A stretch of 64,000 nucleotides of DNA from IMG/VR virus record IMGVR_UViG_3300037790_000020. One strand, given 5' to 3'. Below the pieces are notes generated by a model. That model was not told where the DNA came from. It did not search any database and worked only from the letters and a program-made list of their open reading frames with translations. Positions 1 to 64,000 of the stretch are shown here, piece after piece. Made by a program: the position numbers and the translations under genes. How positions within the stretch are numbered: the stretch's first letter is position 1; every line of letters begins with the position of its first letter. This DNA is from an uncultured virus (IMG/VR IMGVR_UViG_3300037790_000020). Lineage: Duplodnaviria > Heunggongvirae > Uroviricota > Caudoviricetes.

Positions 1-1378
1 TTTCCAAGACTTGGCTCGGTTCTTTGAAATCCAAAGGCATTAGAACATCTTTAATATTTTTCGTACCAGTATCAATCTCTCTAAACTCACCAAAACGAAT
101 AGGCATTTGCGAGTCCCGAGTAAATCGAACACCTTTAGCTCTAAATCCTCCTTGTAGGTTAGCAAATTGTCCTGAGTCAATTAAACTACGTAAAATAGAA
201 GTAAGCGCGAACTGGAAATTGCCAAGAATATGTATATAACCCATACCGTGAAACCCAAGTCCGGGAATTAACTGATAATGGGCATACCAAACTCTTTTTA
301 AACGAAGAGGGTCTTGCTCTTTCCAGTTACGTCTGATTGCTAAAACTTTGTTTCTCGAATCTTCAATTGTTACAATATATGGTAGAGCTCTTTCTGAACC
401 ATCATTATAAGGGACGGGTAATTTTAGATAACAGTGATGCTCTCTTAATTGGAATTTATTTGACCCAACACCGGAGCCATAGCCCATAGGGTCTCCTGTT
501 CCTTCTACAATAATATCTTGGTCTACTTCAGTAGGAGTAGAATTACCGGTAGGAGCTACGTCACTATGAATATCAGCTTCTAAACGAAAGCCATCGGAAT
601 ATTCATACTCGTCTACATTGATGTACTCACCTAGTTCTCCTAGATGTTCAAGTTCGTGTCTATCCAGTGTAAATAACTCAGTATGGAAATCAGTATCCCC
701 AATTGTAGATGCACTAGAATTAATAATGAATTTATCTTCTGTTAAATATTTAGTACGGGGTCTATTCTGAATTGGGTCAAAATAATATTTACGGTAAGCA
801 TTACCCGTTAAAGCATATCTCAAAGACATTTTTTCAGTATCAGCAATAAACTCTTTCATCTGATAGAGATATTGATAATCCATATAATTTCTTACACGAT
901 TACTAGTTGCTAAAGTTTCTTCATTGCTTTCTGTGATTAGGTAAGTGTCTACTAAACCTTTACCTGAGAATATTTCCCCCATAATTTTCGCCTGAGTTTT
1001 TAGGGCTGACTCCAAAATCAAAGGGTGGGTGATGGGGGAGGCACCGGGAAAAGGGTCGTCTAATTCTTCAATAGTTAAACCTAATTTACTTAATCCTAAA
1101 TTAATTCCTTCAAAGAAATCAGAATTAGAAGTTAAATCTTCTTGATATCTTTCTTGACAAAACTGTTGGATTTTAATAATAGTTTCATCATCGAGGAAAG
1201 CAGCTAGGTTAGCATTATGTTCGTTAGAATCTACATCTGCTTCAAGTTCTTCATCTTCTCTTTCGGAAAAGATAACTTCGATATTGCCATCGTCATCAGC
1301 GGGAAATAGTTCTATATCGAGTTCCTCATCTGGAGTCTCGAAATCTTTTTCTATAAGTTTGGATAATTCGTCAGCCAT
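1..1378 (-). CDS. Portal protein (3' end runs off the window start)
   Basis: Not in the ORF track. Hand translation from ATG at 1378 gives MADELSKLIEKDF...DDPFPGASPITHPLILESALKTQAKI... and later YQLIPGLGFHGMGYIHILG...DSGQFANLQGGFRAKGVR, motifs typical of podovirus portals. It lies directly downstream of terL. Confidence 0.88.
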   Translation of the reverse strand, partial: MADELSKLIEKDFETPDEELDIELFPADDDGNIEVIFSEREDEELEADVDSNEHNANLAAFLDDETIIKIQQFCQERYQEDLTSNSDFFEGINLGLSKLGLTIEELDDPFPGASPITHPLILESALKTQAKIMGEIFSGKGLVDTYLITESNEETLATSNRVRNYMDYQYLYQMKEFIADTEKMSLRYALTGNAYRKYYFDPIQNRPRTKYLTEDKFIINSSASTIGDTDFHTELFTLDRHELEHLGELGEYINVDEYEYSDGFRLEADIHSDVAPTGNSTPTEVDQDIIVEGTGDPMGYGSGVGSNKFQLREHHCYLKLPVPYNDGSERALPYIVTIEDSRNKVLAIRRNWKEQDPLRLKRVWYAHYQLIPGLGFHGMGYIHILGNFQFALTSILRSLIDSGQFANLQGGFRAKGVRFTRDSQMPIRFGEFREIDTGTKNIKDVLMPLDFKEPSQVLE

Positions 1379-1385
1379 AGTGATT

Positions 1386-1394
1386 AGTATATCA
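1386..1394 (-). promoter_or_regulatory. Extended -10 promoter element (TGaTATACT) 7 nt before the portal ATG
   Basis: Minus strand reads TGATATACT-AATCACT-ATG; no SD is present. Confidence 0.5.
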
Positions 1395-1420
1395 TTTAAT
1401 ATCTTGGATAGCTACTCGTT

Positions 1421-3076
1421 CTACCCCCGAAGGTAGCTTGATGTATAAGAGCCGCCGCCGATATAAAAATCGTCCTCTTCTTCCTCTTCTACTTCCTGAT
1501 ATAAGTAATCTTGGTCTGTTAATACGTTATTATCCCGGCAGAAAAGGAGGAATTGTGAAAATGCATCAGGAACATCATCATGGTTACCTCCGGGAAATGT
1601 ACATATTTCGGTTATAAAGTCTGTTGATTTAGTACAAACAGCAGCATCATCTTCTGGCATAGGCACCCAGATAATTCCACTCTTAACAAGAGGGGCAGCA
1701 GCCTGCATCCTCATAATTTTATCTTTTTCAGTCTTCCATCCATATACAGGAAGCCCCCTTTTTTGTAAATCGGGAACAAGGGATAAACCAGAAGAGCGTT
1801 CTTCAATAATAATTATATCTACTTTATCTTGTCTATACATATCCATAAATAAATTAACAAGTTCTGGATAGTCCCATTTACCTTTTTTAGAATTTAATAA
1901 GATGGCATGAGTTTTATAGATAGAATTTGGTGAATCATGGTCTTGATAATTAAATAAACCCCATAATTGATATGCAGTAAAATCGCTTTGAGTCCCTTTT
2001 GTATACGCGGTATCTGCGGTTACTATATAGGTGTGGCAATCCGGAGATGCTTCTTCTGTCCAATGTTTAAAATCGGAAGGATTAATCATTTGTCCTGATT
2101 CTGGAGTCGGATTTTGCATATAGACAGCATTCCACCGAGGCATATTGTTAATAAAAGAGGCGCGTAGCATCTCTAGTTTATTAGTTGGGTGAAATTCTGG
2201 CCAAAAGGAGGAATCTTTAACTAAATACCCTTCCGGGTCCCCCTCTTCTCGTAGATACTCGGAAGCTTCTTCATCTAAAAGAGCGGGAATCTTGATAATT
2301 TTCCACGGACTACCTGAATTTCTATCTTCTTTTTCTAAATAATCGAATAAATCGCCTTGTGTCCATCTTGTTCCTACTTGAAGTTCAGCACAATCGGGTG
2401 TCATTAACAAACGAGACCTTAGGTTGGGCATATATTGGCCTACCATACGCATACGTATAGGCTTAGAAAGAGCATCTTCTTCAACTAAAGCATCATCGCA
2501 GATAACAATATGACCACGACGACCAGCTATTTTGGCTTCGAGTGACGTACATACCATTTCACCACCTACTTTTGTTAGGAAACGGCCTGCTGTTTGTTTA
2601 TCCTCTCTTAATTCTGTAGAAGGAAAGATAACTTTAAATTCAGGAGAACGGACAATATCACGTATTTTGGCTCCGAACTCGTCTCTGGCGAACTCAATAC
2701 CATGTCCAACAAGAATAATTCTGATTTTCGGCCATCTTCCTAATAACCAAGAAGGGAAAAGCCTAGAACATAATTCCGACTTCATACCACCGGGGGGTAA
2801 AGAAATCATTTTTCTTGGAGTAAGTCCTGTTTTTCTCCAAATATTTTCTCCTAATTCTTGTAGTTCTTGGCAGATTCTTTGAATATGTCTTCCAGTTTGA
2901 AAACCTTCAATACGAGTAGGCCCCATTAAGAGCACATAATGATAAAAGCTTTCTCTAGCCATAGAAATGGCTTCATTTTCTAAAAACTTTGTTATTTCAT
3001 CGACTGCTTCTTTTGGGAGTTCTTCAAGGTTTACACCTGAAATAAATTCTAAATATTCTTCTTTAGTTTGAAACAC
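1421..3076 (-). CDS. terL: Terminase large subunit
   Basis: Walker A-like MISLPPGGMKSEL, Walker B GRRGHIVICDD, TRW coupling motif, YMQNP, and RNase H-fold nuclease motifs TADTAY...SDFTA, IIIEERSSG, FPGGNHDDVPDA. Confidence 0.95.
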   Translation of the reverse strand: MFQTKEEYLEFISGVNLEELPKEAVDEITKFLENEAISMARESFYHYVLLMGPTRIEGFQTGRHIQRICQELQELGENIWRKTGLTPRKMISLPPGGMKSELCSRLFPSWLLGRWPKIRIILVGHGIEFARDEFGAKIRDIVRSPEFKVIFPSTELREDKQTAGRFLTKVGGEMVCTSLEAKIAGRRGHIVICDDALVEEDALSKPIRMRMVGQYMPNLRSRLLMTPDCAELQVGTRWTQGDLFDYLEKEDRNSGSPWKIIKIPALLDEEASEYLREEGDPEGYLVKDSSFWPEFHPTNKLEMLRASFINNMPRWNAVYMQNPTPESGQMINPSDFKHWTEEASPDCHTYIVTADTAYTKGTQSDFTAYQLWGLFNYQDHDSPNSIYKTHAILLNSKKGKWDYPELVNLFMDMYRQDKVDIIIIEERSSGLSLVPDLQKRGLPVYGWKTEKDKIMRMQAAAPLVKSGIIWVPMPEDDAAVCTKSTDFITEICTFPGGNHDDVPDAFSQFLLFCRDNNVLTDQDYLYQEVEEEEEDDFYIGGGSYTSSYLRG

Positions 3077-3698
3077 TTTTAGATTTCTTCTCTAACCACT
3101 TTTTTTCTTTATTTTAATGGGGTTCTCCTTAAAATAGAATACGCTATTATAAAATAATTTGTCAAATTAATTTAAAAGGAGAGAAATATATTTACTATAG
3201 TATAGTTAACTACTGACGCGAGAGACAATCTGTATAGAAACACTTAAGTAATACTGAAGAGTTTTATCAGAAGGGAGGATTATACTGAGTAATTTATAGT
3301 GAAGTCTTTTTATTTGTCTGTCTCACCCTTTTAAGCGCTCACCCCTTTGAAGGGGATTCGCTTTAAGGAGTATGTGGGTATTGGTATGGAATAATTGAAA
3401 AACTAGTTACTCGAAGAATTAATCACTGATGTAGTTCAGTAGAGAACGTATTAAATGAGAAAGCTGAAAGTTATAAGAGAATTAAGTTGATTAACTGAGT
3501 CAAAGAGTTTATAGATATCTACTCACTGATAGTCAATCTCATAGATAGTCTATATCATAGTAGGAATGTATATATAGTGTATCACATACTTTTTGGAATT
3601 AGGGTGTTTTTAGTACTTAACTAATTGAAATTACAGGTATAAAAAAAGACTTGACAGCTTTTTTGAAAATAGGTGATTTTTGCTAATTTCTCGGATAT

Positions 3699-4364
3699 TT
3701 AGTTAACTTTATTAGGGTCTTTTGGTACTAAATCAGTTTGAATAAGAGAGGAAAGACGCTTAGCTGATTTAGCCCATTCTTCCTCTTCTTCCCCACGGAA
3801 TAATCCCTTCACTTCTAATTGTTGTTTAACAACGTAAGCTTCAGCACCATTAATCTTATCTATCTGCTTTTGGGCTTCAATGGCTACTTTAATCTCACCT
3901 TGTTCCATAGCATTGTTATAGATTTCATTCCATCTAATTAAGGATTCTTGTGGGTCTACCAGTTTAGCAGCATAGGCTCTTTCTGTTTTAAGCTCTTCAA
4001 TCCTTTCTTTGATATGAGGCATTTGCATTAATTCGTATCCTCTTTGACGGGGGTTAGAATCGTTAGGGTAAGCAATACGAGCTGAATCAGTTTGGTTACG
4101 ACCATCTGCTCTTAACTTACAAAAGTATTCTTGTTCATCAGAATTAACCAATGCCCTCCCCCTTTTATTTACAGGTTTTAAAGAAGCCTTCAAAGTAGCT
4201 TTAGTTTTCTCTAGGCCGTAAACCTTCTTTTCTGTGTTAGAGGATTTCAGCGCCGGAGAAAGCTGTTTACTTTCTTCCTTATCATCCTCAAGGATTTTCT
4301 TTTCATCGCCATCAGTGAGCTTTATTTGGCCTTCTAGGGCTATATTTTCGTTATCTTTATCCAT
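3699..4364 (-). CDS. terS: Terminase small subunit
   Basis: HTH-like QEYFC...GRNQTDSARIAY...GYELMQMPHIKERIEEL and AIEAQKQIDKING; upstream of terL on the same strand. Confidence 0.75.
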   Translation of the reverse strand: MDKDNENIALEGQIKLTDGDEKKILEDDKEESKQLSPALKSSNTEKKVYGLEKTKATLKASLKPVNKRGRALVNSDEQEYFCKLRADGRNQTDSARIAYPNDSNPRQRGYELMQMPHIKERIEELKTERAYAAKLVDPQESLIRWNEIYNNAMEQGEIKVAIEAQKQIDKINGAEAYVVKQQLEVKGLFRGEEEEEWAKSAKRLSSLIQTDLVPKDPNKVN

Positions 4365-4370
4365 ACAACT

Positions 4371-4400
4371 ATTGTAAAGGATAGTAAGGGGTTAATACAA
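4371..4400 (-). promoter_or_regulatory. Sigma70-like promoter for terS (TTGTAT-18-TACAAT), 6 nt before the ATG
   Basis: Minus strand reads TTGTAT...TACAAT-AGTTGT-ATG. Confidence 0.45.
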
Positions 4401-4792
4401 GTATGTTTTAGGTATGTATTCCTATTATAGGTATAGGTGGGTTTGAACCCAAATGAAAAAATTGTCCGATTGTGGGGAGTGCTACATATACTATATAACA
4501 AGCCCCCCTCTTTTTCTCCCCTCCCCCTCCTGTTTAACATATATATGATAACCTTTCCATAATTATTCGAGTGACTTATGTAAATCTATGACGTAGTTAT
4601 GACAATGGTATAGATATACTATAGCTATGCGTTCTTTGCATAGATTGTTATGGGAATACGAGAGAAGATAGGACTATAATCCTAGTTATACATGATAGTG
4701 TTACTCTATGATTATGACAACTATATGTAGTAGGTATTATGACAACGACATACTAGGGCTGGTAAGGGTGTGAATGTTGAGGTGCGACACAA

Positions 4793-4856
4793 TAAGACTG
4801 TATTCCTATAAGACTGTATTCCTATAAGACTACATTCCTATGAGACTATATTCCTA
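4793..4856. repeat. Four tandem 16-bp repeats
   Basis: TAAGACTGTATTCCTA twice, then TAAGACTACATTCCTA and TGAGACTATATTCCTA, head to tail with no spacers. Confidence 0.95.
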
Positions 4857-5164
4857 ACCCTAATCATCTACATAACATGGCATTAGGCAACTAACAATAG
4901 ATGTTTACTACCAACTATAATACTTGGTAACAAACACTTGTTATCTACCAACCAATATATACTTACCTACCACCAACCGTTGACACTAACCAACCAATAC
5001 AAGGGTTATACTATGGCCTATAAAAGAGGGAAATAAACATAGGAATCTAATCCTAATTAGTCTTAGTTATGACAAGTAACACCAATATTGAAACATAATT
5101 ACTCGGATAAGCTAAACAAAGACACATTATTACAAACTTTCTTTTATCTTTTTATGATTGTTGC

Positions 5165-5192
5165 TTGCTTTTATCTGTGGTTTTGCTATTCT
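5165..5192 (+). promoter_or_regulatory. Probable major early promoter (TTGCTT-16-TATTCT with extended TG)
   Basis: TTGCTT at 5165-5170, TGc then TATTCT at 5187-5192, at the start of the plus-strand gene block. Confidence 0.55.
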
Positions 5193-5246
5193 GATGACAC
5201 TGGAGCGGAGCATAGGGCAGACGCTCAAAGACAAAGGATTAAGAAC

Positions 5247-5402
5247 ATGGCTCAAGGGCTGGTTTTAGATTACTATACAAATGGCGGCAAGAAGGATAAT
5301 GCCTTAAATAAATACTTCGATATGCCGGAGACTGTAACACGGGGCGGTAAGCCTGTGAACATTGCTGAGCATAACGCCCGCATACTGGGTAAGCGCAAGT
5401 AA
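5247..5402 (+). CDS. Small early hypothetical protein (51 aa)
   Basis: AAGGA SD then ATG at 5247 (MAQGLVLDYY...GKRK); shorter form of the track's 5088..5402 ORF. Confidence 0.55.
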   Translation: MAQGLVLDYYTNGGKKDNALNKYFDMPETVTRGGKPVNIAEHNARILGKRK

Positions 5403-5772
5403 GTTTCCATAACTAGTCCATTACGGTGGGCTATGATATGTAAACTACGGTGAGCATACGCGATACCTGCGTCAATGGTAAGAAGGTGCAATAACAAGAG
5501 TGCCGTGATAAAAACCCTTGTTGGATACGCGCTAGTGAAGCGTTAAGCCGAAGGACAGGACTCTATACCGTTTATGGAAAATAGGTGCGAGTGCAAAGGG
5601 GATTGAAACATATCGCCAAGGGTCAGAGAGTTAATTACTCCTTTTTAACAGGCAGTCTATTGGCAGTATAAGATAGGACACAGCTTAACCATTGAGCGTC
5701 CGATGTATTGATTACGTAAAATGTAAAAGACATACTCAAGGCACGTGGGATAGACTGTCTATTAAAACGGAG
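5402..5772 (+). ncRNA. Candidate structured RNA or RNase III-type processing region
   Basis: Imperfect hairpin 5402-5446 with a UACG loop; ACCCTTG/CAAGGGT stem; 24-nt arms 5638-5661 and 5749-5772 pair at 22/24 positions including G-U. Confidence 0.55.
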
Positions 5773-5779
5773 GATTATT

Positions 5780-5962
5780 ATGACAACACTAGACATGAGT
5801 AAAGAAGCAAAGGCAAAACGTAAAGCCCAAGGCATTGAATGCGCGGGTCGCTATACTATGCGCGAGTTAAAAGAATTACGTAAAAATGCCAGACTTATGG
5901 ACGATAAAGAAGAAATATCCATACTTAATTGGGCTTGTTTACATAAAGCAGGAGCATTCTGA
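5780..5962 (+). CDS. Early hypothetical protein
   Basis: GGAGG SD, 60 aa. Confidence 0.65.
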   Translation: MTTLDMSKEAKAKRKAQGIECAGRYTMRELKELRKNARLMDDKEEISILNWACLHKAGAF

Positions 5963-5969
5963 AGAACAA

Positions 5970-6152
5970 ATGGAAATACATATAAAATGGTTAGATGATT
6001 CTAAAGTAATTCAATTAGAAGTACGTAAACAAGGGGTAAAACCTAAGCTTTACCAGCAAACTACTAAAGCTAGTAGCGAAAACGTGCGTACACTATTCGA
6101 TAAACTAATACGCAGTATAACAAAGATAATGAAAGAACATGACTATGATTAA
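5970..6152 (+). CDS. Early hypothetical protein
   Basis: ATG at 5970 (MEIHIKW...) avoids overlapping the previous gene. Confidence 0.5.
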   Translation: MEIHIKWLDDSKVIQLEVRKQGVKPKLYQQTTKASSENVRTLFDKLIRSITKIMKEHDYD

Positions 6153-6381
6153 CATACAGTTAGTAAGTAATAAAACCAATAGGAAAAGGTTTATTGGTAC
6201 TGCAAACGGTATTAATAATGCTCGTATTATGGGCAAGGCTATACTCGAAGATTTAGCTATGGTACAAGATTGCAGGGTTGAGTTATGGGATGAACACAAC
6301 ACTAAATGTTTTGAAACATTACGTAAACCATTAGGTATTTTAGAGCAAAAAGAGATAAACGATAGAAAGTATGGAGAATAA
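6139..6381 (+). CDS. Early hypothetical protein
   Basis: Tiles with its neighbours on the plus strand. Confidence 0.55.
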   Translation: MTMINIQLVSNKTNRKRFIGTANGINNARIMGKAILEDLAMVQDCRVELWDEHNTKCFETLRKPLGILEQKEINDRKYGE

Positions 6382-6382
6382 T

Positions 6383-6847
6383 ATGACAAACAAACAAGAT
6401 AATAGACCAGCAGTAGGTAGCGGCGTTTGGGCTGGCAGTACAGCCGAAACATATATCATCTTTGCTAGCGACCTTGACTATATGGATACTACTGGCCTTA
6501 TGGAAAACCATGGCATTAGATATAAACCATTACAAGGTAGCTATGTTATGGAAAGTACAGGCGAACAGATTATTGAAAACTCCTATATTATTAACAGCCG
6601 TGACTTAGAAACTATTGCTGGATTAGGTGTGATAGATAATCAAGAGTCTATCCTACACTTGAGTACAGGTGATTTCTTTCAGCAAGGTAAACGCCGCGCT
6701 TCCCTTGTCTACTATGGTAAAGATAAACCTAGTATTGACTTAGGTTATCTCACACCAGTATCGGAGGAAGAGGCAAAAGCAAAAGACTATTGGACAAGAG
6801 ATTTAACGGATAACCAGTATTACATCACGAAAGAAGAGGATAAATAA
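6383..6847 (+). CDS. S-adenosylmethionine lyase (T3 SAMase family), anti-restriction
   Basis: GSYVMESTGEQIIENSYII, NQESILHL, RASLVYY and LGYLTPVSEEEA...WTRD align by eye with T3 SAMase blocks (GCYRE..EEKT, EQDCVLV, AGLVY, FTID). Early position; GGAG SD before ATG 6383. Confidence 0.75.
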   Translation: MTNKQDNRPAVGSGVWAGSTAETYIIFASDLDYMDTTGLMENHGIRYKPLQGSYVMESTGEQIIENSYIINSRDLETIAGLGVIDNQESILHLSTGDFFQQGKRRASLVYYGKDKPSIDLGYLTPVSEEEAKAKDYWTRDLTDNQYYITKEEDK

Positions 6848-6852
6848 CCAAT

Positions 6853-7206
6853 ATGAAACTAACAAAAGGTGAAATACTAGCATTGCAGCACAGAATTGAA
6901 GTGCCGGAATGTATTTTCGAAAGCATTGGCCGTGGTGATAGCTGGACAGAAATTGATTATGAATTTGACCGCGCCATAGATAATGTTTCAACACAAATGG
7001 AACGTGGTTATGTTGTTACAGAAGCTTTGAGTGACCTTGAAAAACAAATTTTAGGTGATTGTCTGGACTGTGGTACTTACTGGCAATGTCATGAAATAGA
7101 ATCATCACAGAAACGGGCGGCTGTGGAAAAGATTGGATGGAATTTGGTTGATAAATTTGAAGCCAATGGTATTCCGGTGTGCCGTGATTTGCTGATTTTT
7201 AGATAG
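6853..7206 (+). CDS. Early hypothetical protein
   Basis: GAGGA SD, 117 aa. Confidence 0.65.
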   Translation: MKLTKGEILALQHRIEVPECIFESIGRGDSWTEIDYEFDRAIDNVSTQMERGYVVTEALSDLEKQILGDCLDCGTYWQCHEIESSQKRAAVEKIGWNLVDKFEANGIPVCRDLLIFR

Positions 7207-7265
7207 GGTAAGGACATTAGGAGAGGCGAAAGCAAAGACTATTAGAGAAGAAAAGGATAAATAAT

Positions 7266-7640
7266 ATGAATACCAGACAGATATTTGAAAAGGTTCGTGA
7301 CCATTTACTCGAGCAAAAGGAAAAGGCTTACGATGAGAGTAAAGATATGTGTTTGTACCGGGCACCTAATGGTAACAAATGTGCGATTGGTGCCTTGATT
7401 AAAGATGAATATTATGACCTGGGATTTGAGGGTTTAGGCATCTTCCAGTTAGCAGATGACTATAAGTCACCAAACGTTTATATCGAAAAGTTTAGACAGG
7501 CGTTATGTAAATCATTAGGTGTTGACTTTCTTTCTGAGGAAGTACGTTTAATGTTAAATGACTTACAGATAATCCATGATGAAGATGAGCCGACCTATTG
7601 GCAAGAAGCACTTAATCGATATGAAGTTAATTACTTTTAA
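7266..7640 (+). CDS. Conserved phage hypothetical protein
   Basis: CLYRAPNGNKCAIGALI...LQIIHD pattern recognised from phage early proteins; function unknown. Confidence 0.7.
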   Translation: MNTRQIFEKVRDHLLEQKEKAYDESKDMCLYRAPNGNKCAIGALIKDEYYDLGFEGLGIFQLADDYKSPNVYIEKFRQALCKSLGVDFLSEEVRLMLNDLQIIHDEDEPTYWQEALNRYEVNYF

Positions 7641-7730
7641 CAAAAAAAGAAAGATGATACGGAAACTAGTGGGTTATATGTACGGGTGTGAAGCAGATAT
7701 TATATGTGAATTAAAAGGGAGATTTGGTAT

Positions 7731-7910
7731 ATGACAAAGCCCCTCGAATGTACTCCTGACCAGCATGACCATTTACATAATGCAGTGAATGAGTCACGTA
7801 AGAACGCTAAGTTTGTAAAGGTGGATAGACAAGCATTATGGAATCTATTGCAAGACCATCATCGGTTGATAGAAGACCATACAATTAAATTTACAGAATA
7901 CCGAAAATAA
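7731..7910 (+). CDS. Small hypothetical protein (59 aa)
   Basis: Below the track cutoff; GGGAG SD, MTKPLECTPDQHDHLHNAVNESRKNAKFVKVDRQALWNLLQDH. Confidence 0.6.
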   Translation: MTKPLECTPDQHDHLHNAVNESRKNAKFVKVDRQALWNLLQDHHRLIEDHTIKFTEYRK

Positions 7911-7923
7911 TAGGAGATTTAAA

Positions 7924-8217
7924 ATGGAAACAAATACTTTAGAGAATTGGGATGAAATAAATAAATGGATTGTAGAAAAGAATATTCCTGTGTCTGAAAG
8001 TGATGTTAAAAACCTATCAGAATTACGAAATGATTATTCGAATAAAGCTTTTTGGGATTATGGTGTGTTTAAAGTAGCCAATAAAGCTTTTTCTATTTAT
8101 GAACCACATGGAATTAGTGTTAGTGATAATTTAAATTGTTATATTATTTATGGTCATGAAACTATTATTTTAATAGATAGAGATACTTATGAATCAGAAG
8201 AAATCCGTACACGTTAA
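7924..8217 (+). CDS. Hypothetical protein
   Basis: AGGAG SD, 97 aa. Confidence 0.65.
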   Translation: METNTLENWDEINKWIVEKNIPVSESDVKNLSELRNDYSNKAFWDYGVFKVANKAFSIYEPHGISVSDNLNCYIIYGHETIILIDRDTYESEEIRTR

Positions 8218-8232
8218 AAGAGGAAATAAATT

Positions 8233-8505
8233 ATGAAAAATAAAGTAATTCAATTTCCTACTGACTTAGTACAGGCGGAAGCTAAAATCGACCGCGCCCA
8301 TAATGAATGGTTAAGAGTACGTAAAAAGCAACTTACTAAGCGCGTATGTAAAGTTTCCATAATGTGTAGAAATACGCATTGGCGCACTGCCTGTTCTCAT
8401 ATAACTGCACAGGTGTTCTTCCCTCAATTTGGTGTTATGGAAACCTTTCCTTCTATATTTGATGGGCGTAGTGGCCTTATGGATATCTATGACGATTATA
8501 TTTAA
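8233..8505 (+). CDS. Hypothetical protein
   Basis: GAGGA SD, 90 aa. Confidence 0.6.
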   Translation: MKNKVIQFPTDLVQAEAKIDRAHNEWLRVRKKQLTKRVCKVSIMCRNTHWRTACSHITAQVFFPQFGVMETFPSIFDGRSGLMDIYDDYI

Positions 8506-8525
8506 TGTAAAAAAAGGAAAATATA

Positions 8526-8744
8526 ATGCTTTACTATATAATGTTTTACTATTTCGTAATTACTATTTTAATTATTTTTGGGATATTAGGATTTTTTAAG
8601 ATTACATCTATTTGGGCTAGATTTATTGTAGAAAAAGATTTACCTACTTTTGTATTTTTCCTGCCCATTATTTTGATATATTTAGTTTCCTTCACGTTAT
8701 TGTTAAGTGAGGCTGACCCCTTTAACCTGATTCAAGAAAGATGA
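8526..8744 (+). CDS. Small membrane protein (two hydrophobic segments)
   Basis: AAGGA SD; two long hydrophobic stretches. Confidence 0.55.
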   Translation: MLYYIMFYYFVITILIIFGILGFFKITSIWARFIVEKDLPTFVFFLPIILIYLVSFTLLLSEADPFNLIQER

Positions 8745-9011
8745 TAGCGATATGTTAAACTGGATTTTAATAAGTCAAATGGACTGGAAAGCAGAACCTT
8801 TTCTAATTTTTGCTGGTATTTTATTAGGACTAGTATTAATTGTTGCTGTATTGGAGTACTTTGAATGAAAGATTTTTATGAAAGACAGAATGCTACTCAA
8901 ACAAAGATAAATATGAAAGAAAATTGCGTATTTAAAAAAAGTGTTGTATTTGGGATAATTTCATGTATTGTGTTGTTCATTATAACTGTCTATCTAATTT
9001 AGGAGAAAGCT

Positions 9012-10526
9012 ATGACATTGAAAGTAGGAATGAAAGTCCGTATTTTCCGTGAAGGCCGAGAGTTTAACAATACTGTAGGGTTTTTTAATGACTGGGTTAA
9101 CATCATGGACCAATTTGTGGGGAAAACAGTAACTATAGAAGAAATTTCTGAATATGGAGTCCTTATCTATGAATGTGGTGCTTTTAGATTTCCACCACAA
9201 TGCTTTGAGCCTATTGAAGAGGAAAAACCAAAACCACTACCACCACCAAAAACCAAGAGGAAAGATATGGAAACAGGTAATGAAGAAGAGTTTATTGTCC
9301 TTCATTGTGGACGTGAACTTACTGAAGAAGAATTTGATGAAGAAACATCTAATGGAGAAATTGTATTTGCTGTGGACGTACAGGAATGGGCGGAAGAATC
9401 TGATTGTATTCGGTTTGTAGATACGGGAGAATCCGCTATAAATGCAGTTGAGGCCCACCCGAATTATGTATATATAGAAGATACTGAAGAATATTATTCC
9501 GATTCAGATAATGCCTTTAATGATGGGAATAGATTTGTTAATGGGCCAGATAAATGGTATTCAGGGTATTATGTCGATAGGAATTTTTATTATCATCATC
9601 GAGAAGGTGAATGGTGGGATATACCACCCCATCATGATACAGATGAACTTGATGATTATTCCTTCAATCCTGCTGCCGAGTGGGGTTTTGAAACTAAGAA
9701 ACAGGGAGTATCTCGTAAGCCCTTACCTAAGCAACTCTATTTTGGCCTTGAGCTAGAGTATGAGATGAATGACGAAGATGAAACGTCTGACATTGTAGAA
9801 ATAGCGCATGACTTACAGTTCGCCGCTTCTGAAGACGGTTCGTTAAGCTGTGGGGTTGAGTTTAAAAGTAAACCATTATGTTATGAACTAGTACATGAAA
9901 GAGTTCCTGAATTACTTAACCGTGTTCGCGGTTCAGTACATGCAGATAGAACATGCGGACTTCATATCCATCTATCTAAAGCAGGACTTACTCTTATGCA
10001 AATAGGTCTTATCCAAGATTTTATTTACAACCCTGATAATAGAGACTTTATATCTAAGTTAGCCGGACGTGGGCCAAATACTTATTGTCAACGTGATATT
10101 GATTATGGAAAGTTAGCTCGTATCCGTAAAGTTGAGAAGAGTCTTAAATATGATAAAGACGGTAACCCTTTGTTAGACTCAAACGGTAATAGAATTATTG
10201 AGTATGATAAAGACTTTTGGGGTGGTGAGAAATATGAAGCTCTTAATTTCTGCCGAAGAGAAACAATCGAGTTCAGATTATTTGCCGCTTCTATGCGACA
10301 ACATAGAGTATTAGGGCGTGTTGAATTTGTAAAAGCATTAACCGAGTGGACAAGTATGACTGAACGTAAAACCTTTGCAGAAGTTAGAGACTTCCAGCAA
10401 TTCTTAACCTTCATAAAAAATCAAGGTAGGAAAAGGTTCCCTAACCTTCTTAAACTTTGTTATGAGAAAGAACTATTAAAAGAAAAACCAAAACCTGAAA
10501 CTAAAACTAAAACACTAGCCGCTTAA
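9012..10526 (+). CDS. Amidoligase (glutamine-synthetase-like COOH-NH2 ligase, Amidoligase_2 type) no. 1
   Basis: YFGLELEYE, EDGSLSCGVEFKSKPL, TCGLHIHLS, EKYEALN, TIEFRLF. Confidence 0.88.
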   Translation: MTLKVGMKVRIFREGREFNNTVGFFNDWVNIMDQFVGKTVTIEEISEYGVLIYECGAFRFPPQCFEPIEEEKPKPLPPPKTKRKDMETGNEEEFIVLHCGRELTEEEFDEETSNGEIVFAVDVQEWAEESDCIRFVDTGESAINAVEAHPNYVYIEDTEEYYSDSDNAFNDGNRFVNGPDKWYSGYYVDRNFYYHHREGEWWDIPPHHDTDELDDYSFNPAAEWGFETKKQGVSRKPLPKQLYFGLELEYEMNDEDETSDIVEIAHDLQFAASEDGSLSCGVEFKSKPLCYELVHERVPELLNRVRGSVHADRTCGLHIHLSKAGLTLMQIGLIQDFIYNPDNRDFISKLAGRGPNTYCQRDIDYGKLARIRKVEKSLKYDKDGNPLLDSNGNRIIEYDKDFWGGEKYEALNFCRRETIEFRLFAASMRQHRVLGRVEFVKALTEWTSMTERKTFAEVRDFQQFLTFIKNQGRKRFPNLLKLCYEKELLKEKPKPETKTKTLAA

Positions 10527-10546
10527 TTAAAAGGAGAAAATAAAAT

Positions 10547-11683
10547 ATGTGTTTAATTATCCGTAAAGAAGAAGACACGGTATTGTCAACTGAGTTTCTC
10601 GACGATGTTCGTGCAAACAATCCTGATGGTTGGGGTATCCTCTACCATAACCGAGAAGGTAAAGCCAAGGTACTCAAAGGTATGGACATGGCAGATTTTT
10701 ACAGAGCGTATAGTCGTTTTGAACAATATAATGCAGATTGTATTATTCATTTCCGGCTAGCTACGCATGGTAAAAAGAATATTCATAACGCCCATCCCTA
10801 TGAAGTATTAGGCGGGGATAATCCTATTTATCTTATGCACAACGGTACTATCGCTATTGATGGTGCGGCCAAAAAAGGTAAGCTATCTGATACTCGTCTA
10901 TTTATTCGAGATGTATTGAAGCCTATGTTAGAGCATATCAAGAATCCGCATGAATTTATTCGTACTAAACATTTCGAGTTTATGATGGAAAGTGTAGCAG
11001 GTGATAACTCTTCCCGATTTGTTCTATTTGACCATGAGGGTTCTCTCTTCTATGGTGGTTGGTACAAGACAACTACTGACGTGTGGGTAAGTAATACCTA
11101 CGCTTATGATGTTGATAATGCCTATAGAAAACCTAAGTCCACCTATAATTATAGAGGTAGTAGTGGCTATTACGATAGTACTGGTACGTGGCATAGTACT
11201 TATCAATTTAATAATAATGTTGATAGTCGCGGGGTTGTTCCTCTCTATCCTGAGTATAATGATGATAGAGATACATTATCTGGTTATGGTGAAGCTGATG
11301 ATGAACGTTTAACAAGTGCCTTTTATGATTATGAAGGTGCAGATATGTATGATTATGGCGATGAAGAAAATGATTTTACTGACCCGGACGAAGAATGGCT
11401 AACTTCTCTACAGGATGTTTGTGATAACTTCGAGATTATTGCCGAAGATTATTGGAATTTAACTCCCGAAGAAATTGAATTTTGTATCCAGCAATTCTAT
11501 GGCGGTCAATGGATGTTCTTTATGAACGACCAAATACCTCACCATTCTTTTATCAAAGATAAGGACGGTAATATTATTGAACCTAATGACATTCTAGTTA
11601 CTGCCAATATTGTTAAAGCCGCTTTAGCTCGTAATGCGGCGGAGCTTAAACAACAAAAAGAGAAAAAGAAAGCGATAGCATAA
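10547..11683 (+). CDS. Class II (Ntn) glutamine amidotransferase no. 1 with acidic C-terminal extension
   Basis: N-terminal nucleophile M-C-L-I-I, NPDGWG, HFRLATHG, HPY, LMHNG, SDT. Confidence 0.9.
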   Translation: MCLIIRKEEDTVLSTEFLDDVRANNPDGWGILYHNREGKAKVLKGMDMADFYRAYSRFEQYNADCIIHFRLATHGKKNIHNAHPYEVLGGDNPIYLMHNGTIAIDGAAKKGKLSDTRLFIRDVLKPMLEHIKNPHEFIRTKHFEFMMESVAGDNSSRFVLFDHEGSLFYGGWYKTTTDVWVSNTYAYDVDNAYRKPKSTYNYRGSSGYYDSTGTWHSTYQFNNNVDSRGVVPLYPEYNDDRDTLSGYGEADDERLTSAFYDYEGADMYDYGDEENDFTDPDEEWLTSLQDVCDNFEIIAEDYWNLTPEEIEFCIQQFYGGQWMFFMNDQIPHHSFIKDKDGNIIEPNDILVTANIVKAALARNAAELKQQKEKKKAIA

Positions 11684-11684
11684 T

Positions 11685-11861
11685 ATGACAATGCGTATTA
11701 TTCCAAATGATTCCGTAGAGTTAGCAGAGAAATTACTTATTATGTCGAGAGATAAACTGACAAAAGCTTTAATTAACGACCCTGATAATATGGATATTGA
11801 TGAAGCAAAGAAATTAATTATGCAAACTTTATCAGTTTTAAATACAACTGATAACGGTTAA
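11685..11861 (+). CDS. Small hypothetical protein (58 aa) between the two ligase/GATase pairs
   Basis: Hand-found ORF filling the gap exactly (MTMRIIPNDSVELAEKLL...). Confidence 0.5.
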   Translation: MTMRIIPNDSVELAEKLLIMSRDKLTKALINDPDNMDIDEAKKLIMQTLSVLNTTDNG

Positions 11862-11872
11862 AGGAGTAGAAC

Positions 11873-14326
11873 ATGACAACCATACCAAGAAATAAATTTG
11901 AAAGAAAACATAGTGATTTTAGATTGCAAGAACTCCGCCGTAGGAATAATCCTGACTGTGGTATTCGAACTTATACATGGGTACATGCTGATTATAATCT
12001 AGGACATATAGCCTTAGATGAAAACGGTGATATGGTCTATGTCTATGATATGGAAACTCAAAACTCCGTCTCTAGACCAGAAGTAGGTTTAGACTGTCAT
12101 AAACTAAGGTTGACAGTAGAGTACCCTTACGGAATGAAATCTTGTTTTTATAATCCGGGTACCATCGCCTCACAATTTGGTTTACATCTAGTTTACCAAG
12201 AAGACTTATCAACAATTTTAGATGAAGAATTAAAAGGTTTTATGCCTTTTTCAGCTTATCAGGAACTATTTGAAAATCATTATAATATTGGATTTAGCTT
12301 TTCTAATGGTACAAGATTGGTAGACTCAAATGAAATCAAATCTTCAATGCGGGGATACCATCTATTGGAATTTAGTACAGAGTCTCCGTGGCTTGTTTCT
12401 TCGTTTAAAAAACGTGATAGTGATGTACGGCATAGAGCTTTTTGGAATAGGTTAGAGTATAAAGTAGAAGTTTTAGCGCAGGAATATGCATCAAAACTAC
12501 AAAAACTTAAAAAATATTTAAAAACAAAAAAATTGGATAAGGAAATTGACATGATTTTTGATAAGAATGTTCACCTAAGAGAAGGCTATCGTGCTTCTAC
12601 TTATGAACCGATTAAGAATATGTTATCAGATGATTATCTGCGTATTCTCAATATTCCCCCTCACAATAAAACTGAGCTTGAGGATTATTACCCCGACCGG
12701 AAGGCTTTACGTAGTTTAAAAGTCTTATCTCCTTTCAAGGAATTTGATAATACCTTTCAAGAGTCTTTGGGGAATTTTGATTCTGGTTTAGATGAGATTG
12801 AAGGTTCTGAAAACAGAGAAATCGGAATTTGCTGGTTAACAGGACATACAGGACTTTGTAAAAAGATACGTTTTTACGGAAAGTTAGTGAAAGTCAACAA
12901 AGAATTTATTGACGCCAACAGCATACCGCTTACATGGTTATCTTGTGCAGAAAGTTATGTTTATACCTATGACCCACGTTTAGCTATCGGTAAGCTTCTT
13001 ATTACTGAACAAAATAAACACAAATTGGACTTAGAATTGTTACCGAAATCCATTGGTAACAAAGGTATTCGTTCTATTCAACACGGCTATCTTAAAGAAA
13101 AGAATTTTGAATATTGTAATGGTTCTGATGATTGGTGCGACAGCCCTATTACCTTGTTTAATGATGAACAGGGCCGGAAATATTCTTCAATTTATGCCAG
13201 TAATCATTTTGCTAAGGCCGATAAACCTGTTATAAATGAAGATGGTAGAATAGTTGACTTTAAATCTGTTTGGTATGACCATTCAGACCCTTGTATGAAT
13301 AGGGCGCAAGATATCTTTGCTGAAGACGATGAAGAACGCCTCGGAAACAATAAAGGGGGTATCTGTTCTATTCCTTTTGGTAATAGACCGGAGCTATTCT
13401 ATGGCTATATGCGTGAAAATAATAAAGGAGAGCTGGAAATTACGAAATACGCTAAACCACGAGAAAGATATTATGGCGTTGAAATTGAACTAGAGCGGAG
13501 AAATCGCAGTACTGATGCCTTCGTTATGCTTTCAAAAGTTATTCCAGAACTTAAAAAGATTGGGTTTGTCAGTGGTACTGATGGCTCATTGCGGGAAGGC
13601 GGTACAGAATTTCGTTCGTGCCCACAAACATTCTCGGTATTACAAAAGAACCTTGCTAGGTTTTACGAAGTGGTATCGCCATACTTTGTAGCAAAAGAGA
13701 CGTGTGGAGTCCATATCCATGTATCTCGCTCAAGTTTGAGCAATTACCAGATAGGAAGAATTATCGGCTTCGTCTATAATCCTAACAACGGTAAATTTAT
13801 ACGTGATATAGCAGGGCGTCCGTCAGGACAGTGGCAAGAGTTCGAGAGCGGCTCATCCTTTGAAGGGTTTAATATCCCTGACTCAAGCTCCGCTATCCCG
13901 CGTATTAAACTCAATAAAAGAAAACTTAGAAAGGGTAAAACTAAATTAGTAGAAAATCGTAAGAAAAGACTAACTGATTATGAGTTTAGAAACGATGGTA
14001 AATATACCGCCGTTAATACTGGTCTTACTAATACTATTGAGTTCAGATTATTCGCTGGTTCGAGTACGTATGATTTAACCATGAAGTATCTTGAATTTGT
14101 AGATGCGTTATGTCATTATACTGAAACAGGAAGAGTTGATGAACCTATTAGACAGCTTGTTAGAGGCTCAGTATTCAAGAAGTGGCTGATAAATAATGGG
14201 AAGAAATACCCTAATCTGTGTAAGTTCTTGAAAGTAAAGAATAATAAATCATCTGATACAGGCGGTTTTATTTTTGGTAAATGGAAAGAAAGAAAAATTA
14301 AGAAAGGTAAAATTAAATGTGCTTAA
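11873..14326 (+). CDS. Amidoligase no. 2 with about 530-aa N-terminal extension
   Basis: YYGVEIELE, TDGSLREGGTEFRSCP, TCGVHIHVS, KYTAVN, TIEFRLFAGS in the C-terminal third. Confidence 0.88.
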   Translation: MTTIPRNKFERKHSDFRLQELRRRNNPDCGIRTYTWVHADYNLGHIALDENGDMVYVYDMETQNSVSRPEVGLDCHKLRLTVEYPYGMKSCFYNPGTIASQFGLHLVYQEDLSTILDEELKGFMPFSAYQELFENHYNIGFSFSNGTRLVDSNEIKSSMRGYHLLEFSTESPWLVSSFKKRDSDVRHRAFWNRLEYKVEVLAQEYASKLQKLKKYLKTKKLDKEIDMIFDKNVHLREGYRASTYEPIKNMLSDDYLRILNIPPHNKTELEDYYPDRKALRSLKVLSPFKEFDNTFQESLGNFDSGLDEIEGSENREIGICWLTGHTGLCKKIRFYGKLVKVNKEFIDANSIPLTWLSCAESYVYTYDPRLAIGKLLITEQNKHKLDLELLPKSIGNKGIRSIQHGYLKEKNFEYCNGSDDWCDSPITLFNDEQGRKYSSIYASNHFAKADKPVINEDGRIVDFKSVWYDHSDPCMNRAQDIFAEDDEERLGNNKGGICSIPFGNRPELFYGYMRENNKGELEITKYAKPRERYYGVEIELERRNRSTDAFVMLSKVIPELKKIGFVSGTDGSLREGGTEFRSCPQTFSVLQKNLARFYEVVSPYFVAKETCGVHIHVSRSSLSNYQIGRIIGFVYNPNNGKFIRDIAGRPSGQWQEFESGSSFEGFNIPDSSSAIPRIKLNKRKLRKGKTKLVENRKKRLTDYEFRNDGKYTAVNTGLTNTIEFRLFAGSSTYDLTMKYLEFVDALCHYTETGRVDEPIRQLVRGSVFKKWLINNGKKYPNLCKFLKVKNNKSSDTGGFIFGKWKERKIKKGKIKCA

Positions 14327-15048
14327 TATTCATTAAGAAAAAGAACGCGGACCTTATAAATAGAGAATGGTGTAAAGACGTTTGGAGCCGTAATAATGAT
14401 GGTTGGGGCTTAGCCTACAATAAGCCATCCACTGGACATATGAGCGTCAAAGCCGGATTAACTTTTGATGGTTTCTGGGATACTTTCTCTTCTCTTCAAA
14501 GGTTGAATATAGATATTGTTGCTCATATGAGGATGGCCACACAAGGAGAAGTTTCTCTCAAAACTACTCATCCTTTTTGCGTGTCTGAAAGACACAATAT
14601 CTGGTTTATGCACAATGGAGTTACTAGTTATCCAGAAGGAGAGTTCGTACAAGATAGTCTAGACGATTTTATCTCTATGGAAAATTTAGAAGATGATAAC
14701 TATAGTATGACTTATCGCGAGTTTTGGGAGAAAGAAACTCTTAAACCTTATGGGGGTAGTTATTATACTGGCCCTAGTGATACTCAGTTACTCGTAGAAA
14801 GGCTATTAACCCCTATGTTAGATAACATGTCAAATCCTAGTGACTTTATTCGCTCAGAAGGTTTTGCTTTTATGATGAAGGAAATTGGGGGTACTAATAA
14901 ATATACTTTTCATGATAATCGCGGGCATGTAATTCTAGATGCTGGTGATTGGTCTGAGACTACTACAGGTATTCCAGTGAGTAATACATATGCTTTTTCC
15001 CTTGACAAAAAAGGTGTTATGGGTTACCTTGGTCGGAAAGTAGGCTAG
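14317..15048 (+). CDS. Class II glutamine amidotransferase no. 2
   Basis: M-C-L-I-F, NNDGWG, HMRMATQG, HPF, FMHNG, SDT; start overlaps the stop of amidoligase 2. Confidence 0.9.
   Translation: MCLIFIKKKNADLINREWCKDVWSRNNDGWGLAYNKPSTGHMSVKAGLTFDGFWDTFSSLQRLNIDIVAHMRMATQGEVSLKTTHPFCVSERHNIWFMHNGVTSYPEGEFVQDSLDDFISMENLEDDNYSMTYREFWEKETLKPYGGSYYTGPSDTQLLVERLLTPMLDNMSNPSDFIRSEGFAFMMKEIGGTNKYTFHDNRGHVILDAGDWSETTTGIPVSNTYAFSLDKKGVMGYLGRKVG
15002..15030 (+). promoter_or_regulatory. Sigma70-like promoter TTGACA-17-TACCTT
   Basis: Perfect -35 and 17-bp spacer at the end of GATase 2. Confidence 0.5.
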
Positions 15049-15125
15049 TATGAACCCTAATGCTTTTGTTGTGGGTGTATTAATCGCCCTTATTTTAATT
15101 ATTATTTTTACTTAGGAGATAAACA

Positions 15126-15413
15126 ATGGAAACATACTTCGACTTTATTCATGATAGTGAACGGTATGATTTAGAGTTTGATACTAAACAAGAAGTTAAA
15201 ACTTGGGCTGATGAATGGTGGATGGAACGCTGTATCAATGATGATTGCCCTCGTGATAATGGTGAAGTTATTGAAGATATTGGCTATATCGTTGAGTTTT
15301 ATTTTAATGAAATTGGGGAACGAGTGGATATCGACTCAGAAGAGTTTATATTATCTTATGAGTTTTATCGTGGTGATTATGCAGAGCATTTTTACCAAGG
15401 AGATTATGTTTAA
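15126..15413 (+). CDS. Acidic hypothetical protein
   Basis: AGGAG SD; 95 aa, very D/E and aromatic rich. Confidence 0.7.
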   Translation: METYFDFIHDSERYDLEFDTKQEVKTWADEWWMERCINDDCPRDNGEVIEDIGYIVEFYFNEIGERVDIDSEEFILSYEFYRGDYAEHFYQGDYV

Positions 15414-15557
15414 TGAAGTATTTAAAAGAGAAAATTAAAGCAGGTGTTATATCTCTAGAAAATATGTCAATAGAAAATCTTATTCAACTTAGTAATGAAT
15501 GTGAGTCTTGGCAAGATAGAGATATGATTGGCTGTGAAATAATGTATAGGAGTTAAT

Positions 15558-15776
15558 ATGACAATAAATTCAATCTTTATTCAAAACCCTAGCCGGGCTA
15601 CTCGTTCAGAGTATCATCAGGCTATTAATACAGCTTTAGATAGAGCTAAACAAACTAAAGTTAATGTTGGTGTGTTTGAAGACAAAAAAGGTGAGCTTCA
15701 TGTACAGAATATGGGCATTAACCCTTTGAGATACTTTGGGAAATTTGGCCTTTTATATTCAACCCAGATAGTATAG
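15558..15776 (+). CDS. Hypothetical protein
   Basis: AGGAG SD. Confidence 0.6.
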   Translation: MTINSIFIQNPSRATRSEYHQAINTALDRAKQTKVNVGVFEDKKGELHVQNMGINPLRYFGKFGLLYSTQIV

Positions 15777-15923
15777 GAGAAGTAATCGTGGACAAATATC
15801 AAGCATTAATTGAATGGTTTAAGGTTATCCGTAGGGGAGCAATCTTTACTGAAAATAAAATTTTACAACTTAAAGCAGAACTTTATCTTAACGAACTGAG
15901 TCCTGCATGGAGCTATTTAGAAG

Positions 15924-16151
15924 ATGAGTAAGAAAGAAAAGAAATTAACAGTAGAAGAATGGGTACAAACTACCGCAGATATGGGGTACATGTTGGTACC
16001 TAAAGAAACTAAACAAGTTCATAAAAAAGAAATCTATTCTATTATTGAGATAGCCTTCTTTATTATTTTTGGCTGTGGGTTTTTGGCATGTTTTATTGCT
16101 GCAACGTATGGGGCATTTTTCCATAACTGTGGTGTGAACTTTACTTCTTAA
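15924..16151 (+). CDS. Small membrane protein
   Basis: C-terminal hydrophobic segment. Confidence 0.55.
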   Translation: MSKKEKKLTVEEWVQTTADMGYMLVPKETKQVHKKEIYSIIEIAFFIIFGCGFLACFIAATYGAFFHNCGVNFTS

Positions 16152-16170
16152 GAGGGGGGGGCTTGGCATT

Positions 16171-16710
16171 ATGAGTAAATTGTATATAGTAAGAGGATTA
16201 CCCGGTTCTGGTAAAACTACGTGGGCACTTAAGCAAATGAAACCTTCACAATCAGTAGTACTTGAGGCTGATGATTTCCATGTAACTCCTGCGGGTGAAG
16301 GTAGGGGCGAGTATAATTGGATAGCTAAACATATGGAATATGCCCATATGTGGTGTTTATCTAATGCCGCTTACCGACTTCGCCACGGACTTAACGTATA
16401 TGTTGCTAATACTTTTACTCAATGGTTTGAAATAGAGCGATATTTAAAAATGGCCAAGGCTATTAAATGTGATGTTGAGATTATCGAGTGCCTAGGTAAT
16501 TTTGAAAATGTTCATAGTGTACCGGAGAAAACTCTTGACAAAATGAGACAAAGGTATATAACTAACGAGAAGATAAAATCTAGAATAAGGCAAATAAATA
16601 AAACTACACCTGAAGAAGGGTTCCCCTTTATGGAAATATCTTTTAAACAATATAGACCTGTTGAAGATGAGTTAGTTAATGAGGGAACGATTTACGAAGA
16701 AAGTTTATGA
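16171..16710 (+). CDS. P-loop kinase (polynucleotide kinase / AAA_33-like)
   Basis: LYIVRGLPGSGKTTWA, EADDF, VANTFT, HSVPEKTLDKMRQR. Confidence 0.85.
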   Translation: MSKLYIVRGLPGSGKTTWALKQMKPSQSVVLEADDFHVTPAGEGRGEYNWIAKHMEYAHMWCLSNAAYRLRHGLNVYVANTFTQWFEIERYLKMAKAIKCDVEIIECLGNFENVHSVPEKTLDKMRQRYITNEKIKSRIRQINKTTPEEGFPFMEISFKQYRPVEDELVNEGTIYEESL

Positions 16711-17108
16711 AAGTAGCAGTATACGGAACATTGAGAAAAGGCTTTAGTAATAATAGATTGCTTAATGATAGCGATTACCTGGGCACAGACATATTAACTG
16801 GCTTTGAGATGTATAGTCTAGGGGCTTTCCCTGCCATTAAAAGTGGTAATGGAGAGATTGAGGTAGAAGTTTATGAAATAAATCCTCATACACTGAATGC
16901 CTTGGATATGCTAGAGGGGTATTTAGATAAATATTCCCCTTTTAATATGTATAACCGAGAAAGTGTCCAAACAAAATATGGTGAAGCTTATGTATATATT
17001 TGGGCGAAGTCGTTAACAGGCAGGACTAAAATACCAAGTGGTAAATGGGAGCGTAATATATCCATTCATTCTCAACGGAATTGGTATGAAGAGGATTTTT
17101 ATAAATGA
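16707..17108 (+). CDS. Gamma-glutamylcyclotransferase (AIG2/YtfP family)
   Basis: VAVYGTLRKG, EVEVYEI, LDMLEGY, YNR, AYVYIW, IPSGKW. Confidence 0.92.
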   Translation: MKVAVYGTLRKGFSNNRLLNDSDYLGTDILTGFEMYSLGAFPAIKSGNGEIEVEVYEINPHTLNALDMLEGYLDKYSPFNMYNRESVQTKYGEAYVYIWAKSLTGRTKIPSGKWERNISIHSQRNWYEEDFYK

Positions 17109-17497
17109 GTAATAATAACGACTCAAAATTCGACCTTGATTTACGATATGGACAAGAGATTGAAAATAAACTTCTCGAAGCTCTAAGAGGTACCGTAGAA
17201 GTAAAGGCTGAACGGGATATATGGCTAAAAACAGGGAATATTGCTATTGAATATGCTTCTAGAGGTAAACCTAGTGGTATTGAAGTTACTGAAGCGGACC
17301 ATTGGGCACAAGCTTTAATAGTAGGAAATCAACCTTTTTGTTACTTGTTATTCCCTACTCCTGTTATGAGAGGTATGGTTAGATATTATAGAGAAAATCG
17401 TCCCGACACCCTTATGAATGGCGGGGATAGTTATACAAGCGAGTTAGTGTTAATGCCCCTGAAAGAAATTATTAAACCGAAATTGATTGGAGTTTAA
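17105..17497 (+). CDS. PD-(D/E)XK-like nuclease-fold protein
   Basis: VEVKAE...TGNIAIEY...KPSGIEVTEADHW pattern common in phage nuclease-fold proteins. Confidence 0.6.
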   Translation: MSNNNDSKFDLDLRYGQEIENKLLEALRGTVEVKAERDIWLKTGNIAIEYASRGKPSGIEVTEADHWAQALIVGNQPFCYLLFPTPVMRGMVRYYRENRPDTLMNGGDSYTSELVLMPLKEIIKPKLIGV

Positions 17498-17499
17498 AA

Positions 17500-17730
17500 A
17501 TGTATGAAATATCTTCCCCTTTGGTTAATAAGAGCCTTGATAGAGATGAAGATAGAATTATTCGTTGGTGTGACAACCGAGGATATAGATTTGTAGGAAT
17601 AGGGATGATTGATAAAGAGTACATTTATTTTGAGTATGAAGATTTAGAAGGAAATATTTTTCCTAATCGTGCTCGTAGAACATATCATAGAAATAATTTT
17701 ATATTAAGAAATCAAAAACGAAAGAAATGA
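17500..17730 (+). CDS. Hypothetical protein
   Basis: GGAG SD; tiles in the operon. Confidence 0.55.
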   Translation: MYEISSPLVNKSLDRDEDRIIRWCDNRGYRFVGIGMIDKEYIYFEYEDLEGNIFPNRARRTYHRNNFILRNQKRKK

Positions 17731-17748
17731 TAGAGGAAAGATTAAAAG

Positions 17749-18663
17749 ATGTTAAACAATAAAACAGTTAAAGAATATGTAGAAAATTCTAATCTTGTTC
17801 AAAAGAAAGAATGGGATAAGTATGAAGGTCTTTATCTACTAAAATATAAAAACAAAGTATTTTATGATAACCTTTGGGATGAGTTCCTAGAGAATATGCG
17901 AGGAACGGTGGTTGCTGAGGATTATACTCCTATTGTTATGCCCTTCCGTAAAATATATAATCGCGGTGAACGAGGTACTGAAATTGACCGAGATGAGACT
18001 GTAACAGCAGTACGTAAGATTAATGGTTTTATGTTTGCGCTTACTTATGTTCCCGAAGTTGGTAAAGTTCTCCCTTCTACAACAGGCTCACTTGATAGTG
18101 ATTATGTAAGCATGGGCTTAGATTATGTTACTGATGAATTAGGTCTTAAATTAAAAGCTTTCTATGATAATACTCAAGTGCTTATGACATGGTTATTCGA
18201 AGTTGTCCATCCTAAGGACCCTCATATTATTCCTGAGGAACCGGGTCTTTACCTTTTAGAAGGAAGGGAAGTTCTTTGGGATGGAGAAGAGACGAAAGAC
18301 CAAGAGTTTCTAGACGAATTAGCAGAAGGACTTGGTGTTAAACGGCCTGAATGGTTTGTTGGTCGTTATTCAGATATTGTTAAATCTCTACCGGAACAAA
18401 AACACGAAGGTTTTGTTATCCATGGTCAGACAACTACACTTAAGTTGAAGACACCTTATTATCTAACTACTAAGTTCTTAGGGAGGATGAAAGATGAAAA
18501 GTTTGAGCAGTGGCTTACTGACGGTGTGCTTGCCGAGAAGCTCGATGAAGAGTATGTACCCCTTATCTCATATCTTGAAGCAGATAAAGAAAAATTCTTG
18601 CAGATGGATGAGCAAGAACGGATGTTATATATTAGAGAAAAGATAAATGAGTTACAAAGTTAG
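17749..18663 (+). CDS. RNA ligase (T4 Rnl1-like)
   Basis: KIYNRGE, adenylation motif RKINGFM, STTGSLDS, FEVVHP.DPHII, HEGFVI, KLKTPYY. Confidence 0.85.
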   Translation: MLNNKTVKEYVENSNLVQKKEWDKYEGLYLLKYKNKVFYDNLWDEFLENMRGTVVAEDYTPIVMPFRKIYNRGERGTEIDRDETVTAVRKINGFMFALTYVPEVGKVLPSTTGSLDSDYVSMGLDYVTDELGLKLKAFYDNTQVLMTWLFEVVHPKDPHIIPEEPGLYLLEGREVLWDGEETKDQEFLDELAEGLGVKRPEWFVGRYSDIVKSLPEQKHEGFVIHGQTTTLKLKTPYYLTTKFLGRMKDEKFEQWLTDGVLAEKLDEEYVPLISYLEADKEKFLQMDEQERMLYIREKINELQS

Positions 18664-18844
18664 TATTCATAATAAATATCCAGATGGGTCAAAATTATCC
18701 TTGACTTTTGATACAAATAGTGGTTTACTACATGAAGCAAGTAAAGATGCTGATGTAGAAACTATTTATGAAAGACAACGTTTAGGGAAAGACCCGTTTG
18801 AAAAGCCTGTATTTAGTAGAAGAACCTTTAAACCAATAGGATAA
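18647..18844 (+). CDS. Hypothetical protein
   Basis: Tiles between the ligase genes. Confidence 0.5.
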   Translation: MSYKVSIHNKYPDGSKLSLTFDTNSGLLHEASKDADVETIYERQRLGKDPFEKPVFSRRTFKPIG

Positions 18845-18847
18845 TGA

Positions 18848-19198
18848 ATGGGTATAAATGTACCATATGTAGAAGAGTTAGATTTACCTTTCGCTATTAT
18901 TAGATGTATTAAAGAGGGTGAAGGAAAAACTATTCTTCAGATTGCTAATATAGGGATTAGAGAATATTGTCTTCATTCTTGGCTCTACTATGAAAAAGAT
19001 AGTCCTATTATTTCAGATGAAGATTATGACTATTTATGTGAATGGTTATTAAAAAACAAAGAGTGGCTTGATATTTTTGATACAAATAAATACTTACAAA
19101 AAGAAATGTTAGAGTGTGGTTCTGGTTATGGTTTAAAAATTGAGGGTCTTACTTTAGCATATTGTGAAAAAGTTTATAAAGGAATGAAAAAGCCTTAA
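18848..19198 (+). CDS. Stand-alone protein resembling domain Ia of NAD+-dependent DNA ligase
   Basis: HSWLYYEKDSPIISDEDYDYL matches the LigA Ia pattern HxxxYYxxDxPxISDxEYDxL; no adenylation domain follows. Confidence 0.7.
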   Translation: MGINVPYVEELDLPFAIIRCIKEGEGKTILQIANIGIREYCLHSWLYYEKDSPIISDEDYDYLCEWLLKNKEWLDIFDTNKYLQKEMLECGSGYGLKIEGLTLAYCEKVYKGMKKP

Positions 19199-19217
19199 CA
19201 TATAAGGAGTAGGGAAA

Positions 19218-19484
19218 ATGACCCACGACTATAGCAAAGCACTGGAAGCATTAAAGAACGGTCATATAGATAACTTTGACCCTAATTTTGACCATTTGGA
19301 TGCGGTTGAATCCGCCCTTCGCATAGCCGACCGATTGCAACGGGGGAATGTTAGCGAGGGGATGCGACTTGCTTCTGAAAACAGGAAAGATGAAATGTTT
19401 GATGATAACCCACCGGATGCAACGATTTGGGAAGCAATGGCGCAGCAACTTGTGAAGGAGGAGCAGGAAAATGACAGAACTTGA
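19218..19484 (+). CDS. Hypothetical protein
   Basis: AAGGAG SD. Confidence 0.65.
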   Translation: MTHDYSKALEALKNGHIDNFDPNFDHLDAVESALRIADRLQRGNVSEGMRLASENRKDEMFDDNPPDATIWEAMAQQLVKEEQENDRT

Positions 19485-19740
19485 AACACTACGGAAGCTG
19501 GTTGAGGCTAAAAATCAATATCCAAATCGTGAGGTTGTGAGCCTTCATTTAATTTTCAGCAATGGTGAGTCCGAGCCTGTAGAAACAGATGGTAATGATT
19601 TGCAAGCCCTACTGGAACGGGTGGAGTGGTATGAGGCGGCGCTCAAAGAGATTGCTAATGACCCTTACCAATATGGGCAACGGGTGCAAAAAATTAAGCG
19701 CATAGCAAAACAAGCCCTAGAGGGCGGGGAGGTGAAGTGA
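19471..19740 (+). CDS. Hypothetical protein
   Basis: GGAGGAG SD; C-terminal YEAALKEIA...RIAKQAL pattern common in phage accessory ORFs. Confidence 0.65.
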   Translation: MTELETLRKLVEAKNQYPNREVVSLHLIFSNGESEPVETDGNDLQALLERVEWYEAALKEIANDPYQYGQRVQKIKRIAKQALEGGEVK

Positions 19741-19882
19741 TGACATATTGGGATTTAGCATTTTTAGAAAAACCAGACGGAACTTGGAAGCTTCACTATC
19801 ATGAAGGTGGCGGTAACTGGATTGAAATTGGGTCTATTCCAATAACTGATGCAGATAATCCATATTATAAGGAGCCAACAAA

Positions 19883-20263
19883 ATGACGATTGAAAAGCTG
19901 AAAGAGGCGCTTGAGTGGTGCTGTGATAAACTTAACGCCTACGAGCTATCATACAAAGCAAGAGGCGGTTTTGAAACAAAAGGGCAGGTATCGAGATACG
20001 AAAGATATAAGCTGCTTAAAGCCACCCTCGAAGCCGTTATAGAGCAAGCCACGCCTGATGATAACGGGCTGTGGTCGCCAGAGTTTGTTAGCACGCTCAA
20101 CAATCCATCTGTAGGTAAAGTCGATATGTATAGGCTGAATGGTGAAGGTAAAACCCTTTGCACGCTAGGCGTTCCGCACGGTGATAAAAATACAGCAAAG
20201 AAAATTTGTGACGCAATAAACACCCGCGCCCTGATAACAGCAATAGAGGAGAAGATGAAATGA
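19883..20263 (+). CDS. Hypothetical protein
   Basis: AAGGAG SD; ATGA overlap with the next gene. Confidence 0.65.
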   Translation: MTIEKLKEALEWCCDKLNAYELSYKARGGFETKGQVSRYERYKLLKATLEAVIEQATPDDNGLWSPEFVSTLNNPSVGKVDMYRLNGEGKTLCTLGVPHGDKNTAKKICDAINTRALITAIEEKMK

Positions 20264-21225
20264 GTGATGATGTGAAAGCGGCTTTGGCTATAGCAGATAG
20301 CACTGAAGAACAAGTTAAAGACTTAGATTTTGGTAATGTTTTTTGGGCGTTGGGTGTAATAACCAAAGCATACCGCGCCGACACGCAGGCTGTGGATGTG
20401 GGTGAGATTGAAAAACTAGCCCTAGACGCCCTGAAAGTATTTAAGAAGGTCAATGGCGAAGAAGCTGCTTTCCATGACCATACTTGCAGAATGTTATGCC
20501 AGATAGTTTTATTGTGTAGAGAAGGCCGCCTAAAACCCCACCAACCCCCAACACAAGACACGGGCGCGGCGTTGAAAATATTGAGTAATATTCATTTGAA
20601 CACTGGTGGTTATCCTTCCGATAGTTGGGAAGAAAAAATACACAATGAAGTGGAAAAAGCTATAGAAGCTTTAACAGGTAGCACGCAATATGTGGATGAG
20701 GACAAAACTAAACTAAAGAGAATAGCTGAAATTATTGAGGGGGTGGATAATCGCGCAATGGCGGCGGACGGGCCAGTAACACCGACGTTAAAAGAAATGC
20801 GCCAAGATGAGATACAAGAAATTTATGATATAGCGTCTGGTGACATGCAAGACAAGCCTTGTGAAACGTGTAACGGCGAAGATGAATTATGTGCCACCGT
20901 GCCAAGTTTGCGCCGTTGTGAAAAAGCTAACAGAGAACAAGACACGGGCGCGGCTTATATCTTCACAGAAGAAGAGCGTGACGGAATGTTAAACGCATTT
21001 GAGCGAGGGCAAGAGAAGCACGGTATTTACGAAAGTCTATTTGCTGTGGCGTCATTTATCCTTCGTAAGCGCCAAGCCCTGCAACCGCAGGAGGTGGATG
21101 TTGAGATTTTGATGGCTGAAATTGATGATAAAGTATGCTCCTTTGAAGAAGGTAATGAGGTTGAAAGTGTGGCGCGTCAAGTCCTAGATTACCTCGCCCA
21201 AAACTACGCAATAGTGAGGAAGTGA
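20260..21225 (+). CDS. Mosaic hypothetical protein built from modules joined by repeated linkers
   Basis: QDTGAA twice; (T/P)QxVD three times. Confidence 0.7.
   Translation: MSDDVKAALAIADSTEEQVKDLDFGNVFWALGVITKAYRADTQAVDVGEIEKLALDALKVFKKVNGEEAAFHDHTCRMLCQIVLLCREGRLKPHQPPTQDTGAALKILSNIHLNTGGYPSDSWEEKIHNEVEKAIEALTGSTQYVDEDKTKLKRIAEIIEGVDNRAMAADGPVTPTLKEMRQDEIQEIYDIASGDMQDKPCETCNGEDELCATVPSLRRCEKANREQDTGAAYIFTEEERDGMLNAFERGQEKHGIYESLFAVASFILRKRQALQPQEVDVEILMAEIDDKVCSFEEGNEVESVARQVLDYLAQNYAIVRK
20553..20954. repeat. 18-bp exact direct repeat ACAAGACACGGGCGCGGC (20553-20570 and 20937-20954)
   Basis: Read directly; 384 bp apart, in frame. Confidence 0.95.
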
Positions 21226-21707
21226 TGGACGATTATCTGGAGTTAAAAGCGCTTGAAATCGCTACAGAAAATATGGGCATTTATCCTAAGGCTGTAACGA
21301 ACAATGGTGTCACCAAAAAGCGAACCGAATGGCAGGATGGATGGAACGAAGCTGTTATCAGTTTAACAAGAAAGGCTGGTGATATAAAAAGATACATTGA
21401 TGCGCTACCAGAAGACGTTAAAGATTTTATTATTCAAGGTAAGATAAGAATTTCTGATAACGATGGAATTTCTATGTATATCAACTGTAACGATTTGTTC
21501 TATTGGGCTTGTGCGGATGAAGAGGAATTTACGCTAGATGACTTGAACGATTTGAAGAAAGCATATCTGGAAAGCCCGGAGAACGGTGATATTTTATGGG
21601 CTTGCCGAAAACGTGGAATGCGCCCACAAACACCATTTTATAAACTCATAGATAAATCAGAGCATTCGTTATTTAACGCTTGTGGGGGAGAAAGAAATGA
21701 CCACTAA
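21222..21707 (+). CDS. Hypothetical protein
   Basis: CNDLFYWACADEE...WACRKRGMRPQ, a conserved-looking phage pattern. Confidence 0.65.
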   Translation: MMDDYLELKALEIATENMGIYPKAVTNNGVTKKRTEWQDGWNEAVISLTRKAGDIKRYIDALPEDVKDFIIQGKIRISDNDGISMYINCNDLFYWACADEEEFTLDDLNDLKKAYLESPENGDILWACRKRGMRPQTPFYKLIDKSEHSLFNACGGERNDH

Positions 21708-22116
21708 CCAAATATCCGAGCTAGAGCATATCAAGACACTTATCCGCGAGGGTGGGGATTTGGATGAGATTGATGCGCGGGTGGGGCTTTTGAATTTCAA
21801 GCATAAGGGATACAGAGGTTACACCAATGTTTCAGGACGACTAAAAGTTTTTCTTAGTGATGATGGTAGACAAAGCTTCTATTCTCCACAATACACCCGC
21901 TCCATAGACGCCCAGAAAGCCATTGAGGTTGAGGGGTGGTATATGTGCGTTGATACAGACCGAAACGGCTCAATCGCACACGTTGAATATATTCCTGATT
22001 TTGAGGTGTTTGAAAGTTTTTGCAGTAACGACCTACCAACGGAACCCCTCGCCCGGCTCTACTGCTGGCTATGCGTGAAACAATGGGAGTTGCAGAATGC
22101 GAATGACGAACGATAA
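21697..22116 (+). CDS. Phage ABA-sandwich-like protein
   Basis: EIDARVG...PQYTRSIDAQ...GW...TEPLARLYCWL; ATG 21697 after GGGGAG. Confidence 0.5.
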   Translation: MTTNQISELEHIKTLIREGGDLDEIDARVGLLNFKHKGYRGYTNVSGRLKVFLSDDGRQSFYSPQYTRSIDAQKAIEVEGWYMCVDTDRNGSIAHVEYIPDFEVFESFCSNDLPTEPLARLYCWLCVKQWELQNANDER

Positions 22117-22260
22117 GATTGACGCAATGTTCAGCAGGTTTATGACAGCCGCTAAAGGTGATGCCGATTTGGTTGAGCGTTGTATCGCAAAGCTGATTCC
22201 CTCTTCACCGGACGGCATTAAGCCAGATGAAGTTTTGGAATTAATTCAGGGAGATTGAGA

Positions 22261-22506
22261 ATGAGCGATAAAATGCGGTGGAAGATTTGGTTACACAACA
22301 ATGTTAAAGGCTGCCACGAGGCCATTTGGAAACGTAATAAAAAAGGTAAGTACACAGAGAACTACAACAACACCGCCCAGACGATTGAAAAAATCAGGGG
22401 GATGAGAAAAAGCTACGCGATGGATAGTCTCAATCAGGTTAAAACTGAGGGTTACAACCAAGCAATCGACGACATAATCAAGATGATGGAGGGGGTAGGA
22501 TGGTAG
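22261..22506 (+). CDS. Hypothetical protein
   Basis: GGGAG SD; ends GYNQAIDDII. Confidence 0.55.
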   Translation: MSDKMRWKIWLHNNVKGCHEAIWKRNKKGKYTENYNNTAQTIEKIRGMRKSYAMDSLNQVKTEGYNQAIDDIIKMMEGVGW

Positions 22507-22655
22507 TTAGGGTAAGCTTTTTCGGAAGTAAGACTGTTTGTCCGAAGTATTATTTAACAAAAGAAAATCTGGAGCGTGACTCTGTTCAAATAAAAACGGG
22601 AATATCTTTCAAAATTATAGAGTCCACAACCACCAACACGAAAGGGAAAGAGTAA

Positions 22656-22877
22656 ATGAGCAGTATTGATATAGGGTATTCGCCCTTAACAAAAACAATA
22701 CAACTTGCGCCAATGCGAATTGATAAGAACGGCAATAAAGTGCGCGTTGGTAATAAGCCCCCGAAAGACATTACAAATGAGGTCGCTCAATTAGTTTATA
22801 TGCTTGTAAGGGATGAGGGCGGAGAGATATCGTGGGGCGATAAAAGGCTTATAGCCGTAGATAACAAGGAAGGTTAG
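22656..22877 (+). CDS. Hypothetical protein
   Basis: IGYSPLTKTI...KDITNE pattern; AAGGGA SD. Confidence 0.6.
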   Translation: MSSIDIGYSPLTKTIQLAPMRIDKNGNKVRVGNKPPKDITNEVAQLVYMLVRDEGGEISWGDKRLIAVDNKEG

Positions 22878-23320
22878 TAATGAGTTTACTAAAACTAACA
22901 ATGGTAACAGGTTATGTTTTTTCTAGATGTGCTATGACCTTATTTCTTTTTTTCTGCCTTATGAGAGGTGTTGAGTTATTTATAGGATGGTTAATTTAAG
23001 GAAAGAAAGGGAAAGAGTGATGAAAGATGATGAATGGATTTTTATAATTCTGTTCTTCGTGCTTTGTTTTGGCTTTGGCTTCCCGGCGTATGTTAATCAT
23101 AAGGAACAACAGGAAAAAGAATGGATTTGTGGGGGCAAAAAATACCTGCATGATGATTTGGATATTAAAACTATCTGCAACACAAACAACAAGGAAGGTG
23201 AGTGATGAACGGATGGGCGGGGTTTTGGATATTCTTAGGACTTTATTACTTAGCGGCAGCTATAGCCACAGGAGCATGTAACTAACCCCTTCTTCTCCTG
23301 CACCTAATGGGTGTAGCGGT

Positions 23321-23466
23321 GGAATGGGCGGCGTGGAAAGCAGACACGCTAACAAAACCTAACGCAGAGGTGGAACTGCGGATTAAGACCTGAACGGCAA
23401 AAATAAACATAGTCGGCAGTTCAAATGGGTCTGCCAGATAGCAGGAGTAGCGCCCTGCCCCATTCC
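23321..23466 (+). ncRNA. tRNA-like structured RNA lacking an anticodon arm
   Basis: GGAATGGG/CCCATTCC closing stem, GCGTG/CACGC D-like arm, GCAGG/CCTGC T-like arm stacked on the closing stem, with a structured insert of about 90 nt. Confidence 0.65.
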
Positions 23467-23521
23467 TTTAATTAACCAACGCCTGCGGGCAGAAGGTGAG
23501 TGATGAAGTGGAGAATGAGAT

Positions 23522-23758
23522 ATGGAACAGTTAATCGGAACCCTAATGTTTTGCGGCGGCGTACTAGGATTATTTAAGGTAATTGATGTGCTCTTTCCTA
23601 AGGAATTTGAGTACTCTCAGCCGGGCCATACTTGTAAACTTGTATGGTGGAAAAAGGGCGGGGCTGAAAGGGTTGGTTTTTGGCAATGTCCTGAATGTAG
23701 GAAGATACTAAAATCCCATACAGATAGAATGGACAAATGCTTTAATAAGAATGAATAA
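23522..23758 (+). CDS. Hypothetical protein (N-terminal TM segment, CxxC)
   Basis: Hydrophobic N terminus; WQCPEC. Confidence 0.5.
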   Translation: MEQLIGTLMFCGGVLGLFKVIDVLFPKEFEYSQPGHTCKLVWWKKGGAERVGFWQCPECRKILKSHTDRMDKCFNKNE

Positions 23759-23776
23759 TACCAATAAGGAGAACTA

Positions 23777-24340
23777 ATGGCAAAATTATTTTTTACCAGT
23801 GATACACATTTTAATCATAAAAATATCTTAAGGCACTGCCCTTCTCGCGGCAAACATTTAAGAGATAATGATAGTGTTGAGCAAATGAATCAGTGGATTG
23901 TGGATATGTGGAACAGAGTTATTTCGCCCGAAGATATTGTTTATCATTTAGGGGATGTAGCCTTTGGGCCACCTAAATACGCACCTAAATGGGTCGAACA
24001 GCTTAATGGTCATAAACATTTAATCAAAGGGAATCATGATACCTCAAATTATATGCGAGAAATTGGACATTATTTTGAGACTATACAAGACTATAAAAGG
24101 TTGAATATAGATGGGCATAAGGTTATACTATTTCATTACCCTATTTTAAGGTGGGATTGCCAATTCCATGGCTCATTCCATCTTTATGGTCATGTTCATA
24201 ACGCACCTGTACCTGAATTAGCTGGTACCCGGTCAATGGATGTAGGTATTGATACTAATGGGATGCTTGGAGTTTATGATTGGGATTTCATTAAGGAGAA
24301 ACTGGAAAAGATTCCAAAACCCTTGAGGGACCACCACTAA
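23777..24340 (+). CDS. Calcineurin-like metallophosphoesterase
   Basis: FTSDTHF, HLGDV, KGNHD, FHYP, LYGHVH, DVGID. Confidence 0.92.
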   Translation: MAKLFFTSDTHFNHKNILRHCPSRGKHLRDNDSVEQMNQWIVDMWNRVISPEDIVYHLGDVAFGPPKYAPKWVEQLNGHKHLIKGNHDTSNYMREIGHYFETIQDYKRLNIDGHKVILFHYPILRWDCQFHGSFHLYGHVHNAPVPELAGTRSMDVGIDTNGMLGVYDWDFIKEKLEKIPKPLRDHH

Positions 24341-24633
24341 TGTCATATCAACGAGGTGTAACAGGCTCTAAACGAAAACATATAAGACGTATAAGAGATA
24401 CCTTATATGAAGTAGATAGTAAATGTTGGTGGTGTTCTTGTAAAATGGTACCTACAATTTCTGGAGTTACTCAATGTCAACCCAATACTGTAACTGCCGA
24501 CCATTTAATACCGGTAAAAGAGTGTTTAGAAAAAGGAATGGAAAAATTAATAGTAGACCCCCATAATATTGTTATTTCATGTCATAAATGTAATATTAGG
24601 AGGGGATATGGACAATTGTCCCATTCTTTGTAA
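24340..24633 (+). CDS. HNH endonuclease
   Basis: CWWC...TADHLIP...NIVISCHKCNIRRG. Confidence 0.85.
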   Translation: MSYQRGVTGSKRKHIRRIRDTLYEVDSKCWWCSCKMVPTISGVTQCQPNTVTADHLIPVKECLEKGMEKLIVDPHNIVISCHKCNIRRGYGQLSHSL

Positions 24634-24753
24634 TAGGTATTGCATCCCAAAGATGGAGCAACATCTTATACCCAACCACCTTTTAAAGGAAAGATTACAT
24701 TGTCAGTTTGGGTGTAGTTTAAAAGAAGTATTTAACTGTAAAAGGAGGAAATC

Positions 24754-25176
24754 ATGAGTACAGAAGAAATCTTTAGTGAAAATCAACTAAAAAATAGTAT
24801 TAATAATGTAGTTACTGCCTGCTATGCTTCTGCTAAAGCAGGTGGTTGGTGGAATAATCCAGATGGTACACCTCGTAACCTAGACCCAACAACATTTGAA
24901 GGTATGAAAGCTATTGCTTGGCCTCTACTTCTTCAAATTTCAGAGATTTGTGAGGCGGCAGAAGCAGTACGGAAAGGTAACCTTGCAGATGATAAACTCC
25001 CCCATCGTTCTGGTTTAGAAGTTGAACTTGCAGACGCAGTTATCCGCATTTGTGATTTAGCTGGTGGCTTAAACTTGGACTTAGCCGGAGCTATAATCGA
25101 GAAACTAGCGTATAACCAACAAAGGGAAGACCATAAACCAGAAAACCGTAAAAAGGCTAATGGAAAGGTATTCTAA
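24754..25176 (+). CDS. MazG-like NTP pyrophosphohydrolase
   Basis: SEICEAAEAVRKG...EVELADAVIRICDLAG...EKLAYNQQREDH. Confidence 0.85.
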   Translation: MSTEEIFSENQLKNSINNVVTACYASAKAGGWWNNPDGTPRNLDPTTFEGMKAIAWPLLLQISEICEAAEAVRKGNLADDKLPHRSGLEVELADAVIRICDLAGGLNLDLAGAIIEKLAYNQQREDHKPENRKKANGKVF

Positions 25177-25379
25177 TGTTTAGAAAACTAAAACAAAAGA
25201 GAGAATCTCGGGTCGAAGAGAAATATCTCCTTTTAAAAGAAAAATTTGAAAAAGGATGTTCATTTAGTGATAAAACATTTAATGATTTCATTGACTTAGA
25301 GATAAAATACAACGCAATTCAACGAAGAAAACGTAGTGGATTAAACGTGGTACCTTTAAATGAAGAAACTACTAGTTAA
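25176..25379 (+). CDS. Hypothetical protein
   Basis: TAATG overlap with the previous gene. Confidence 0.5.
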   Translation: MFRKLKQKRESRVEEKYLLLKEKFEKGCSFSDKTFNDFIDLEIKYNAIQRRKRSGLNVVPLNEETTS

Positions 25380-25812
25380 TTTTATATGCCTATTTGCCCT
25401 GTGTTTGCCCGCTGAGGCTTCTGAAAAAGAACTGGAGTGTCTTGCTAAGGTAGTATACCATGAAGCTCGTGGAGAGCCTTCTGAGGGGCAAATAGCAGTA
25501 GCCCATGTTGTTATGAATCGTGTAGCTCATGATAGCTTTCCAGATACTATTTGTGGGGTTGTTAGGCAAAAGAAACAGTTCTCAGGCTTCAATAAACGGA
25601 AATATTTTAGTGACTTTAAAGGTGACCTTTGGGATAATTCTATGACTAGCGCAGTTTTAGTGTATTTAGGTAAGAGAAAAGACAATACTAATGGGGCATT
25701 ATTCTACTTGAATCCGAAGAAAGTACGAAAAAATGTCTTGACTTCTTGGGGGGAAAAGTATATCGTCTTAAAGAATATTTATAATCATAGGTTTTATGGG
25801 ATTAAGGCATAA
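25360..25812 (+). CDS. Cell wall hydrolase (SleB / Hydrolase_2) with signal peptide
   Basis: CLAKVVYHEARGE...GQIAVAHVVMNRV...FPDTICGVVRQ.KQFS...GALFY...NHRFY. Confidence 0.92.
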   Translation: MKKLLVNFICLFALCLPAEASEKELECLAKVVYHEARGEPSEGQIAVAHVVMNRVAHDSFPDTICGVVRQKKQFSGFNKRKYFSDFKGDLWDNSMTSAVLVYLGKRKDNTNGALFYLNPKKVRKNVLTSWGEKYIVLKNIYNHRFYGIKA

Positions 25813-25814
25813 AT

Positions 25815-26195
25815 ATGAGTGATAATCTAGGTCAAAAAAATGATGCTGGGAAACCTCGGATGGATTTAATTCCACCTGAAATGATGTTTGCTATCGCTAC
25901 AATACTTACTTATGGAGCTGAGAATAAGCCCTATGGCCCTCGAAATTGGGAAAGAGGTATGGATTGGGGGCGTGTATTTGCCGCCTGTATGAGACATATG
26001 TGGGCTTGGTGGGGTGGTAAAGCTCCAACTACTAAATCCTTCCTTTTTGGTGATTTAGATATAGAGAGCGGTTACTCGCATCTATGGCACGCCTTAGCTT
26101 GTATTACATTCCTAGTAACTTATGAAGAAAGACAAATTGGGATTGATTCCCGACAAACAACAACCAGTGAGGAACAACATAATGGAGTTAATTAA
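25815..26195 (+). CDS. dATP/dGTP diphosphohydrolase domain protein
   Basis: GQKNDAGKPRMDLIP...TYGA..YG.RNWERG...RH...DIESGYSHLWHA. Confidence 0.85.
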   Translation: MSDNLGQKNDAGKPRMDLIPPEMMFAIATILTYGAENKPYGPRNWERGMDWGRVFAACMRHMWAWWGGKAPTTKSFLFGDLDIESGYSHLWHALACITFLVTYEERQIGIDSRQTTTSEEQHNGVN

Positions 26196-27204
26196 ACAGC
26201 CCGTAGATACATCTGAATTTTTCAATAAAAATGATTTATTAAAAACCTTAAAAAAATATATCGATTACGATATGGAAGGTGCTAAAGATATTTTAGTAGC
26301 TGGCGGTGCAGCTCGTCATATTTATGACCCTAAAATGAAGTTTGATGATATAGATTTATATATCCTTAGTTTTAAACCTGACCCTCGTAGAATTGCTGAA
26401 CTTATTTATGGGTTTATTCGTTCTCAACTTAGTGATAGAGGTGTTCGTTTTAGGTTGGTTAGAAACGTACCTACTATTTCCATGGACGGTACAGATTTTA
26501 CAATTCAAATAATTAATTTTACTAAAGCTACTAGTATTGAAGAGTTGTTTTATAGTTACGATTTTACTTGCTGTCAATTTGCCCTATATAAAGATATTTT
26601 AATGTATACACCTGAAGCTAAACGAGACCATGACGCTAAACAATTAGTGTGGACTGAGAGCTCTATTAATAATGAACTCGGATATAATATTGAAAATCGT
26701 TTTTGGCGCATCCAGAAGTATTTGAAAAAAGGCTATACTTTTGCACCTAATCAAGCGGATATCTTCTTTAATATGCCTTGGGATAGAGAATCTGAAGCCA
26801 TAAGAGATAATAGAGTACGTAGGCAATCAAGTGGCTCGGATAGAGCCCCTAGTATTTCAGATGACATGGAATCTGTAAATGTTACTTTTGATACATCTGG
26901 TACAAGAGGCCAATCTTTTTGGGCTTCTTATAATCCTGATGATACTTGGGGCTCCATGCTGGCACCTTCCCTAGCTAACGATGTTAGTAATGAGGAGATT
27001 ATTCTTAGCTGTTTAGAGCAATTGATGGGGGAGAATTTAACCCCTTTGGATAGATTACGTGTTTCTAATGGAATTGGTTTACGCTATTCAGGGGAAAGTA
27101 ACAATCAAGTACACATTGAATATGAAACAATGGAAGGACGTACCTATTCTTTTGAAGTAGTGGTTGACTCTGACTTAGCTGAAAATCAGATGATACCCAT
27201 TTAA
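26182..27204 (+). CDS. Nucleotidyltransferase (CCA-adding / poly(A) polymerase head-like) with C-terminal extension
   Basis: LVAGGAAR, DDIDLY, IQII, YDFTCCQ, RIQKYLKKGY; ATG 26182 after GAGGA. Confidence 0.8.
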   Translation: MELIKQPVDTSEFFNKNDLLKTLKKYIDYDMEGAKDILVAGGAARHIYDPKMKFDDIDLYILSFKPDPRRIAELIYGFIRSQLSDRGVRFRLVRNVPTISMDGTDFTIQIINFTKATSIEELFYSYDFTCCQFALYKDILMYTPEAKRDHDAKQLVWTESSINNELGYNIENRFWRIQKYLKKGYTFAPNQADIFFNMPWDRESEAIRDNRVRRQSSGSDRAPSISDDMESVNVTFDTSGTRGQSFWASYNPDDTWGSMLAPSLANDVSNEEIILSCLEQLMGENLTPLDRLRVSNGIGLRYSGESNNQVHIEYETMEGRTYSFEVVVDSDLAENQMIPI

Positions 27205-27274
27205 TGTCAGGTGGCCAACATCGAAGTAATCATAATTAATATAAATTAATTGTTAGACTAAAAGGAAGAAACAT

Positions 27275-27472
27275 ATGAGTAAACAATATAAAATCCCAAA
27301 ACGCATTTCACAATATAATAAAAAACCTATTGAAATAGAAGCTTATGCTCTAGAAGCTGAATACATGTCTCTTCTATCAAAAGAAAGACCCACTGAATAT
27401 GATAAATTTTTAATTGGGTTTCTCCATAAAAGATGTAATAAACTTTGGAATAAAATAGCAAGGAAAAAATAA
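27275..27472 (+). CDS. Hypothetical protein
   Basis: AAGGAAG SD. Confidence 0.55.
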   Translation: MSKQYKIPKRISQYNKKPIEIEAYALEAEYMSLLSKERPTEYDKFLIGFLHKRCNKLWNKIARKK

Positions 27473-27475
27473 TAA

Positions 27476-29296
27476 ATGCCTAGTAGATATGTGAATATAC
27501 CCTGTCCTTTATGTAATAGTTCCGATGCAGGAACTATTTATCGAAATAAAGATAAGACAACAGGTGAGTACTTTTATATGTTCAGGTGTGAAAGTGGTAA
27601 CCATACAGGACACCCAAATAACATAAGAATTGAAGACCCGGATAATTATGAGGAGGAAATATTGAATCCTAAATCAAGAAGTAAAAAAGAAGCAACTGAA
27701 CCTACCTTAGAAAATATAGGCTTAGTTAGTGGGGGGAGAGCCGTAGCATTAGATAATCCAGACGACCCTTGGGGCGTTAGAGGTATTAATGAGGAAACAA
27801 TGGCTTACTACGGCGTTACCGTAAAAGAGGATATGCCGATAACAAGAAACCGTAAACTTTTAGAACAACGTCAAATGGATGGCTTGCCTACTCGTGGTAA
27901 AGGATTAATCTTCCCTTTTTATTCTTCTACTGGGGATAATCAGCTTATTTGTCAAAAAGTCAGAACTGAAGTTGACCGTAAAGGAACTTGGTATAAATCT
28001 GGCGATACTTCAGTTAGTATGGCTGGCTTTTTCGGGCAAAATCTGTTTAATGCAAATGTTATTAAAGAGATTGCTGTTACATTCGGAGAACTAGATGCTA
28101 TGGCAGTACACCAAATGATAGGTGTACCTACTGTAAGTGTTTCTAATGGAGATAATTCAGCCCAAGGACAATTTAGGAACGAGTACTCTTGGCTATCTAA
28201 ATTTGATAAGATTATATTGGTGCCTGATAATGATGCCTCTTGTAAATCAATTATCCCTCTTTTAGGAGCTATCTTCCCTAGGAAAATACGAGTAGTAGAG
28301 TTAACTAAATTTAAAGACCCATGTGATTATTTAGTGAATGGACAACGCAATGCTTTTGCAGAAGAATTTTATGCGGCACAGCCCTACTCACCTGAAAAAA
28401 TTATTGGGCTATATTCTCTGAAAAATCTAATTTTTGAAGACCCACCGGAGCCTTTAGCTGATTATCCATGGGCTGGAGTAAATGAGAAAACTGGTGGTAT
28501 ATGGGCAGGAGAATTAGTGGTTCTTAAAGCTTTTCCTAAAATTGGGAAAACAACTGTTAGTTCGGAGATTGTTTATCATTTAAATAAAACTACAGATTAT
28601 CCTATGGGTCTTATCTTCTTAGAGGAAACCCAACGTGACCTCATCGTTAGATTTGCGACTATGGAATTAGATAAGAATCTTCAAAAAAGAGATATCTATA
28701 TGAATACAAATCCCCAAGAAATTGCTGATGCTATTGATATAACGTTAAGTGATGAAAAGATTACATTACTCGACCATTTTGGTTCTTGTTCTTCTGATTT
28801 CTTAGAAGAGAAGATTAAAGAGTTCGTACTCGCTAAGGGTTGTCAATTTATATTTTTTGACCATATCTCTATGGCTATTACTGATGAATCTAATAAAGAT
28901 GAACGGATTGCCATTGATAGATTAGTAGCAGCTATTAAAGCTTTAACTGTTGGTATCCCCGATGTTATTACTGTAGAAGATAAAGAAAATGGTGGTACCA
29001 AACAACAACCTATTACTAGACAGCCTACTATCTTTATGGTAACTCATGTTAACGATGATGGTAAGCCTCGTGGTTCTCGTGCGCCTATTCAAATGTGTAA
29101 TACTCTGATTAGTTTGGAACGAGATAAAAATGCTACGGACTCGAATAAACGTAATACTCTTAATGTATTTGTAGAAGAGAATAGACGTTTTGGCGATACG
29201 GGATTAGCAAGTGTATTAACATATAATCCGGCAACAGGTAGGCTACTTGAAGCACCTATTGACCAACAAACAGAAGGATATAATTATGAATCTTAA
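27476..29296 (+). CDS. T7 gp4-type primase-helicase
   Basis: Zn ribbon CPLC...C....H, FFGQ, TOPRIM GELDA / SVSNG / PDND / KDPCD, Walker A AFPKIGKTT, FLEE, FFDHIS, RGS, NRRFGDTG. Confidence 0.93.
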   Translation: MPSRYVNIPCPLCNSSDAGTIYRNKDKTTGEYFYMFRCESGNHTGHPNNIRIEDPDNYEEEILNPKSRSKKEATEPTLENIGLVSGGRAVALDNPDDPWGVRGINEETMAYYGVTVKEDMPITRNRKLLEQRQMDGLPTRGKGLIFPFYSSTGDNQLICQKVRTEVDRKGTWYKSGDTSVSMAGFFGQNLFNANVIKEIAVTFGELDAMAVHQMIGVPTVSVSNGDNSAQGQFRNEYSWLSKFDKIILVPDNDASCKSIIPLLGAIFPRKIRVVELTKFKDPCDYLVNGQRNAFAEEFYAAQPYSPEKIIGLYSLKNLIFEDPPEPLADYPWAGVNEKTGGIWAGELVVLKAFPKIGKTTVSSEIVYHLNKTTDYPMGLIFLEETQRDLIVRFATMELDKNLQKRDIYMNTNPQEIADAIDITLSDEKITLLDHFGSCSSDFLEEKIKEFVLAKGCQFIFFDHISMAITDESNKDERIAIDRLVAAIKALTVGIPDVITVEDKENGGTKQQPITRQPTIFMVTHVNDDGKPRGSRAPIQMCNTLISLERDKNATDSNKRNTLNVFVEENRRFGDTGLASVLTYNPATGRLLEAPIDQQTEGYNYES

Positions 29297-29666
29297 ACCT
29301 ATAAGAATAAATTTTTTCTGTCGGTTTCAACTATATATAGATACTTTACAAGGGTGTGTATATGATACTAAAAGTAAAAAACAATATTATAAACAGTATT
29401 TTTATGGTAATAAAGTATCTTTAAATTTTTGGGATAAACTGTTATATAATCAGATTTATAGAAGGCTTTTAATATATTTTAGTAAGCATGGATAAATATA
29501 TTGACATTATAAAAGATTTATATTATGCTAACCAAGATATCGCTAATATGTATTTATTTGGTTCGATGATAGCGTTGGGTGTATGTTGGATGATTATGGA
29601 CTATGTTAAGTTTCGTAGGATATATACTCCTAGATTATCACATTATGAAGTATGGAGACAATTTAA

Positions 29667-30458
29667 ATGAAAATTCGAGTATGTTCAGATTTACATTCAG
29701 AATTTTGGGTTCGTAATCAAGCTGAACCTAAGACTCGTCGCATTCTGGAGAACTTTGTTTTGCCCATTATGGAAGATGAAGAGAATACTGTTCTAGTAAT
29801 TGCAGGTGACCTAGGTTCCTTCCATAATATTAATCAACAAAAATTTATTCTTTCTCTTTTAAGTAAACGTTTTCGGGATATTATTATTTGTGGGGGCAAC
29901 CATGAATGGTATGGCGGTGATATTATTGATAATAAAGGTGAATATTTTAATCTATATAATCAATTCCCTAATATACATTTTGATTACTCTTCCATAATTG
30001 ATAATATAAATTTTATTACAACAACACTATGGACAGACTTTAATAAAGAGAATCCTTTAGATATGTTAGCTGTTAGTCAGGGGATGAATGATTACAGCCA
30101 AATACTCTGTAATAATCGGAAATTAAAGCCTGAAGATATACTTACACTACATTTAGTGTCTTTATACAATATTGAATTTGAATTACAGAATAGTAAACAC
30201 AAAAATGTTATTATAACCCATCATGCCCCTTCTTTTAGAAGTATTCCTCCTCAATTTAATGATAGTAATGTAAATTCAGGCTATGCTTCTAATCTAGAAT
30301 ATATGTTTAAAGACTATAATATTGACTTATGGATTCATGGACATATTCACGAAGCGCAAGATTATTTTATTGACAATACAAGAATTTTATGTAATCCTTA
30401 CGGCTATAGGGGTTATGAAAACTCTGGATATAATCCAAATTTAATAGCGGAGATTTAA
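29667..30458 (+). CDS. Calcineurin-like metallophosphoesterase no. 2
   Basis: SDLHSEF, AGDLG, GNHEWY, TLWTDF, THHAPS, WIHGHIH, NPYGY. Confidence 0.92.
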   Translation: MKIRVCSDLHSEFWVRNQAEPKTRRILENFVLPIMEDEENTVLVIAGDLGSFHNINQQKFILSLLSKRFRDIIICGGNHEWYGGDIIDNKGEYFNLYNQFPNIHFDYSSIIDNINFITTTLWTDFNKENPLDMLAVSQGMNDYSQILCNNRKLKPEDILTLHLVSLYNIEFELQNSKHKNVIITHHAPSFRSIPPQFNDSNVNSGYASNLEYMFKDYNIDLWIHGHIHEAQDYFIDNTRILCNPYGYRGYENSGYNPNLIAEI

Positions 30459-32741
30459 TTGATATTTATAGATTTTGAGACTAGAAGTAAAATAGATATT
30501 ATGAAGACAGGGGCGTGGAGATATTCTCAAGACCCTACGACTGATATTCTATGTATGGCATATGCTATTGATAATGGACCTGTACAGTTATGGGTGCCAA
30601 GTCAATTTGATTTACCTGCTGATTATGAAGAAACTCGTACTAAAGAACTGCACCATAAAATTGGCTTAGCCGAGAAACGTGTAGAGAAATATACAAAAGA
30701 AGATAGACCCGACCTTAAAGAAAAAGCAGAAAGTGAGATTAAGTTTTTTAAATCTCAACTAAATGAAGACGGTGAATTTAAGTTATCATTTACTTATCAT
30801 ACTAAAGTTCCTGCTTTTATAAAAGATGAAAAGGTCTTTAAAGAACTAGGTGGTATCTTAGAAGCTCATAACGCAGCATTTGAACAGGCTATCTGGAATA
30901 ATATTTTAGTACCTAGATACGGCGCATTTAAAACTGAGCCTATTGTATGGCGCGATTCTATGGCTATGTGTGCAGCTCATAGTATCCCTTTATCATTGGA
31001 TAAAGCGGGTAAAGCTCTTGGTGTTAAACATCTAAAAGATGAAGAAGGTAAGAGAGTTATGCTACAGGTTTCACAGCCTCGCAGACCCTCAGCTTCTAAT
31101 CCAAAAGAATGGTGGGAACCGACTGAAGCTCCAGATAAGTTTGAAACATTATTTATGTATTGTATGGATGATGTAGAATGTGAACGTGCTATTGGTCAGT
31201 CTTTAAAACCCTTAATTAAAAAAGAACAGTGGGTATGGCTATTAGACCAAATTATCAATCAACGTGGAGTAGAAATTGACGTTAATTTAGTACACCGCTG
31301 TTTAGACTTAATTAAAGACCATTCTGAATGGGGGAAACGTGAAATTAAAAGACTTACTAATGGTGAAGTTTCTAGTGTTTCTTTAGTAGCCCAATTAAAA
31401 GATTGGGTAAATAAACAGGGTGTTGGAGCACCAGATATGACTAAAGCTACGGTAGAGAGTTTAATAGCCAATGAATCTACCCCTGAGAAAGTTAAGGAAG
31501 CTTTAATTATTAGACAGTCTCTTTCTAAATCTTCAACCAAGAAATTAGAAACCATGCTTAATGCAAGAGCTTCTGATAATCGTATTAGAAATGTTCTTCT
31601 ATATCACGGAGCCTCTACAGGTCGTTGGGCAGGAAGACTTATTCAAGTACAAAACTTCCCTAGAGGCTCTATTAAAGATGTAGATGCCGCTATAAAAGAT
31701 ATCTATGAGATGGACGTTGAAGAGCTCCATGATAAGTATAGAGATGTTATGGAGTTAATCTCCTCATGTCTTCGAGGTATGATTGTTCCCGCCAAAGGAC
31801 ATGATTTCATTGTTGCTGATTATGGTGCTATTGAAGCTCGTGTAGTTATGTGGTTGGCCGATGAAAAAGATGCTTTACAGAAATTTCGAGATGGAGTAGA
31901 CCTCTATAAAGATATGGCAGCTTATGTATATGAAAAGGATATTGACGAAGTAGATAGTGGTGAAGAAAGACAATTGGGGAAAGCTATTATTCTCGGATGT
32001 GGTTTTGGAATGGGGGCAATTAAATTTCAAGGAACTACCGAAAGTCAAGGACTCTTTTTACCTGAAGGTATGGCTAAAACTGCTGTAAAAGCATATAGAA
32101 CTAAATACCCAAATATTCCATTAATGTGGAAAAATGTAGAGAAAGCTGCTATTGATGCTGTTATGCACCGAACTCCACAAACAACAAATAAAGTTACATG
32201 GACTCATAATTTAGAAACTAATTTTCTCGAATGTCTCCTTCCTTCTGGCAGGTCTTTATACTATTATGACCCAAAGATTAGAATTAGGTGGGCTGTTAAA
32301 TGGGTTGATGCAGATAAGAAATTCCATTTTGATAAGTATGAATCCAAAGAAGAAGCAGAGATGGCTTTAGATGGACGTAGAGATGATGTAAATTGTCAGA
32401 GACTTGTAACTGACGAACCAGAAGAGGTATACTCTCTGACTCATATGGGCGTTAACAGCGTCACGAAACAATGGGAGAGACAAGAAACATATGGCGGTAA
32501 ATTAGTTGAGAATATTGTTCAAGCAACAGCTAGAGACTGTATGGTTGAAGGTATGTTCAGAACAGAACGAAAAAAATACTTGACAATTATGACAATTCAT
32601 GATGAAATAGTCGCTGAAGTTCCAGAAGGTTATGGCTCCGTTGAAGAGTTCGAAAGCCTACTAGCTCAAACCCCCGATTGGGCTGACGGTCTGCCTTTAA
32701 TTGCAGACGGTGGATATAGGGGAAAAAGGTATCGTAAATAA
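30459..32741 (+). CDS. polA: Family A DNA polymerase with 3'-5' exonuclease
   Basis: IDFETRS, AHNAAFE, YCMDDV, TGRWAG..QVQNFPR, motif A ADYGAIEARV, motif B RQLGKAIILGCGFG, motif C IHDEIV. Confidence 0.95.
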   Translation: MIFIDFETRSKIDIMKTGAWRYSQDPTTDILCMAYAIDNGPVQLWVPSQFDLPADYEETRTKELHHKIGLAEKRVEKYTKEDRPDLKEKAESEIKFFKSQLNEDGEFKLSFTYHTKVPAFIKDEKVFKELGGILEAHNAAFEQAIWNNILVPRYGAFKTEPIVWRDSMAMCAAHSIPLSLDKAGKALGVKHLKDEEGKRVMLQVSQPRRPSASNPKEWWEPTEAPDKFETLFMYCMDDVECERAIGQSLKPLIKKEQWVWLLDQIINQRGVEIDVNLVHRCLDLIKDHSEWGKREIKRLTNGEVSSVSLVAQLKDWVNKQGVGAPDMTKATVESLIANESTPEKVKEALIIRQSLSKSSTKKLETMLNARASDNRIRNVLLYHGASTGRWAGRLIQVQNFPRGSIKDVDAAIKDIYEMDVEELHDKYRDVMELISSCLRGMIVPAKGHDFIVADYGAIEARVVMWLADEKDALQKFRDGVDLYKDMAAYVYEKDIDEVDSGEERQLGKAIILGCGFGMGAIKFQGTTESQGLFLPEGMAKTAVKAYRTKYPNIPLMWKNVEKAAIDAVMHRTPQTTNKVTWTHNLETNFLECLLPSGRSLYYYDPKIRIRWAVKWVDADKKFHFDKYESKEEAEMALDGRRDDVNCQRLVTDEPEEVYSLTHMGVNSVTKQWERQETYGGKLVENIVQATARDCMVEGMFRTERKKYLTIMTIHDEIVAEVPEGYGSVEEFESLLAQTPDWADGLPLIADGGYRGKRYRK

Positions 32742-32831
32742 CGATTAACGGTACAAAGAAAGTAGAAGGACAATCCAATGAATTTGTGAGGAATGTTGTC
32801 CTGAAAAGGAAGAAGGAAAGGAAAATAATCT

Positions 32832-33512
32832 ATGACTTCTACTCAACCAAAACAGTATGATGGCCCAAAGCCTGATTTCTGTACACTAACCGGACTAGCA
32901 ATGTATGCAAAGGTCTTTGAACCTGCAAAAGCCAATGAGCAGTATAATATTCCGCCTCGTTGGACAATTGACTTGCTACTCGATAAAGAAACCCAAAAAA
33001 CAGCAGAAGCTCGTGGTCTCGCCCTGAAACATTCAAACGAAAAGTATAAAGCGTTTTGTGAGTCTCAGGGTTTAAATGCCAAAGGTTATGATGGTACTTT
33101 TATTACCATTAAAAAGCCAACTGTACGTAAAGTATGGGATAAAGAAGCAGGAACCACAAAGAAAGATTCTACTGGACAGGCTGTTACTGAAGCTGCTCCG
33201 CGCCCTCGCGTAGTAGACTCTCATGGCACTGAAATTCCAGAAGAGGCCAATCTCTTAATCGGGAATGGTTCTGAAGTCCAAGTTTCTTTTGTTATCACTA
33301 AGCCAAAAATTGGCGACCGTGAGCAGTTTGGGAAATTTGGTGGACGACTATTCGAAACAAAAATTCTCGAATTAGTCGAATATTCCCCAAATAAAGGTTC
33401 ATTCGTATTTGACGATGAGGAGGACTCTAAGCCGAAACCTTCATCTTCTACAACCGTAGAAATGGGCGAATTAGATGCGGACGAGATTCCCTTCTTACCT
33501 GACGACGAGTAA
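32832..33512 (+). CDS. ssb: Single-stranded DNA-binding protein (T7 gp2.5-like)
   Basis: YAKVFEP, PRVVD, LIGNGSEV, LELVEY, acidic tail ending DEIPFLPDDE; follows the polymerase. Confidence 0.8.
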   Translation: MTSTQPKQYDGPKPDFCTLTGLAMYAKVFEPAKANEQYNIPPRWTIDLLLDKETQKTAEARGLALKHSNEKYKAFCESQGLNAKGYDGTFITIKKPTVRKVWDKEAGTTKKDSTGQAVTEAAPRPRVVDSHGTEIPEEANLLIGNGSEVQVSFVITKPKIGDREQFGKFGGRLFETKILELVEYSPNKGSFVFDDEEDSKPKPSSSTTVEMGELDADEIPFLPDDE

Positions 33513-33520
33513 ACTATACA

Positions 33521-33657
33521 TTTAGGGATAAGCTGAGGCTCTGTTGATAAAGGAATCTCTCGGCTATACCCTAAAGTCGGCAACTGTAGTCGTGTACTCT
33601 GGTGAAACCTAACAAACAGAAATTACAGTAAATGGTGACTGCTAGGAGAGACTAGCA
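33521..33657 (+). ncRNA. Candidate structured RNA after ssb
   Basis: Long imperfect hairpin 33521-33575; ACTGTAGT/ATTACAGT stem enclosing GGT-GAA-ACC; TGCTAG-GAGAGA-CTAGCA hairpin. Confidence 0.55.
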
Positions 33658-33681
33658 TTTATTTTTATAAAGGAGAAAGAT

Positions 33682-33909
33682 ATGGGACATTATAGTAGTT
33701 GTTACGAATACGACGAAAAACAACGTACAGAAAAGCAATTCGAATATAGAAAGGAAACATTAGCTTCTTTATCCGAAGATAGAGAATTTATTGATGCTCT
33801 TTTCCAGCTCCGAAGCCTATTTTCTAAACTTTCTATTAGTATGGAAAACGCTAGAGAATTACTCAATTGTACAGAAATACTTAGAAATAAACTGAGGAAT
33901 GCAGAATAA
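33682..33909 (+). CDS. Hypothetical protein
   Basis: AAGGAG SD. Confidence 0.6.
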   Translation: MGHYSSCYEYDEKQRTEKQFEYRKETLASLSEDREFIDALFQLRSLFSKLSISMENARELLNCTEILRNKLRNAE

Positions 33910-34890
33910 ATGACATTTACATTCGACCCCAATGAACATGCTAAGCCTAAGAAGGATGGGTATAAGTATGAATCCACCACCCCTTCTATAGATACTTTAG
34001 CCGATGATATCTATCAATATATGGGGGGTAAAGGTGTATTTCCTGCTATTGATGAGAATGCGGCAGAAGAGCTTACTAAAATTATGGCTCCGATTGTTGT
34101 AGAACGTCTAAAAGAAAGACGTAATGAGATTCAAAACTATAATAACGATGGTGAATTTAAATTACGTATGTCGAACTATGGACAACCTCATCGTAAGTTA
34201 TGGTTTGAAGCTAACGTAGGAACTGACCTTGGTGCTACTGACCCTAGGGCGTTTCTAAACTTCTTGATTGGTGATATGTGGGAAGCCATTCTCCTTTATA
34301 TCGCTAAACAGACGGGCCACGATGTTTCTATGGAGCAAGAAGAAGTAGAACTTGAGGGTATGATAGGTCACATGGACGCTGTTATCGATGGGTATTTAGT
34401 AGATGTTAAGTCTGCCTCTAAGTTCTCTTTTGAACGCAAGTTTATGAGTGGTGCTTTGTTTGAGGGGGACGACCCCTTTGCCTATATCCCTCAAATTAAA
34501 GCTTATGGCGAAGCAACAGGGATGGCTAAACAAGCATGGTTGGTCGCTAATAAAGAAAGCGGGGAACTCGGGGTTGTTAAAGTTCCTGACCACATAGAAT
34601 ATGATGCTAAAGCTAAACTTGCTGAAGCTAGGGAAGTTATTAAGTTACCAGAACCGCCTGCCGAAAAATGTTTCGAACCTATACCCCACGGTAAAGGTGG
34701 TAATATGCAACTAAATGGTAATTGTCGATTTTGCCCCTTTAAAGAATTATGTTGGAAGGATGATGGACTGAGGGCTTTCCAATATGCGAGTGGACCAGTT
34801 TACTTAACTCATGTAGAAAGTGAACCGAGAGTCGATGAAATAGATATTTATGGTGAATGGGAAGATGTACATGATGAGGACCAATACTAA
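33910..34890 (+). CDS. PD-(D/E)XK exonuclease (RecB/Cas4-like)
   Basis: LRMSNYG, GHMDAVIDG.LVDVKS, QIKAY, CRFCPFKELC. Confidence 0.85.
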   Translation: MTFTFDPNEHAKPKKDGYKYESTTPSIDTLADDIYQYMGGKGVFPAIDENAAEELTKIMAPIVVERLKERRNEIQNYNNDGEFKLRMSNYGQPHRKLWFEANVGTDLGATDPRAFLNFLIGDMWEAILLYIAKQTGHDVSMEQEEVELEGMIGHMDAVIDGYLVDVKSASKFSFERKFMSGALFEGDDPFAYIPQIKAYGEATGMAKQAWLVANKESGELGVVKVPDHIEYDAKAKLAEAREVIKLPEPPAEKCFEPIPHGKGGNMQLNGNCRFCPFKELCWKDDGLRAFQYASGPVYLTHVESEPRVDEIDIYGEWEDVHDEDQY

Positions 34891-35078
34891 TGTATGATTT
34901 AGAAAAAAAAGTTTTAGCTAGAATAAATAAACAAAAAGCAGACAATTGGGCGGAACTTGAGAAATTAAACAATAGATTAGAAGAAATAGATAGAATAGCT
35001 TCTGATAAATCAATTTCTGAAAAGGAAGTACTGTGTATGATACTAGCCGAGCTTACGAGGATTAGATATGCCGAATAG
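34890..35078 (+). CDS. Hypothetical protein
   Basis: TAATG overlap with the previous gene. Confidence 0.5.
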   Translation: MYDLEKKVLARINKQKADNWAELEKLNNRLEEIDRIASDKSISEKEVLCMILAELTRIRYAE

Positions 35079-35403
35079 AAATAAACAACGAGGAGATGAA
35101 TTAGAAAGACAAATTGTAAACTTTTTACGTGATAATGGTTTTAGTTGTGAACGTACTTTAGAAGCAGGTGCTAGGTCAGATTTAAGCCCTACTTGGGATA
35201 TTGATTTAAGAGTTGGAGAAGAACTAAAAAGAATTGAATGTAAGCGAAAGAAGAACGGATTTAAATTTTTATATGATTCATTAGGGGATAATGATTTACT
35301 TATATGTAGACAAGATAGACATGCTCCTTTATATATCATTTCTGAAACATTCCTTCTACAACTATTGAAAATAGCGGATACACAGTATAGAATTTGTACA
35401 TGA
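35068..35403 (+). CDS. Holliday junction resolvase (Hjc-like)
   Basis: NKQRGDELERQIVNFL...D..IECKRKK. Confidence 0.8.
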   Translation: MPNRNKQRGDELERQIVNFLRDNGFSCERTLEAGARSDLSPTWDIDLRVGEELKRIECKRKKNGFKFLYDSLGDNDLLICRQDRHAPLYIISETFLLQLLKIADTQYRICT

Positions 35404-35678
35404 GTCAAGACACAGACAAATCGGTAGAAGGTGAACTGCGGTTATGGAGGTCGTTAATCGATTTAATGATTCATGACTTAGGTTCTAAAAATTTAGAAAT
35501 ACGTCAAGAAGCTGAAGATTGGTTATGCCCTTTAAATGAAGACTTCTTGTTCGTCTGTGAATTAGTTAACCTAGACCCCCATAAAATACTTGATTATATC
35601 GAAGAAAATAGGTATATATTATATGGTACGGATAACTTAAAAAAGAAAGTTAGGGATTTAAGAGAGAAAAATGACTAA
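35400..35678 (+). CDS. Conserved phage hypothetical protein
   Basis: LWRSLI...D...EAEDWL...DFLFVCELVNLDP pattern; ATGA overlap. Confidence 0.6.
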   Translation: MSQDTDKSVEGELRLWRSLIDLMIHDLGSKNLEIRQEAEDWLCPLNEDFLFVCELVNLDPHKILDYIEENRYILYGTDNLKKKVRDLREKND

Positions 35679-35901
35679 TAGAAACCCAAAAGATTATACA
35701 TTAAATAAAGAAGCGGCTAAAGGCCTAGCCGAAAAGATACAGAAACATTGGCATGATAAAGGCTATGATAGCGTTAGAGTGTGGGTAGAAGATATTCATG
35801 TGTATAACAGAGAAGGTACTCGGCGCATTACAACCCGTTTCGAAATTAATTCAAATATAATTCAATCGGTGTCAAGTCTTGAGAACCAATACGTTCTATA
35901 G
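35671..35901 (+). CDS. Hypothetical protein
   Basis: Tiles in the operon. Confidence 0.6.
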   Translation: MTNRNPKDYTLNKEAAKGLAEKIQKHWHDKGYDSVRVWVEDIHVYNREGTRRITTRFEINSNIIQSVSSLENQYVL

Positions 35902-35907
35902 TATACT
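35879..35907 (+). promoter_or_regulatory. Sigma70-like promoter TTGAGA-17-TATACT for the tRNA and nrd genes
   Basis: Near-consensus boxes ending 20 nt upstream of the tRNA. Confidence 0.65.
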
Positions 35908-35927
35908 GGTCAGTCTAAACTTATTAA

Positions 35928-36003
35928 AGCGAAATGGAGCAGTGGTCAGCTCGTCGCCCTCATAAGGCGAAGGTCGTGAGTTCGAATCTCACTTTCGCAA
36001 CCA
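35928..36003 (+). tRNA. tRNA-Met(CAT), initiator-like
   Basis: 76-nt cloverleaf: A1:A72 mismatch, GAGC/GCTC D stem (A11-U24), TCGCC-CTCATAA-GGCGA, GTGAG-TTCGAAT-CTCAC, encoded CCA. Confidence 0.95.
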
Positions 36004-36038
36004 ATTATTAGCGGATAAATATAGGAGATGGAGGCGCA

Positions 36039-37061
36039 ATGCTTAATCCACAACGGGTAGGTTATCCCCAAGAGATAGTCAGAACAAATATATTCGAACC
36101 TCGAATCAACATTAAACCATACGAGTATCCTGAGCTACTTAAATATGTAGACGCTATTCGTCATTCTTATTGGGTACATACAGATTATAATTATGACCCC
36201 GATATCCAAGATATGAAAGTCAATATGGCTGAACATGAAGTTCAAGCTGTAAATCGTACAATGCTCGCTATTAGTCAAGTAGAATCTGCGGTTAAAACCT
36301 TTTGGGGTAATATGCATACTCATTTACCAAAACCAGAGATTGCTAAAGTGGGGGCAACCTTTGCTGAAAGTGAAGTAAGACACGAAGATGCTTATTCCCA
36401 TTTACTCGAGAAACTACAGCTTAATGATGAGTTTGCTAGAATAAGAGAAATCCCTGCTATGTGGGATAGAATTGCGTATATTACTAAGATTAATCAGAGA
36501 GCTAAGGAAAGTTTAGACCCTAAAGATTATTTTAAATCTATTATTTTCTTTTCTATGTTAATTGAGAATGTAAGTCTATTTAGCCAATTCTTTATTATCC
36601 TCTCTTTTAATAAACATAATAATGTTCTCAAAGGGATGAGTAACGCTATTGAAGCCACCTCTAAGGAAGAAGACCAACATGCCAATTTCGGCTTTGATGT
36701 TATTAATATTATGAAAAAAGAGCATCCTGAATGGTGGACAGAAGACCTCGTTAAATATATATCTCTGATGGCTCAGAAAGCGTTTAGAGCCGAACAAAAG
36801 GTTCTAGACTGGATATATGAAGCAGGAGACCTTTCATGCGCTCCTAGAGACGTTGTAGAGACATTTATAGCCGAAAGACTTAATAAGAGTTTATCCGCTA
36901 TTGGTATTGAGCCAGTTCTTAGAATTGAACCTGAATTATTACGTAGAACACAGTGGTTTGATGATGAGATTACAGTAACGAAACAAGGTGATTTCTTTCA
37001 AAAGAGAAATAATACTTATAGTAAACATAATAAACCAATTGGAGCGGAGGACTTATTTTAA
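36039..37061 (+). CDS. nrdB: Ribonucleotide reductase class I beta subunit
   Basis: [48 protein letters not shown]. Confidence 0.95.
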
Positions 37062-37264
37062 TGTCAATTAAATTATTATGTTGTGAAGCTAAGTATTATC
37101 TAGGAGATAGAGTGAGAAAAATAAGAGGTTCTAGATGGCAGGGAAAAGTAGTAGGGTTTTATTCGACAGAATTAACTCCCATTGGATATGCTATTGAAAG
37201 TGAAACAGAAACGGGTTCAGTACAAATATACCCTGAACAAGCATTGGAAAAAATAGATGACTAA
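37061..37264 (+). CDS. dfrB: Type II (R67/DfrB-family) dihydrofolate reductase homolog
   Basis: [49 protein letters not shown] aligns without gaps to the R67 core [49 protein letters not shown]. Confidence 0.93.
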
Positions 37265-38933
37265 AGATAAATATTATTGGTTGAATGATGATTCACGTCT
37301 TTTTTTGAAGCGTGGTTATCTTGCGGAAAACCAAACCGCAGAAGAAAGAATTAAACAAATTGCTGACCATGCTGAAAAGCTAACAGGTATCCAAGGTTTC
37401 TCCGAGAAATTTGAAGACTATATGAGCCGTGGGTGGTTCTCATTATCCTCTCCTGTATGGGCCAATTATGGTACAGATAGAGGACTGCCCGTGTCTTGTT
37501 TTGGTTCCTATATCGAAGATGATATGGCTTCTATTCTAGCAACCCATGCAGAAGTGGGTATGCTCTCTAAATTCGGTGGTGGTACTAGTGGTTATTTTGG
37601 CTCTATCCGGCCTAGAGGAGCTATGATTGACCAGAAAGGTCAATCTAGTGGTTCTGTCCATTTCATGGAATTATTTGATAAACTTACAAATGTAGTATCT
37701 CAAGGTAGTGTTCGTAGAGGATTCTTTTCAACCTATTTACCTATTGAGCACGAGGATTTTGACGAATTTGTAGGAATTGGTAGTGAAGGCCATTCTATTC
37801 AAAATTTAACTCATGGTGTAACTGTTAGTGATGCTTTCATGGATAAGATGATTGCTGGTGATAGTGAAGCTAGACGTAGATGGGCTAAAGTTATTCAAAT
37901 GCGTTCTGAGGCAGGGTACCCCTATATTTTCTGGAGTGATACAGTTAACAAAAATAAGCCAGAAGTGTTCGAAGATAAAACAATCTGGGCTTCGAACATG
38001 TGTACCGAAATTGCATTACCATCATCTAAAGACGAAACCTTTGTATGCGTTCTGTCTTCTATGAATTTATTACATTACGATGAATGGAAAGATACAGATG
38101 CAGTAGAGACATTAACTATATTTTTAGATTCAGTATGTACAGAGTTTATTAATGTTGCTGAAGAAATGCGAAAAACAAAACCACAAGCTATTGCTATGAT
38201 TGATAGAGCACTTAATTTTTGTAAAAGATATCGTGCTTTAGGTTTAGGTGTATTAGGATTTCATTCCTATTTACAATCTAAAATGATTCCTTTCGAAAGT
38301 CGTGAAGCGGCTAAATGGAATTTGGAAATGATTAAGCTTATCAACGGGAAAGCTCAAGATGCTAGAGAACAAATGTTTAGACAACGTGATACTGGAGAAG
38401 CTTTAAATATGGGAAACTATAATGCCACTCTTCTAGCTATTGCCCCAACTAAATCATCATCATTTATTCTAGGCGGGGTTAGCCAAGGTATTGAGCCAGA
38501 ATGGTCTAACTATTATATTAAAGACCTAGCCAAGACTAAAGTTACACAAGTTAATCCTTATTTAAAACAACTTCTTATTGAAAAAGATAAAGATACTTAT
38601 GAAGTATGGCAATCTATTAAGGAAGCTGATGGTTCGGTACAACATTTGGATTTCTTATCTCAACGAGAAAAAGATACCTTTAAAACCTTTATTGAGATTA
38701 ACCCTGAAACAATTATTGATTATGCAGCTACTAGACAGCCTTATATTGACCAAGCACAGAGTATTAATCTGATGATTGACCCTAATATGCCTACTAGAGA
38801 AATCAATAAATTATATATAAAAGCTTGGCAATCAGGTTTAAAGACGCTATACTACCAGTATAGTCTTAATGCAGCTCAAGCATCTAAAAGAGAAAAATAC
38901 ATGAAGAAAGGATGTGCGGCTTGTGAAGCATAG
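37257..38933 (+). CDS. nrdA: Ribonucleotide reductase class I alpha subunit (short, no ATP cone)
   Basis: [49 protein letters not shown]-terminal CAACEA. Confidence 0.95.
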
Positions 38934-39041
38934 ACGACACCATAATAACAAAGGATATAGGCAAATAAAACGTGGTAAATGTGCTGACCAATTAAAAGCC
39001 ATTTGTAAACGATTAAAATTACCTTATGGAGAACGAAAGAA

Positions 39042-39263
39042 ATGAATTACAAACAAATTAAAAATTATGAAAAATTAGATACAGAACATAAACGCTTAGT
39101 TGATTATTATATTGAGCTATTACTAATGAATCAAGAACGAGAACAAGAGATACTCAAAGAATTATGTAGTACGAAGGGGCGAACGGAAGAGAAATTCTTG
39201 GAAGAGTATCCCCGTAAAGTTACTATGAAAATCTACGACCCCGAATATCCAGAAGATTATTAA
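39042..39263 (+). CDS. Hypothetical protein
   Basis: GGAG SD upstream. Confidence 0.55.
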   Translation: MNYKQIKNYEKLDTEHKRLVDYYIELLLMNQEREQEILKELCSTKGRTEEKFLEEYPRKVTMKIYDPEYPEDY

Positions 39264-39266
39264 TAC

Positions 39267-39295
39267 TTGACAAATAGGAATATATGAGGTACAAA
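39267..39295 (+). promoter_or_regulatory. Sigma70-like promoter TTGACA-17-TACAAA
   Basis: Perfect -35 with 17-bp spacer; ATG of a 36-codon ORF (39303-39413) lies 7 nt downstream. Confidence 0.45.
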
Positions 39296-39399
39296 GGTAG
39301 TTATGGAAACAAACGAAGAGCACCCTTTTTGGAGTGGAGATTGGCTGGAAGAATTAAAAAAAGTATATCCCGAAGGTAATATTCTAGGAAACCCTGAAA

Positions 39400-40134
39400 A
39401 TGTTGAAAAATAATAAAATTATAGCTCCAATAGCAACTGTGTTTGCTTTAGTAATGGGTATGGTAAGTAGAATGGCTGGAGGAGCTAAACCAAAGCTCCC
39501 CCTAGGTCTAGACCAATGGATTTATGGTATTCCTTACGGAGCAATTACTTGGTTCGCTACAACTTTCGTCGAGTGGCGGGATTGGATTGAATATACAGTC
39601 ATACTACTCGCATATTTAGGCGGAGTCTTTTCCAAGCGCATGGGTCATGGGGATTGGATGAATCTTCCCTACTCAATTAAGAAATTAAAAAAACGAGAGT
39701 GGGGCGACCCTATTCTCTCTCTTTTCTTCGGGAGAGACCCACGACATTTAACTAAGAGTAATGCTACAGCTTTAGCAGATATTAAAACTTATGGAGAGAA
39801 GAAACTATATTATAGGAACCTAGCAGGTTTAGCTATGTCAGGAATCTTCCCCGCTTTAATTGCGGCTATTCCTTTAACTGTAGCGGGATTCTGGATTGGT
39901 GGATTAGCTATGATTGTAGGTGGTGCTATGAAAGTAGTATCTTATGCTGTACCTTGGAAGATTGCCCCTTCCGGTAGATTTCCTTGGTGGGTTAATCATA
40001 ACTCCCCTAACTATGAATATAAATTCTTTAGAGATGAGTTCTCTGAAGCAACACAATTCGGTGAATACTTCACTGGATTCTTCGGTGCTATTGGCATCAT
40101 TATAGCTTATATGGATATCGTAGGAGTTGTATAA
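39400..40134 (+). CDS. Multi-pass membrane protein
   Basis: Five to six hydrophobic segments. Confidence 0.75.
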   Translation: MLKNNKIIAPIATVFALVMGMVSRMAGGAKPKLPLGLDQWIYGIPYGAITWFATTFVEWRDWIEYTVILLAYLGGVFSKRMGHGDWMNLPYSIKKLKKREWGDPILSLFFGRDPRHLTKSNATALADIKTYGEKKLYYRNLAGLAMSGIFPALIAAIPLTVAGFWIGGLAMIVGGAMKVVSYAVPWKIAPSGRFPWWVNHNSPNYEYKFFRDEFSEATQFGEYFTGFFGAIGIIIAYMDIVGVV

Positions 40135-40313
40135 TGGAAAAACAACAATTACCTAAAGCATTACCTGAGCAATTACGAGCTATAGCCGATAAACTTGGGG
40201 TCAGTTTCACAACAGTATCTAAAGTGTATGAAGCTAAAACTAAGAATTGGCGTAATTGTGAAGTTAGAGGATTTAGAGTCCGAGATGCTCTTAGAAATGA
40301 ATTAACTAAATAA
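40134..40313 (+). CDS. Small helix-turn-helix DNA-binding protein (59 aa)
   Basis: Below the track cutoff; LRAIADKLGVSFTTVSKVY is a canonical HTH; AGGAG SD. Confidence 0.75.
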   Translation: MEKQQLPKALPEQLRAIADKLGVSFTTVSKVYEAKTKNWRNCEVRGFRVRDALRNELTK

Positions 40314-40511
40314 AAAGGTTAGAGAGGAACAACCATTGCCTGCTAATAAACCCCGTAAAGCTAAAAAAGGAGAAATTCTCAGCGACCAAATAGGGGAGAA
40401 TTATTTTAACTATTCTGTCCTTACATATAAAATTAATAATTTAATGAAATTAATCGCTGGCGGTTTTTTAGTTATCTGTACACTCCTAGGATTTATAATT
40501 GGAACACTATT

Positions 40512-41066
40512 ATGAGTAATAAATTGAAACCCTGTATTATTTTTGATTTAGATGATACATTATTTTATACACCCAAACTAAACTGGAAACAGCCAGAAAA
40601 GGGCTGGGAAAAAACTATTCGAGAAGCAAAGCCTATAATCCCAAATGTCTTCTTATATCATGCTGTTGATTATATGGTTAATGACCCCCCTGAAGGTTTT
40701 GAGAACGACCCTAATTGGCCTAAAGAAATATTTTTCTGTACAGCTAGACCTGAATTTTTTAGAGAGCCAACTATCCAAGCTCTATGTGAATTAACACAGG
40801 ATGTAGGTTCCTCTATCAATAAAAGATTAATCATGCGGCCATTTACAAACCACGAGGATTTATCCCACGAGGTTATTAATACACCTAAAGAAGCTAAAGC
40901 ATGGTTATTAGAGCAAGTAAAGAAAAAAGGTTATAGACCTATATTGGCTTTTGATGATTCTAGCCAAGCAGTATCCGCCTATTTAGAAGGTGGAGTAGAA
41001 GTTGTTCACCATACTATTGCTTCTGCTAAGGATATTAAGAAAGCCCTTAAAAGGTATGCCGTATAA
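40512..41066 (+). CDS. HAD-family phosphatase (T4 PNKP 3'-phosphatase-like)
   Basis: IIFDLDDTL, FCTARPE, LIMRP, K, AFDDS. Confidence 0.85.
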   Translation: MSNKLKPCIIFDLDDTLFYTPKLNWKQPEKGWEKTIREAKPIIPNVFLYHAVDYMVNDPPEGFENDPNWPKEIFFCTARPEFFREPTIQALCELTQDVGSSINKRLIMRPFTNHEDLSHEVINTPKEAKAWLLEQVKKKGYRPILAFDDSSQAVSAYLEGGVEVVHHTIASAKDIKKALKRYAV

Positions 41067-41454
41067 AGACCCTGAAAAGTTAAAAGAATATAAAAGACAG
41101 CACTACATAAAAAATAAAGATAAATATCGAGAAGCTAGTATTCGTAGTAAAAAGAATACTAAACCAAAAAAACGTGAGTTCGTTTCAAGATATAAATTAA
41201 AATGTGGTTGTAGGCTGTGTGGGTATAATGATTCAGCTACAGCATTAGAGTTTCATCATATCGACCCTAGTGAAAAAGATTCAGCCATTTCAAGATTGAT
41301 TTCTGGTAATTGGGGATTAAAAACAATTAAAAAGGAAATAAGAAAGTGTGTGGTGTTATGTGCTAATTGCCATAGAACAGTACACAAAGAAATAGAAAGA
41401 GGAGTTAAACATGACTGGTTTTTGGATACCAATAATAATAGTGACAATGCTTAG
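41056..41454 (+). CDS. HNH endonuclease
   Basis: CRLCGY...LEFHHIDP...KCVVLCANCHRTVH; ATG 41056. Confidence 0.88.
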   Translation: MPYKDPEKLKEYKRQHYIKNKDKYREASIRSKKNTKPKKREFVSRYKLKCGCRLCGYNDSATALEFHHIDPSEKDSAISRLISGNWGLKTIKKEIRKCVVLCANCHRTVHKEIERGVKHDWFLDTNNNSDNA

Positions 41455-41620
41455 TGGAAAACCTATGCTGTTGCATGATACACATAGGCTATTTGAAAGA
41501 GAAAATGATTGTTTATTATATAATGAAATTGCCTTAAGTAGACTGCCCGAGGACTTAGAAAATAAGATTGCAGGTGTGCAATACACTTGTATCTTTATTC
41601 CTGATAGTAGAGGTATTTAA
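41411..41620 (+). CDS. Small exported or membrane protein
   Basis: GAGGAG SD, hydrophobic N terminus, two Cys. Confidence 0.5.
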   Translation: MTGFWIPIIIVTMLSGKPMLLHDTHRLFERENDCLLYNEIALSRLPEDLENKIAGVQYTCIFIPDSRGI

Positions 41621-41757
41621 TGATTAAGAAATTGGAGAGTTCTTAATGATAGGGATATCTTGGGGCTGTACAGAGAGCTTGATGCCTTCCAGTATTACTT
41701 CTATTAATACAGATAATATAAAACCCAGAGCAATGATTAAAGTATTTAACCACGAAC

Positions 41758-41994
41758 CTACTTTCTTTTATCAGGATTTAAAGCATCTATTTTCGCATAA
41801 CAAGCTTTAAGGTCTGAATCATATTCAAAAATTTTATTACGGGCTTGTCTATTAGTTGTAATATTACTTACATCAGGCAGAGGCTTAGTTTCGTAAAACT
41901 CTTTATCGAATTTTCTATCGGGTGCGGTGCAACTGCTCAAAACCCCTAGCGATACAAGAAGGCACAGCGTCATTACAAGTGGGATTGTTTTCAT
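41758..41994 (-). CDS. Outer-membrane spanin (o-spanin, lipoprotein)
   Basis: Signal peptide with lipobox LSSC; overlaps the i-spanin 3' end in another frame. Confidence 0.8.
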   Translation of the reverse strand: MKTIPLVMTLCLLVSLGVLSSCTAPDRKFDKEFYETKPLPDVSNITTNRQARNKIFEYDSDLKACYAKIDALNPDKRK

Positions 41995-42214
41995 TATCTA
42001 ATTCCTCTATTAAATTATTTCGTTCCTCTGTTATTTTATCAACATTATTTTTATATTGAATTAAGGCTGTGTTACTCGCTTCTAATTGAGCTCTAAGTTT
42101 TTTTAATTCAGCATTTTCAACTAGAGTTGCTTTAGCAAACCAACCCGCAAAGAATATAAGTAAAACTCCCCCCACTCGAAAAAGCAGGGGGAGAAGTTTA
42201 ATAAAAACGGGCAT
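41915..42214 (-). CDS. Inner-membrane spanin (i-spanin)
   Basis: N-terminal TM segment, coiled coil, C-terminal cysteines. Confidence 0.8.
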   Translation of the reverse strand: MPVFIKLLPLLFRVGGVLLIFFAGWFAKATLVENAELKKLRAQLEASNTALIQYKNNVDKITEERNNLIEELDNENNPTCNDAVPSCIARGFEQLHRTR

Positions 42215-42216
42215 TA

Positions 42217-42447
42217 TTAAACTGCCTCGTTCTCAGCTTTAACTGCGGTAGCATTCTTATTCTTAAATACGTTAAGAGCTAAGAAGTTAAGTACAGTTAG
42301 AACCGGCTTGACATATTTATTTACTTTACTTTCATCTACAAAAATAGTAACAAAATTTGCAACAGCAACAACCATAGCAATAAGAGAAGCTACAATTACG
42401 CTGCCATTATCAAACAATGCTGTTAAATCAATACCAAAAAGTTCCAT
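42217..42447 (-). CDS. Holin
   Basis: 76 aa, hydrophobic segments, LNFLALNVFKNKN; between endolysin and spanins. Confidence 0.7.
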   Translation of the reverse strand: MELFGIDLTALFDNGSVIVASLIAMVVAVANFVTIFVDESKVNKYVKPVLTVLNFLALNVFKNKNATAVKAENEAV

Positions 42448-42468
42448 GATTAGTTCCTTTTCTTTTCC

Positions 42469-43101
42469 TTATTTGAGAGTCTCTATGACCTCAATAAAAT
42501 CATTCACACGTACTGGAGTTTGTCTATACCATAAACTCCTACGTAAGTTATGAATAGCGTTATTATACCGTTTATTTTTTAAATGTGCATATGTTCTACT
42601 AAATGTTTGAGTCCATCCAGTTCCTAATTGGTAATTAACTGAAGCTAATATAACGATTAATTTTCTATTACTTGGATGCCCTAATTCTTTTGCTTGTCTA
42701 TACGCAGCTTCTAAAGCCCATTTAGAATCCTCTTTAAACCATTTTTCTACCCGGCTTAACGGAACTAAATCCCCCACTTTGAGCTTATCTTCAGGTCTTA
42801 TTAAATGTCCCCAACCTGCGGTAGGCTTACCCAGAGAGTCTTTATATACTTTATGTTTACCGGTAGTCTTATCAATTACCTCACCTTCACGGAGCTTTAT
42901 ATGCTCTTTAAAATCAGCATAAACGAGTTCTTCAAGGCTTTTTTGGAGATTTTTTAGGCTTATTGGGTGGCTTTCTATTTGGGATACGGTTGTCGTTGCT
43001 GGCTGGGAAGTGGACTTGCGACTCAAAAATGTTTTGTCCATATTCGAGAATTTCCCAATAATCCATGTCCAAATGCCTTCCAATGTTTGTGAGATATTCA
43101 T
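42469..43101 (-). CDS. Endolysin (T4 lysozyme-like, GH24) with N-terminal extension
   Basis: HIKLREG...YKDSLGKPTAGWGHL (E-D-T triad), YQLG, SLWYRQTPVRV. Confidence 0.9.
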   Translation of the reverse strand: MNISQTLEGIWTWIIGKFSNMDKTFLSRKSTSQPATTTVSQIESHPISLKNLQKSLEELVYADFKEHIKLREGEVIDKTTGKHKVYKDSLGKPTAGWGHLIRPEDKLKVGDLVPLSRVEKWFKEDSKWALEAAYRQAKELGHPSNRKLIVILASVNYQLGTGWTQTFSRTYAHLKNKRYNNAIHNLRRSLWYRQTPVRVNDFIEVIETLK

Positions 43102-43124
43102 AATTTCTGTTCCCGTAAATGGAC

Positions 43125-43319
43125 CTAAATGCTAACTCTAAAGGGTGAGCAAGGTTTATAATATTCTTGTCGTCGAAGTCTGAGGGTATGTCCAAGATTA
43201 ATCATCCTTAAAGCCTTTATTAATTTTTTCACGTTTTTTATTTTTAATAACTTGTGGTTTAAACTGTCCACTATGAAAAAGGGTGTGCTTAATGGTTCGA
43301 TTACGAACTTTATGTTCAA
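43125..43319 (-). CDS. Hypothetical protein
   Basis: Fills the gap in the late operon. Confidence 0.4.
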   Translation of the reverse strand: MNIKFVIEPLSTPFFIVDSLNHKLLKIKNVKKLIKALRMINLGHTLRLRRQEYYKPCSPFRVSI

Positions 43320-43327
43320 TCGATACT

Positions 43328-43504
43328 TTATCTTTTCTTCCTCTTCGCTTTGACTTTGCCACCTTTTTTGTATCCTTTAGTTTCTTTCATTTTTTTAGCT
43401 GCTTCAGCTTCCATCTTAGCTACACGATTACCGCGTTTAATAGCCTCTCCTTCTTTAGGAGTTACTGGTTTTTTCTTTGGTTTTGGTGTTTTCTTACTTG
43501 GCAT
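43328..43504 (-). CDS. Small basic protein (58 aa) with GYKKGGKV motif
   Basis: Hand translation MPSKKTPKPKKKPVTPKEGEAIKRGNRVAKMEAEAAKKMKETKGYKKGGKVKAKRKKR; TAATG overlap. Confidence 0.7.
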   Translation of the reverse strand: MPSKKTPKPKKKPVTPKEGEAIKRGNRVAKMEAEAAKKMKETKGYKKGGKVKAKRKKR

Positions 43505-43713
43505 TATCTCTTACTCTTCTTTCCTTTACAACCCCATGCTTTCCTACGCACCTTTACTTTTTCTGTTTTCTTTTGTCCAGAACTTCGGGCACAATAAGCA
43601 TCTCCTCTTTTAGTACCCGGATGGGCGATTCTTTTATGTTTTCTCCCTTTCGAATCGGTATATGTAGTACCGTTCGCGTATTTCTTTGATGCTGGCTTCT
43701 TTTTACTCGGCAT
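43504..43713 (-). CDS. Small basic protein
   Basis: PGTKRGDAYCARS...WGC pattern seen in phage late basic proteins. Confidence 0.7.
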   Translation of the reverse strand: MPSKKKPASKKYANGTTYTDSKGRKHKRIAHPGTKRGDAYCARSSGQKKTEKVKVRRKAWGCKGKKSKR

Positions 43714-43715
43714 TA

Positions 43716-44084
43716 TTAAGCCGCATAAAATAACATATCTGTTGCTACAGTATATGCGCCCGTATTAGCATCTCTTGTAATAGTTGGAGTACGATATTTA
43801 AAAGAATCAGGGGTTGTTGCAGCTGCTTCAGCTTCTTCAATCTCACGTCCTAGAGCTATTAGAGCTTCAACTAAAACATCAAAAATATCTGTACTACCTG
43901 TATAGCTGAAATGAACGGTATTTGTATCTTCGTCAATATCAGTACCTACTTCTTCACCATCATCTAATGCAGCTGTCACAGTATATTCTGTATCTATAAC
44001 TGTGTCAACCCAAGAAGTTGACGTAAAGATTCCTGCAATTTTCTCGTTAATATAACCTATTAAATCATTTTGTGGATTAGCCAT
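43716..44084 (-). CDS. Acidic hypothetical protein, possibly virion
   Basis: TAATG overlap; 122 aa. Confidence 0.65.
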   Translation of the reverse strand: MANPQNDLIGYINEKIAGIFTSTSWVDTVIDTEYTVTAALDDGEEVGTDIDEDTNTVHFSYTGSTDIFDVLVEALIALGREIEEAEAAATTPDSFKYRTPTITRDANTGAYTVATDMLFYAA

Positions 44085-44359
44085 TATTTTTTCTTCCTTT
44101 TACTTCCCTTTTTACGGCCCGGTGCTGTTAACCCATGACCCCTATTTTTAGTTTTACTCTGTGTTTTAGTATTACCTTTTCTATTATTTCTTGGGTTATT
44201 ATCAAGATGAGCTATATCTTTACCATCCCCCTTTTTAGCCCGGCCTGACTTTATAGCTTGGGCTCTAGCCTTATTACGAGAAGCCCGGTCTTTCTTAGAC
44301 TTTGTAGAAGACTGAAATTTTTTATATTCTTTTTTATAGTTTCTAGGTTTTTTTGCCAT
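44084..44359 (-). CDS. Basic HNH-like protein
   Basis: RNYKKEY...RASRNKAR...GDGKDIAH...N...S...NR. Confidence 0.65.
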   Translation of the reverse strand: MAKKPRNYKKEYKKFQSSTKSKKDRASRNKARAQAIKSGRAKKGDGKDIAHLDNNPRNNRKGNTKTQSKTKNRGHGLTAPGRKKGSKRKKK

Positions 44360-44365
44360 GCGTCT

Positions 44366-44374
44366 ATTATATCA
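44366..44374 (-). promoter_or_regulatory. Extended -10 element TGaTATAAT 6 nt before ATG 44359
   Basis: Minus strand reads TGTGATATAAT-AGACGC-ATG. Confidence 0.6.
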
Positions 44375-44391
44375 CAATTAATTTATAATTA

Positions 44392-44631
44392 CTAACCTAT
44401 TGTTTTAGAAAGAAAATCAAAAACAGCAGAGCCGCCTACACCACCACCTATAGAACCAGATAAAATTATTAATCTATTTATCCATTTTTGGTTAATGTTC
44501 TGTTCTTCGAGTTTCCGAATACTCTCTTCTAAAAGTTTATATCGAGCATCAGACTTATCAAATTCCGCTTTATATTCTTTTAGCACTTGTAATATGTGAT
44601 ATCTAAGTTCATCCCAGCTAGGTTGCGACAT
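44392..44631 (-). CDS. Coiled-coil protein with C-terminal membrane anchor (holin/antiholin-like)
   Basis: Heptad N-terminal region then LIILSGSIGGGVGGSAVF. Confidence 0.55.
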   Translation of the reverse strand: MSQPSWDELRYHILQVLKEYKAEFDKSDARYKLLEESIRKLEEQNINQKWINRLIILSGSIGGGVGGSAVFDFLSKTIG

Positions 44632-44644
44632 ATTCTACCCCCTT

Positions 44645-45130
44645 TTAATCAGGCATAGGAAAGACAGCGATAATGATGCCTCCTACTGCTACAATATCCG
44701 GCCCGTCATAAATAGGAAACTTAGCTAAAATACAATGGTTTGCTATTTTATCTGGATTATGTCTATTTGGCACAAGTTCTACAGTATACTCAACTGTACC
44801 ACCTGCTATAACTTTATCATCGTTCTTCTTAAATAACTCTGCAACTTTTTCGCCCCAAACATCCACATCTTTTTTACCGACATATTCGTCTACTTTAACT
44901 TCATATAGAGCTTGATAGGCGGGGCTGATAAACATCATCGTCCCGTCAATAGCTTTAATCCAACATGGAAAAGGTAGATTCTCGACAAAACATACCATGA
45001 AATCTCTTGAGTTAACTCTAGCTTCCGCAATGAAATCAAGTTGACCTGATATATTTTCTAACTGCTGTAAACTATAATTTAGATTTACTCTTGAATGTGT
45101 TAAATCCGGTTTCATATTTACACTTAACAT
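44645..45130 (-). CDS. Stand-alone PAS-domain protein
   Basis: FVENLPFPCWIKAIDGTMMFISPAY...EYVGKKDVDVW..KVAELFKKNDDKVI...KFPIYDG.DIVAVGGI follows the PAS_4 pattern. Confidence 0.88.
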   Translation of the reverse strand: MLSVNMKPDLTHSRVNLNYSLQQLENISGQLDFIAEARVNSRDFMVCFVENLPFPCWIKAIDGTMMFISPAYQALYEVKVDEYVGKKDVDVWGEKVAELFKKNDDKVIAGGTVEYTVELVPNRHNPDKIANHCILAKFPIYDGPDIVAVGGIIIAVFPMPD

Positions 45131-45131
45131 A

Positions 45132-48100
45132 TTATTTACCTTTATCCTCCAATTGTCCTTCTAGTCTAGGTAATCCGTATTTCTGTGGTGCCTCGCTAAA
45201 CTTAGTTTTCTTACTGATATGTCTGCGTTGTTTTAAAGGCTTTTCTTCTGCTTCTACTCTAGCTCTCAGAGAAGTCTTAAGTGCTCTCATTAATTCTTTA
45301 CGAGTTTTAGGTTCTTCTTGGTTAGCATTATATCTATATAACTCCAGCATTGCTCTAGCGAAGTCTGCTTTAGCGCCTTCCTCCCCATTACGTTTTGCTA
45401 CAAGGGCCTTTGCTACTTTAGCATATTTCTTTGAATATCCGCTAATTGTAGCAGACTGTTCCAATCCTTGATAATAGTGAGCCCGAGAAGCTTCACTTAC
45501 TACCGCAGGTCTTAAACCCATTGCTTGTTTAAACACTTCGTCCGCTGGTCCGTCTAAACCATCTTTATATAATTCGGGATTTTCATCAGGACCTTCAATC
45601 ATTCTTTTACCACGAGTATTACGTAACTCTCCTGTACGGATATCATTAGCTTTCTTTAAATTACGAAGCCATACTGGAGCAAGAGAATCTACAAATGCGC
45701 TACCTGCCCCTTCCCCACCTTCTATTCTATTAAGCATATTCATAGCTCCTGTAGGGATAGTAGCAAGAGGACCTAAGAACTGTAATGCCTGTGATTGTGA
45801 AGTCATACCATTACTATCTGGAGAAGCAAAAACGTCCATAAAGGGCTGTAATGGAAACTGAACTGCAATACGTTGAGAAGCATCAATATCTGCTCCACCC
45901 GAAAGAATCGGACCCTTCATGATTAAGTCTTTCATTTTAGGGTCTTTAATACCAACAAATTCCATTGCATCAGCTAATACAATATCTAGATTAGTTGGGC
46001 CACGTCCATCATTCATTAAACGTTGTAGCCATTTAGTCATCCAATCCCAAGTTTCATAAGCGGGTACAGCTGTCATACCACCGAATAAAATTGGATAAGT
46101 TAATATCATATTTACAGCAGCTTTTTTACCTGCTACCCCCCTTGTGGTTAAAAGACGAATCATTTGTTCGAGAATAGAAATAGGATATTGTAAGAATGCA
46201 AATAAACCTGCTCCTGTTTTAGAACGTAAAGCTGACGGTCTTGGGTTTTTACCAAAAATAGCATGATTCTCATCGATAGCATGTTCTACAATAGCTTCTT
46301 TAGTAATTCGACCCTCATATTTAGATTTAACTAATTCCCTGAATAATGCATCAGTTGAATAAAGAAGACTACCAATCTTTTCAAATTGTTTGGGGTTTTT
46401 AACAGAATCAAGAACAAGAAGGGCTGAGTTCATACGAGCAACGTCCTCAGTTACCTGAATCATTCCCTGTCCAATATCTTTGAGTTTACCCCCCACAACA
46501 CCAACAGTACCAAATCTCCCTTTCTCACCCCGTAAAATCTGTTTCTGTTTTTCTTGATTACGAGAGTAGTTAACTGCATCAATAGCATATCCGGGGTCTA
46601 ATATACCCCTTTCATATAGTTTAAGAAGTATACGTGCGTCCCCTTGACTTATATTCACTTTCTTAGCAAACTGAGGAACAGTCCTAGAATTTAGCAAAGA
46701 TTTATTAGCTTGTATTCGAGTAGCTTTGTTCAAACTGGTTGTGAAAGATTTTAAGTTGGATTTAATAAAATCAACAGGACCTTGATATTGAGACAACCAA
46801 GGAAGAGTATTCATATAAGTAGACATTAACTGTAAAAGGGAGGTAGAAGGGTTACCCGCCAAAAAGTACCAGAAAGTAAGCTCTCGAATTTTAGCTGCAT
46901 CATCAGCAGGACTATTCATATATTCATAATAATCTGTTAACTGACTTAATGACTTTTTACCGCCTTTACCTAATTTTTGTAAATCTTGTGTAGCTTCTGC
47001 ATATAGTTTATTTAAAGGTTGACTATATTGAAATCGGGTAAGCATGGCTGAACGTGCATTAAGAGAATCCAACATAGAAGAGATAGGGTCATCTATATCA
47101 TACCCATAGTAGTTCTTTTTATCTCTATAATTCATAAAAAAGCGTTCAGTCTCAGAATCAAAACTAAGTTTATCGAAAGTTTCATTTAGTACTTTTGGGT
47201 CGATGTTTTTATTAGTAAGCAAGTTTGCTAAAGCTTCATACGCGATATTGGGGTTTTTAGCGTCTCGCATAATATTCTTACGCATATCTTCATACGTCAT
47301 TAAGAAAGGAGTAGCCCCAGATATATTCTCACCTTTTGAAGTAACAAAAGTTACATTATGTTTTTCTTGGTCTTGTTGAATCCGGGCTTGAACATCAGCA
47401 AAATCTGAAGTATCTAAATTACCAAATTTGTCTGATTTAACTGAATATAGACCGGCCAGTTCTATTTTACCATCTTCATCTTGAGTATAAGTAGCAATAG
47501 CATACGGACCTCTATTACGTGTATGAGGGAAGTAAGCTTTATTACTTCGGTACATTCTTTCCATTTTATCGAATATATCTACTAGGTTCTCAAGTTTACT
47601 GGCCCCTGTATCATCACCTAAAGCTCTCAGTTCGTCTATCTTGTCCAACATCTCGGTGCGTTGAGCCTCTTCACTTAAACCATAAGTCTTAGCAGCACGA
47701 GTTTTAAATGTCTGCATTTCAATGAGCATTTGTTGTTTAAATAGTTTTTGTAAATCTTGAATAGCCTGTGAAGTAGCTAAATCAACTACTTTTCTCACCC
47801 CATCTTTATCTTTAAAACGTACTCGGCCAGAATCATCCGTTTCAATAATCTGTTCCACGCTATTCCAAGGACCAGTCATTTGTTCAAGTACAGCAGAAGC
47901 ACCTTCTAAACGTTTAATCCCATGTTGTTCTTTTAGAAGGATGAAATCATTTAAATGCTGACGGAATAGCTGTTCTCTAAAAGCATCTTTAGCACGATAT
48001 AAATGGAAAAATGGGCCAAAGATAGGTTCGCTTCTTGCTTTAGCGCCCATAGTTTTCATAAAATCAAAAGAACGCAATACTTCTTTTAAAGTACTATTAA

Positions 48101-50198
48101 CCCCTGATTTCTTGTAGGAATCTCTATCTAAGTTAAAGTTTTCTGGTTTCCAAACTGTTTCAGGAACTTCCGCATTATCACGCATAACCTTGATGGCTTT
48201 AACTGCTTCATACTCACTGATTTCTTCGGCAGCTTTAATATTATTTTGAACTTCACGCTCAGGAGTCTGGTCAACATCTCTGTCTAAACGTTGAACGGGA
48301 ATATTGATATCTCTATTAACAAAACGAGAATATTTTCTACCTAAACGATTAATGGTTGGTGTATCAACTTTAGGATTCTCACCCTTTCTAAAATCTTCAA
48401 ATATATCACCTATGATAGCGTTACGTGTTCTAGGGTTGGACATAAACCCTTCTAATAAATCTTTAGTACCTTCTTCACTACCCGTATCATATTTTGCTTG
48501 GATAAATTTATTTAGCTCTTTATTCTTACCATTCAAAGCAGCTAATTCATCGTTAGCAAAATATCCAGAACGCTTAAGATTTTCAATTAAATCTGCCGTA
48601 GCTTTAACTTTTGTTTCATCCTTAGTTTGTTTTGATTTAATTTTCTTTAAAGCTTGGTTGGCTTGCTCAAGAGTACTACCTTTAAAATTCAACCCACCTT
48701 TATTTCTACTTAAAGAAGTGAGGGCTTTATTTAAAGCAACATTATCCTCTAATTGAGATAGCCAATTTTCAGCAGCTTCTTGTTGGTTTTTCTGTTTAAT
48801 AAGCTCAGAAAAAGATAAATTCTTATTATTAGGTTTTTGTTTTGCTACTTGTAGAAGTTTCTTTCTTGTAGGCTCATTAATCCCTTTTAATTCTTCTGGA
48901 ATAGGTTTTTGAGATAGATTCTCGATAGGTTTTTGGGATGGAGTTTGTACTTCATCTTTAGCTTGGTCGATATTGAACTTTTCCAGAATAGCATCAGTAA
49001 TCTCTTTTTTAGTAAGACCTTCGATATCCTTAGAGTCAATCCCGGCATTATCTATGGCCCTAGACTGTAAATCAGCCTTATTCAGGCTCATGAGTCTATT
49101 TGTCATCTGCTTAGGAGTACCTCTAGCAATCTCCTGAGGGAACTCTATACGCTGTGCCTGTCTAACCTTACTTTCTAGCTCAGTATCCTTAGGAGCCTGT
49201 GTAGGGGCCTCAGAATCGCTTTTAGGGGCATTTTCTGTATCAATTTCGGTTATTTCAGCTAGTATATCTTCAGGATTGGTTCCTAATGCCTCTATTTGGC
49301 CCGAGGATGCCCCCTGAGTGCCCTGTAAAACATTTTCTAGGGTAGGCTGTATAATTGCTTGTGGAGCGCCTGTAGCAGCCTCTAAACCGATTTCTAAGCC
49401 TATTGCAGCAGGGTCAGTAATTTCCCCTTCAGAAATAAGCTGTGCTGAAGCTTCTCCAGCACCCCCTAAACCAGCTTGAGCAACAGCTTCTCCAGCAAGG
49501 CCACCCTTACCTAATTGTGCCAGTTTTCCTGCAATACCATAAGATACAGCATCAAACATAGCTATAGGTACGCCCCTTTCTAAGCCTTTTTGCTTAAGTT
49601 TAGGACCAATCTCAGGGTGAGTAATAACAGCTTCAATCTCTTTTGGGTTAGTAATATCAACACCAGATTCAGCCATTGTTTGTAAAATAGTAGACCCATA
49701 TTCAGCCGCACCTGTGACACCACCAAATGTAGTAGCTCCGATAGTTCTAGCTGCGGCAGGACCACCTCTAACAACAGCCTGTCCTGCTCTACCCACAGGC
49801 AACGCAGTTAAACCTGCGGCAACAGAAGTGGGGAGAGATTCAGCTAGAAGGGAAAAAGCAGCTTTTGGGTCTTTAACTAGATTAACAAGGGTGTCTGGAA
49901 TACTTTCAGATTCCATAATTTGGTTAATACGGGTTTGAAGTTCAGGGTCTTCTAATCGGAGCTGGTTAGCTTCCTTGATATTCTCAGTTGCACCTTCATA
50001 GTCACCAGTAAGTAACTGACCAGAAGCAATAGAGGATTTCGCACCAGCTTTAGCACGATTAAGAACATCTCCAGTAGTTCCGGTTTTTTTAGATTGGTAT
50101 ATAGAGTAGAATTGATTGAACTTATCATCATCTAGGTCGTAGCCTTTTTTACCTAGATAATCTCGTAATATTAACTGCTCTTTAAGTAAATCATCCAT
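45132..50198 (-). CDS. Large internal virion / DNA ejection protein
   Basis: 1688 aa, Gly/Ala-rich hydrophobic N-terminal region, helical body; last of the tail-core genes. Confidence 0.7.
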   Translation of the reverse strand: MDDLLKEQLILRDYLGKKGYDLDDDKFNQFYSIYQSKKTGTTGDVLNRAKAGAKSSIASGQLLTGDYEGATENIKEANQLRLEDPELQTRINQIMESESIPDTLVNLVKDPKAAFSLLAESLPTSVAAGLTALPVGRAGQAVVRGGPAAARTIGATTFGGVTGAAEYGSTILQTMAESGVDITNPKEIEAVITHPEIGPKLKQKGLERGVPIAMFDAVSYGIAGKLAQLGKGGLAGEAVAQAGLGGAGEASAQLISEGEITDPAAIGLEIGLEAATGAPQAIIQPTLENVLQGTQGASSGQIEALGTNPEDILAEITEIDTENAPKSDSEAPTQAPKDTELESKVRQAQRIEFPQEIARGTPKQMTNRLMSLNKADLQSRAIDNAGIDSKDIEGLTKKEITDAILEKFNIDQAKDEVQTPSQKPIENLSQKPIPEELKGINEPTRKKLLQVAKQKPNNKNLSFSELIKQKNQQEAAENWLSQLEDNVALNKALTSLSRNKGGLNFKGSTLEQANQALKKIKSKQTKDETKVKATADLIENLKRSGYFANDELAALNGKNKELNKFIQAKYDTGSEEGTKDLLEGFMSNPRTRNAIIGDIFEDFRKGENPKVDTPTINRLGRKYSRFVNRDINIPVQRLDRDVDQTPEREVQNNIKAAEEISEYEAVKAIKVMRDNAEVPETVWKPENFNLDRDSYKKSGVNSTLKEVLRSFDFMKTMGAKARSEPIFGPFFHLYRAKDAFREQLFRQHLNDFILLKEQHGIKRLEGASAVLEQMTGPWNSVEQIIETDDSGRVRFKDKDGVRKVVDLATSQAIQDLQKLFKQQMLIEMQTFKTRAAKTYGLSEEAQRTEMLDKIDELRALGDDTGASKLENLVDIFDKMERMYRSNKAYFPHTRNRGPYAIATYTQDEDGKIELAGLYSVKSDKFGNLDTSDFADVQARIQQDQEKHNVTFVTSKGENISGATPFLMTYEDMRKNIMRDAKNPNIAYEALANLLTNKNIDPKVLNETFDKLSFDSETERFFMNYRDKKNYYGYDIDDPISSMLDSLNARSAMLTRFQYSQPLNKLYAEATQDLQKLGKGGKKSLSQLTDYYEYMNSPADDAAKIRELTFWYFLAGNPSTSLLQLMSTYMNTLPWLSQYQGPVDFIKSNLKSFTTSLNKATRIQANKSLLNSRTVPQFAKKVNISQGDARILLKLYERGILDPGYAIDAVNYSRNQEKQKQILRGEKGRFGTVGVVGGKLKDIGQGMIQVTEDVARMNSALLVLDSVKNPKQFEKIGSLLYSTDALFRELVKSKYEGRITKEAIVEHAIDENHAIFGKNPRPSALRSKTGAGLFAFLQYPISILEQMIRLLTTRGVAGKKAAVNMILTYPILFGGMTAVPAYETWDWMTKWLQRLMNDGRGPTNLDIVLADAMEFVGIKDPKMKDLIMKGPILSGGADIDASQRIAVQFPLQPFMDVFASPDSNGMTSQSQALQFLGPLATIPTGAMNMLNRIEGGEGAGSAFVDSLAPVWLRNLKKANDIRTGELRNTRGKRMIEGPDENPELYKDGLDGPADEVFKQAMGLRPAVVSEASRAHYYQGLEQSATISGYSKKYAKVAKALVAKRNGEEGAKADFARAMLELYRYNANQEEPKTRKELMRALKTSLRARVEAEEKPLKQRRHISKKTKFSEAPQKYGLPRLEGQLEDKGK

Positions 50199-50213
50199 TA
50201 AAGCTCCTCACCA

Positions 50214-52694
50214 TTATTCAGCCATCTCAGCAAGAATTTCATCAATCTTAGTAGTATCTAAGTCCGCAAAAGGGTCTAAGAAATCATCATCAGTTTTAAT
50301 TTTATGTTCCATCTTCTCTCTTTCTAAATCCAATTTATCTCGTTTAAGGTCGAGAGAAGCAGCTTGGTATGGAGTCAGCCCATTACCTTTTCTGGCATTT
50401 TGATTTACTTGTTCAATATAAGCTTGTGCTTTTATATAATCAATGTAATCTTGAAATTCTTGTCTTTTCTTATCTGCAATTGCTTTTTGTCGTTCAAGTT
50501 CTAATCTTTTAGCATCCCCAGCACTTTTTGTACCAGCGGATAAACCTGCGAGAATCTTATCTCCTGAATCACCGTCAGTACCCAGCATAGTTAAACCAGC
50601 AATTAAAAGAGGCATATTAATTCCTTTAGAACGGGGTTCTTCTGTTTTTCCGGCCTCTTTATTAATAGGAGTTATCCACGGGGGAAGGACATTTGGAACT
50701 GTACTATTACCTTTAGAAGCAACAAATTCGTTTCCTTGTCTAACTGGTCTGTTGTAACTAACTCCTGAATTTGCTTTAAACACTTTACCGGAATCATCCA
50801 TCTGTAATTGATTTGCATTTAAAGCGGGGATTTTACTTTCATCAAAATCTTTTAAGTCAGCAACAGTTAGAGGTTTATTTTTGAGACTATTCTCTTGGGT
50901 AGAACCCCTATTAAATAGATTTGCAATTTCTTCATTTAAATTATCGTCTACTGAAATTTCTTCATACTGAGCTTTAGCATTTTTTGCTAACTGCTGTTGC
51001 TTAGCTTCTTTCTTAGCTTGAACTTCCTGTTCGGGAGTAACAAGAAAATCTTTTACATGAGGATAAGCGGCGCGGACACCTTTTTCAAGTCCTTCAACAG
51101 GGGCAAGAAGCTCATTTAAAATAGAAGCCGGGATATTCTTCAAAGCATTACCTGTAGAATTAACCATATTCACAGCTTTAGAATTAGCGGGAGAAGTATC
51201 TTGTGTTAAATTATAAAGCTCTAAAGAATCCAATTTATCTCTGAAACCTTCAACGGGTCCGCCATCAGCAAAACCAAATGCACTTAAAAAACTACCGCCA
51301 GAACTATCTAAACCAAAAAAGCCATCTGAATTAGGGGAAAGAGTTGGGCCAATAGGGGCACTATAGTTAGAGGAATCTACACCATCTAAACCACCTTTAA
51401 ATAAACGGGAGAGCATATTACCATCTGAATCATCAAGGCCAAATTCTTCTATTAAAGCTTCGAGTCCTAGAGAATCAATTTCTGGGGGTACACCAGAAGC
51501 AGGAACAGATGAAGAAATACCGGGGAAACTTGCTCTACCAGCAGGGGCTACCGGAGCTAGTCTAGCTTGGCTCGCAAGATTAGAAGATACAGGGCCCCCT
51601 TCTCTCATCTCAACAGCTTCATCATACTTTACAGTTTTTACACCATTAACTTCACCGACTGCATCTGGTTTAACTTGTTCTACATCTTGCGCTATAAGGC
51701 CGATTTGTGGGGTTGAATCACCTTTATAATTATATGAATATACAGGTAATCCATTATCTAATTCACCTACTTGTTTAATATTCTCTTTTACTCGTTCATC
51801 AGAGAACAGTCCTGCAATAGAGGCTACAGAAGATGCAATGCCAGCAACATTACCTAAAGTACTAGAACCGCCACCACCTTGTTGGTCTTGTGTAGTTGTA
51901 CCACCTGCATACGCACCAGTTAAAGGATTCATAATATTAGCCAAGAAATTTATATTTTCATAAGGATAGGCTTGTTCTCTATCAAATTCTTGGAAATCAA
52001 AATCTAGTTCATCTTGTCTTCTTAATCTTTGCAGTTCACCTTGCTTTAACAACTGAGTAATATCAGCTAAGTTATAGGCTTGCCCACCTTCTACAGTCTG
52101 CAAACCTTGAGAAATGCCAGAACTTAGAACATCAGAACCTCGGTTAAACTGGTTTTGAGCATTATCGAATGCATCAAAACGCCCACGATAATCTAAATCT
52201 TGTAATTGTTCTTGTAATAATTCATCTGCTTCAGCTTGTCTAAGTGCAATCCTAGAACCGCCAAAAGCATTAATCATACCTGCTTCTTGGTCCCGCAGCC
52301 GTTGTTGGTCATTATAATTATCAATTGTATTGCGTTTAGAAATATCTAGAACATTCTCTAGATAAGGATTCATATACTGTTGAATTTGGGCTGAAGTAGG
52401 ACCGTTAGCTCTACTAATTAAATCGTAAACACTACTAGAAGTAGTATTCAGTAAGTCATTATACTTACCAGTAGTACTGCGCGTTAAATCAAACGCTGTA
52501 TTAGCGTCAGTAGTGAAATCAGCGATACGTTGCTGAGTATAGGGAGTAAAGGATTGCTTAGAAAGAGTTTCAGCGCGTTTAACTAAATTTTTATTTCTTG
52601 AATCAAGCCAGCTAGGGACCTGAACTGTTTGGGTAGAGACAGCTCCGCCGCCATCATCTCCACCACCTAATAAACCTTTAGCTAAACCACCCAT
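50214..52694 (-). CDS. Ejection protein with internal peptidase S74-type autocleaving chaperone domain
   Basis: YMNPY, AFGGSR typical of podovirus DNA-transfer proteins; FSDERVKENI...YSYNYKG...GLIAQDVE...PDAV...VKY. Confidence 0.8.
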   Translation of the reverse strand: MGGLAKGLLGGGDDGGGAVSTQTVQVPSWLDSRNKNLVKRAETLSKQSFTPYTQQRIADFTTDANTAFDLTRSTTGKYNDLLNTTSSSVYDLISRANGPTSAQIQQYMNPYLENVLDISKRNTIDNYNDQQRLRDQEAGMINAFGGSRIALRQAEADELLQEQLQDLDYRGRFDAFDNAQNQFNRGSDVLSSGISQGLQTVEGGQAYNLADITQLLKQGELQRLRRQDELDFDFQEFDREQAYPYENINFLANIMNPLTGAYAGGTTTQDQQGGGGSSTLGNVAGIASSVASIAGLFSDERVKENIKQVGELDNGLPVYSYNYKGDSTPQIGLIAQDVEQVKPDAVGEVNGVKTVKYDEAVEMREGGPVSSNLASQARLAPVAPAGRASFPGISSSVPASGVPPEIDSLGLEALIEEFGLDDSDGNMLSRLFKGGLDGVDSSNYSAPIGPTLSPNSDGFFGLDSSGGSFLSAFGFADGGPVEGFRDKLDSLELYNLTQDTSPANSKAVNMVNSTGNALKNIPASILNELLAPVEGLEKGVRAAYPHVKDFLVTPEQEVQAKKEAKQQQLAKNAKAQYEEISVDDNLNEEIANLFNRGSTQENSLKNKPLTVADLKDFDESKIPALNANQLQMDDSGKVFKANSGVSYNRPVRQGNEFVASKGNSTVPNVLPPWITPINKEAGKTEEPRSKGINMPLLIAGLTMLGTDGDSGDKILAGLSAGTKSAGDAKRLELERQKAIADKKRQEFQDYIDYIKAQAYIEQVNQNARKGNGLTPYQAASLDLKRDKLDLEREKMEHKIKTDDDFLDPFADLDTTKIDEILAEMAE

Positions 52695-52706
52695 AATGTA
52701 TTCTCT

Positions 52707-53183
52707 CTATTCTCTTTTCTTTGTTACCCAAAAGCCTATAGACTCATAACCACGCTTTTTTAACATCTTAAATTTACGTTCTACATCTTTTGTTGTAAAA
52801 AACAATAAACTCAAGGGTAACCCATTAATTTTAGCAAATTCTTCAGCAACAGACAACATACGGTTAAATGCATTAAATGACCTAAATTCCTTTTTAATAT
52901 AGAAAACTACGTCTAGCATTGTTGTTTCATCTGTCCACCAAAAAGAATCTATAACTAACCCAAGAACGCCAACTATTACTCCATTATTATCATATACCAG
53001 TAAAGTTTTATTTTCTATTAACTTTTCTAATTGTGCTCTTACTTTAGAATCTGATGTTGGGGGGAAATACTCCCAATCATTTTCTAAGGGTATTTGGTGT
53101 ACTAATTCTACACATGCATCTAAATCATCTTTTGTTGCCAATCTTGTTTCAAATGGCGATACTCTCTTTTTCTCCTCACTCAT
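52707..53183 (-). CDS. GNAT-fold acetyltransferase in the virion module
   Basis: RLATKDDL, VGVLG, FYIKKEFRS, KKRGY. Confidence 0.75.
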   Translation of the reverse strand: MSEEKKRVSPFETRLATKDDLDACVELVHQIPLENDWEYFPPTSDSKVRAQLEKLIENKTLLVYDNNGVIVGVLGLVIDSFWWTDETTMLDVVFYIKKEFRSFNAFNRMLSVAEEFAKINGLPLSLLFFTTKDVERKFKMLKKRGYESIGFWVTKKRE

Positions 53184-53190
53184 TTTTTAA

Positions 53191-53499
53191 TTACTCCTCT
53201 GTAATTTCCGGTTGTTCCTCTAAAAGCAACTCTCCTGTCATTAAAATATTCTCTGCGAAAGCTACGGCTGTTTCTCTATCCATATTATTTACTAAAGCAA
53301 AGACTTCTTCTAAAAATCTAAGACCGGGGTCGGTAGCACCGCCTCCTAACTTAGAAACCTGTTCTGCATTAACCACATACTCTCCTTCAGAAAGCATTGC
53401 AGGAATATCATCAGATACACCTGTAGACTCACCATTATCTTTAGGCTGGGCCTGAATAGTGTTTAGATAAGAAAGAAGGGGATTTTGGTCTTTATTCAT
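53191..53499 (-). CDS. Small protein with GxSTGxSDDIPAMLSEGEYV motif
   Basis: Motif usually found inside tape-measure or ejection proteins. Confidence 0.7.
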   Translation of the reverse strand: MNKDQNPLLSYLNTIQAQPKDNGESTGVSDDIPAMLSEGEYVVNAEQVSKLGGGATDPGLRFLEEVFALVNNMDRETAVAFAENILMTGELLLEEQPEITEE

Positions 53500-53525
53500 T
53501 ATTTTTCCTATTTTAAATACTAATT

Positions 53526-53534
53526 ATTATATCA
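53526..53534 (-). promoter_or_regulatory. Extended -10 element TGaTATAAT ahead of the ejection-protein operon
   Basis: In the intergenic gap, followed by an AGGA SD. Confidence 0.55.
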
Positions 53535-53545
53535 TATTATCAAGA

Positions 53546-53839
53546 TTATAAGCTTGTAGTAGTTAAATTACCGGAATTATCTACTTGTACTCGCCATCTC
53601 GTACCGTCTGGACTTTCTAATATTAAACCATCATCTGAATCATCCACTTCAATATCACCACCAAAAACTAAATCCGTAGAAGTGTCAACATAATTAAGAC
53701 TGATAACCGTATCAATATTTGTATGTTGATTTTCGATATCCCGGTGAAGTTCAATAAGATAACGATTTACTTCCTCTAAAGTTTTAAATTCTAAAGGCGG
53801 TTGGGTTAAGTTTAATAAAGGCAGTCTATTTACTGGCAT
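53546..53839 (-). CDS. Small tail protein (needle or plug candidate)
   Basis: Coiled coil plus LILESPDGTRWRVQVDNSGNL; follows the tail nozzle gene. Confidence 0.5.
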   Translation of the reverse strand: MPVNRLPLLNLTQPPLEFKTLEEVNRYLIELHRDIENQHTNIDTVISLNYVDTSTDLVFGGDIEVDDSDDGLILESPDGTRWRVQVDNSGNLTTTSL

Positions 53840-55650
53840 TATCGTCTCCCACTTTGTTGTATAGATGCCAAGATTTCTCCTAATCTATAATTTCCATTAA
53901 CAGTATTACTTCTTAACTGAAAATTGATATAACGTCCCCGAGCTCTTACAAATACTTGAGCAGTTGTTGGATTATAAGAATATGATTTAGAGAAAGTTTC
54001 TGTTGTATTAGGAAACTTTTTATATTCTAAATCTAAAGTCATTGGGCTAACAAAATCACCATCTAAAATAAATCTATCGACTAACATCATATCATTACCA
54101 GTATCATCTATCTTAAAAAATCCAGTTTTAATATACGAATCGATTGGCATACCGTCGTTATTATGGGTGTCTTCATGTGCATATAATATACCGGAAGAAT
54201 CAAATGCATAAGGCTTATCATAAACAAACGCATCTTCCCATGCCGTTCGTTCTAAAGTACCATCATACCAAACATTATCTTTATAATTATATATAATATA
54301 TCTATTTATTTCTGTACTATTTTTATCTGGTAAAAAATACCATATCTCATCAAATTCTCTATTACGGCCAATGAAACATTTAATTTTCTGTTCTTCATTA
54401 AAGTAACCGTCTTCATTTGAATCAAAATAAAATAAATCTAATGTAGAAGGGAGAATACGTACAACTCCATCATACATCCTAAACCCTTCCTCGCTTAACC
54501 AAAATACTCGGCCATCTACATCAGTTACCGCTTTTGGGGATATAATACCTGAGGTATCTGATACAAGAGTAACTTCATAAACAAGGTCATCATTTCTGGG
54601 GCGCATACGATATACTGCTTTGTCCGTAAAAACAAGTATCTCACCATTACGTGTTTCAACAGCACTGATAATCTTAGTGCCTCGAGTCAGCCTAAACTCA
54701 CCCGAATTAGAACCGGGGGCAGTTGGGTCAAATTCCGTATAATCTTCATTATCAGACCAACGAATTAAAAGGGGGTCAAATGTACCACTAACATCTTTAG
54801 TACCAAATAAAATACATTGCCTGAAATACCCGGAGACAATCATCCAATTAGATTGGTCTGGGGCATCTGTAACTTCCGTAGCTCGTGTTGAAGTACCTGC
54901 GGAAGTATCCCAATAATAAAGTGCCCCGCCGGAAGGTAGTATAAGTAAATCTTCGCCCCAATTCTCTAAAGAAGTAATTCGGGCATCAGCTATAACACCT
55001 TCTGTTCTAGGGGTCCCCCATGTGGAATCGGACCATAAACCTGTACCGTAGCCATAACCGCTATTACCTGAGTCACATAGACCACTCTCTAAAAGATAAT
55101 TAATATCTACTGAGCCACCACCTGTGCCAGAAGCGGTAGCATTACTAGACGCAGTTATTACGTAATTATCTGCATCGGTTACTGATTGAACTTCATATTC
55201 ACCAGAAAACGTAATTCCATTATAAGTAACGTCGGAATCAAATTCAATAAAATCTCCTACCGATGCACTATGAAGAGTATCTTCTATAGATACAGAAGCA
55301 GAACCGCTTGTTGTAGTAATTGGGTCTGTCAAATTTGACGTAGCACGAATAGGAGTTATATCAAAATAAGTACCACCTTCTCGTACATAAAAATGATTAT
55401 TAGAAGCCGCAGCCAAATAAAGAGTTGTGTCTAATGCTTGCCAAGTATGCATAGAACGAATACATCCTTTAGGGGAATTTGAATTGATTTCACTAACCCA
55501 ACCACCAAGTTTTTGTGGCTTTAATTCACGAAAACGAACTTTATCCCCATCGACATAAAAAGGGACATTACCGGATTCAATGGCCGTAGCATTTTTAAAA
55601 ATACCGGGCTGAATCTGCACTGGAACTAATCGTGAACTTTTTGCAGTCAT
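53839..55650 (-). CDS. Tail nozzle / head-stabilisation protein (P22 gp10-like)
   Basis: DKVRFR...QKLGGW, ENWGEDLL, DPLLIRWSDNED, EIWYF, YNY...WY.G.LERTAW, RARGR; 603 aa, beta-rich. Confidence 0.8.
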   Translation of the reverse strand: MTAKSSRLVPVQIQPGIFKNATAIESGNVPFYVDGDKVRFRELKPQKLGGWVSEINSNSPKGCIRSMHTWQALDTTLYLAAASNNHFYVREGGTYFDITPIRATSNLTDPITTTSGSASVSIEDTLHSASVGDFIEFDSDVTYNGITFSGEYEVQSVTDADNYVITASSNATASGTGGGSVDINYLLESGLCDSGNSGYGYGTGLWSDSTWGTPRTEGVIADARITSLENWGEDLLILPSGGALYYWDTSAGTSTRATEVTDAPDQSNWMIVSGYFRQCILFGTKDVSGTFDPLLIRWSDNEDYTEFDPTAPGSNSGEFRLTRGTKIISAVETRNGEILVFTDKAVYRMRPRNDDLVYEVTLVSDTSGIISPKAVTDVDGRVFWLSEEGFRMYDGVVRILPSTLDLFYFDSNEDGYFNEEQKIKCFIGRNREFDEIWYFLPDKNSTEINRYIIYNYKDNVWYDGTLERTAWEDAFVYDKPYAFDSSGILYAHEDTHNNDGMPIDSYIKTGFFKIDDTGNDMMLVDRFILDGDFVSPMTLDLEYKKFPNTTETFSKSYSYNPTTAQVFVRARGRYINFQLRSNTVNGNYRLGEILASIQQSGRR

Positions 55651-55663
55651 ATCATTTCCCCAC

Positions 55664-56713
55664 TTACTTTGCCACTACTTTTATATTCCATTTAGAGACC
55701 GTTAAAGTTCGACCACCACCAGAACCGCCGGGCCTAATAGTTACGATACTGTTACCAATATTTACATCTATATTTGTATCATCTACAACAGTAGTAGTTT
55801 GGATATAGGAATTACTTTCATCTGAACGAAAATAAGCGGAAGGGGCCTCAATAATTTCACCCACGCTGTATTCATTATCTGTGGATATACATTTCAGATA
55901 AACTTTCCAATCTATAGGAGTAGTGCCAAGTCCGTGAGTATATGTTTTTGTACTGTTTGTTGAAAAAGAAGAATACCCACTGTCGTACGCCCAACCTGTT
56001 GCAGCAGCTACACCTGCTGGAGTAACCGCTCTTTCTGTATCAGTACCCGCCTGAGCTTCTGCCACAGTTGCTAATTCTACAATACCTTTTGTTGTTTCAT
56101 CAGCATCACTTACGGTAACAGTAGCGGTTCCTGCATCAGCATCAATAACTAATGACCCACTAGGAGTTAAAGCCACAGGCTCGTTACTTGAATTGAAAGA
56201 AACTAATGAATCTTCTGTGCTACCTGAAAAAGCAGCAATAGGCCCAAGACCTAGATTAGTTCTGGCAGTTTCAGCATCTTCTAAATCTGATAAATTATTA
56301 TTTAAATCAAGAAAAGGTAGGGGGTGTACTTCAGTACCGTCACAATATAAAATACTTACTTGCCCATCAGTTAATGTTAATGTTTGTCCACTTCCCGTAG
56401 TAACAACTACATTGCTCGCATCTGAAGTAGCGTTGTGGACCATATAAACCTTATTAACAGTAGGAATGGTCACATTTCTTGAAGTTCCGGGGCTTCCAGT
56501 AAATTTAAGTACAGCAGCACGAGATTGGTCAGCGGTTCCATTATTAGTTGTTAAGGTAACATTCCCTGCTGTAACAGAAACCTCTTCTACACCAGCAATT
56601 GCTTCTTCTATAAGCTCGATAGTATTTTCATTCAATATATCTCCCCAAGTGTTATTATTTTCACCTGTTGCTTGTTTTGCTAACCTTAATAAATTACTAT
56701 AACTTGTTGCCAT
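55664..56713 (-). CDS. Tail fibre protein
   Basis: QATGENNNTWG N terminus, NNLSDL...ARTNLGL, ADETTKGIVELAT.AE..AGTD..RAVTP. Confidence 0.8.
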   Translation of the reverse strand: MATSYSNLLRLAKQATGENNNTWGDILNENTIELIEEAIAGVEEVSVTAGNVTLTTNNGTADQSRAAVLKFTGSPGTSRNVTIPTVNKVYMVHNATSDASNVVVTTGSGQTLTLTDGQVSILYCDGTEVHPLPFLDLNNNLSDLEDAETARTNLGLGPIAAFSGSTEDSLVSFNSSNEPVALTPSGSLVIDADAGTATVTVSDADETTKGIVELATVAEAQAGTDTERAVTPAGVAAATGWAYDSGYSSFSTNSTKTYTHGLGTTPIDWKVYLKCISTDNEYSVGEIIEAPSAYFRSDESNSYIQTTTVVDDTNIDVNIGNSIVTIRPGGSGGGRTLTVSKWNIKVVAK

Positions 56714-56718
56714 TTTAT

Positions 56719-57378
56719 TTAACCTTTCGTATTAAGACCCCCTTCAGGATTATAGACGTGAGCATTATCATCCCGTCTATCTCGTACTCCTTCTATATTG
56801 GTCGAGCCGAGAGCTTCTTGAAGCTTATTTTCCCATTCGGCTTTAAATTCTGAATCTCTCATCCATTCTGCTGCCGCACTTAAAGATGCGTATAAAAGAA
56901 GGTCGGGGTACTTCGTTATAAATATATTTGTTTGGTTACTAGAACTTAAAGCTGTTGGTTGAGCCTCATAATCAATAGTAACATTATAGCTTCCGTCGGC
57001 AGTTGGAGCCACTGTCCATTGTGTATCATTTTTATTCCCATAATATTTAGGCACTCCTGTAGCCGTAGTTGAAGGCCAATAATCTCTTATAAAAGATTCA
57101 CTTTTACGTATAAGCCTGACTAATTCTCCGCCAACTGTTATATATAAATTTTTTGTTACTCTATGGTCTGTAGGTTTTGTTATCGTCTTATTATTTACCG
57201 TTAAAGTTTTACTCGTATCTTCTTTTGTAAAATCATGGTCCACTAAACGAAATAAACGTTCTTCGGCTAAATATATAGCTGTAGGTATATAATCAACAAA
57301 TTCTTGAGAAGTATCTTCTGCAATTTCTTGGATTATCGCTTTTAAATTATTATAACTAGTGGGTAAATAAGTAGTCAT
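56719..57378 (-). CDS. Head-tail adaptor
   Basis: IYLAEERL, GVPKYY, VAPTAD..Y, YPDLLLYASL. Confidence 0.75.
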   Translation of the reverse strand: MTTYLPTSYNNLKAIIQEIAEDTSQEFVDYIPTAIYLAEERLFRLVDHDFTKEDTSKTLTVNNKTITKPTDHRVTKNLYITVGGELVRLIRKSESFIRDYWPSTTATGVPKYYGNKNDTQWTVAPTADGSYNVTIDYEAQPTALSSSNQTNIFITKYPDLLLYASLSAAAEWMRDSEFKAEWENKLQEALGSTNIEGVRDRRDDNAHVYNPEGGLNTKG

Positions 57379-57381
57379 TGA

Positions 57382-57906
57382 TTATCTAACCTTCACATTC
57401 TCTAGTTCTTTTGGCCACAGTCTTTTTAATTCTTCTACGGTCTCAGCTTTTTTTAAATCAAACTTTTGAGGTATATCTCTCAATTTTTGTTTTTCTAACT
57501 GAACATCTTTTCCTTTTAAAGTTTCTATATCTAATTCTCTTAACTTAATATCTCTAAAAAAGCGAATACGATTCATATGAATATCACGAGCCTTATTTAT
57601 ATCAATATCTACTTTACCATCTCTATCAATAAAGGCTTCTTGAAAAGTGCTATCAAAAGTTCCATCAGATTTTCCATCAGGTAAATTAGAACTGTCAATC
57701 AATTTCCATGTAATTTCTGCATTCTCATAACCTTTTTTAGCTTTTAAATTTTTAATAGCTGTATTTGCTGCAAAAGATATGGCCTGTTCTTCTGCCACAC
57801 CCTGTTCAATAAGTTTTCTAATAATTGAAACGTATTCACCATCTTTTCGGCTTATTAAACCAAGCTGAACACGCCCATCCCCAAAAATATATTTAATAAC
57901 TTTCAT
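57382..57906 (-). CDS. Tail fibre assembly-like protein
   Basis: IDINKARDIH..RIR..R...L..LD...KQKLRDIP...WP; directly after the fibre gene. Confidence 0.6.
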   Translation of the reverse strand: MKVIKYIFGDGRVQLGLISRKDGEYVSIIRKLIEQGVAEEQAISFAANTAIKNLKAKKGYENAEITWKLIDSSNLPDGKSDGTFDSTFQEAFIDRDGKVDIDINKARDIHMNRIRFFRDIKLRELDIETLKGKDVQLEKQKLRDIPQKFDLKKAETVEELKRLWPKELENVKVR

Positions 57907-59609
57907 TATGCTAAATCTCCAAACACTGTTGCACAAACTCTTTCCATATCATAGTTCGCCCCATTTCCTGTCTGTGATAAAAGAGTGAAAGCTGTTGTTG
58001 TATAAACACCCCCATCAGCAGGGTCGAGTAAAGCAAGAGCATCGTTTGAAGTCCCCCTTTCCGGCTGAGTTCCTGCTAATGCTACAGCGTAGTTAGCATT
58101 AGCCATAGTTACCCCAAGATTTACCACCCATTCACCAGCACCACTATCTGTAATACTCGATACATTGAAATCATCGTTTATTGCAACGGTACCTTTACCA
58201 CCAAAATTAACCCATGCTTTAGCTATACCATCACTTGTAGGTACAGCGCCATCGACATAAGTCTTAACAGATTGTTGTGATGGGATAGCTGTAGCACTGT
58301 TCGAGGACATATCATCCTCATCAACAAAATCTAACTGAGAAAAAGTATCTGTTCCAGTTGAATATGGAATCTTGTTAGCGCCTGTAGATAAACCGGCTAA
58401 TGCTGTTAAAGTAGCATCAAAAGCCTGTACATCAGTACCTATAACCAAACCTAAGTTAGTTCTCGCTCCAGATGCATCAGAAGCCCCTGTTCCCCCATCG
58501 GTTACCGCTACGTCTGTACCACTAGGAGCATAATAATCTGTACCTTCAACAGCAGCAGAAAATGCAGATATACCATTACCCTTTACAATTCCAGTAAGAG
58601 TTGAAACTCCAGTACCACCATTGGCTACTTCTAAATCAGTACCCGACCAATCCGCATTATTAACTGTAGATTGTTCAGCTAAGGAACCTAGGCCTAAAGT
58701 TGTTCTTTGAGCAGAAGCATCTGCATCATCAAGTAAAGCCCGACCTGCCGCAGTACATGAAATCTCTTCTATCGTACCCGCACCAGCTGTTTCCCTACCC
58801 AACAAAACATTGGTTCCTGATGTATCTTGCATTTTGTCATAAGTAACAGTGTCGGCATTAATGGACCAAACTGTTCCGGTTCCTGAAACAGTAATATCGC
58901 CATAATTATCATCGTCAACCACAGTACTTATATTATTATCTACGTAGGCTTTAATACATTCACTTGTTGCTAAAGAAGTATCGGAAGCTGTTGCAAGGGT
59001 ATCATCATCAATAACAGTATAACTAGAAAGAGTATCTAACTGAGCATCCCACGCCTGTACATCGGTACCTATTACAAGACCTAAAGTACTACGTGCATCT
59101 CCTGCGGTAGCATCATCTACTAAAGTAGCTCCAAAAGCAGAGATAGTTGTCGAATCAGGAACATTGAGAGTTTTAATACCAGAAAGAGAAGTTACTTCTG
59201 AATCCATTAATGCACCAGCAGCAGTTACATTTGCCGTATCTGTTACATCAGCTAAATCCTCAATTCCATCTAATTTAGTTTCATCAGCAGTTGTAAAACT
59301 AGCTGTAGTAGCATCTAAAACTGCGGACCAACCCTGTACATCAGTACCTATAACCAAACCTAAGTTAGTTCTTGCATCTGCTGCTGTTGAGGCACCTGTA
59401 CCACCATCGGCAACAGTAATATCAGTAATTCCAGTAATAGAACCGCCTGTAATTAAAACTGCGTCAGCATCTTGAGTAGCAATGGTACCGTAGGCATCTT
59501 CGATAATATCTGAAATAGCCACATTATAAAGAGCACCTGCAATATTAGCGATTACGGTAGTAGCCCCGGTTACTACAGTTGAAGTTGGTAAGTCATTTGG
59601 TTTTGTCAT
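57906..59609 (-). CDS. Repeat-containing tail or head fibre
   Basis: Recurring GGTGAS..ARTNLGLVIGTDVQ; C-terminal AKAWVNFGG...FNVSSITD.G.G. Confidence 0.8.
   Translation of the reverse strand: MTKPNDLPTSTVVTGATTVIANIAGALYNVAISDIIEDAYGTIATQDADAVLITGGSITGITDITVADGGTGASTAADARTNLGLVIGTDVQGWSAVLDATTASFTTADETKLDGIEDLADVTDTANVTAAGALMDSEVTSLSGIKTLNVPDSTTISAFGATLVDDATAGDARSTLGLVIGTDVQAWDAQLDTLSSYTVIDDDTLATASDTSLATSECIKAYVDNNISTVVDDDNYGDITVSGTGTVWSINADTVTYDKMQDTSGTNVLLGRETAGAGTIEEISCTAAGRALLDDADASAQRTTLGLGSLAEQSTVNNADWSGTDLEVANGGTGVSTLTGIVKGNGISAFSAAVEGTDYYAPSGTDVAVTDGGTGASDASGARTNLGLVIGTDVQAFDATLTALAGLSTGANKIPYSTGTDTFSQLDFVDEDDMSSNSATAIPSQQSVKTYVDGAVPTSDGIAKAWVNFGGKGTVAINDDFNVSSITDSGAGEWVVNLGVTMANANYAVALAGTQPERGTSNDALALLDPADGGVYTTTAFTLLSQTGNGANYDMERVCATVFGDLA
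58424..59372. repeat. 40-bp exact direct repeat within the fibre gene (58424-58463 and 59333-59372)
   Basis: CCTGTACATCAGTACCTATAACCAAACCTAAGTTAGTTCT twice, 909 bp apart; degenerate copy near 59054. Confidence 0.93.
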
Positions 59610-59963
59610 TTAATTAGCTTCCAATTTGTTTTGTCCTAAGTTATCTATAAATAATGGTGTAGAAGAAGTTGTACTATTATTTTCTAAATAAAGACTTGTA
59701 ACTTCACTTACAGCGCCAGAAGGAACATTTCGAGCATGTTGAAGTTTTTGTGGCTCAGCAGGCACCTGTGGCTCCTTATAAGCTTCAGTTATATTCCACT
59801 TCCCATCATCTTCTGATTTATGAATCCAATGTCCAGTTCCTTCCTCTATTTTCATTTGTGAGTACTTATAGGGCATTCCAGAACGGTCACTAAATCCAGT
59901 AACTCCTTTAGAACTAGCCCACTTCCGTCTTCCTAATCGTCTACGTCTACTTTTAAGTCTCAT
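59610..59963 (-). CDS. Conserved podovirus neck-region protein
   Basis: GFSDRSGMPYKYSQM...EPQKLQHAR; ATG 59963 preferred. Confidence 0.65.
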   Translation of the reverse strand: MRLKSRRRRLGRRKWASSKGVTGFSDRSGMPYKYSQMKIEEGTGHWIHKSEDDGKWNITEAYKEPQVPAEPQKLQHARNVPSGAVSEVTSLYLENNSTTSSTPLFIDNLGQNKLEAN

Positions 59964-59965
59964 TA

Positions 59966-60649
59966 TTATCTTGGGATATCGGGATAAACCCAAAAATCCG
60001 TTCTTTCTCTATCCTCTAAAAACGCCCGGTCTAATCGAGCTTCGTATTCTTGGAAAATTGCTGCTACTTTTTCCGCCTCTATCCCCTCTTTTTTAAATGA
60101 CATAAAATAGGCTAAACCCATTGATAGGGCGGGAAGATAACGATAATTCATATCCACTAATTGATATGACTTTGTAACATCTTTATGGCGGCGCATACCC
60201 CAATATTCAATAGTACCGGAAGCTGCATCTGAATCAGGAACAGGCCAAACAATTAGTTTAGATGGACTTACAGTTCTATCAAAAGCATATGTATTTGGTT
60301 TGCCGTCTGTAGATTTAGTTGGTATATTGAAATAATCAAAAAGGGAGGTGGGATACATTTGAATTTCAGTACCATCACTAGTTTTAAAATTAACATCTAA
60401 AATTCCAATGATATCAGCATCTAGGGTATATTCGGCTTGGTCTTGTACTAAAGATACTGAGTTTTTCTCTAAATGGGCTAAAGGATACTCACGATTAGCC
60501 AAATCAATCATTAACAAATTCAGTGAGCGTCTTGCTGAACGCATATCGTAGCCGTTCGTATATTCACCCTTCAAAATATCAAAAGCTTCTTCTAATATCT
60601 CATCAACAGGTAAATTAAACTCAGTTGTAGCTGAAACGGCTTCTACCAT
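59966..60649 (-). CDS. Head-tail adaptor / tail tubular protein A-like
   Basis: EILEEAF...GYDMRSARRSLNLL..DLANR, GKP, VWPVPD, RYLPALSMGLAY. Confidence 0.8.
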   Translation of the reverse strand: MVEAVSATTEFNLPVDEILEEAFDILKGEYTNGYDMRSARRSLNLLMIDLANREYPLAHLEKNSVSLVQDQAEYTLDADIIGILDVNFKTSDGTEIQMYPTSLFDYFNIPTKSTDGKPNTYAFDRTVSPSKLIVWPVPDSDAASGTIEYWGMRRHKDVTKSYQLVDMNYRYLPALSMGLAYFMSFKKEGIEAEKVAAIFQEYEARLDRAFLEDRERTDFWVYPDIPR

Positions 60650-60673
60650 TATTTATATCTCCTTTGCGTATTT

Positions 60674-60682
60674 ATTATACCA
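60674..60682 (-). promoter_or_regulatory. Extended -10 element TGgTATAAT
   Basis: Intergenic, followed by an AAGGAG SD. Confidence 0.55.
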
Positions 60683-60694
60683 GTTTCTTAATAT

Positions 60695-61918
60695 TTACGC
60701 AGTTCCATCTAATACTCTCGTACCAATTTGCTGAATTGGAACCGTGGTTTCATCCTGGCAGCAGGCAAATACGTAAAGCCCTGAGGGGGTAACATCGACC
60801 ACGTTATGGTCGGCCTGAATACCGGGAAAGATGTTTACTTTCGTTGAGGCCGTGCAGACTAAGCTCTCACTGACGCTCACAACAACAGCTGCCCCGGCCT
60901 GAGGCGATTCATCCTGCATACGGGAAGCGAACATAGCGCACCTGTTTGGAAGCTCCGTGACTGTACCTGTTCCCTGAAAGATATCGTTGCTGCCGAATAT
61001 AGCCGTTGCCGCCGTGCCTCTTGTGATATTCTCTCCATCCCACGAATAAGCATTGGCATCAACACTGGAACCGCCAGCGTTTTCATAGGCCATTACACAA
61101 ACATCATCGGCAATGTAAGCGGCCATCATATCGTCATACTGGTTGGAGGCAGCATCGACATCAATCCGGGCTTCTTCCGTGCAGTTTGTGCCAGATACGC
61201 TAAAGTACCTCACAGCGGAATCCTCAGCCGCCACATCGGTATTACCAACCCAAAAAGCGGAACCGTCCGCCTTCGCCTTACAGATAGCCGGGTAGTCCAG
61301 AGTGGAGTTAATATCCACTCTCGTGCCAATCGTAATATTATCGCCGTTGGTATCAATCACAAACACCTGCCCGTTTGATGTATCGCCATCATCACGCATC
61401 ACGGCAGCTGCTTTTGTGCCGCTAAGCTCAGTTAAAGCACAGCGGAAATTAGGCGTGGTCAGGTTAAGGGATGTCTCTACGTCCGTCTCTGTCAGGGTTT
61501 TGCCGGATTTGGTAAGTAAGGCCACTACCCCGGTCGAGCCGGAAGTCGTGCTTTCATAAAGACAGAGGAATTTTGTATCGCTTAATTTAACGATATTAAA
61601 GCCTGTACCATCGGCATGAGTAAGCTGGACTGGCGTGTTGGTGTCTATCGCGTCAAATGCCTTGTCTGCGATATCGACGACAACGGCCTGAACATTATTA
61701 TCAGCGTCCTGATAAATCATTACAGCCTCAGTGTCCGAAACAGCAGCTATGTCTTGCGCGCCTGTACCGCCACCAGTTGCGAGTTGCGTAACACTTCCAT
61801 CATTGGTACCATCCCAAGAAGCCCAATCAGCAGAAGGAGCTACGACAGTAGATTCTGAAAACATAGTTTCTTGAGATGAACCTAATACAGAATTAATTAA
61901 GGAGTTTCTAATTGTCAT
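60695..61918 (-). CDS. Probable beta-propeller virion protein with GC-rich body
   Basis: About 50-aa quasi-repeats (SDTEAVMIY, SDTKFLCLY, SGTKAAAVM, ADDVCVMAY); codon usage visibly foreign. Confidence 0.65.
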   Translation of the reverse strand: MTIRNSLINSVLGSSQETMFSESTVVAPSADWASWDGTNDGSVTQLATGGGTGAQDIAAVSDTEAVMIYQDADNNVQAVVVDIADKAFDAIDTNTPVQLTHADGTGFNIVKLSDTKFLCLYESTTSGSTGVVALLTKSGKTLTETDVETSLNLTTPNFRCALTELSGTKAAAVMRDDGDTSNGQVFVIDTNGDNITIGTRVDINSTLDYPAICKAKADGSAFWVGNTDVAAEDSAVRYFSVSGTNCTEEARIDVDAASNQYDDMMAAYIADDVCVMAYENAGGSSVDANAYSWDGENITRGTAATAIFGSNDIFQGTGTVTELPNRCAMFASRMQDESPQAGAAVVVSVSESLVCTASTKVNIFPGIQADHNVVDVTPSGLYVFACCQDETTVPIQQIGTRVLDGTA

Positions 61919-61932
61919 TGTTTAACTCCTTT

Positions 61933-62259
61933 TTAAATAAACCCTTGTACTTTTGCTACCCCATTAGTACCTGTTTTAACTGCCCTAATAAAAGTAAATG
62001 TTCCTATAAGAGCATCATTCTCATCAGTATTTCCTGTATAAGTTTCTATAGTGGTTATATCGGAAGCCCCTATAACACCAGCTAAAGCAGTGGCATCATC
62101 AGCCTCTAGAGTAGTACCTTGAATTGTAATAGTATCTGAAGCATTCATATTCACTTGAATAGTTCTATAAACAGAAGCATTTTGTGGTTCTAATTGAATC
62201 CAATCTCCGTTTCCAGCGCTATCCGTATTTAATAGAACGACATGTCTCATTCCCGCCAT
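61933..62259 (-). CDS. Small beta-rich virion protein
   Basis: 108 aa, TITIQGT...FIRAV; follows the capsid gene. Confidence 0.6.
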   Translation of the reverse strand: MAGMRHVVLLNTDSAGNGDWIQLEPQNASVYRTIQVNMNASDTITIQGTTLEADDATALAGVIGASDITTIETYTGNTDENDALIGTFTFIRAVKTGTNGVAKVQGFI

Positions 62260-62294
62260 AATTATTTTCTCCTTTTCAATAATTAACCTTATCT

Positions 62295-62303
62295 ATTATA
62301 GCA
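62295..62303 (-). promoter_or_regulatory. Extended -10 element TGcTATAAT
   Basis: Just downstream of the capsid terminator, followed by an AAGGAG SD. Confidence 0.55.
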
Positions 62304-62318
62304 TCTTTCGATAGAATC

Positions 62319-62346
62319 AGAAAAGGCCCTCAAAAGGGCCTTTTCT
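62319..62346 (-). terminator. Intrinsic terminator after the major capsid gene
   Basis: AGAAAAGGCCCT-CAAA-AGGGCCTTTTCT perfect inverted repeat with T runs on both strands. Confidence 0.85.
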
Positions 62347-62394
62347 TTATTGGTTAGTGAGGAACAACCAAAATTTTAATAATTCATAAGCGGC

Positions 62395-63333
62395 TTATGA
62401 ACCACCTGCTGAACCGTAAACTTTACGCCAGTTACCAACCATGAAAGCATAACGCTCAGTAGCAGTAGTAATAATATTACCAGTGTACGGGTCAGTATAC
62501 TCCATGTCGATTTCTAATGGGCGTCTCTGCCAATGAATAAGACCGTAGTCTACATCAGTCATAATGAACCAAGCATTAGAATCCGTCAAGTAATCGTAAA
62601 TCATAAAATCTTGGAAAAATCCACGAGACTTAAGGCTATTCACATTGTTTGTGTTAGTACCATAGTCAGGACTTGTACCAGTAGCAATACTAGTGCTCAA
62701 GTCAGATTTAAGGATTTCGAAGGCATCAAAAGCATCATCAGGGTGTACAATAAGTTTCTGAGGAGCAACTTTAATTTTAAGTTGTCTGTCATCAACAAAG
62801 TCTGTACGGATAGTCGTGATAGCGTTTTTCAACGACGTATCAGAAATATCAGCACTTACAGAGTTAGAAACTGTACCACCAAATTGCAATGGGTGAGCTG
62901 TATCACAAAGAGGCTCGCCATCACCAATTGGTGCACCTGAATCAAAAGCTAGGTTAAAGATAGAAGCTCCACGAAGTTCTTTGGTTTCGCCCATAGAACG
63001 TGAAAGATTCTGACCCATCATCTCGGACTTAGACTCATAAAGGTTATCTTCAATAGCTTCACGAGTAATCGCAAAACCCAATCCAATAACTGAGTGTTCT
63101 GCACGAGCGGTATAACCGTCACTCATTGTGTCTAGGAAGATTTGGTCACCTTCTGGCTTCACAGGTGCAAGACCCGTTCCAACAGTCATAATCATTTCTT
63201 CATAGGCTTTATCTGACTTCTTAGTTTCGAAAACTTGTTTACACTGTTCGGTAAAACGTGCGTAGTTTTTTCCCATCAATCCCGCAAGACCGGGACGAAG
63301 GCGTTTAACAATATCTGCTCTACTTAATGGCAT
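62395..63333 (-). CDS. Major capsid protein
   Basis: LRPGL, SDKAYEE, APVKPEG, LGFAITREAIEDNLY, GDGEPLCDTAHPL, KLIVHP, YLTDSNAWFI, ERYAF...WR..YGS.G. Confidence 0.92.
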   Translation of the reverse strand: MPLSRADIVKRLRPGLAGLMGKNYARFTEQCKQVFETKKSDKAYEEMIMTVGTGLAPVKPEGDQIFLDTMSDGYTARAEHSVIGLGFAITREAIEDNLYESKSEMMGQNLSRSMGETKELRGASIFNLAFDSGAPIGDGEPLCDTAHPLQFGGTVSNSVSADISDTSLKNAITTIRTDFVDDRQLKIKVAPQKLIVHPDDAFDAFEILKSDLSTSIATGTSPDYGTNTNNVNSLKSRGFFQDFMIYDYLTDSNAWFIMTDVDYGLIHWQRRPLEIDMEYTDPYTGNIITTATERYAFMVGNWRKVYGSAGGS

Positions 63334-63350
63334 GTCATCTTACCTTTCTA

Positions 63351-63896
63351 TTAAACAAACTTAACGAGAACCGTTGCCGGGTCATCGCCGAAGTCATTTC
63401 CTTGAGTTTCATCAATTGCTACAATCTCAACAAGACGATTTTCAGAAGTTACTGAAGCGTCCAAATCAACTACTGCTTGAGAACGTCCAAGGGTAACTGT
63501 ACCAGCGTTTTTAACGCGGAACTGTTGACCAATGTGTGTCTGAGCAAGAGCAGCATCATCTGTATCGATTCTAAACAATCTATCTGCTACAGGTTCGATA
63601 ATGGCAACAACATCAGTGAAGCCAGCAACCGTACCAGAGTTTGTAGTACCCGCAGGAAAGTTGTCAAGCATACGCCATTCACCATTAGCATCGATATACT
63701 CAATACCTCGGAGAATATGAGTAGCTTGGACTGTCTCGGGGGTAAGAATCAGGTAACCATCTGTGTGGACATGTACCGGGTCACCATGACCAATCGCGGT
63801 GTTATAACCATTATCAATGGTTGCGCGAGTTAGGCCAACAGCACCAGTAATACCACTAGAACTTTTACCTGTAGAATTAAAACCTGTATTAGCCAT
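63351..63896 (-). CDS. Capsid cement / decoration protein
   Basis: 181 aa, beta-rich, TAIGHGDPV; immediately upstream of the major capsid gene. Confidence 0.7.
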   Translation of the reverse strand: MANTGFNSTGKSSSGITGAVGLTRATIDNGYNTAIGHGDPVHVHTDGYLILTPETVQATHILRGIEYIDANGEWRMLDNFPAGTTNSGTVAGFTDVVAIIEPVADRLFRIDTDDAALAQTHIGQQFRVKNAGTVTLGRSQAVVDLDASVTSENRLVEIVAIDETQGNDFGDDPATVLVKFV

Positions 63897-64000
63897 AAGC
63901 TAGGTCTCCTTCTCTCTGTTTGTCCCCATTATTTATGTGAAACTGAAAGAAGGAGGGAACACCTATTAATCTTCAAAAAAGCCTTTTTTCAGTTTTAAGT

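Follow-up and report, generated by a model that had tools for sequence, protein, structure and literature searches.

The window analysed here is a 64,000-nucleotide stretch of DNA from an uncultured virus of the Caudoviricetes (IMG/VR record IMGVR_UViG_3300037790_000020). Its minus strand carries a string of late genes that ends with two spanin candidates (41758..42214), and within this string a module of two small genes encodes a 161-aa soluble PAS protein and a 79-aa partner (Table 1). As read from the ORF listing, the ATG of the PAS ORF lies 1 nt past the TAA of the gene for a 1688-aa protein, and the partner ORF starts 13 nt after the PAS ORF, preceded by a GGGGG Shine-Dalgarno-like run; these ORFs and spacings agree with the first-pass annotation of the stretch. 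The PAS ORF is intact and has its own ribosome-binding site. The same annotation had placed the pair just upstream of the lysis genes. A lysozyme gene, a two-TM holin-like ORF, an Rz-like ORF and an Rz1-like lipoprotein ORF do follow in this order, but they do not adjoin the module, which is separated from the lysozyme gene by approximately 1.3 kb and five small ORFs.

Table 1. Features of the PAS module and its surroundings in the window
Feature	Position	Strand	Description
1688-aa large virion-type protein, PLxRFG-like	45132..50198	-	Stop 1 nt before PAS start
161-aa soluble PAS protein	44645..45130	-	Helix (residues 11-50) and one PAS_4 domain (about 49-157)
79-aa partner	44392..44631	-	First two thirds charged and helix-prone; C-terminal segment (about 54-75) hydrophobic and Gly-rich
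Five small ORFs between module and lysozyme	43198..44359	-	Four very K/R-rich (91, 69, 58, 54 aa), one acidic (122 aa)
Candidate endolysin (phage lysozyme)	42469..43101	-	Phage_lysozyme match; PHROG lysozyme and endolysin families
76-aa two-TM holin-like ORF	42217..42447	-	Weak matches: Holin_SPP1, E 0.033, below cut-off
Rz-like spanin candidate	41915-42214	-	phrog_1152 (Rz-like spanin), E 1e-4
Rz1-like lipoprotein, spanin candidate	41758-41994	-	Overlaps Rz-like ORF; lipobox read by eye

The candidate endolysin matches Pfam Phage_lysozyme above the threshold (E 8.7e-7, 29.8 bits against a cut-off of 22.3). On the other side of the module, the 1688-aa protein, a putative ejection protein in the first-pass annotation, matches no Pfam family; it matches phrog_11358, a family of unknown function, and scores 95.4 bits with the NCBIfam PLxRFG/'tail-700' model, slightly below the cut-off of 100. 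Both flanks recur in the L006 locus, counted with the window as one lineage, where a 1691-aa ORF occupies the position equivalent to the 1688-aa gene and the same set of K/R-rich and acidic small ORFs is found. A scan for promoters and terminators revealed nothing that sets the module apart from its neighbours, and a megablast search with positions 40000-52000 gave no match to cultured phages. G001, the nearest virus record, is a fragment of 40.9 kb and leaves out the module region. The stretch is present in pond-metagenome DNA sequencing runs, and none of the runs listed as containing it is an RNA sequencing run.

The 161-aa protein consists of a single PAS domain behind a 40-residue helix, in keeping with the first description. 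It matches Pfam PAS_4 (PF08448) over residues 49-142 (E 1.1e-8, 35.7 bits against a gathering cut-off of 23.1), and its AF2 model (pLDDT 92.7) places a helix at residues 11-50 ahead of a PAS fold of five strands that spans 56-157 (strands 56-60, 64-68, 114-120, 131-142 and 145-157, with helices within 70-110). A Foldseek search with this model returned 427 PDB matches at E<=1e-3, and the best of those listed are PAS or LOV domains. The chain ends after the PAS fold and holds no other Pfam domain; an HTH DNA-binding domain is absent, and the HisKA/HATPase core is missing in this protein as well as in the fused homologues (170-250 aa) described below. The earlier observation that the protein has no kinase or DNA-binding output domain is thereby upheld, Pfam and the model finding PAS only. 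The PAS protein matches no PHROGs family at E<=0.01, and NCBIfam yields nothing for either member of the pair. The coiled coil that had been read into the 79-aa protein was not recovered by a crude, shuffle-based heptad test, which was not significant for this protein (p 0.15) or for the PAS leader (p 0.41). Weak PADLOC matches to PD-T4-7 (0.0099) and, on a homologue, to LeoA (5e-4) were treated as chance.

The 79-aa protein had initially been described as a TM protein and its role as holin-like. A C-terminal hydrophobic segment is present, but it is Gly-rich and only marginally hydrophobic (Kyte-Doolittle 1.36 over the 19 residues at 54-72); partner tails carry GGGxGG-type runs. The holin likeness fared less well. 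For the 79-aa protein, Pfam lists no holin family at E<=1, NCBIfam is silent here too, and the match to phrog_689 (holin; E 0.0039) is below threshold. Other weak holin matches occur in the module family (Phage_holin_2_3, 0.0015; Phage_holin_5_2, 0.015), and XhlA (PF10779) is matched by the window protein and by two of four other close homologues (12.2 bits, cut-off 34.7). None of the matches to holins or XhlA, whether of the partner or of the fused TM segments, reaches its threshold. Look-alikes of the 79-aa protein in the ESM Atlas are unnamed viral clusters and one DUF7201 cluster, and a profile search with the partner alignment retrieved 12 proteins, none with a functional name. Homologues of the 79-aa protein share their contigs with the PAS homologues.

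Searched with a profile of the PAS family, 1.84 billion representatives gave 4867 matches at E<=1e-3. The best 150 of these 4867 comprise long multi-PAS proteins and short proteins of 135-250 aa, and 49 short proteins were taken from them. About half of the short family proteins have an N-terminal TM segment. The strongest non-phage matches listed are 549-2462 aa long, with 2-10 matching PAS stretches, and are presumed to be sensor kinases from their size and repeats. The short proteins share the motif P-x-P-x-W-x-K ... M ... N-x-x-Y ... D ... D ... K-[FWY]-P ... G-G, which the window protein fits (P53, P55, W57, K59, M65, Y72, D88, D104, K137-F-P and G151), with S69 replacing the N; its family-conserved residues are W57, K59, Y72, D88, F100, D104, K137 and G151. 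Homologues at 64-68% identity keep the neighbouring genes, and the motif is kept by members in phages of Bacteroidota, of Alphaproteobacteria and of unassigned hosts.

The family is found mostly in phages. On viral contigs, 41 of 42 motif matches are in-frame ORFs (40 short family ORFs and one 1329-aa protein), as against about 8 of 41 matches that are family ORFs in a far larger genome collection, where most matches are out of frame and where, by our own estimate, approximately 35 would be expected by chance. Among cultured phages, the family occurs in 11 of 50,697 records, corresponding to 10 phages of three host genera. Two loci were left out of the counts, namely L046 (no complete ORF with the motif) and L047 (the 1329-aa protein), and L002 was dropped after a match of 46% identity over 30 residues (E 8e-4) proved to have no family ORF. 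We found no description of this PAS and partner module in the literature.

The survey of gene order that had been proposed at the outset revealed two complementary forms. In the split form, 11 of 12 soluble-PAS lineages (window/L006, L007, L012, L029, L035, L038, L040, L043, L048, L049 and Brevundimonas phage Kikimora) have, as the next gene on the same strand, one for a 69-140-aa protein whose sole hydrophobic segment is C-terminal, the spacing between the two genes ranging from -17 to +18 nt (overlap to gap); L033 is the one soluble lineage without such a partner. A fixed rule located the partner at +1 for 7 of the 9 soluble loci but near only 2 of the 33 TM-fused ones; L038, an eighth soluble locus with a partner, was found by ORF listing rather than by the rule. 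In the fused form, a single chain carries an N-terminal TM helix, a helix of approximately 65 residues and the PAS domain. In the model of one fused member (pLDDT 88.3), the helix of the TM segment continues to residue 93 and leads directly into the PAS domain. K and R are more abundant after the TM segment than before it in 32 of 38 fused members (means 3.16 and 0.55), from which an external N-terminus and a cytoplasmic PAS domain are predicted. The TM segments contain GG in 13 of the 38, and GG or GxxxG in 18. By sequence comparison, the module in the window is a split version of this family. The proposal that the 79-aa neighbour is a functional partner has gained ground, as the pair recurs across nearly all soluble lineages and the other form has the anchor fused; the 79-aa protein is probably a tail anchor that holds the PAS protein at the inner membrane.

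The closest solved relatives by sequence profile, in a PDB search with the family, are the PAS domain of BvgS (2e-6) and VqmA (6e-6). The best structural matches are the FAD-binding PAS domain of NifL (4e-7) and short LOV proteins such as PpSB1-LOV (about 1e-6). Like the window protein, short stand-alone PAS/LOV proteins are built from a PAS core flanked by helices and lack an enzymatic output; in contrast to the tethering proposed here, they and NifL are not membrane-tethered, and their sequence identity to the window protein is 11-20%. The comparison with VqmA, made in the first-pass annotation, proved apt at the sequence level. VqmA residues K23, Y36, F67, D71 and K101 align with the conserved family residues K59, Y72, F100, D104 and K137, and at the sixth position of the DPO pocket, the only one of the six not identical, VqmA F99 aligns with L135. 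Excerpts of a preprint list the five VqmA residues among those mutated at the DPO site and name F67, K101 and F99 as the main DPO contacts (bioRxiv 10.1101/2019.12.19.881847). Within the family, K59 and D104 are invariant, Y72 and K137 are conserved at >=90%, and F100 is the consensus residue. This conservation may reflect structural needs common to PAS_4 domains.

A link between the module and lysis has support from comparison, since endolysin or holin genes adjoin it in several unrelated phages and prophages. In 8 of 35 non-redundant IMG/VR loci, a peptidoglycan hydrolase recognised by Pfam lies <=3 genes from the module: GH19 at +1 (L028), M15_4 at +1 (L030), M15_3 at -1 (L031), lysozyme at +1 (L037), GH108 at +2 (L039), Amidase_2 at -1 (L050), M15_3 at +1 (L054) and Amidase_3 at +3 (L058). 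Cell-wall hydrolases are enriched immediately beside it, accounting for 6 of 55 neighbours at +/-1 and 2 of 97 at +/-2 or 3 (Fisher p 0.027; p 0.056 for +/-1 against an assumed background of 5%). For example, the gene order in L038 is PAS, partner and GTA_holin_3TM (3.8e-19), and in L012 it is PAS, partner and M15_3 endolysin, with the partner as the sole membrane protein beside the endolysin. The partner gene also adjoins an endolysin gene in L007, but not in the window. In phage phi14:2, the PAS gene extends over the start of the annotated endolysin gene. Similar arrangements occur in prophage-like loci, with Phage_lysozyme (9e-39) at +1 in Maribacter, Amidase_2 at +1 in a Cyclobacteriaceae MAG, and a 2-TM protein at +1 followed by a PG_binding_1 protein at +2 in Altibacter.

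The lysis association is not uniform: 26 of the 35 IMG/VR loci have neither a hydrolase nor a holin recognised by Pfam <=3 genes away. The module follows a crAss-type capsid gene in L024, lies between terminase and portal genes in L040, is near PhoH in L048 and Kikimora, and is beside SegE and AdoMet decarboxylase in L033. Small TM proteins and lipoproteins are frequent among the neighbours that no Pfam family matches, and they could be products of unrecognised lysis genes. Separate multi-TM holin candidates accompany the module in the window, L030, L038, L054, L058 and L078.

Taken together, these findings are compatible with a ligand-sensing, membrane-tethered regulator of the holin and of lysis timing, a reading that we favour tentatively and that stops short of being likely. 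In such a mechanism, the PAS protein would use its long N-terminal helix to pair with the helical part of the partner, whose C-terminal hydrophobic tail would sit in the inner membrane and hold the PAS domain at the cytoplasmic face. The fused form would provide the same arrangement in one chain, with a short external N-terminus, one Gly-rich TM helix, the cytoplasmic helix of about 65 residues and the PAS domain. The conserved pocket residues suggest that the PAS domain could bind a small intracellular molecule or read the redox state; the signal would then travel via the helices to the membrane segment, which, to judge from the gene neighbourhoods, might modulate holin triggering in the manner of an antiholin or co-holin and so tune when lysis occurs late in infection. 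The wider claim, that this is an undescribed and widespread phage lysis clock in which the binding of a metabolite, redox carrier or signal molecule by a cytoplasmic PAS domain is coupled directly to holin triggering through a helix and a Gly-rich membrane segment, fused or contributed by the partner, is possible but doubtful.

One alternative, already raised in the first-pass annotation, is that the protein acts as a decoy. ArcB-type sensor kinases have an input module composed of a TM anchor, a leucine zipper and a PAS domain, and the phage proteins could be headless mimics of such kinases, in which a TM anchor, a zipper-like helix and a PAS domain form mixed dimers that silence or misdirect a host PAS kinase late in infection. 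The architecture without any output domain would suit this role, as would the many loci that are not beside lysis genes and the long multi-PAS proteins, presumed sensor kinases by size and repeats, among the strongest listed non-phage matches. Fused members resemble ArcB in having a TM helix, a long helix and a PAS domain, and they match it weakly and partially at residues about 118-252 (E 8e-7 and 6e-4), as well as DosP. However, they lack the HisKA, HATPase core and receiver domains of ArcB, and their score is far below the model cut-off (27.6 against 838 bits). Usual sensor kinases have two TM segments and an N-in topology, unlike the single TM segment and N-out topology predicted here. A decoy would also be expected to track particular host kinases, whereas one family motif is shared by phages of Bacteroidota, Alphaproteobacteria and others, and start and stop codons overlap with those of endolysin or holin genes in several phages. 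A decoy role is judged unlikely, and nothing in the analysis points to the alphaproteobacterial cell-cycle kinases that had been named as its target.

Another explanation of low probability is that the module encodes a membrane-tethered late protein unrelated to lysis, serving, for example, in superinfection exclusion, at an assembly or packaging site, or in a PhoH-type stress link, with its proximity to lysis genes due to insertion at module borders. The variety of settings listed above, which extends to positions among tail genes and includes PhoH in two related lineages, would be expected from such a protein, as would the loci without a recognised lysis gene nearby and the position of the window module directly after the last large virion gene. 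Against it stand the concentration of hydrolases at +/-1 rather than at +/-2 or 3, and the repetition in unrelated phages of the order PAS, partner (in split forms), and endolysin or holin, with overlapping codons; moreover, the small TM and lipoprotein neighbours without a Pfam family could hide further lysis genes.

That the module is itself the pore former appears quite improbable. A single-TM holin or co-holin, whose Gly-rich TM segments oligomerise and are gated by the cytoplasmic PAS domain, would account for the GG and GxxxG motifs of the fused TM segments, the GGGxGG-type partner tails, the weak matches to phrog_689, Phage_holin_2_3 and Phage_holin_5_2, and the L012 locus, where the partner is the only membrane protein adjoining the endolysin. 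Yet every one of these holin matches is sub-threshold, separate multi-TM holin candidates are present at the six loci named above, and the hydrophobic segment of the 79-aa protein is marginal. Finally, a sporadic host-derived PAS fragment without function, which the first-pass annotation gave as the finding that would count against its proposal, has a negligible chance of explaining the locus: the domain does resemble the PAS_4 repeats of long cellular multi-PAS proteins, but comparison reveals the split form of a phage PAS family with its own conserved motif and partner, an intact ORF with its own ribosome-binding site, close homologues that keep their neighbours, and motif matches that are in frame on viral contigs far more often than in the genome collection.

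If the module is a regulator of the holin, its nearest functional counterparts would be small accessory proteins whose genes lie within or close to lysis cassettes and which act on the holin at the membrane. They include the T4 antiholins RI and RIII, lambda S107, and XhlA of Bacillus PBSX, a small protein with a C-terminal TM segment that is needed together with the holin XhlB. The 79-aa partner has an XhlA-like layout, with a helical part followed by a C-terminal hydrophobic segment, but no detectable homology to XhlA. None of these proteins is known to carry a PAS or other ligand-sensing domain, and the known antiholins respond to superinfection or membrane potential rather than to a bound small molecule.

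The other pertinent comparison is with VqmA of Vibrio cholerae and of vibriophage VP882, which likewise has a PAS ligand-binding domain; an excerpt of one report describes the phage version as a PAS sensor that decides on lysis (PMC8284805). In VqmA the PAS domain is fused to an HTH domain, whereas the window protein has no DNA-binding domain and its output would be a membrane tether, supplied by the separate 79-aa protein or by a fused TM helix. Furthermore, the window gene is not part of a lysogeny switch but lies in a stretch of late genes for virion structure and lysis.

Lysis timing sets phage fitness. A PAS sensor wired into the lysis apparatus would, if confirmed, add post-translational host sensing to phage biology, distinct from the transcriptional switch of the VqmA type, and environmental phages of several bacterial phyla would be able to time lysis by the chemical state of the host with neither a transcription factor nor a kinase. 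The family is rare in cultured phages and recurrent in environmental viral contigs, which suggests that uncultured phages possess a trait not yet studied. That the family exists in split and in fused form makes the predicted protein pair straightforward to test, and the family members in Cellulophaga phage phi14:2, in Chryseobacterium phages MA9V-1 and MA9V-2 and in Brevundimonas jumbo phages provide cultured systems open to direct tests.

In the window, the 161-aa PAS gene and the 79-aa gene that follows it quite probably act as one module, in which a separate anchor would tether the PAS domain to the cytoplasmic side of the membrane, equivalent to phage proteins that carry both parts in a single chain. 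The genome segment is of phage origin, with a GC content of approximately 36%, and the stretch is present in DNA sequencing runs of pond metagenomes; the nearest cultured relative of its large terminase, that of Pelagibacter phage HTVC023P, shares only 33% identity. The plus strand carries the replication genes; the minus strand bears a late string that begins with capsid and tail genes and ends, at 41758, with spanin-like genes. The ORF order and spacing agree with the coordinates and gene description given for the pair in the first-pass annotation.

Features of the window and of related loci that carry family members
Feature	Position	Strand	Remarks
504-aa protein	9012-10526	+	large, early region; PHROG 'amidoligase enzyme' (phrog_2443, phrog_16683)
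817-aa protein	11873-14326	+	as for the 504-aa protein
826-aa protein	50214-52694	-	upstream of 1688-aa ORF
1688-aa ORF	45132-50198	-	first of the series
161-aa PAS ORF	44645-45130	-	starts 1 nt after 1688-aa ORF
79-aa ORF	44392-44631	-	13 nt past PAS ORF; GGGGG ribosome-binding run in gap
Five small ORFs	43198-44359	-	between 79-aa ORF and lysozyme; four very basic, one acidic
Phage lysozyme	42469-43101	-	next after small ORFs
76-aa two-TM ORF		-	after lysozyme
Rz-like ORF overlapping Rz1-like ORF		-	after 76-aa ORF; last in order
PAS-partner pair, Brevundimonas phage Kikimora	L005:3977-6094		two genes upstream of PhoH-like gene
PAS-partner pair, related viral contig	L048:3151-5243		as in Kikimora
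93-aa three-TM protein	L030:5387-5668	-	ETR1_N
208-aa six-TM protein	L058:5662-6288	+	weak 7TMR-DISM_7TM match
Lipoprotein-signal protein	L008:2988-3485	+	directly after TM-helix-PAS gene; same in L023, L014
Lipoprotein-signal protein	L050:726-1226	-	directly after TM-helix-PAS gene

The four extremely K/R-rich small ORFs encode 91 (phrog_4590), 69, 58 and 54 aa and the acidic one 122 aa; the related contig L006 carries the same set, and their products may be DNA-binding proteins packaged in the virion, or proteins that are ejected. On the other side, the 1688-aa protein gives a near-threshold match to NCBIfam PLxRFG ('tail-700'; 3e-27; 95.4 bits, cut-off 100), while the 826-aa protein has an intramolecular-chaperone domain of the Peptidase_S74 type, along with matches to the 'DNA ejection protein' and tail-fiber families of PHROG. 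Because the PLxRFG match is near-threshold and the ejection-family matches fall on the neighbor, the 'ejection' label of the 1688-aa gene is unproven.

Residues 49-142 of the 161-aa protein match Pfam PAS_4 (E 1.1e-8; 35.7 bits, cut-off 23.1), and an AF2 model built on an alignment of 50 family sequences (pLDDT 92.7) comprises a single long helix (residues 11-50) that is followed by a canonical PAS fold. Searched with Foldseek, the model retrieved PAS and LOV domains, the best being the NifL FAD-PAS, short LOV proteins, the BvgS PAS and DosP (11-20% identity). Neither a kinase nor an HTH domain, nor any other output module, was found in the protein, and the earlier description of one PAS domain with a helical leader and no kinase or DNA-binding output is thus borne out.

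Among PDB sequences, the nearest solved relatives of the family profile are the BvgS PAS domain (2e-6) and Vibrio cholerae VqmA (6e-6). According to the VqmA study, the mutated residues of the DPO site include K23, Y36, F67, D71, F99 and K101; F67, F99 and K101 make the main contacts, and F67A or K101R abolishes binding (bioRxiv 10.1101/2019.12.19.881847). The profile alignment pairs VqmA K23, Y36, F67, D71 and K101 with family K59, Y72, F100, D104 and K137, whereas L135 occupies the position of F99 in the window protein. Within the family, K59 and D104 never vary, conservation of Y72 and K137 reaches at least 90%, and F100 matches the consensus. This pattern suggests a conserved small-molecule pocket; the same five residues may be general structural features of PAS_4 domains.

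The PAS family is mostly a phage family and occurs in two forms. Only three close homologs (99, 68 and 64% identity) emerged from a word-based search, and a HMMER profile run against 1.84 billion representatives yielded 4867 proteins at E<=1e-3, the best 150 of which comprise long proteins with multiple PAS stretches and many short ones of 135-250 aa. Forty-nine short proteins retrieved from this set share the motif P-x-P-x-W-x-K...M...N-x-x-Y...D...W...D...K-F-P...G-G and are either soluble (135-170 aa, with only a helical leader) or fused (170-250 aa, with an N-terminal TM segment and long helix ahead of the PAS domain). A degenerate DNA pattern of this motif matched 42 IMG/VR stretches. In 41 of them the ORF is in frame; L047 encodes a 1329-aa protein and the other 40 encode short family members, and 36 of the 41 are non-redundant, L047 included. 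In a far larger genome collection it matched 41 times, with approximately 35 matches expected by chance on our own estimate, and only about eight were family ORFs, mostly from Bacteroidota. Family members also occur in 11 of 50,697 cultured phage records, representing ten phages: Cellulophaga phi14:2, Chryseobacterium MA9V-1 and MA9V-2, and seven Brevundimonas jumbo phages. On a PAS-core tree the forms cluster strongly (14 label changes versus approximately 28 in shuffles, with 0 of 500 shuffles as low), the TM labels being threshold-based and noisy; the window falls in a well-supported clade of eight soluble forms. As a side observation, the L008 phage adjoins ordinary bacterial genes (an ABC-transporter ATPase and others, by eye) in the 81-kb metagenome contig L014, and in L008 an integrase follows the PAS module; this phage is thus likely to be a prophage, with a host among the Bacteroidota.

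The soluble form has a conserved partner, represented in the window by the 79-aa gene. All five close homologs of this gene lie on contigs that carry PAS homologs, with the gene order of the window in L006 and L013. More generally, a protein of 69-140 aa, whose sole hydrophobic, small-residue-rich segment is C-terminal, is encoded directly 3' of soluble PAS genes in 11 of 12 lineages; outside the window lineage these are L007, L012, L029, L035, L038, L040, L043, L048, L049 and Kikimora, and the exception is L033, where an AdoMet decarboxylase gene follows. Under a fixed rule applied to called genes, which required a length of 55-145 aa, hydrophobicity confined to roughly the last 30 residues, the same strand and a distance of at most two genes, a partner stood at +1 in seven of nine soluble loci; that of L038, hidden by an opposite-strand ORF, was recovered by separate inspection. 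Candidates lay near only 2 of 33 TM-fused loci, both apparently spurious. The partners are very divergent, several sharing an N-Q-[KR] motif ahead of the tail, and the hydrophobic segment of the 79-aa protein is marginal (Kyte-Doolittle 1.36).

For a fused member of 205 aa (L001), a structure model (pLDDT 88.3) shows the TM helix continuing unbroken to residue 93 and from there into the PAS domain. In 32 of 38 fused members, the 15-residue stretch that follows the TM segment contains more K/R than the one that precedes it (means 3.16 versus 0.55); by the positive-inside rule, an N-out/C-in orientation is therefore predicted, with helix and PAS domain cytoplasmic. Soluble forms show no N-terminal hydrophobic segment in a Kyte-Doolittle scan, which, together with a putatively tail-anchored partner, fits a cytoplasmic PAS domain. 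If the PAS leader helix packs on the helical part of the partner, the split pair would take on the same arrangement as the fused chain. A crude heptad test supports no classical coiled coil in the module, including the one earlier proposed for the 79-aa protein.

Several modules adjoin lysis genes. For example, the TM-helix-PAS gene g078 of phi14:2 overlaps g077, which is annotated as an endolysin, at the start of the latter, and the PAS and partner genes are followed by a GH108 endolysin with overlapping codons in L007, an M15_3 endolysin in L012 and a GTA_holin_3TM protein (3.8e-19) in L038. Prophage-like loci encode a Phage_lysozyme (9e-39; Maribacter) or Amidase_2 (a Cyclobacteriaceae MAG) at +1, or, in Altibacter, a 2-TM protein, a PG_binding_1 protein and a lipoprotein at +1 to +3. 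A Pfam scan of 152 neighbors within three genes at 35 non-redundant IMG/VR loci placed a peptidoglycan hydrolase at eight loci, with 6 among the 55 immediate neighbors (+/-1) and 2 among the 97 that lie two or three genes away (Fisher p 0.027; for +/-1, binomial p 0.0025 on an assumed background of 2.5% and 0.056 on 5%). We tentatively propose, at somewhat less than even confidence, that the module responds to redox state or to a small molecule inside the cell and modulates holin triggering. Such a role would resemble that of an antiholin or co-holin, for which we take T4 RI and RIII, lambda S107 and PBSX XhlA as comparison systems, although none shows detectable homology to the module (XhlA family, 12.2 bits against a cut-off of 34.7; phrog_689 'holin', E 0.0039 at best).

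A late membrane function unrelated to lysis is a rival to this proposal. No recognized lysis gene lies within three genes at 26 of the 35 IMG/VR loci; the module follows a crAss-type capsid gene in L024 and sits between terminase and portal in L040, the L033 PAS gene lies beside SegE, and in the window five small ORFs part the module from the lysozyme. The pairs of Kikimora and L048 also lie away from lysis genes. Alternatively, the protein could mimic a sensor kinase without its output half and so poison the PAS kinases of the host; fused members give weak partial ArcB matches, and the best cellular matches, among those listed, are long proteins with 2-10 PAS stretches. A further rival is that the module itself forms the pore. 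A sporadic host PAS fragment, the outcome that the first-pass annotation had set against its own reading, is effectively excluded by family conservation and the conserved partner.

Database names already in use are 'PAS domain-containing' and, for g078, 'PAS fold protein'; in the literature covered (main texts of full-text articles, with few subscription journals), no description was found of a fused or split membrane-tethered module or of its place in lysis cassettes. We regard the module as akin in type to two known kinds, the PAS sensor and the lysis accessory protein. Its interest lies in the three cultured phage-host systems with family members, in which sensing at the lysis step is directly testable.

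Other proteins near fused members deserve mention. The lipoprotein-signal proteins of L008 and L050 have a C-terminal TM segment, an arrangement known from unimolecular spanins, and in L050 an Amidase_2 gene lies on the opposite side of the PAS gene. The L030 protein matches Pfam ETR1_N (3e-9, 37.4 bits against a cut-off of 27), the membrane domain at the N-terminus of ethylene receptors; situated in the holin position, directly ahead of a TM-helix-PAS gene and an M15_4 endolysin, it represents a second sensor-type domain within a phage lysis cassette. Finally, the six-TM protein of L058 has a sub-threshold 7TMR-DISM_7TM match (1.6e-4); its gene, flanked by those of a 2-TM protein and an Amidase_3 endolysin, lies downstream of a TM-helix-PAS gene.
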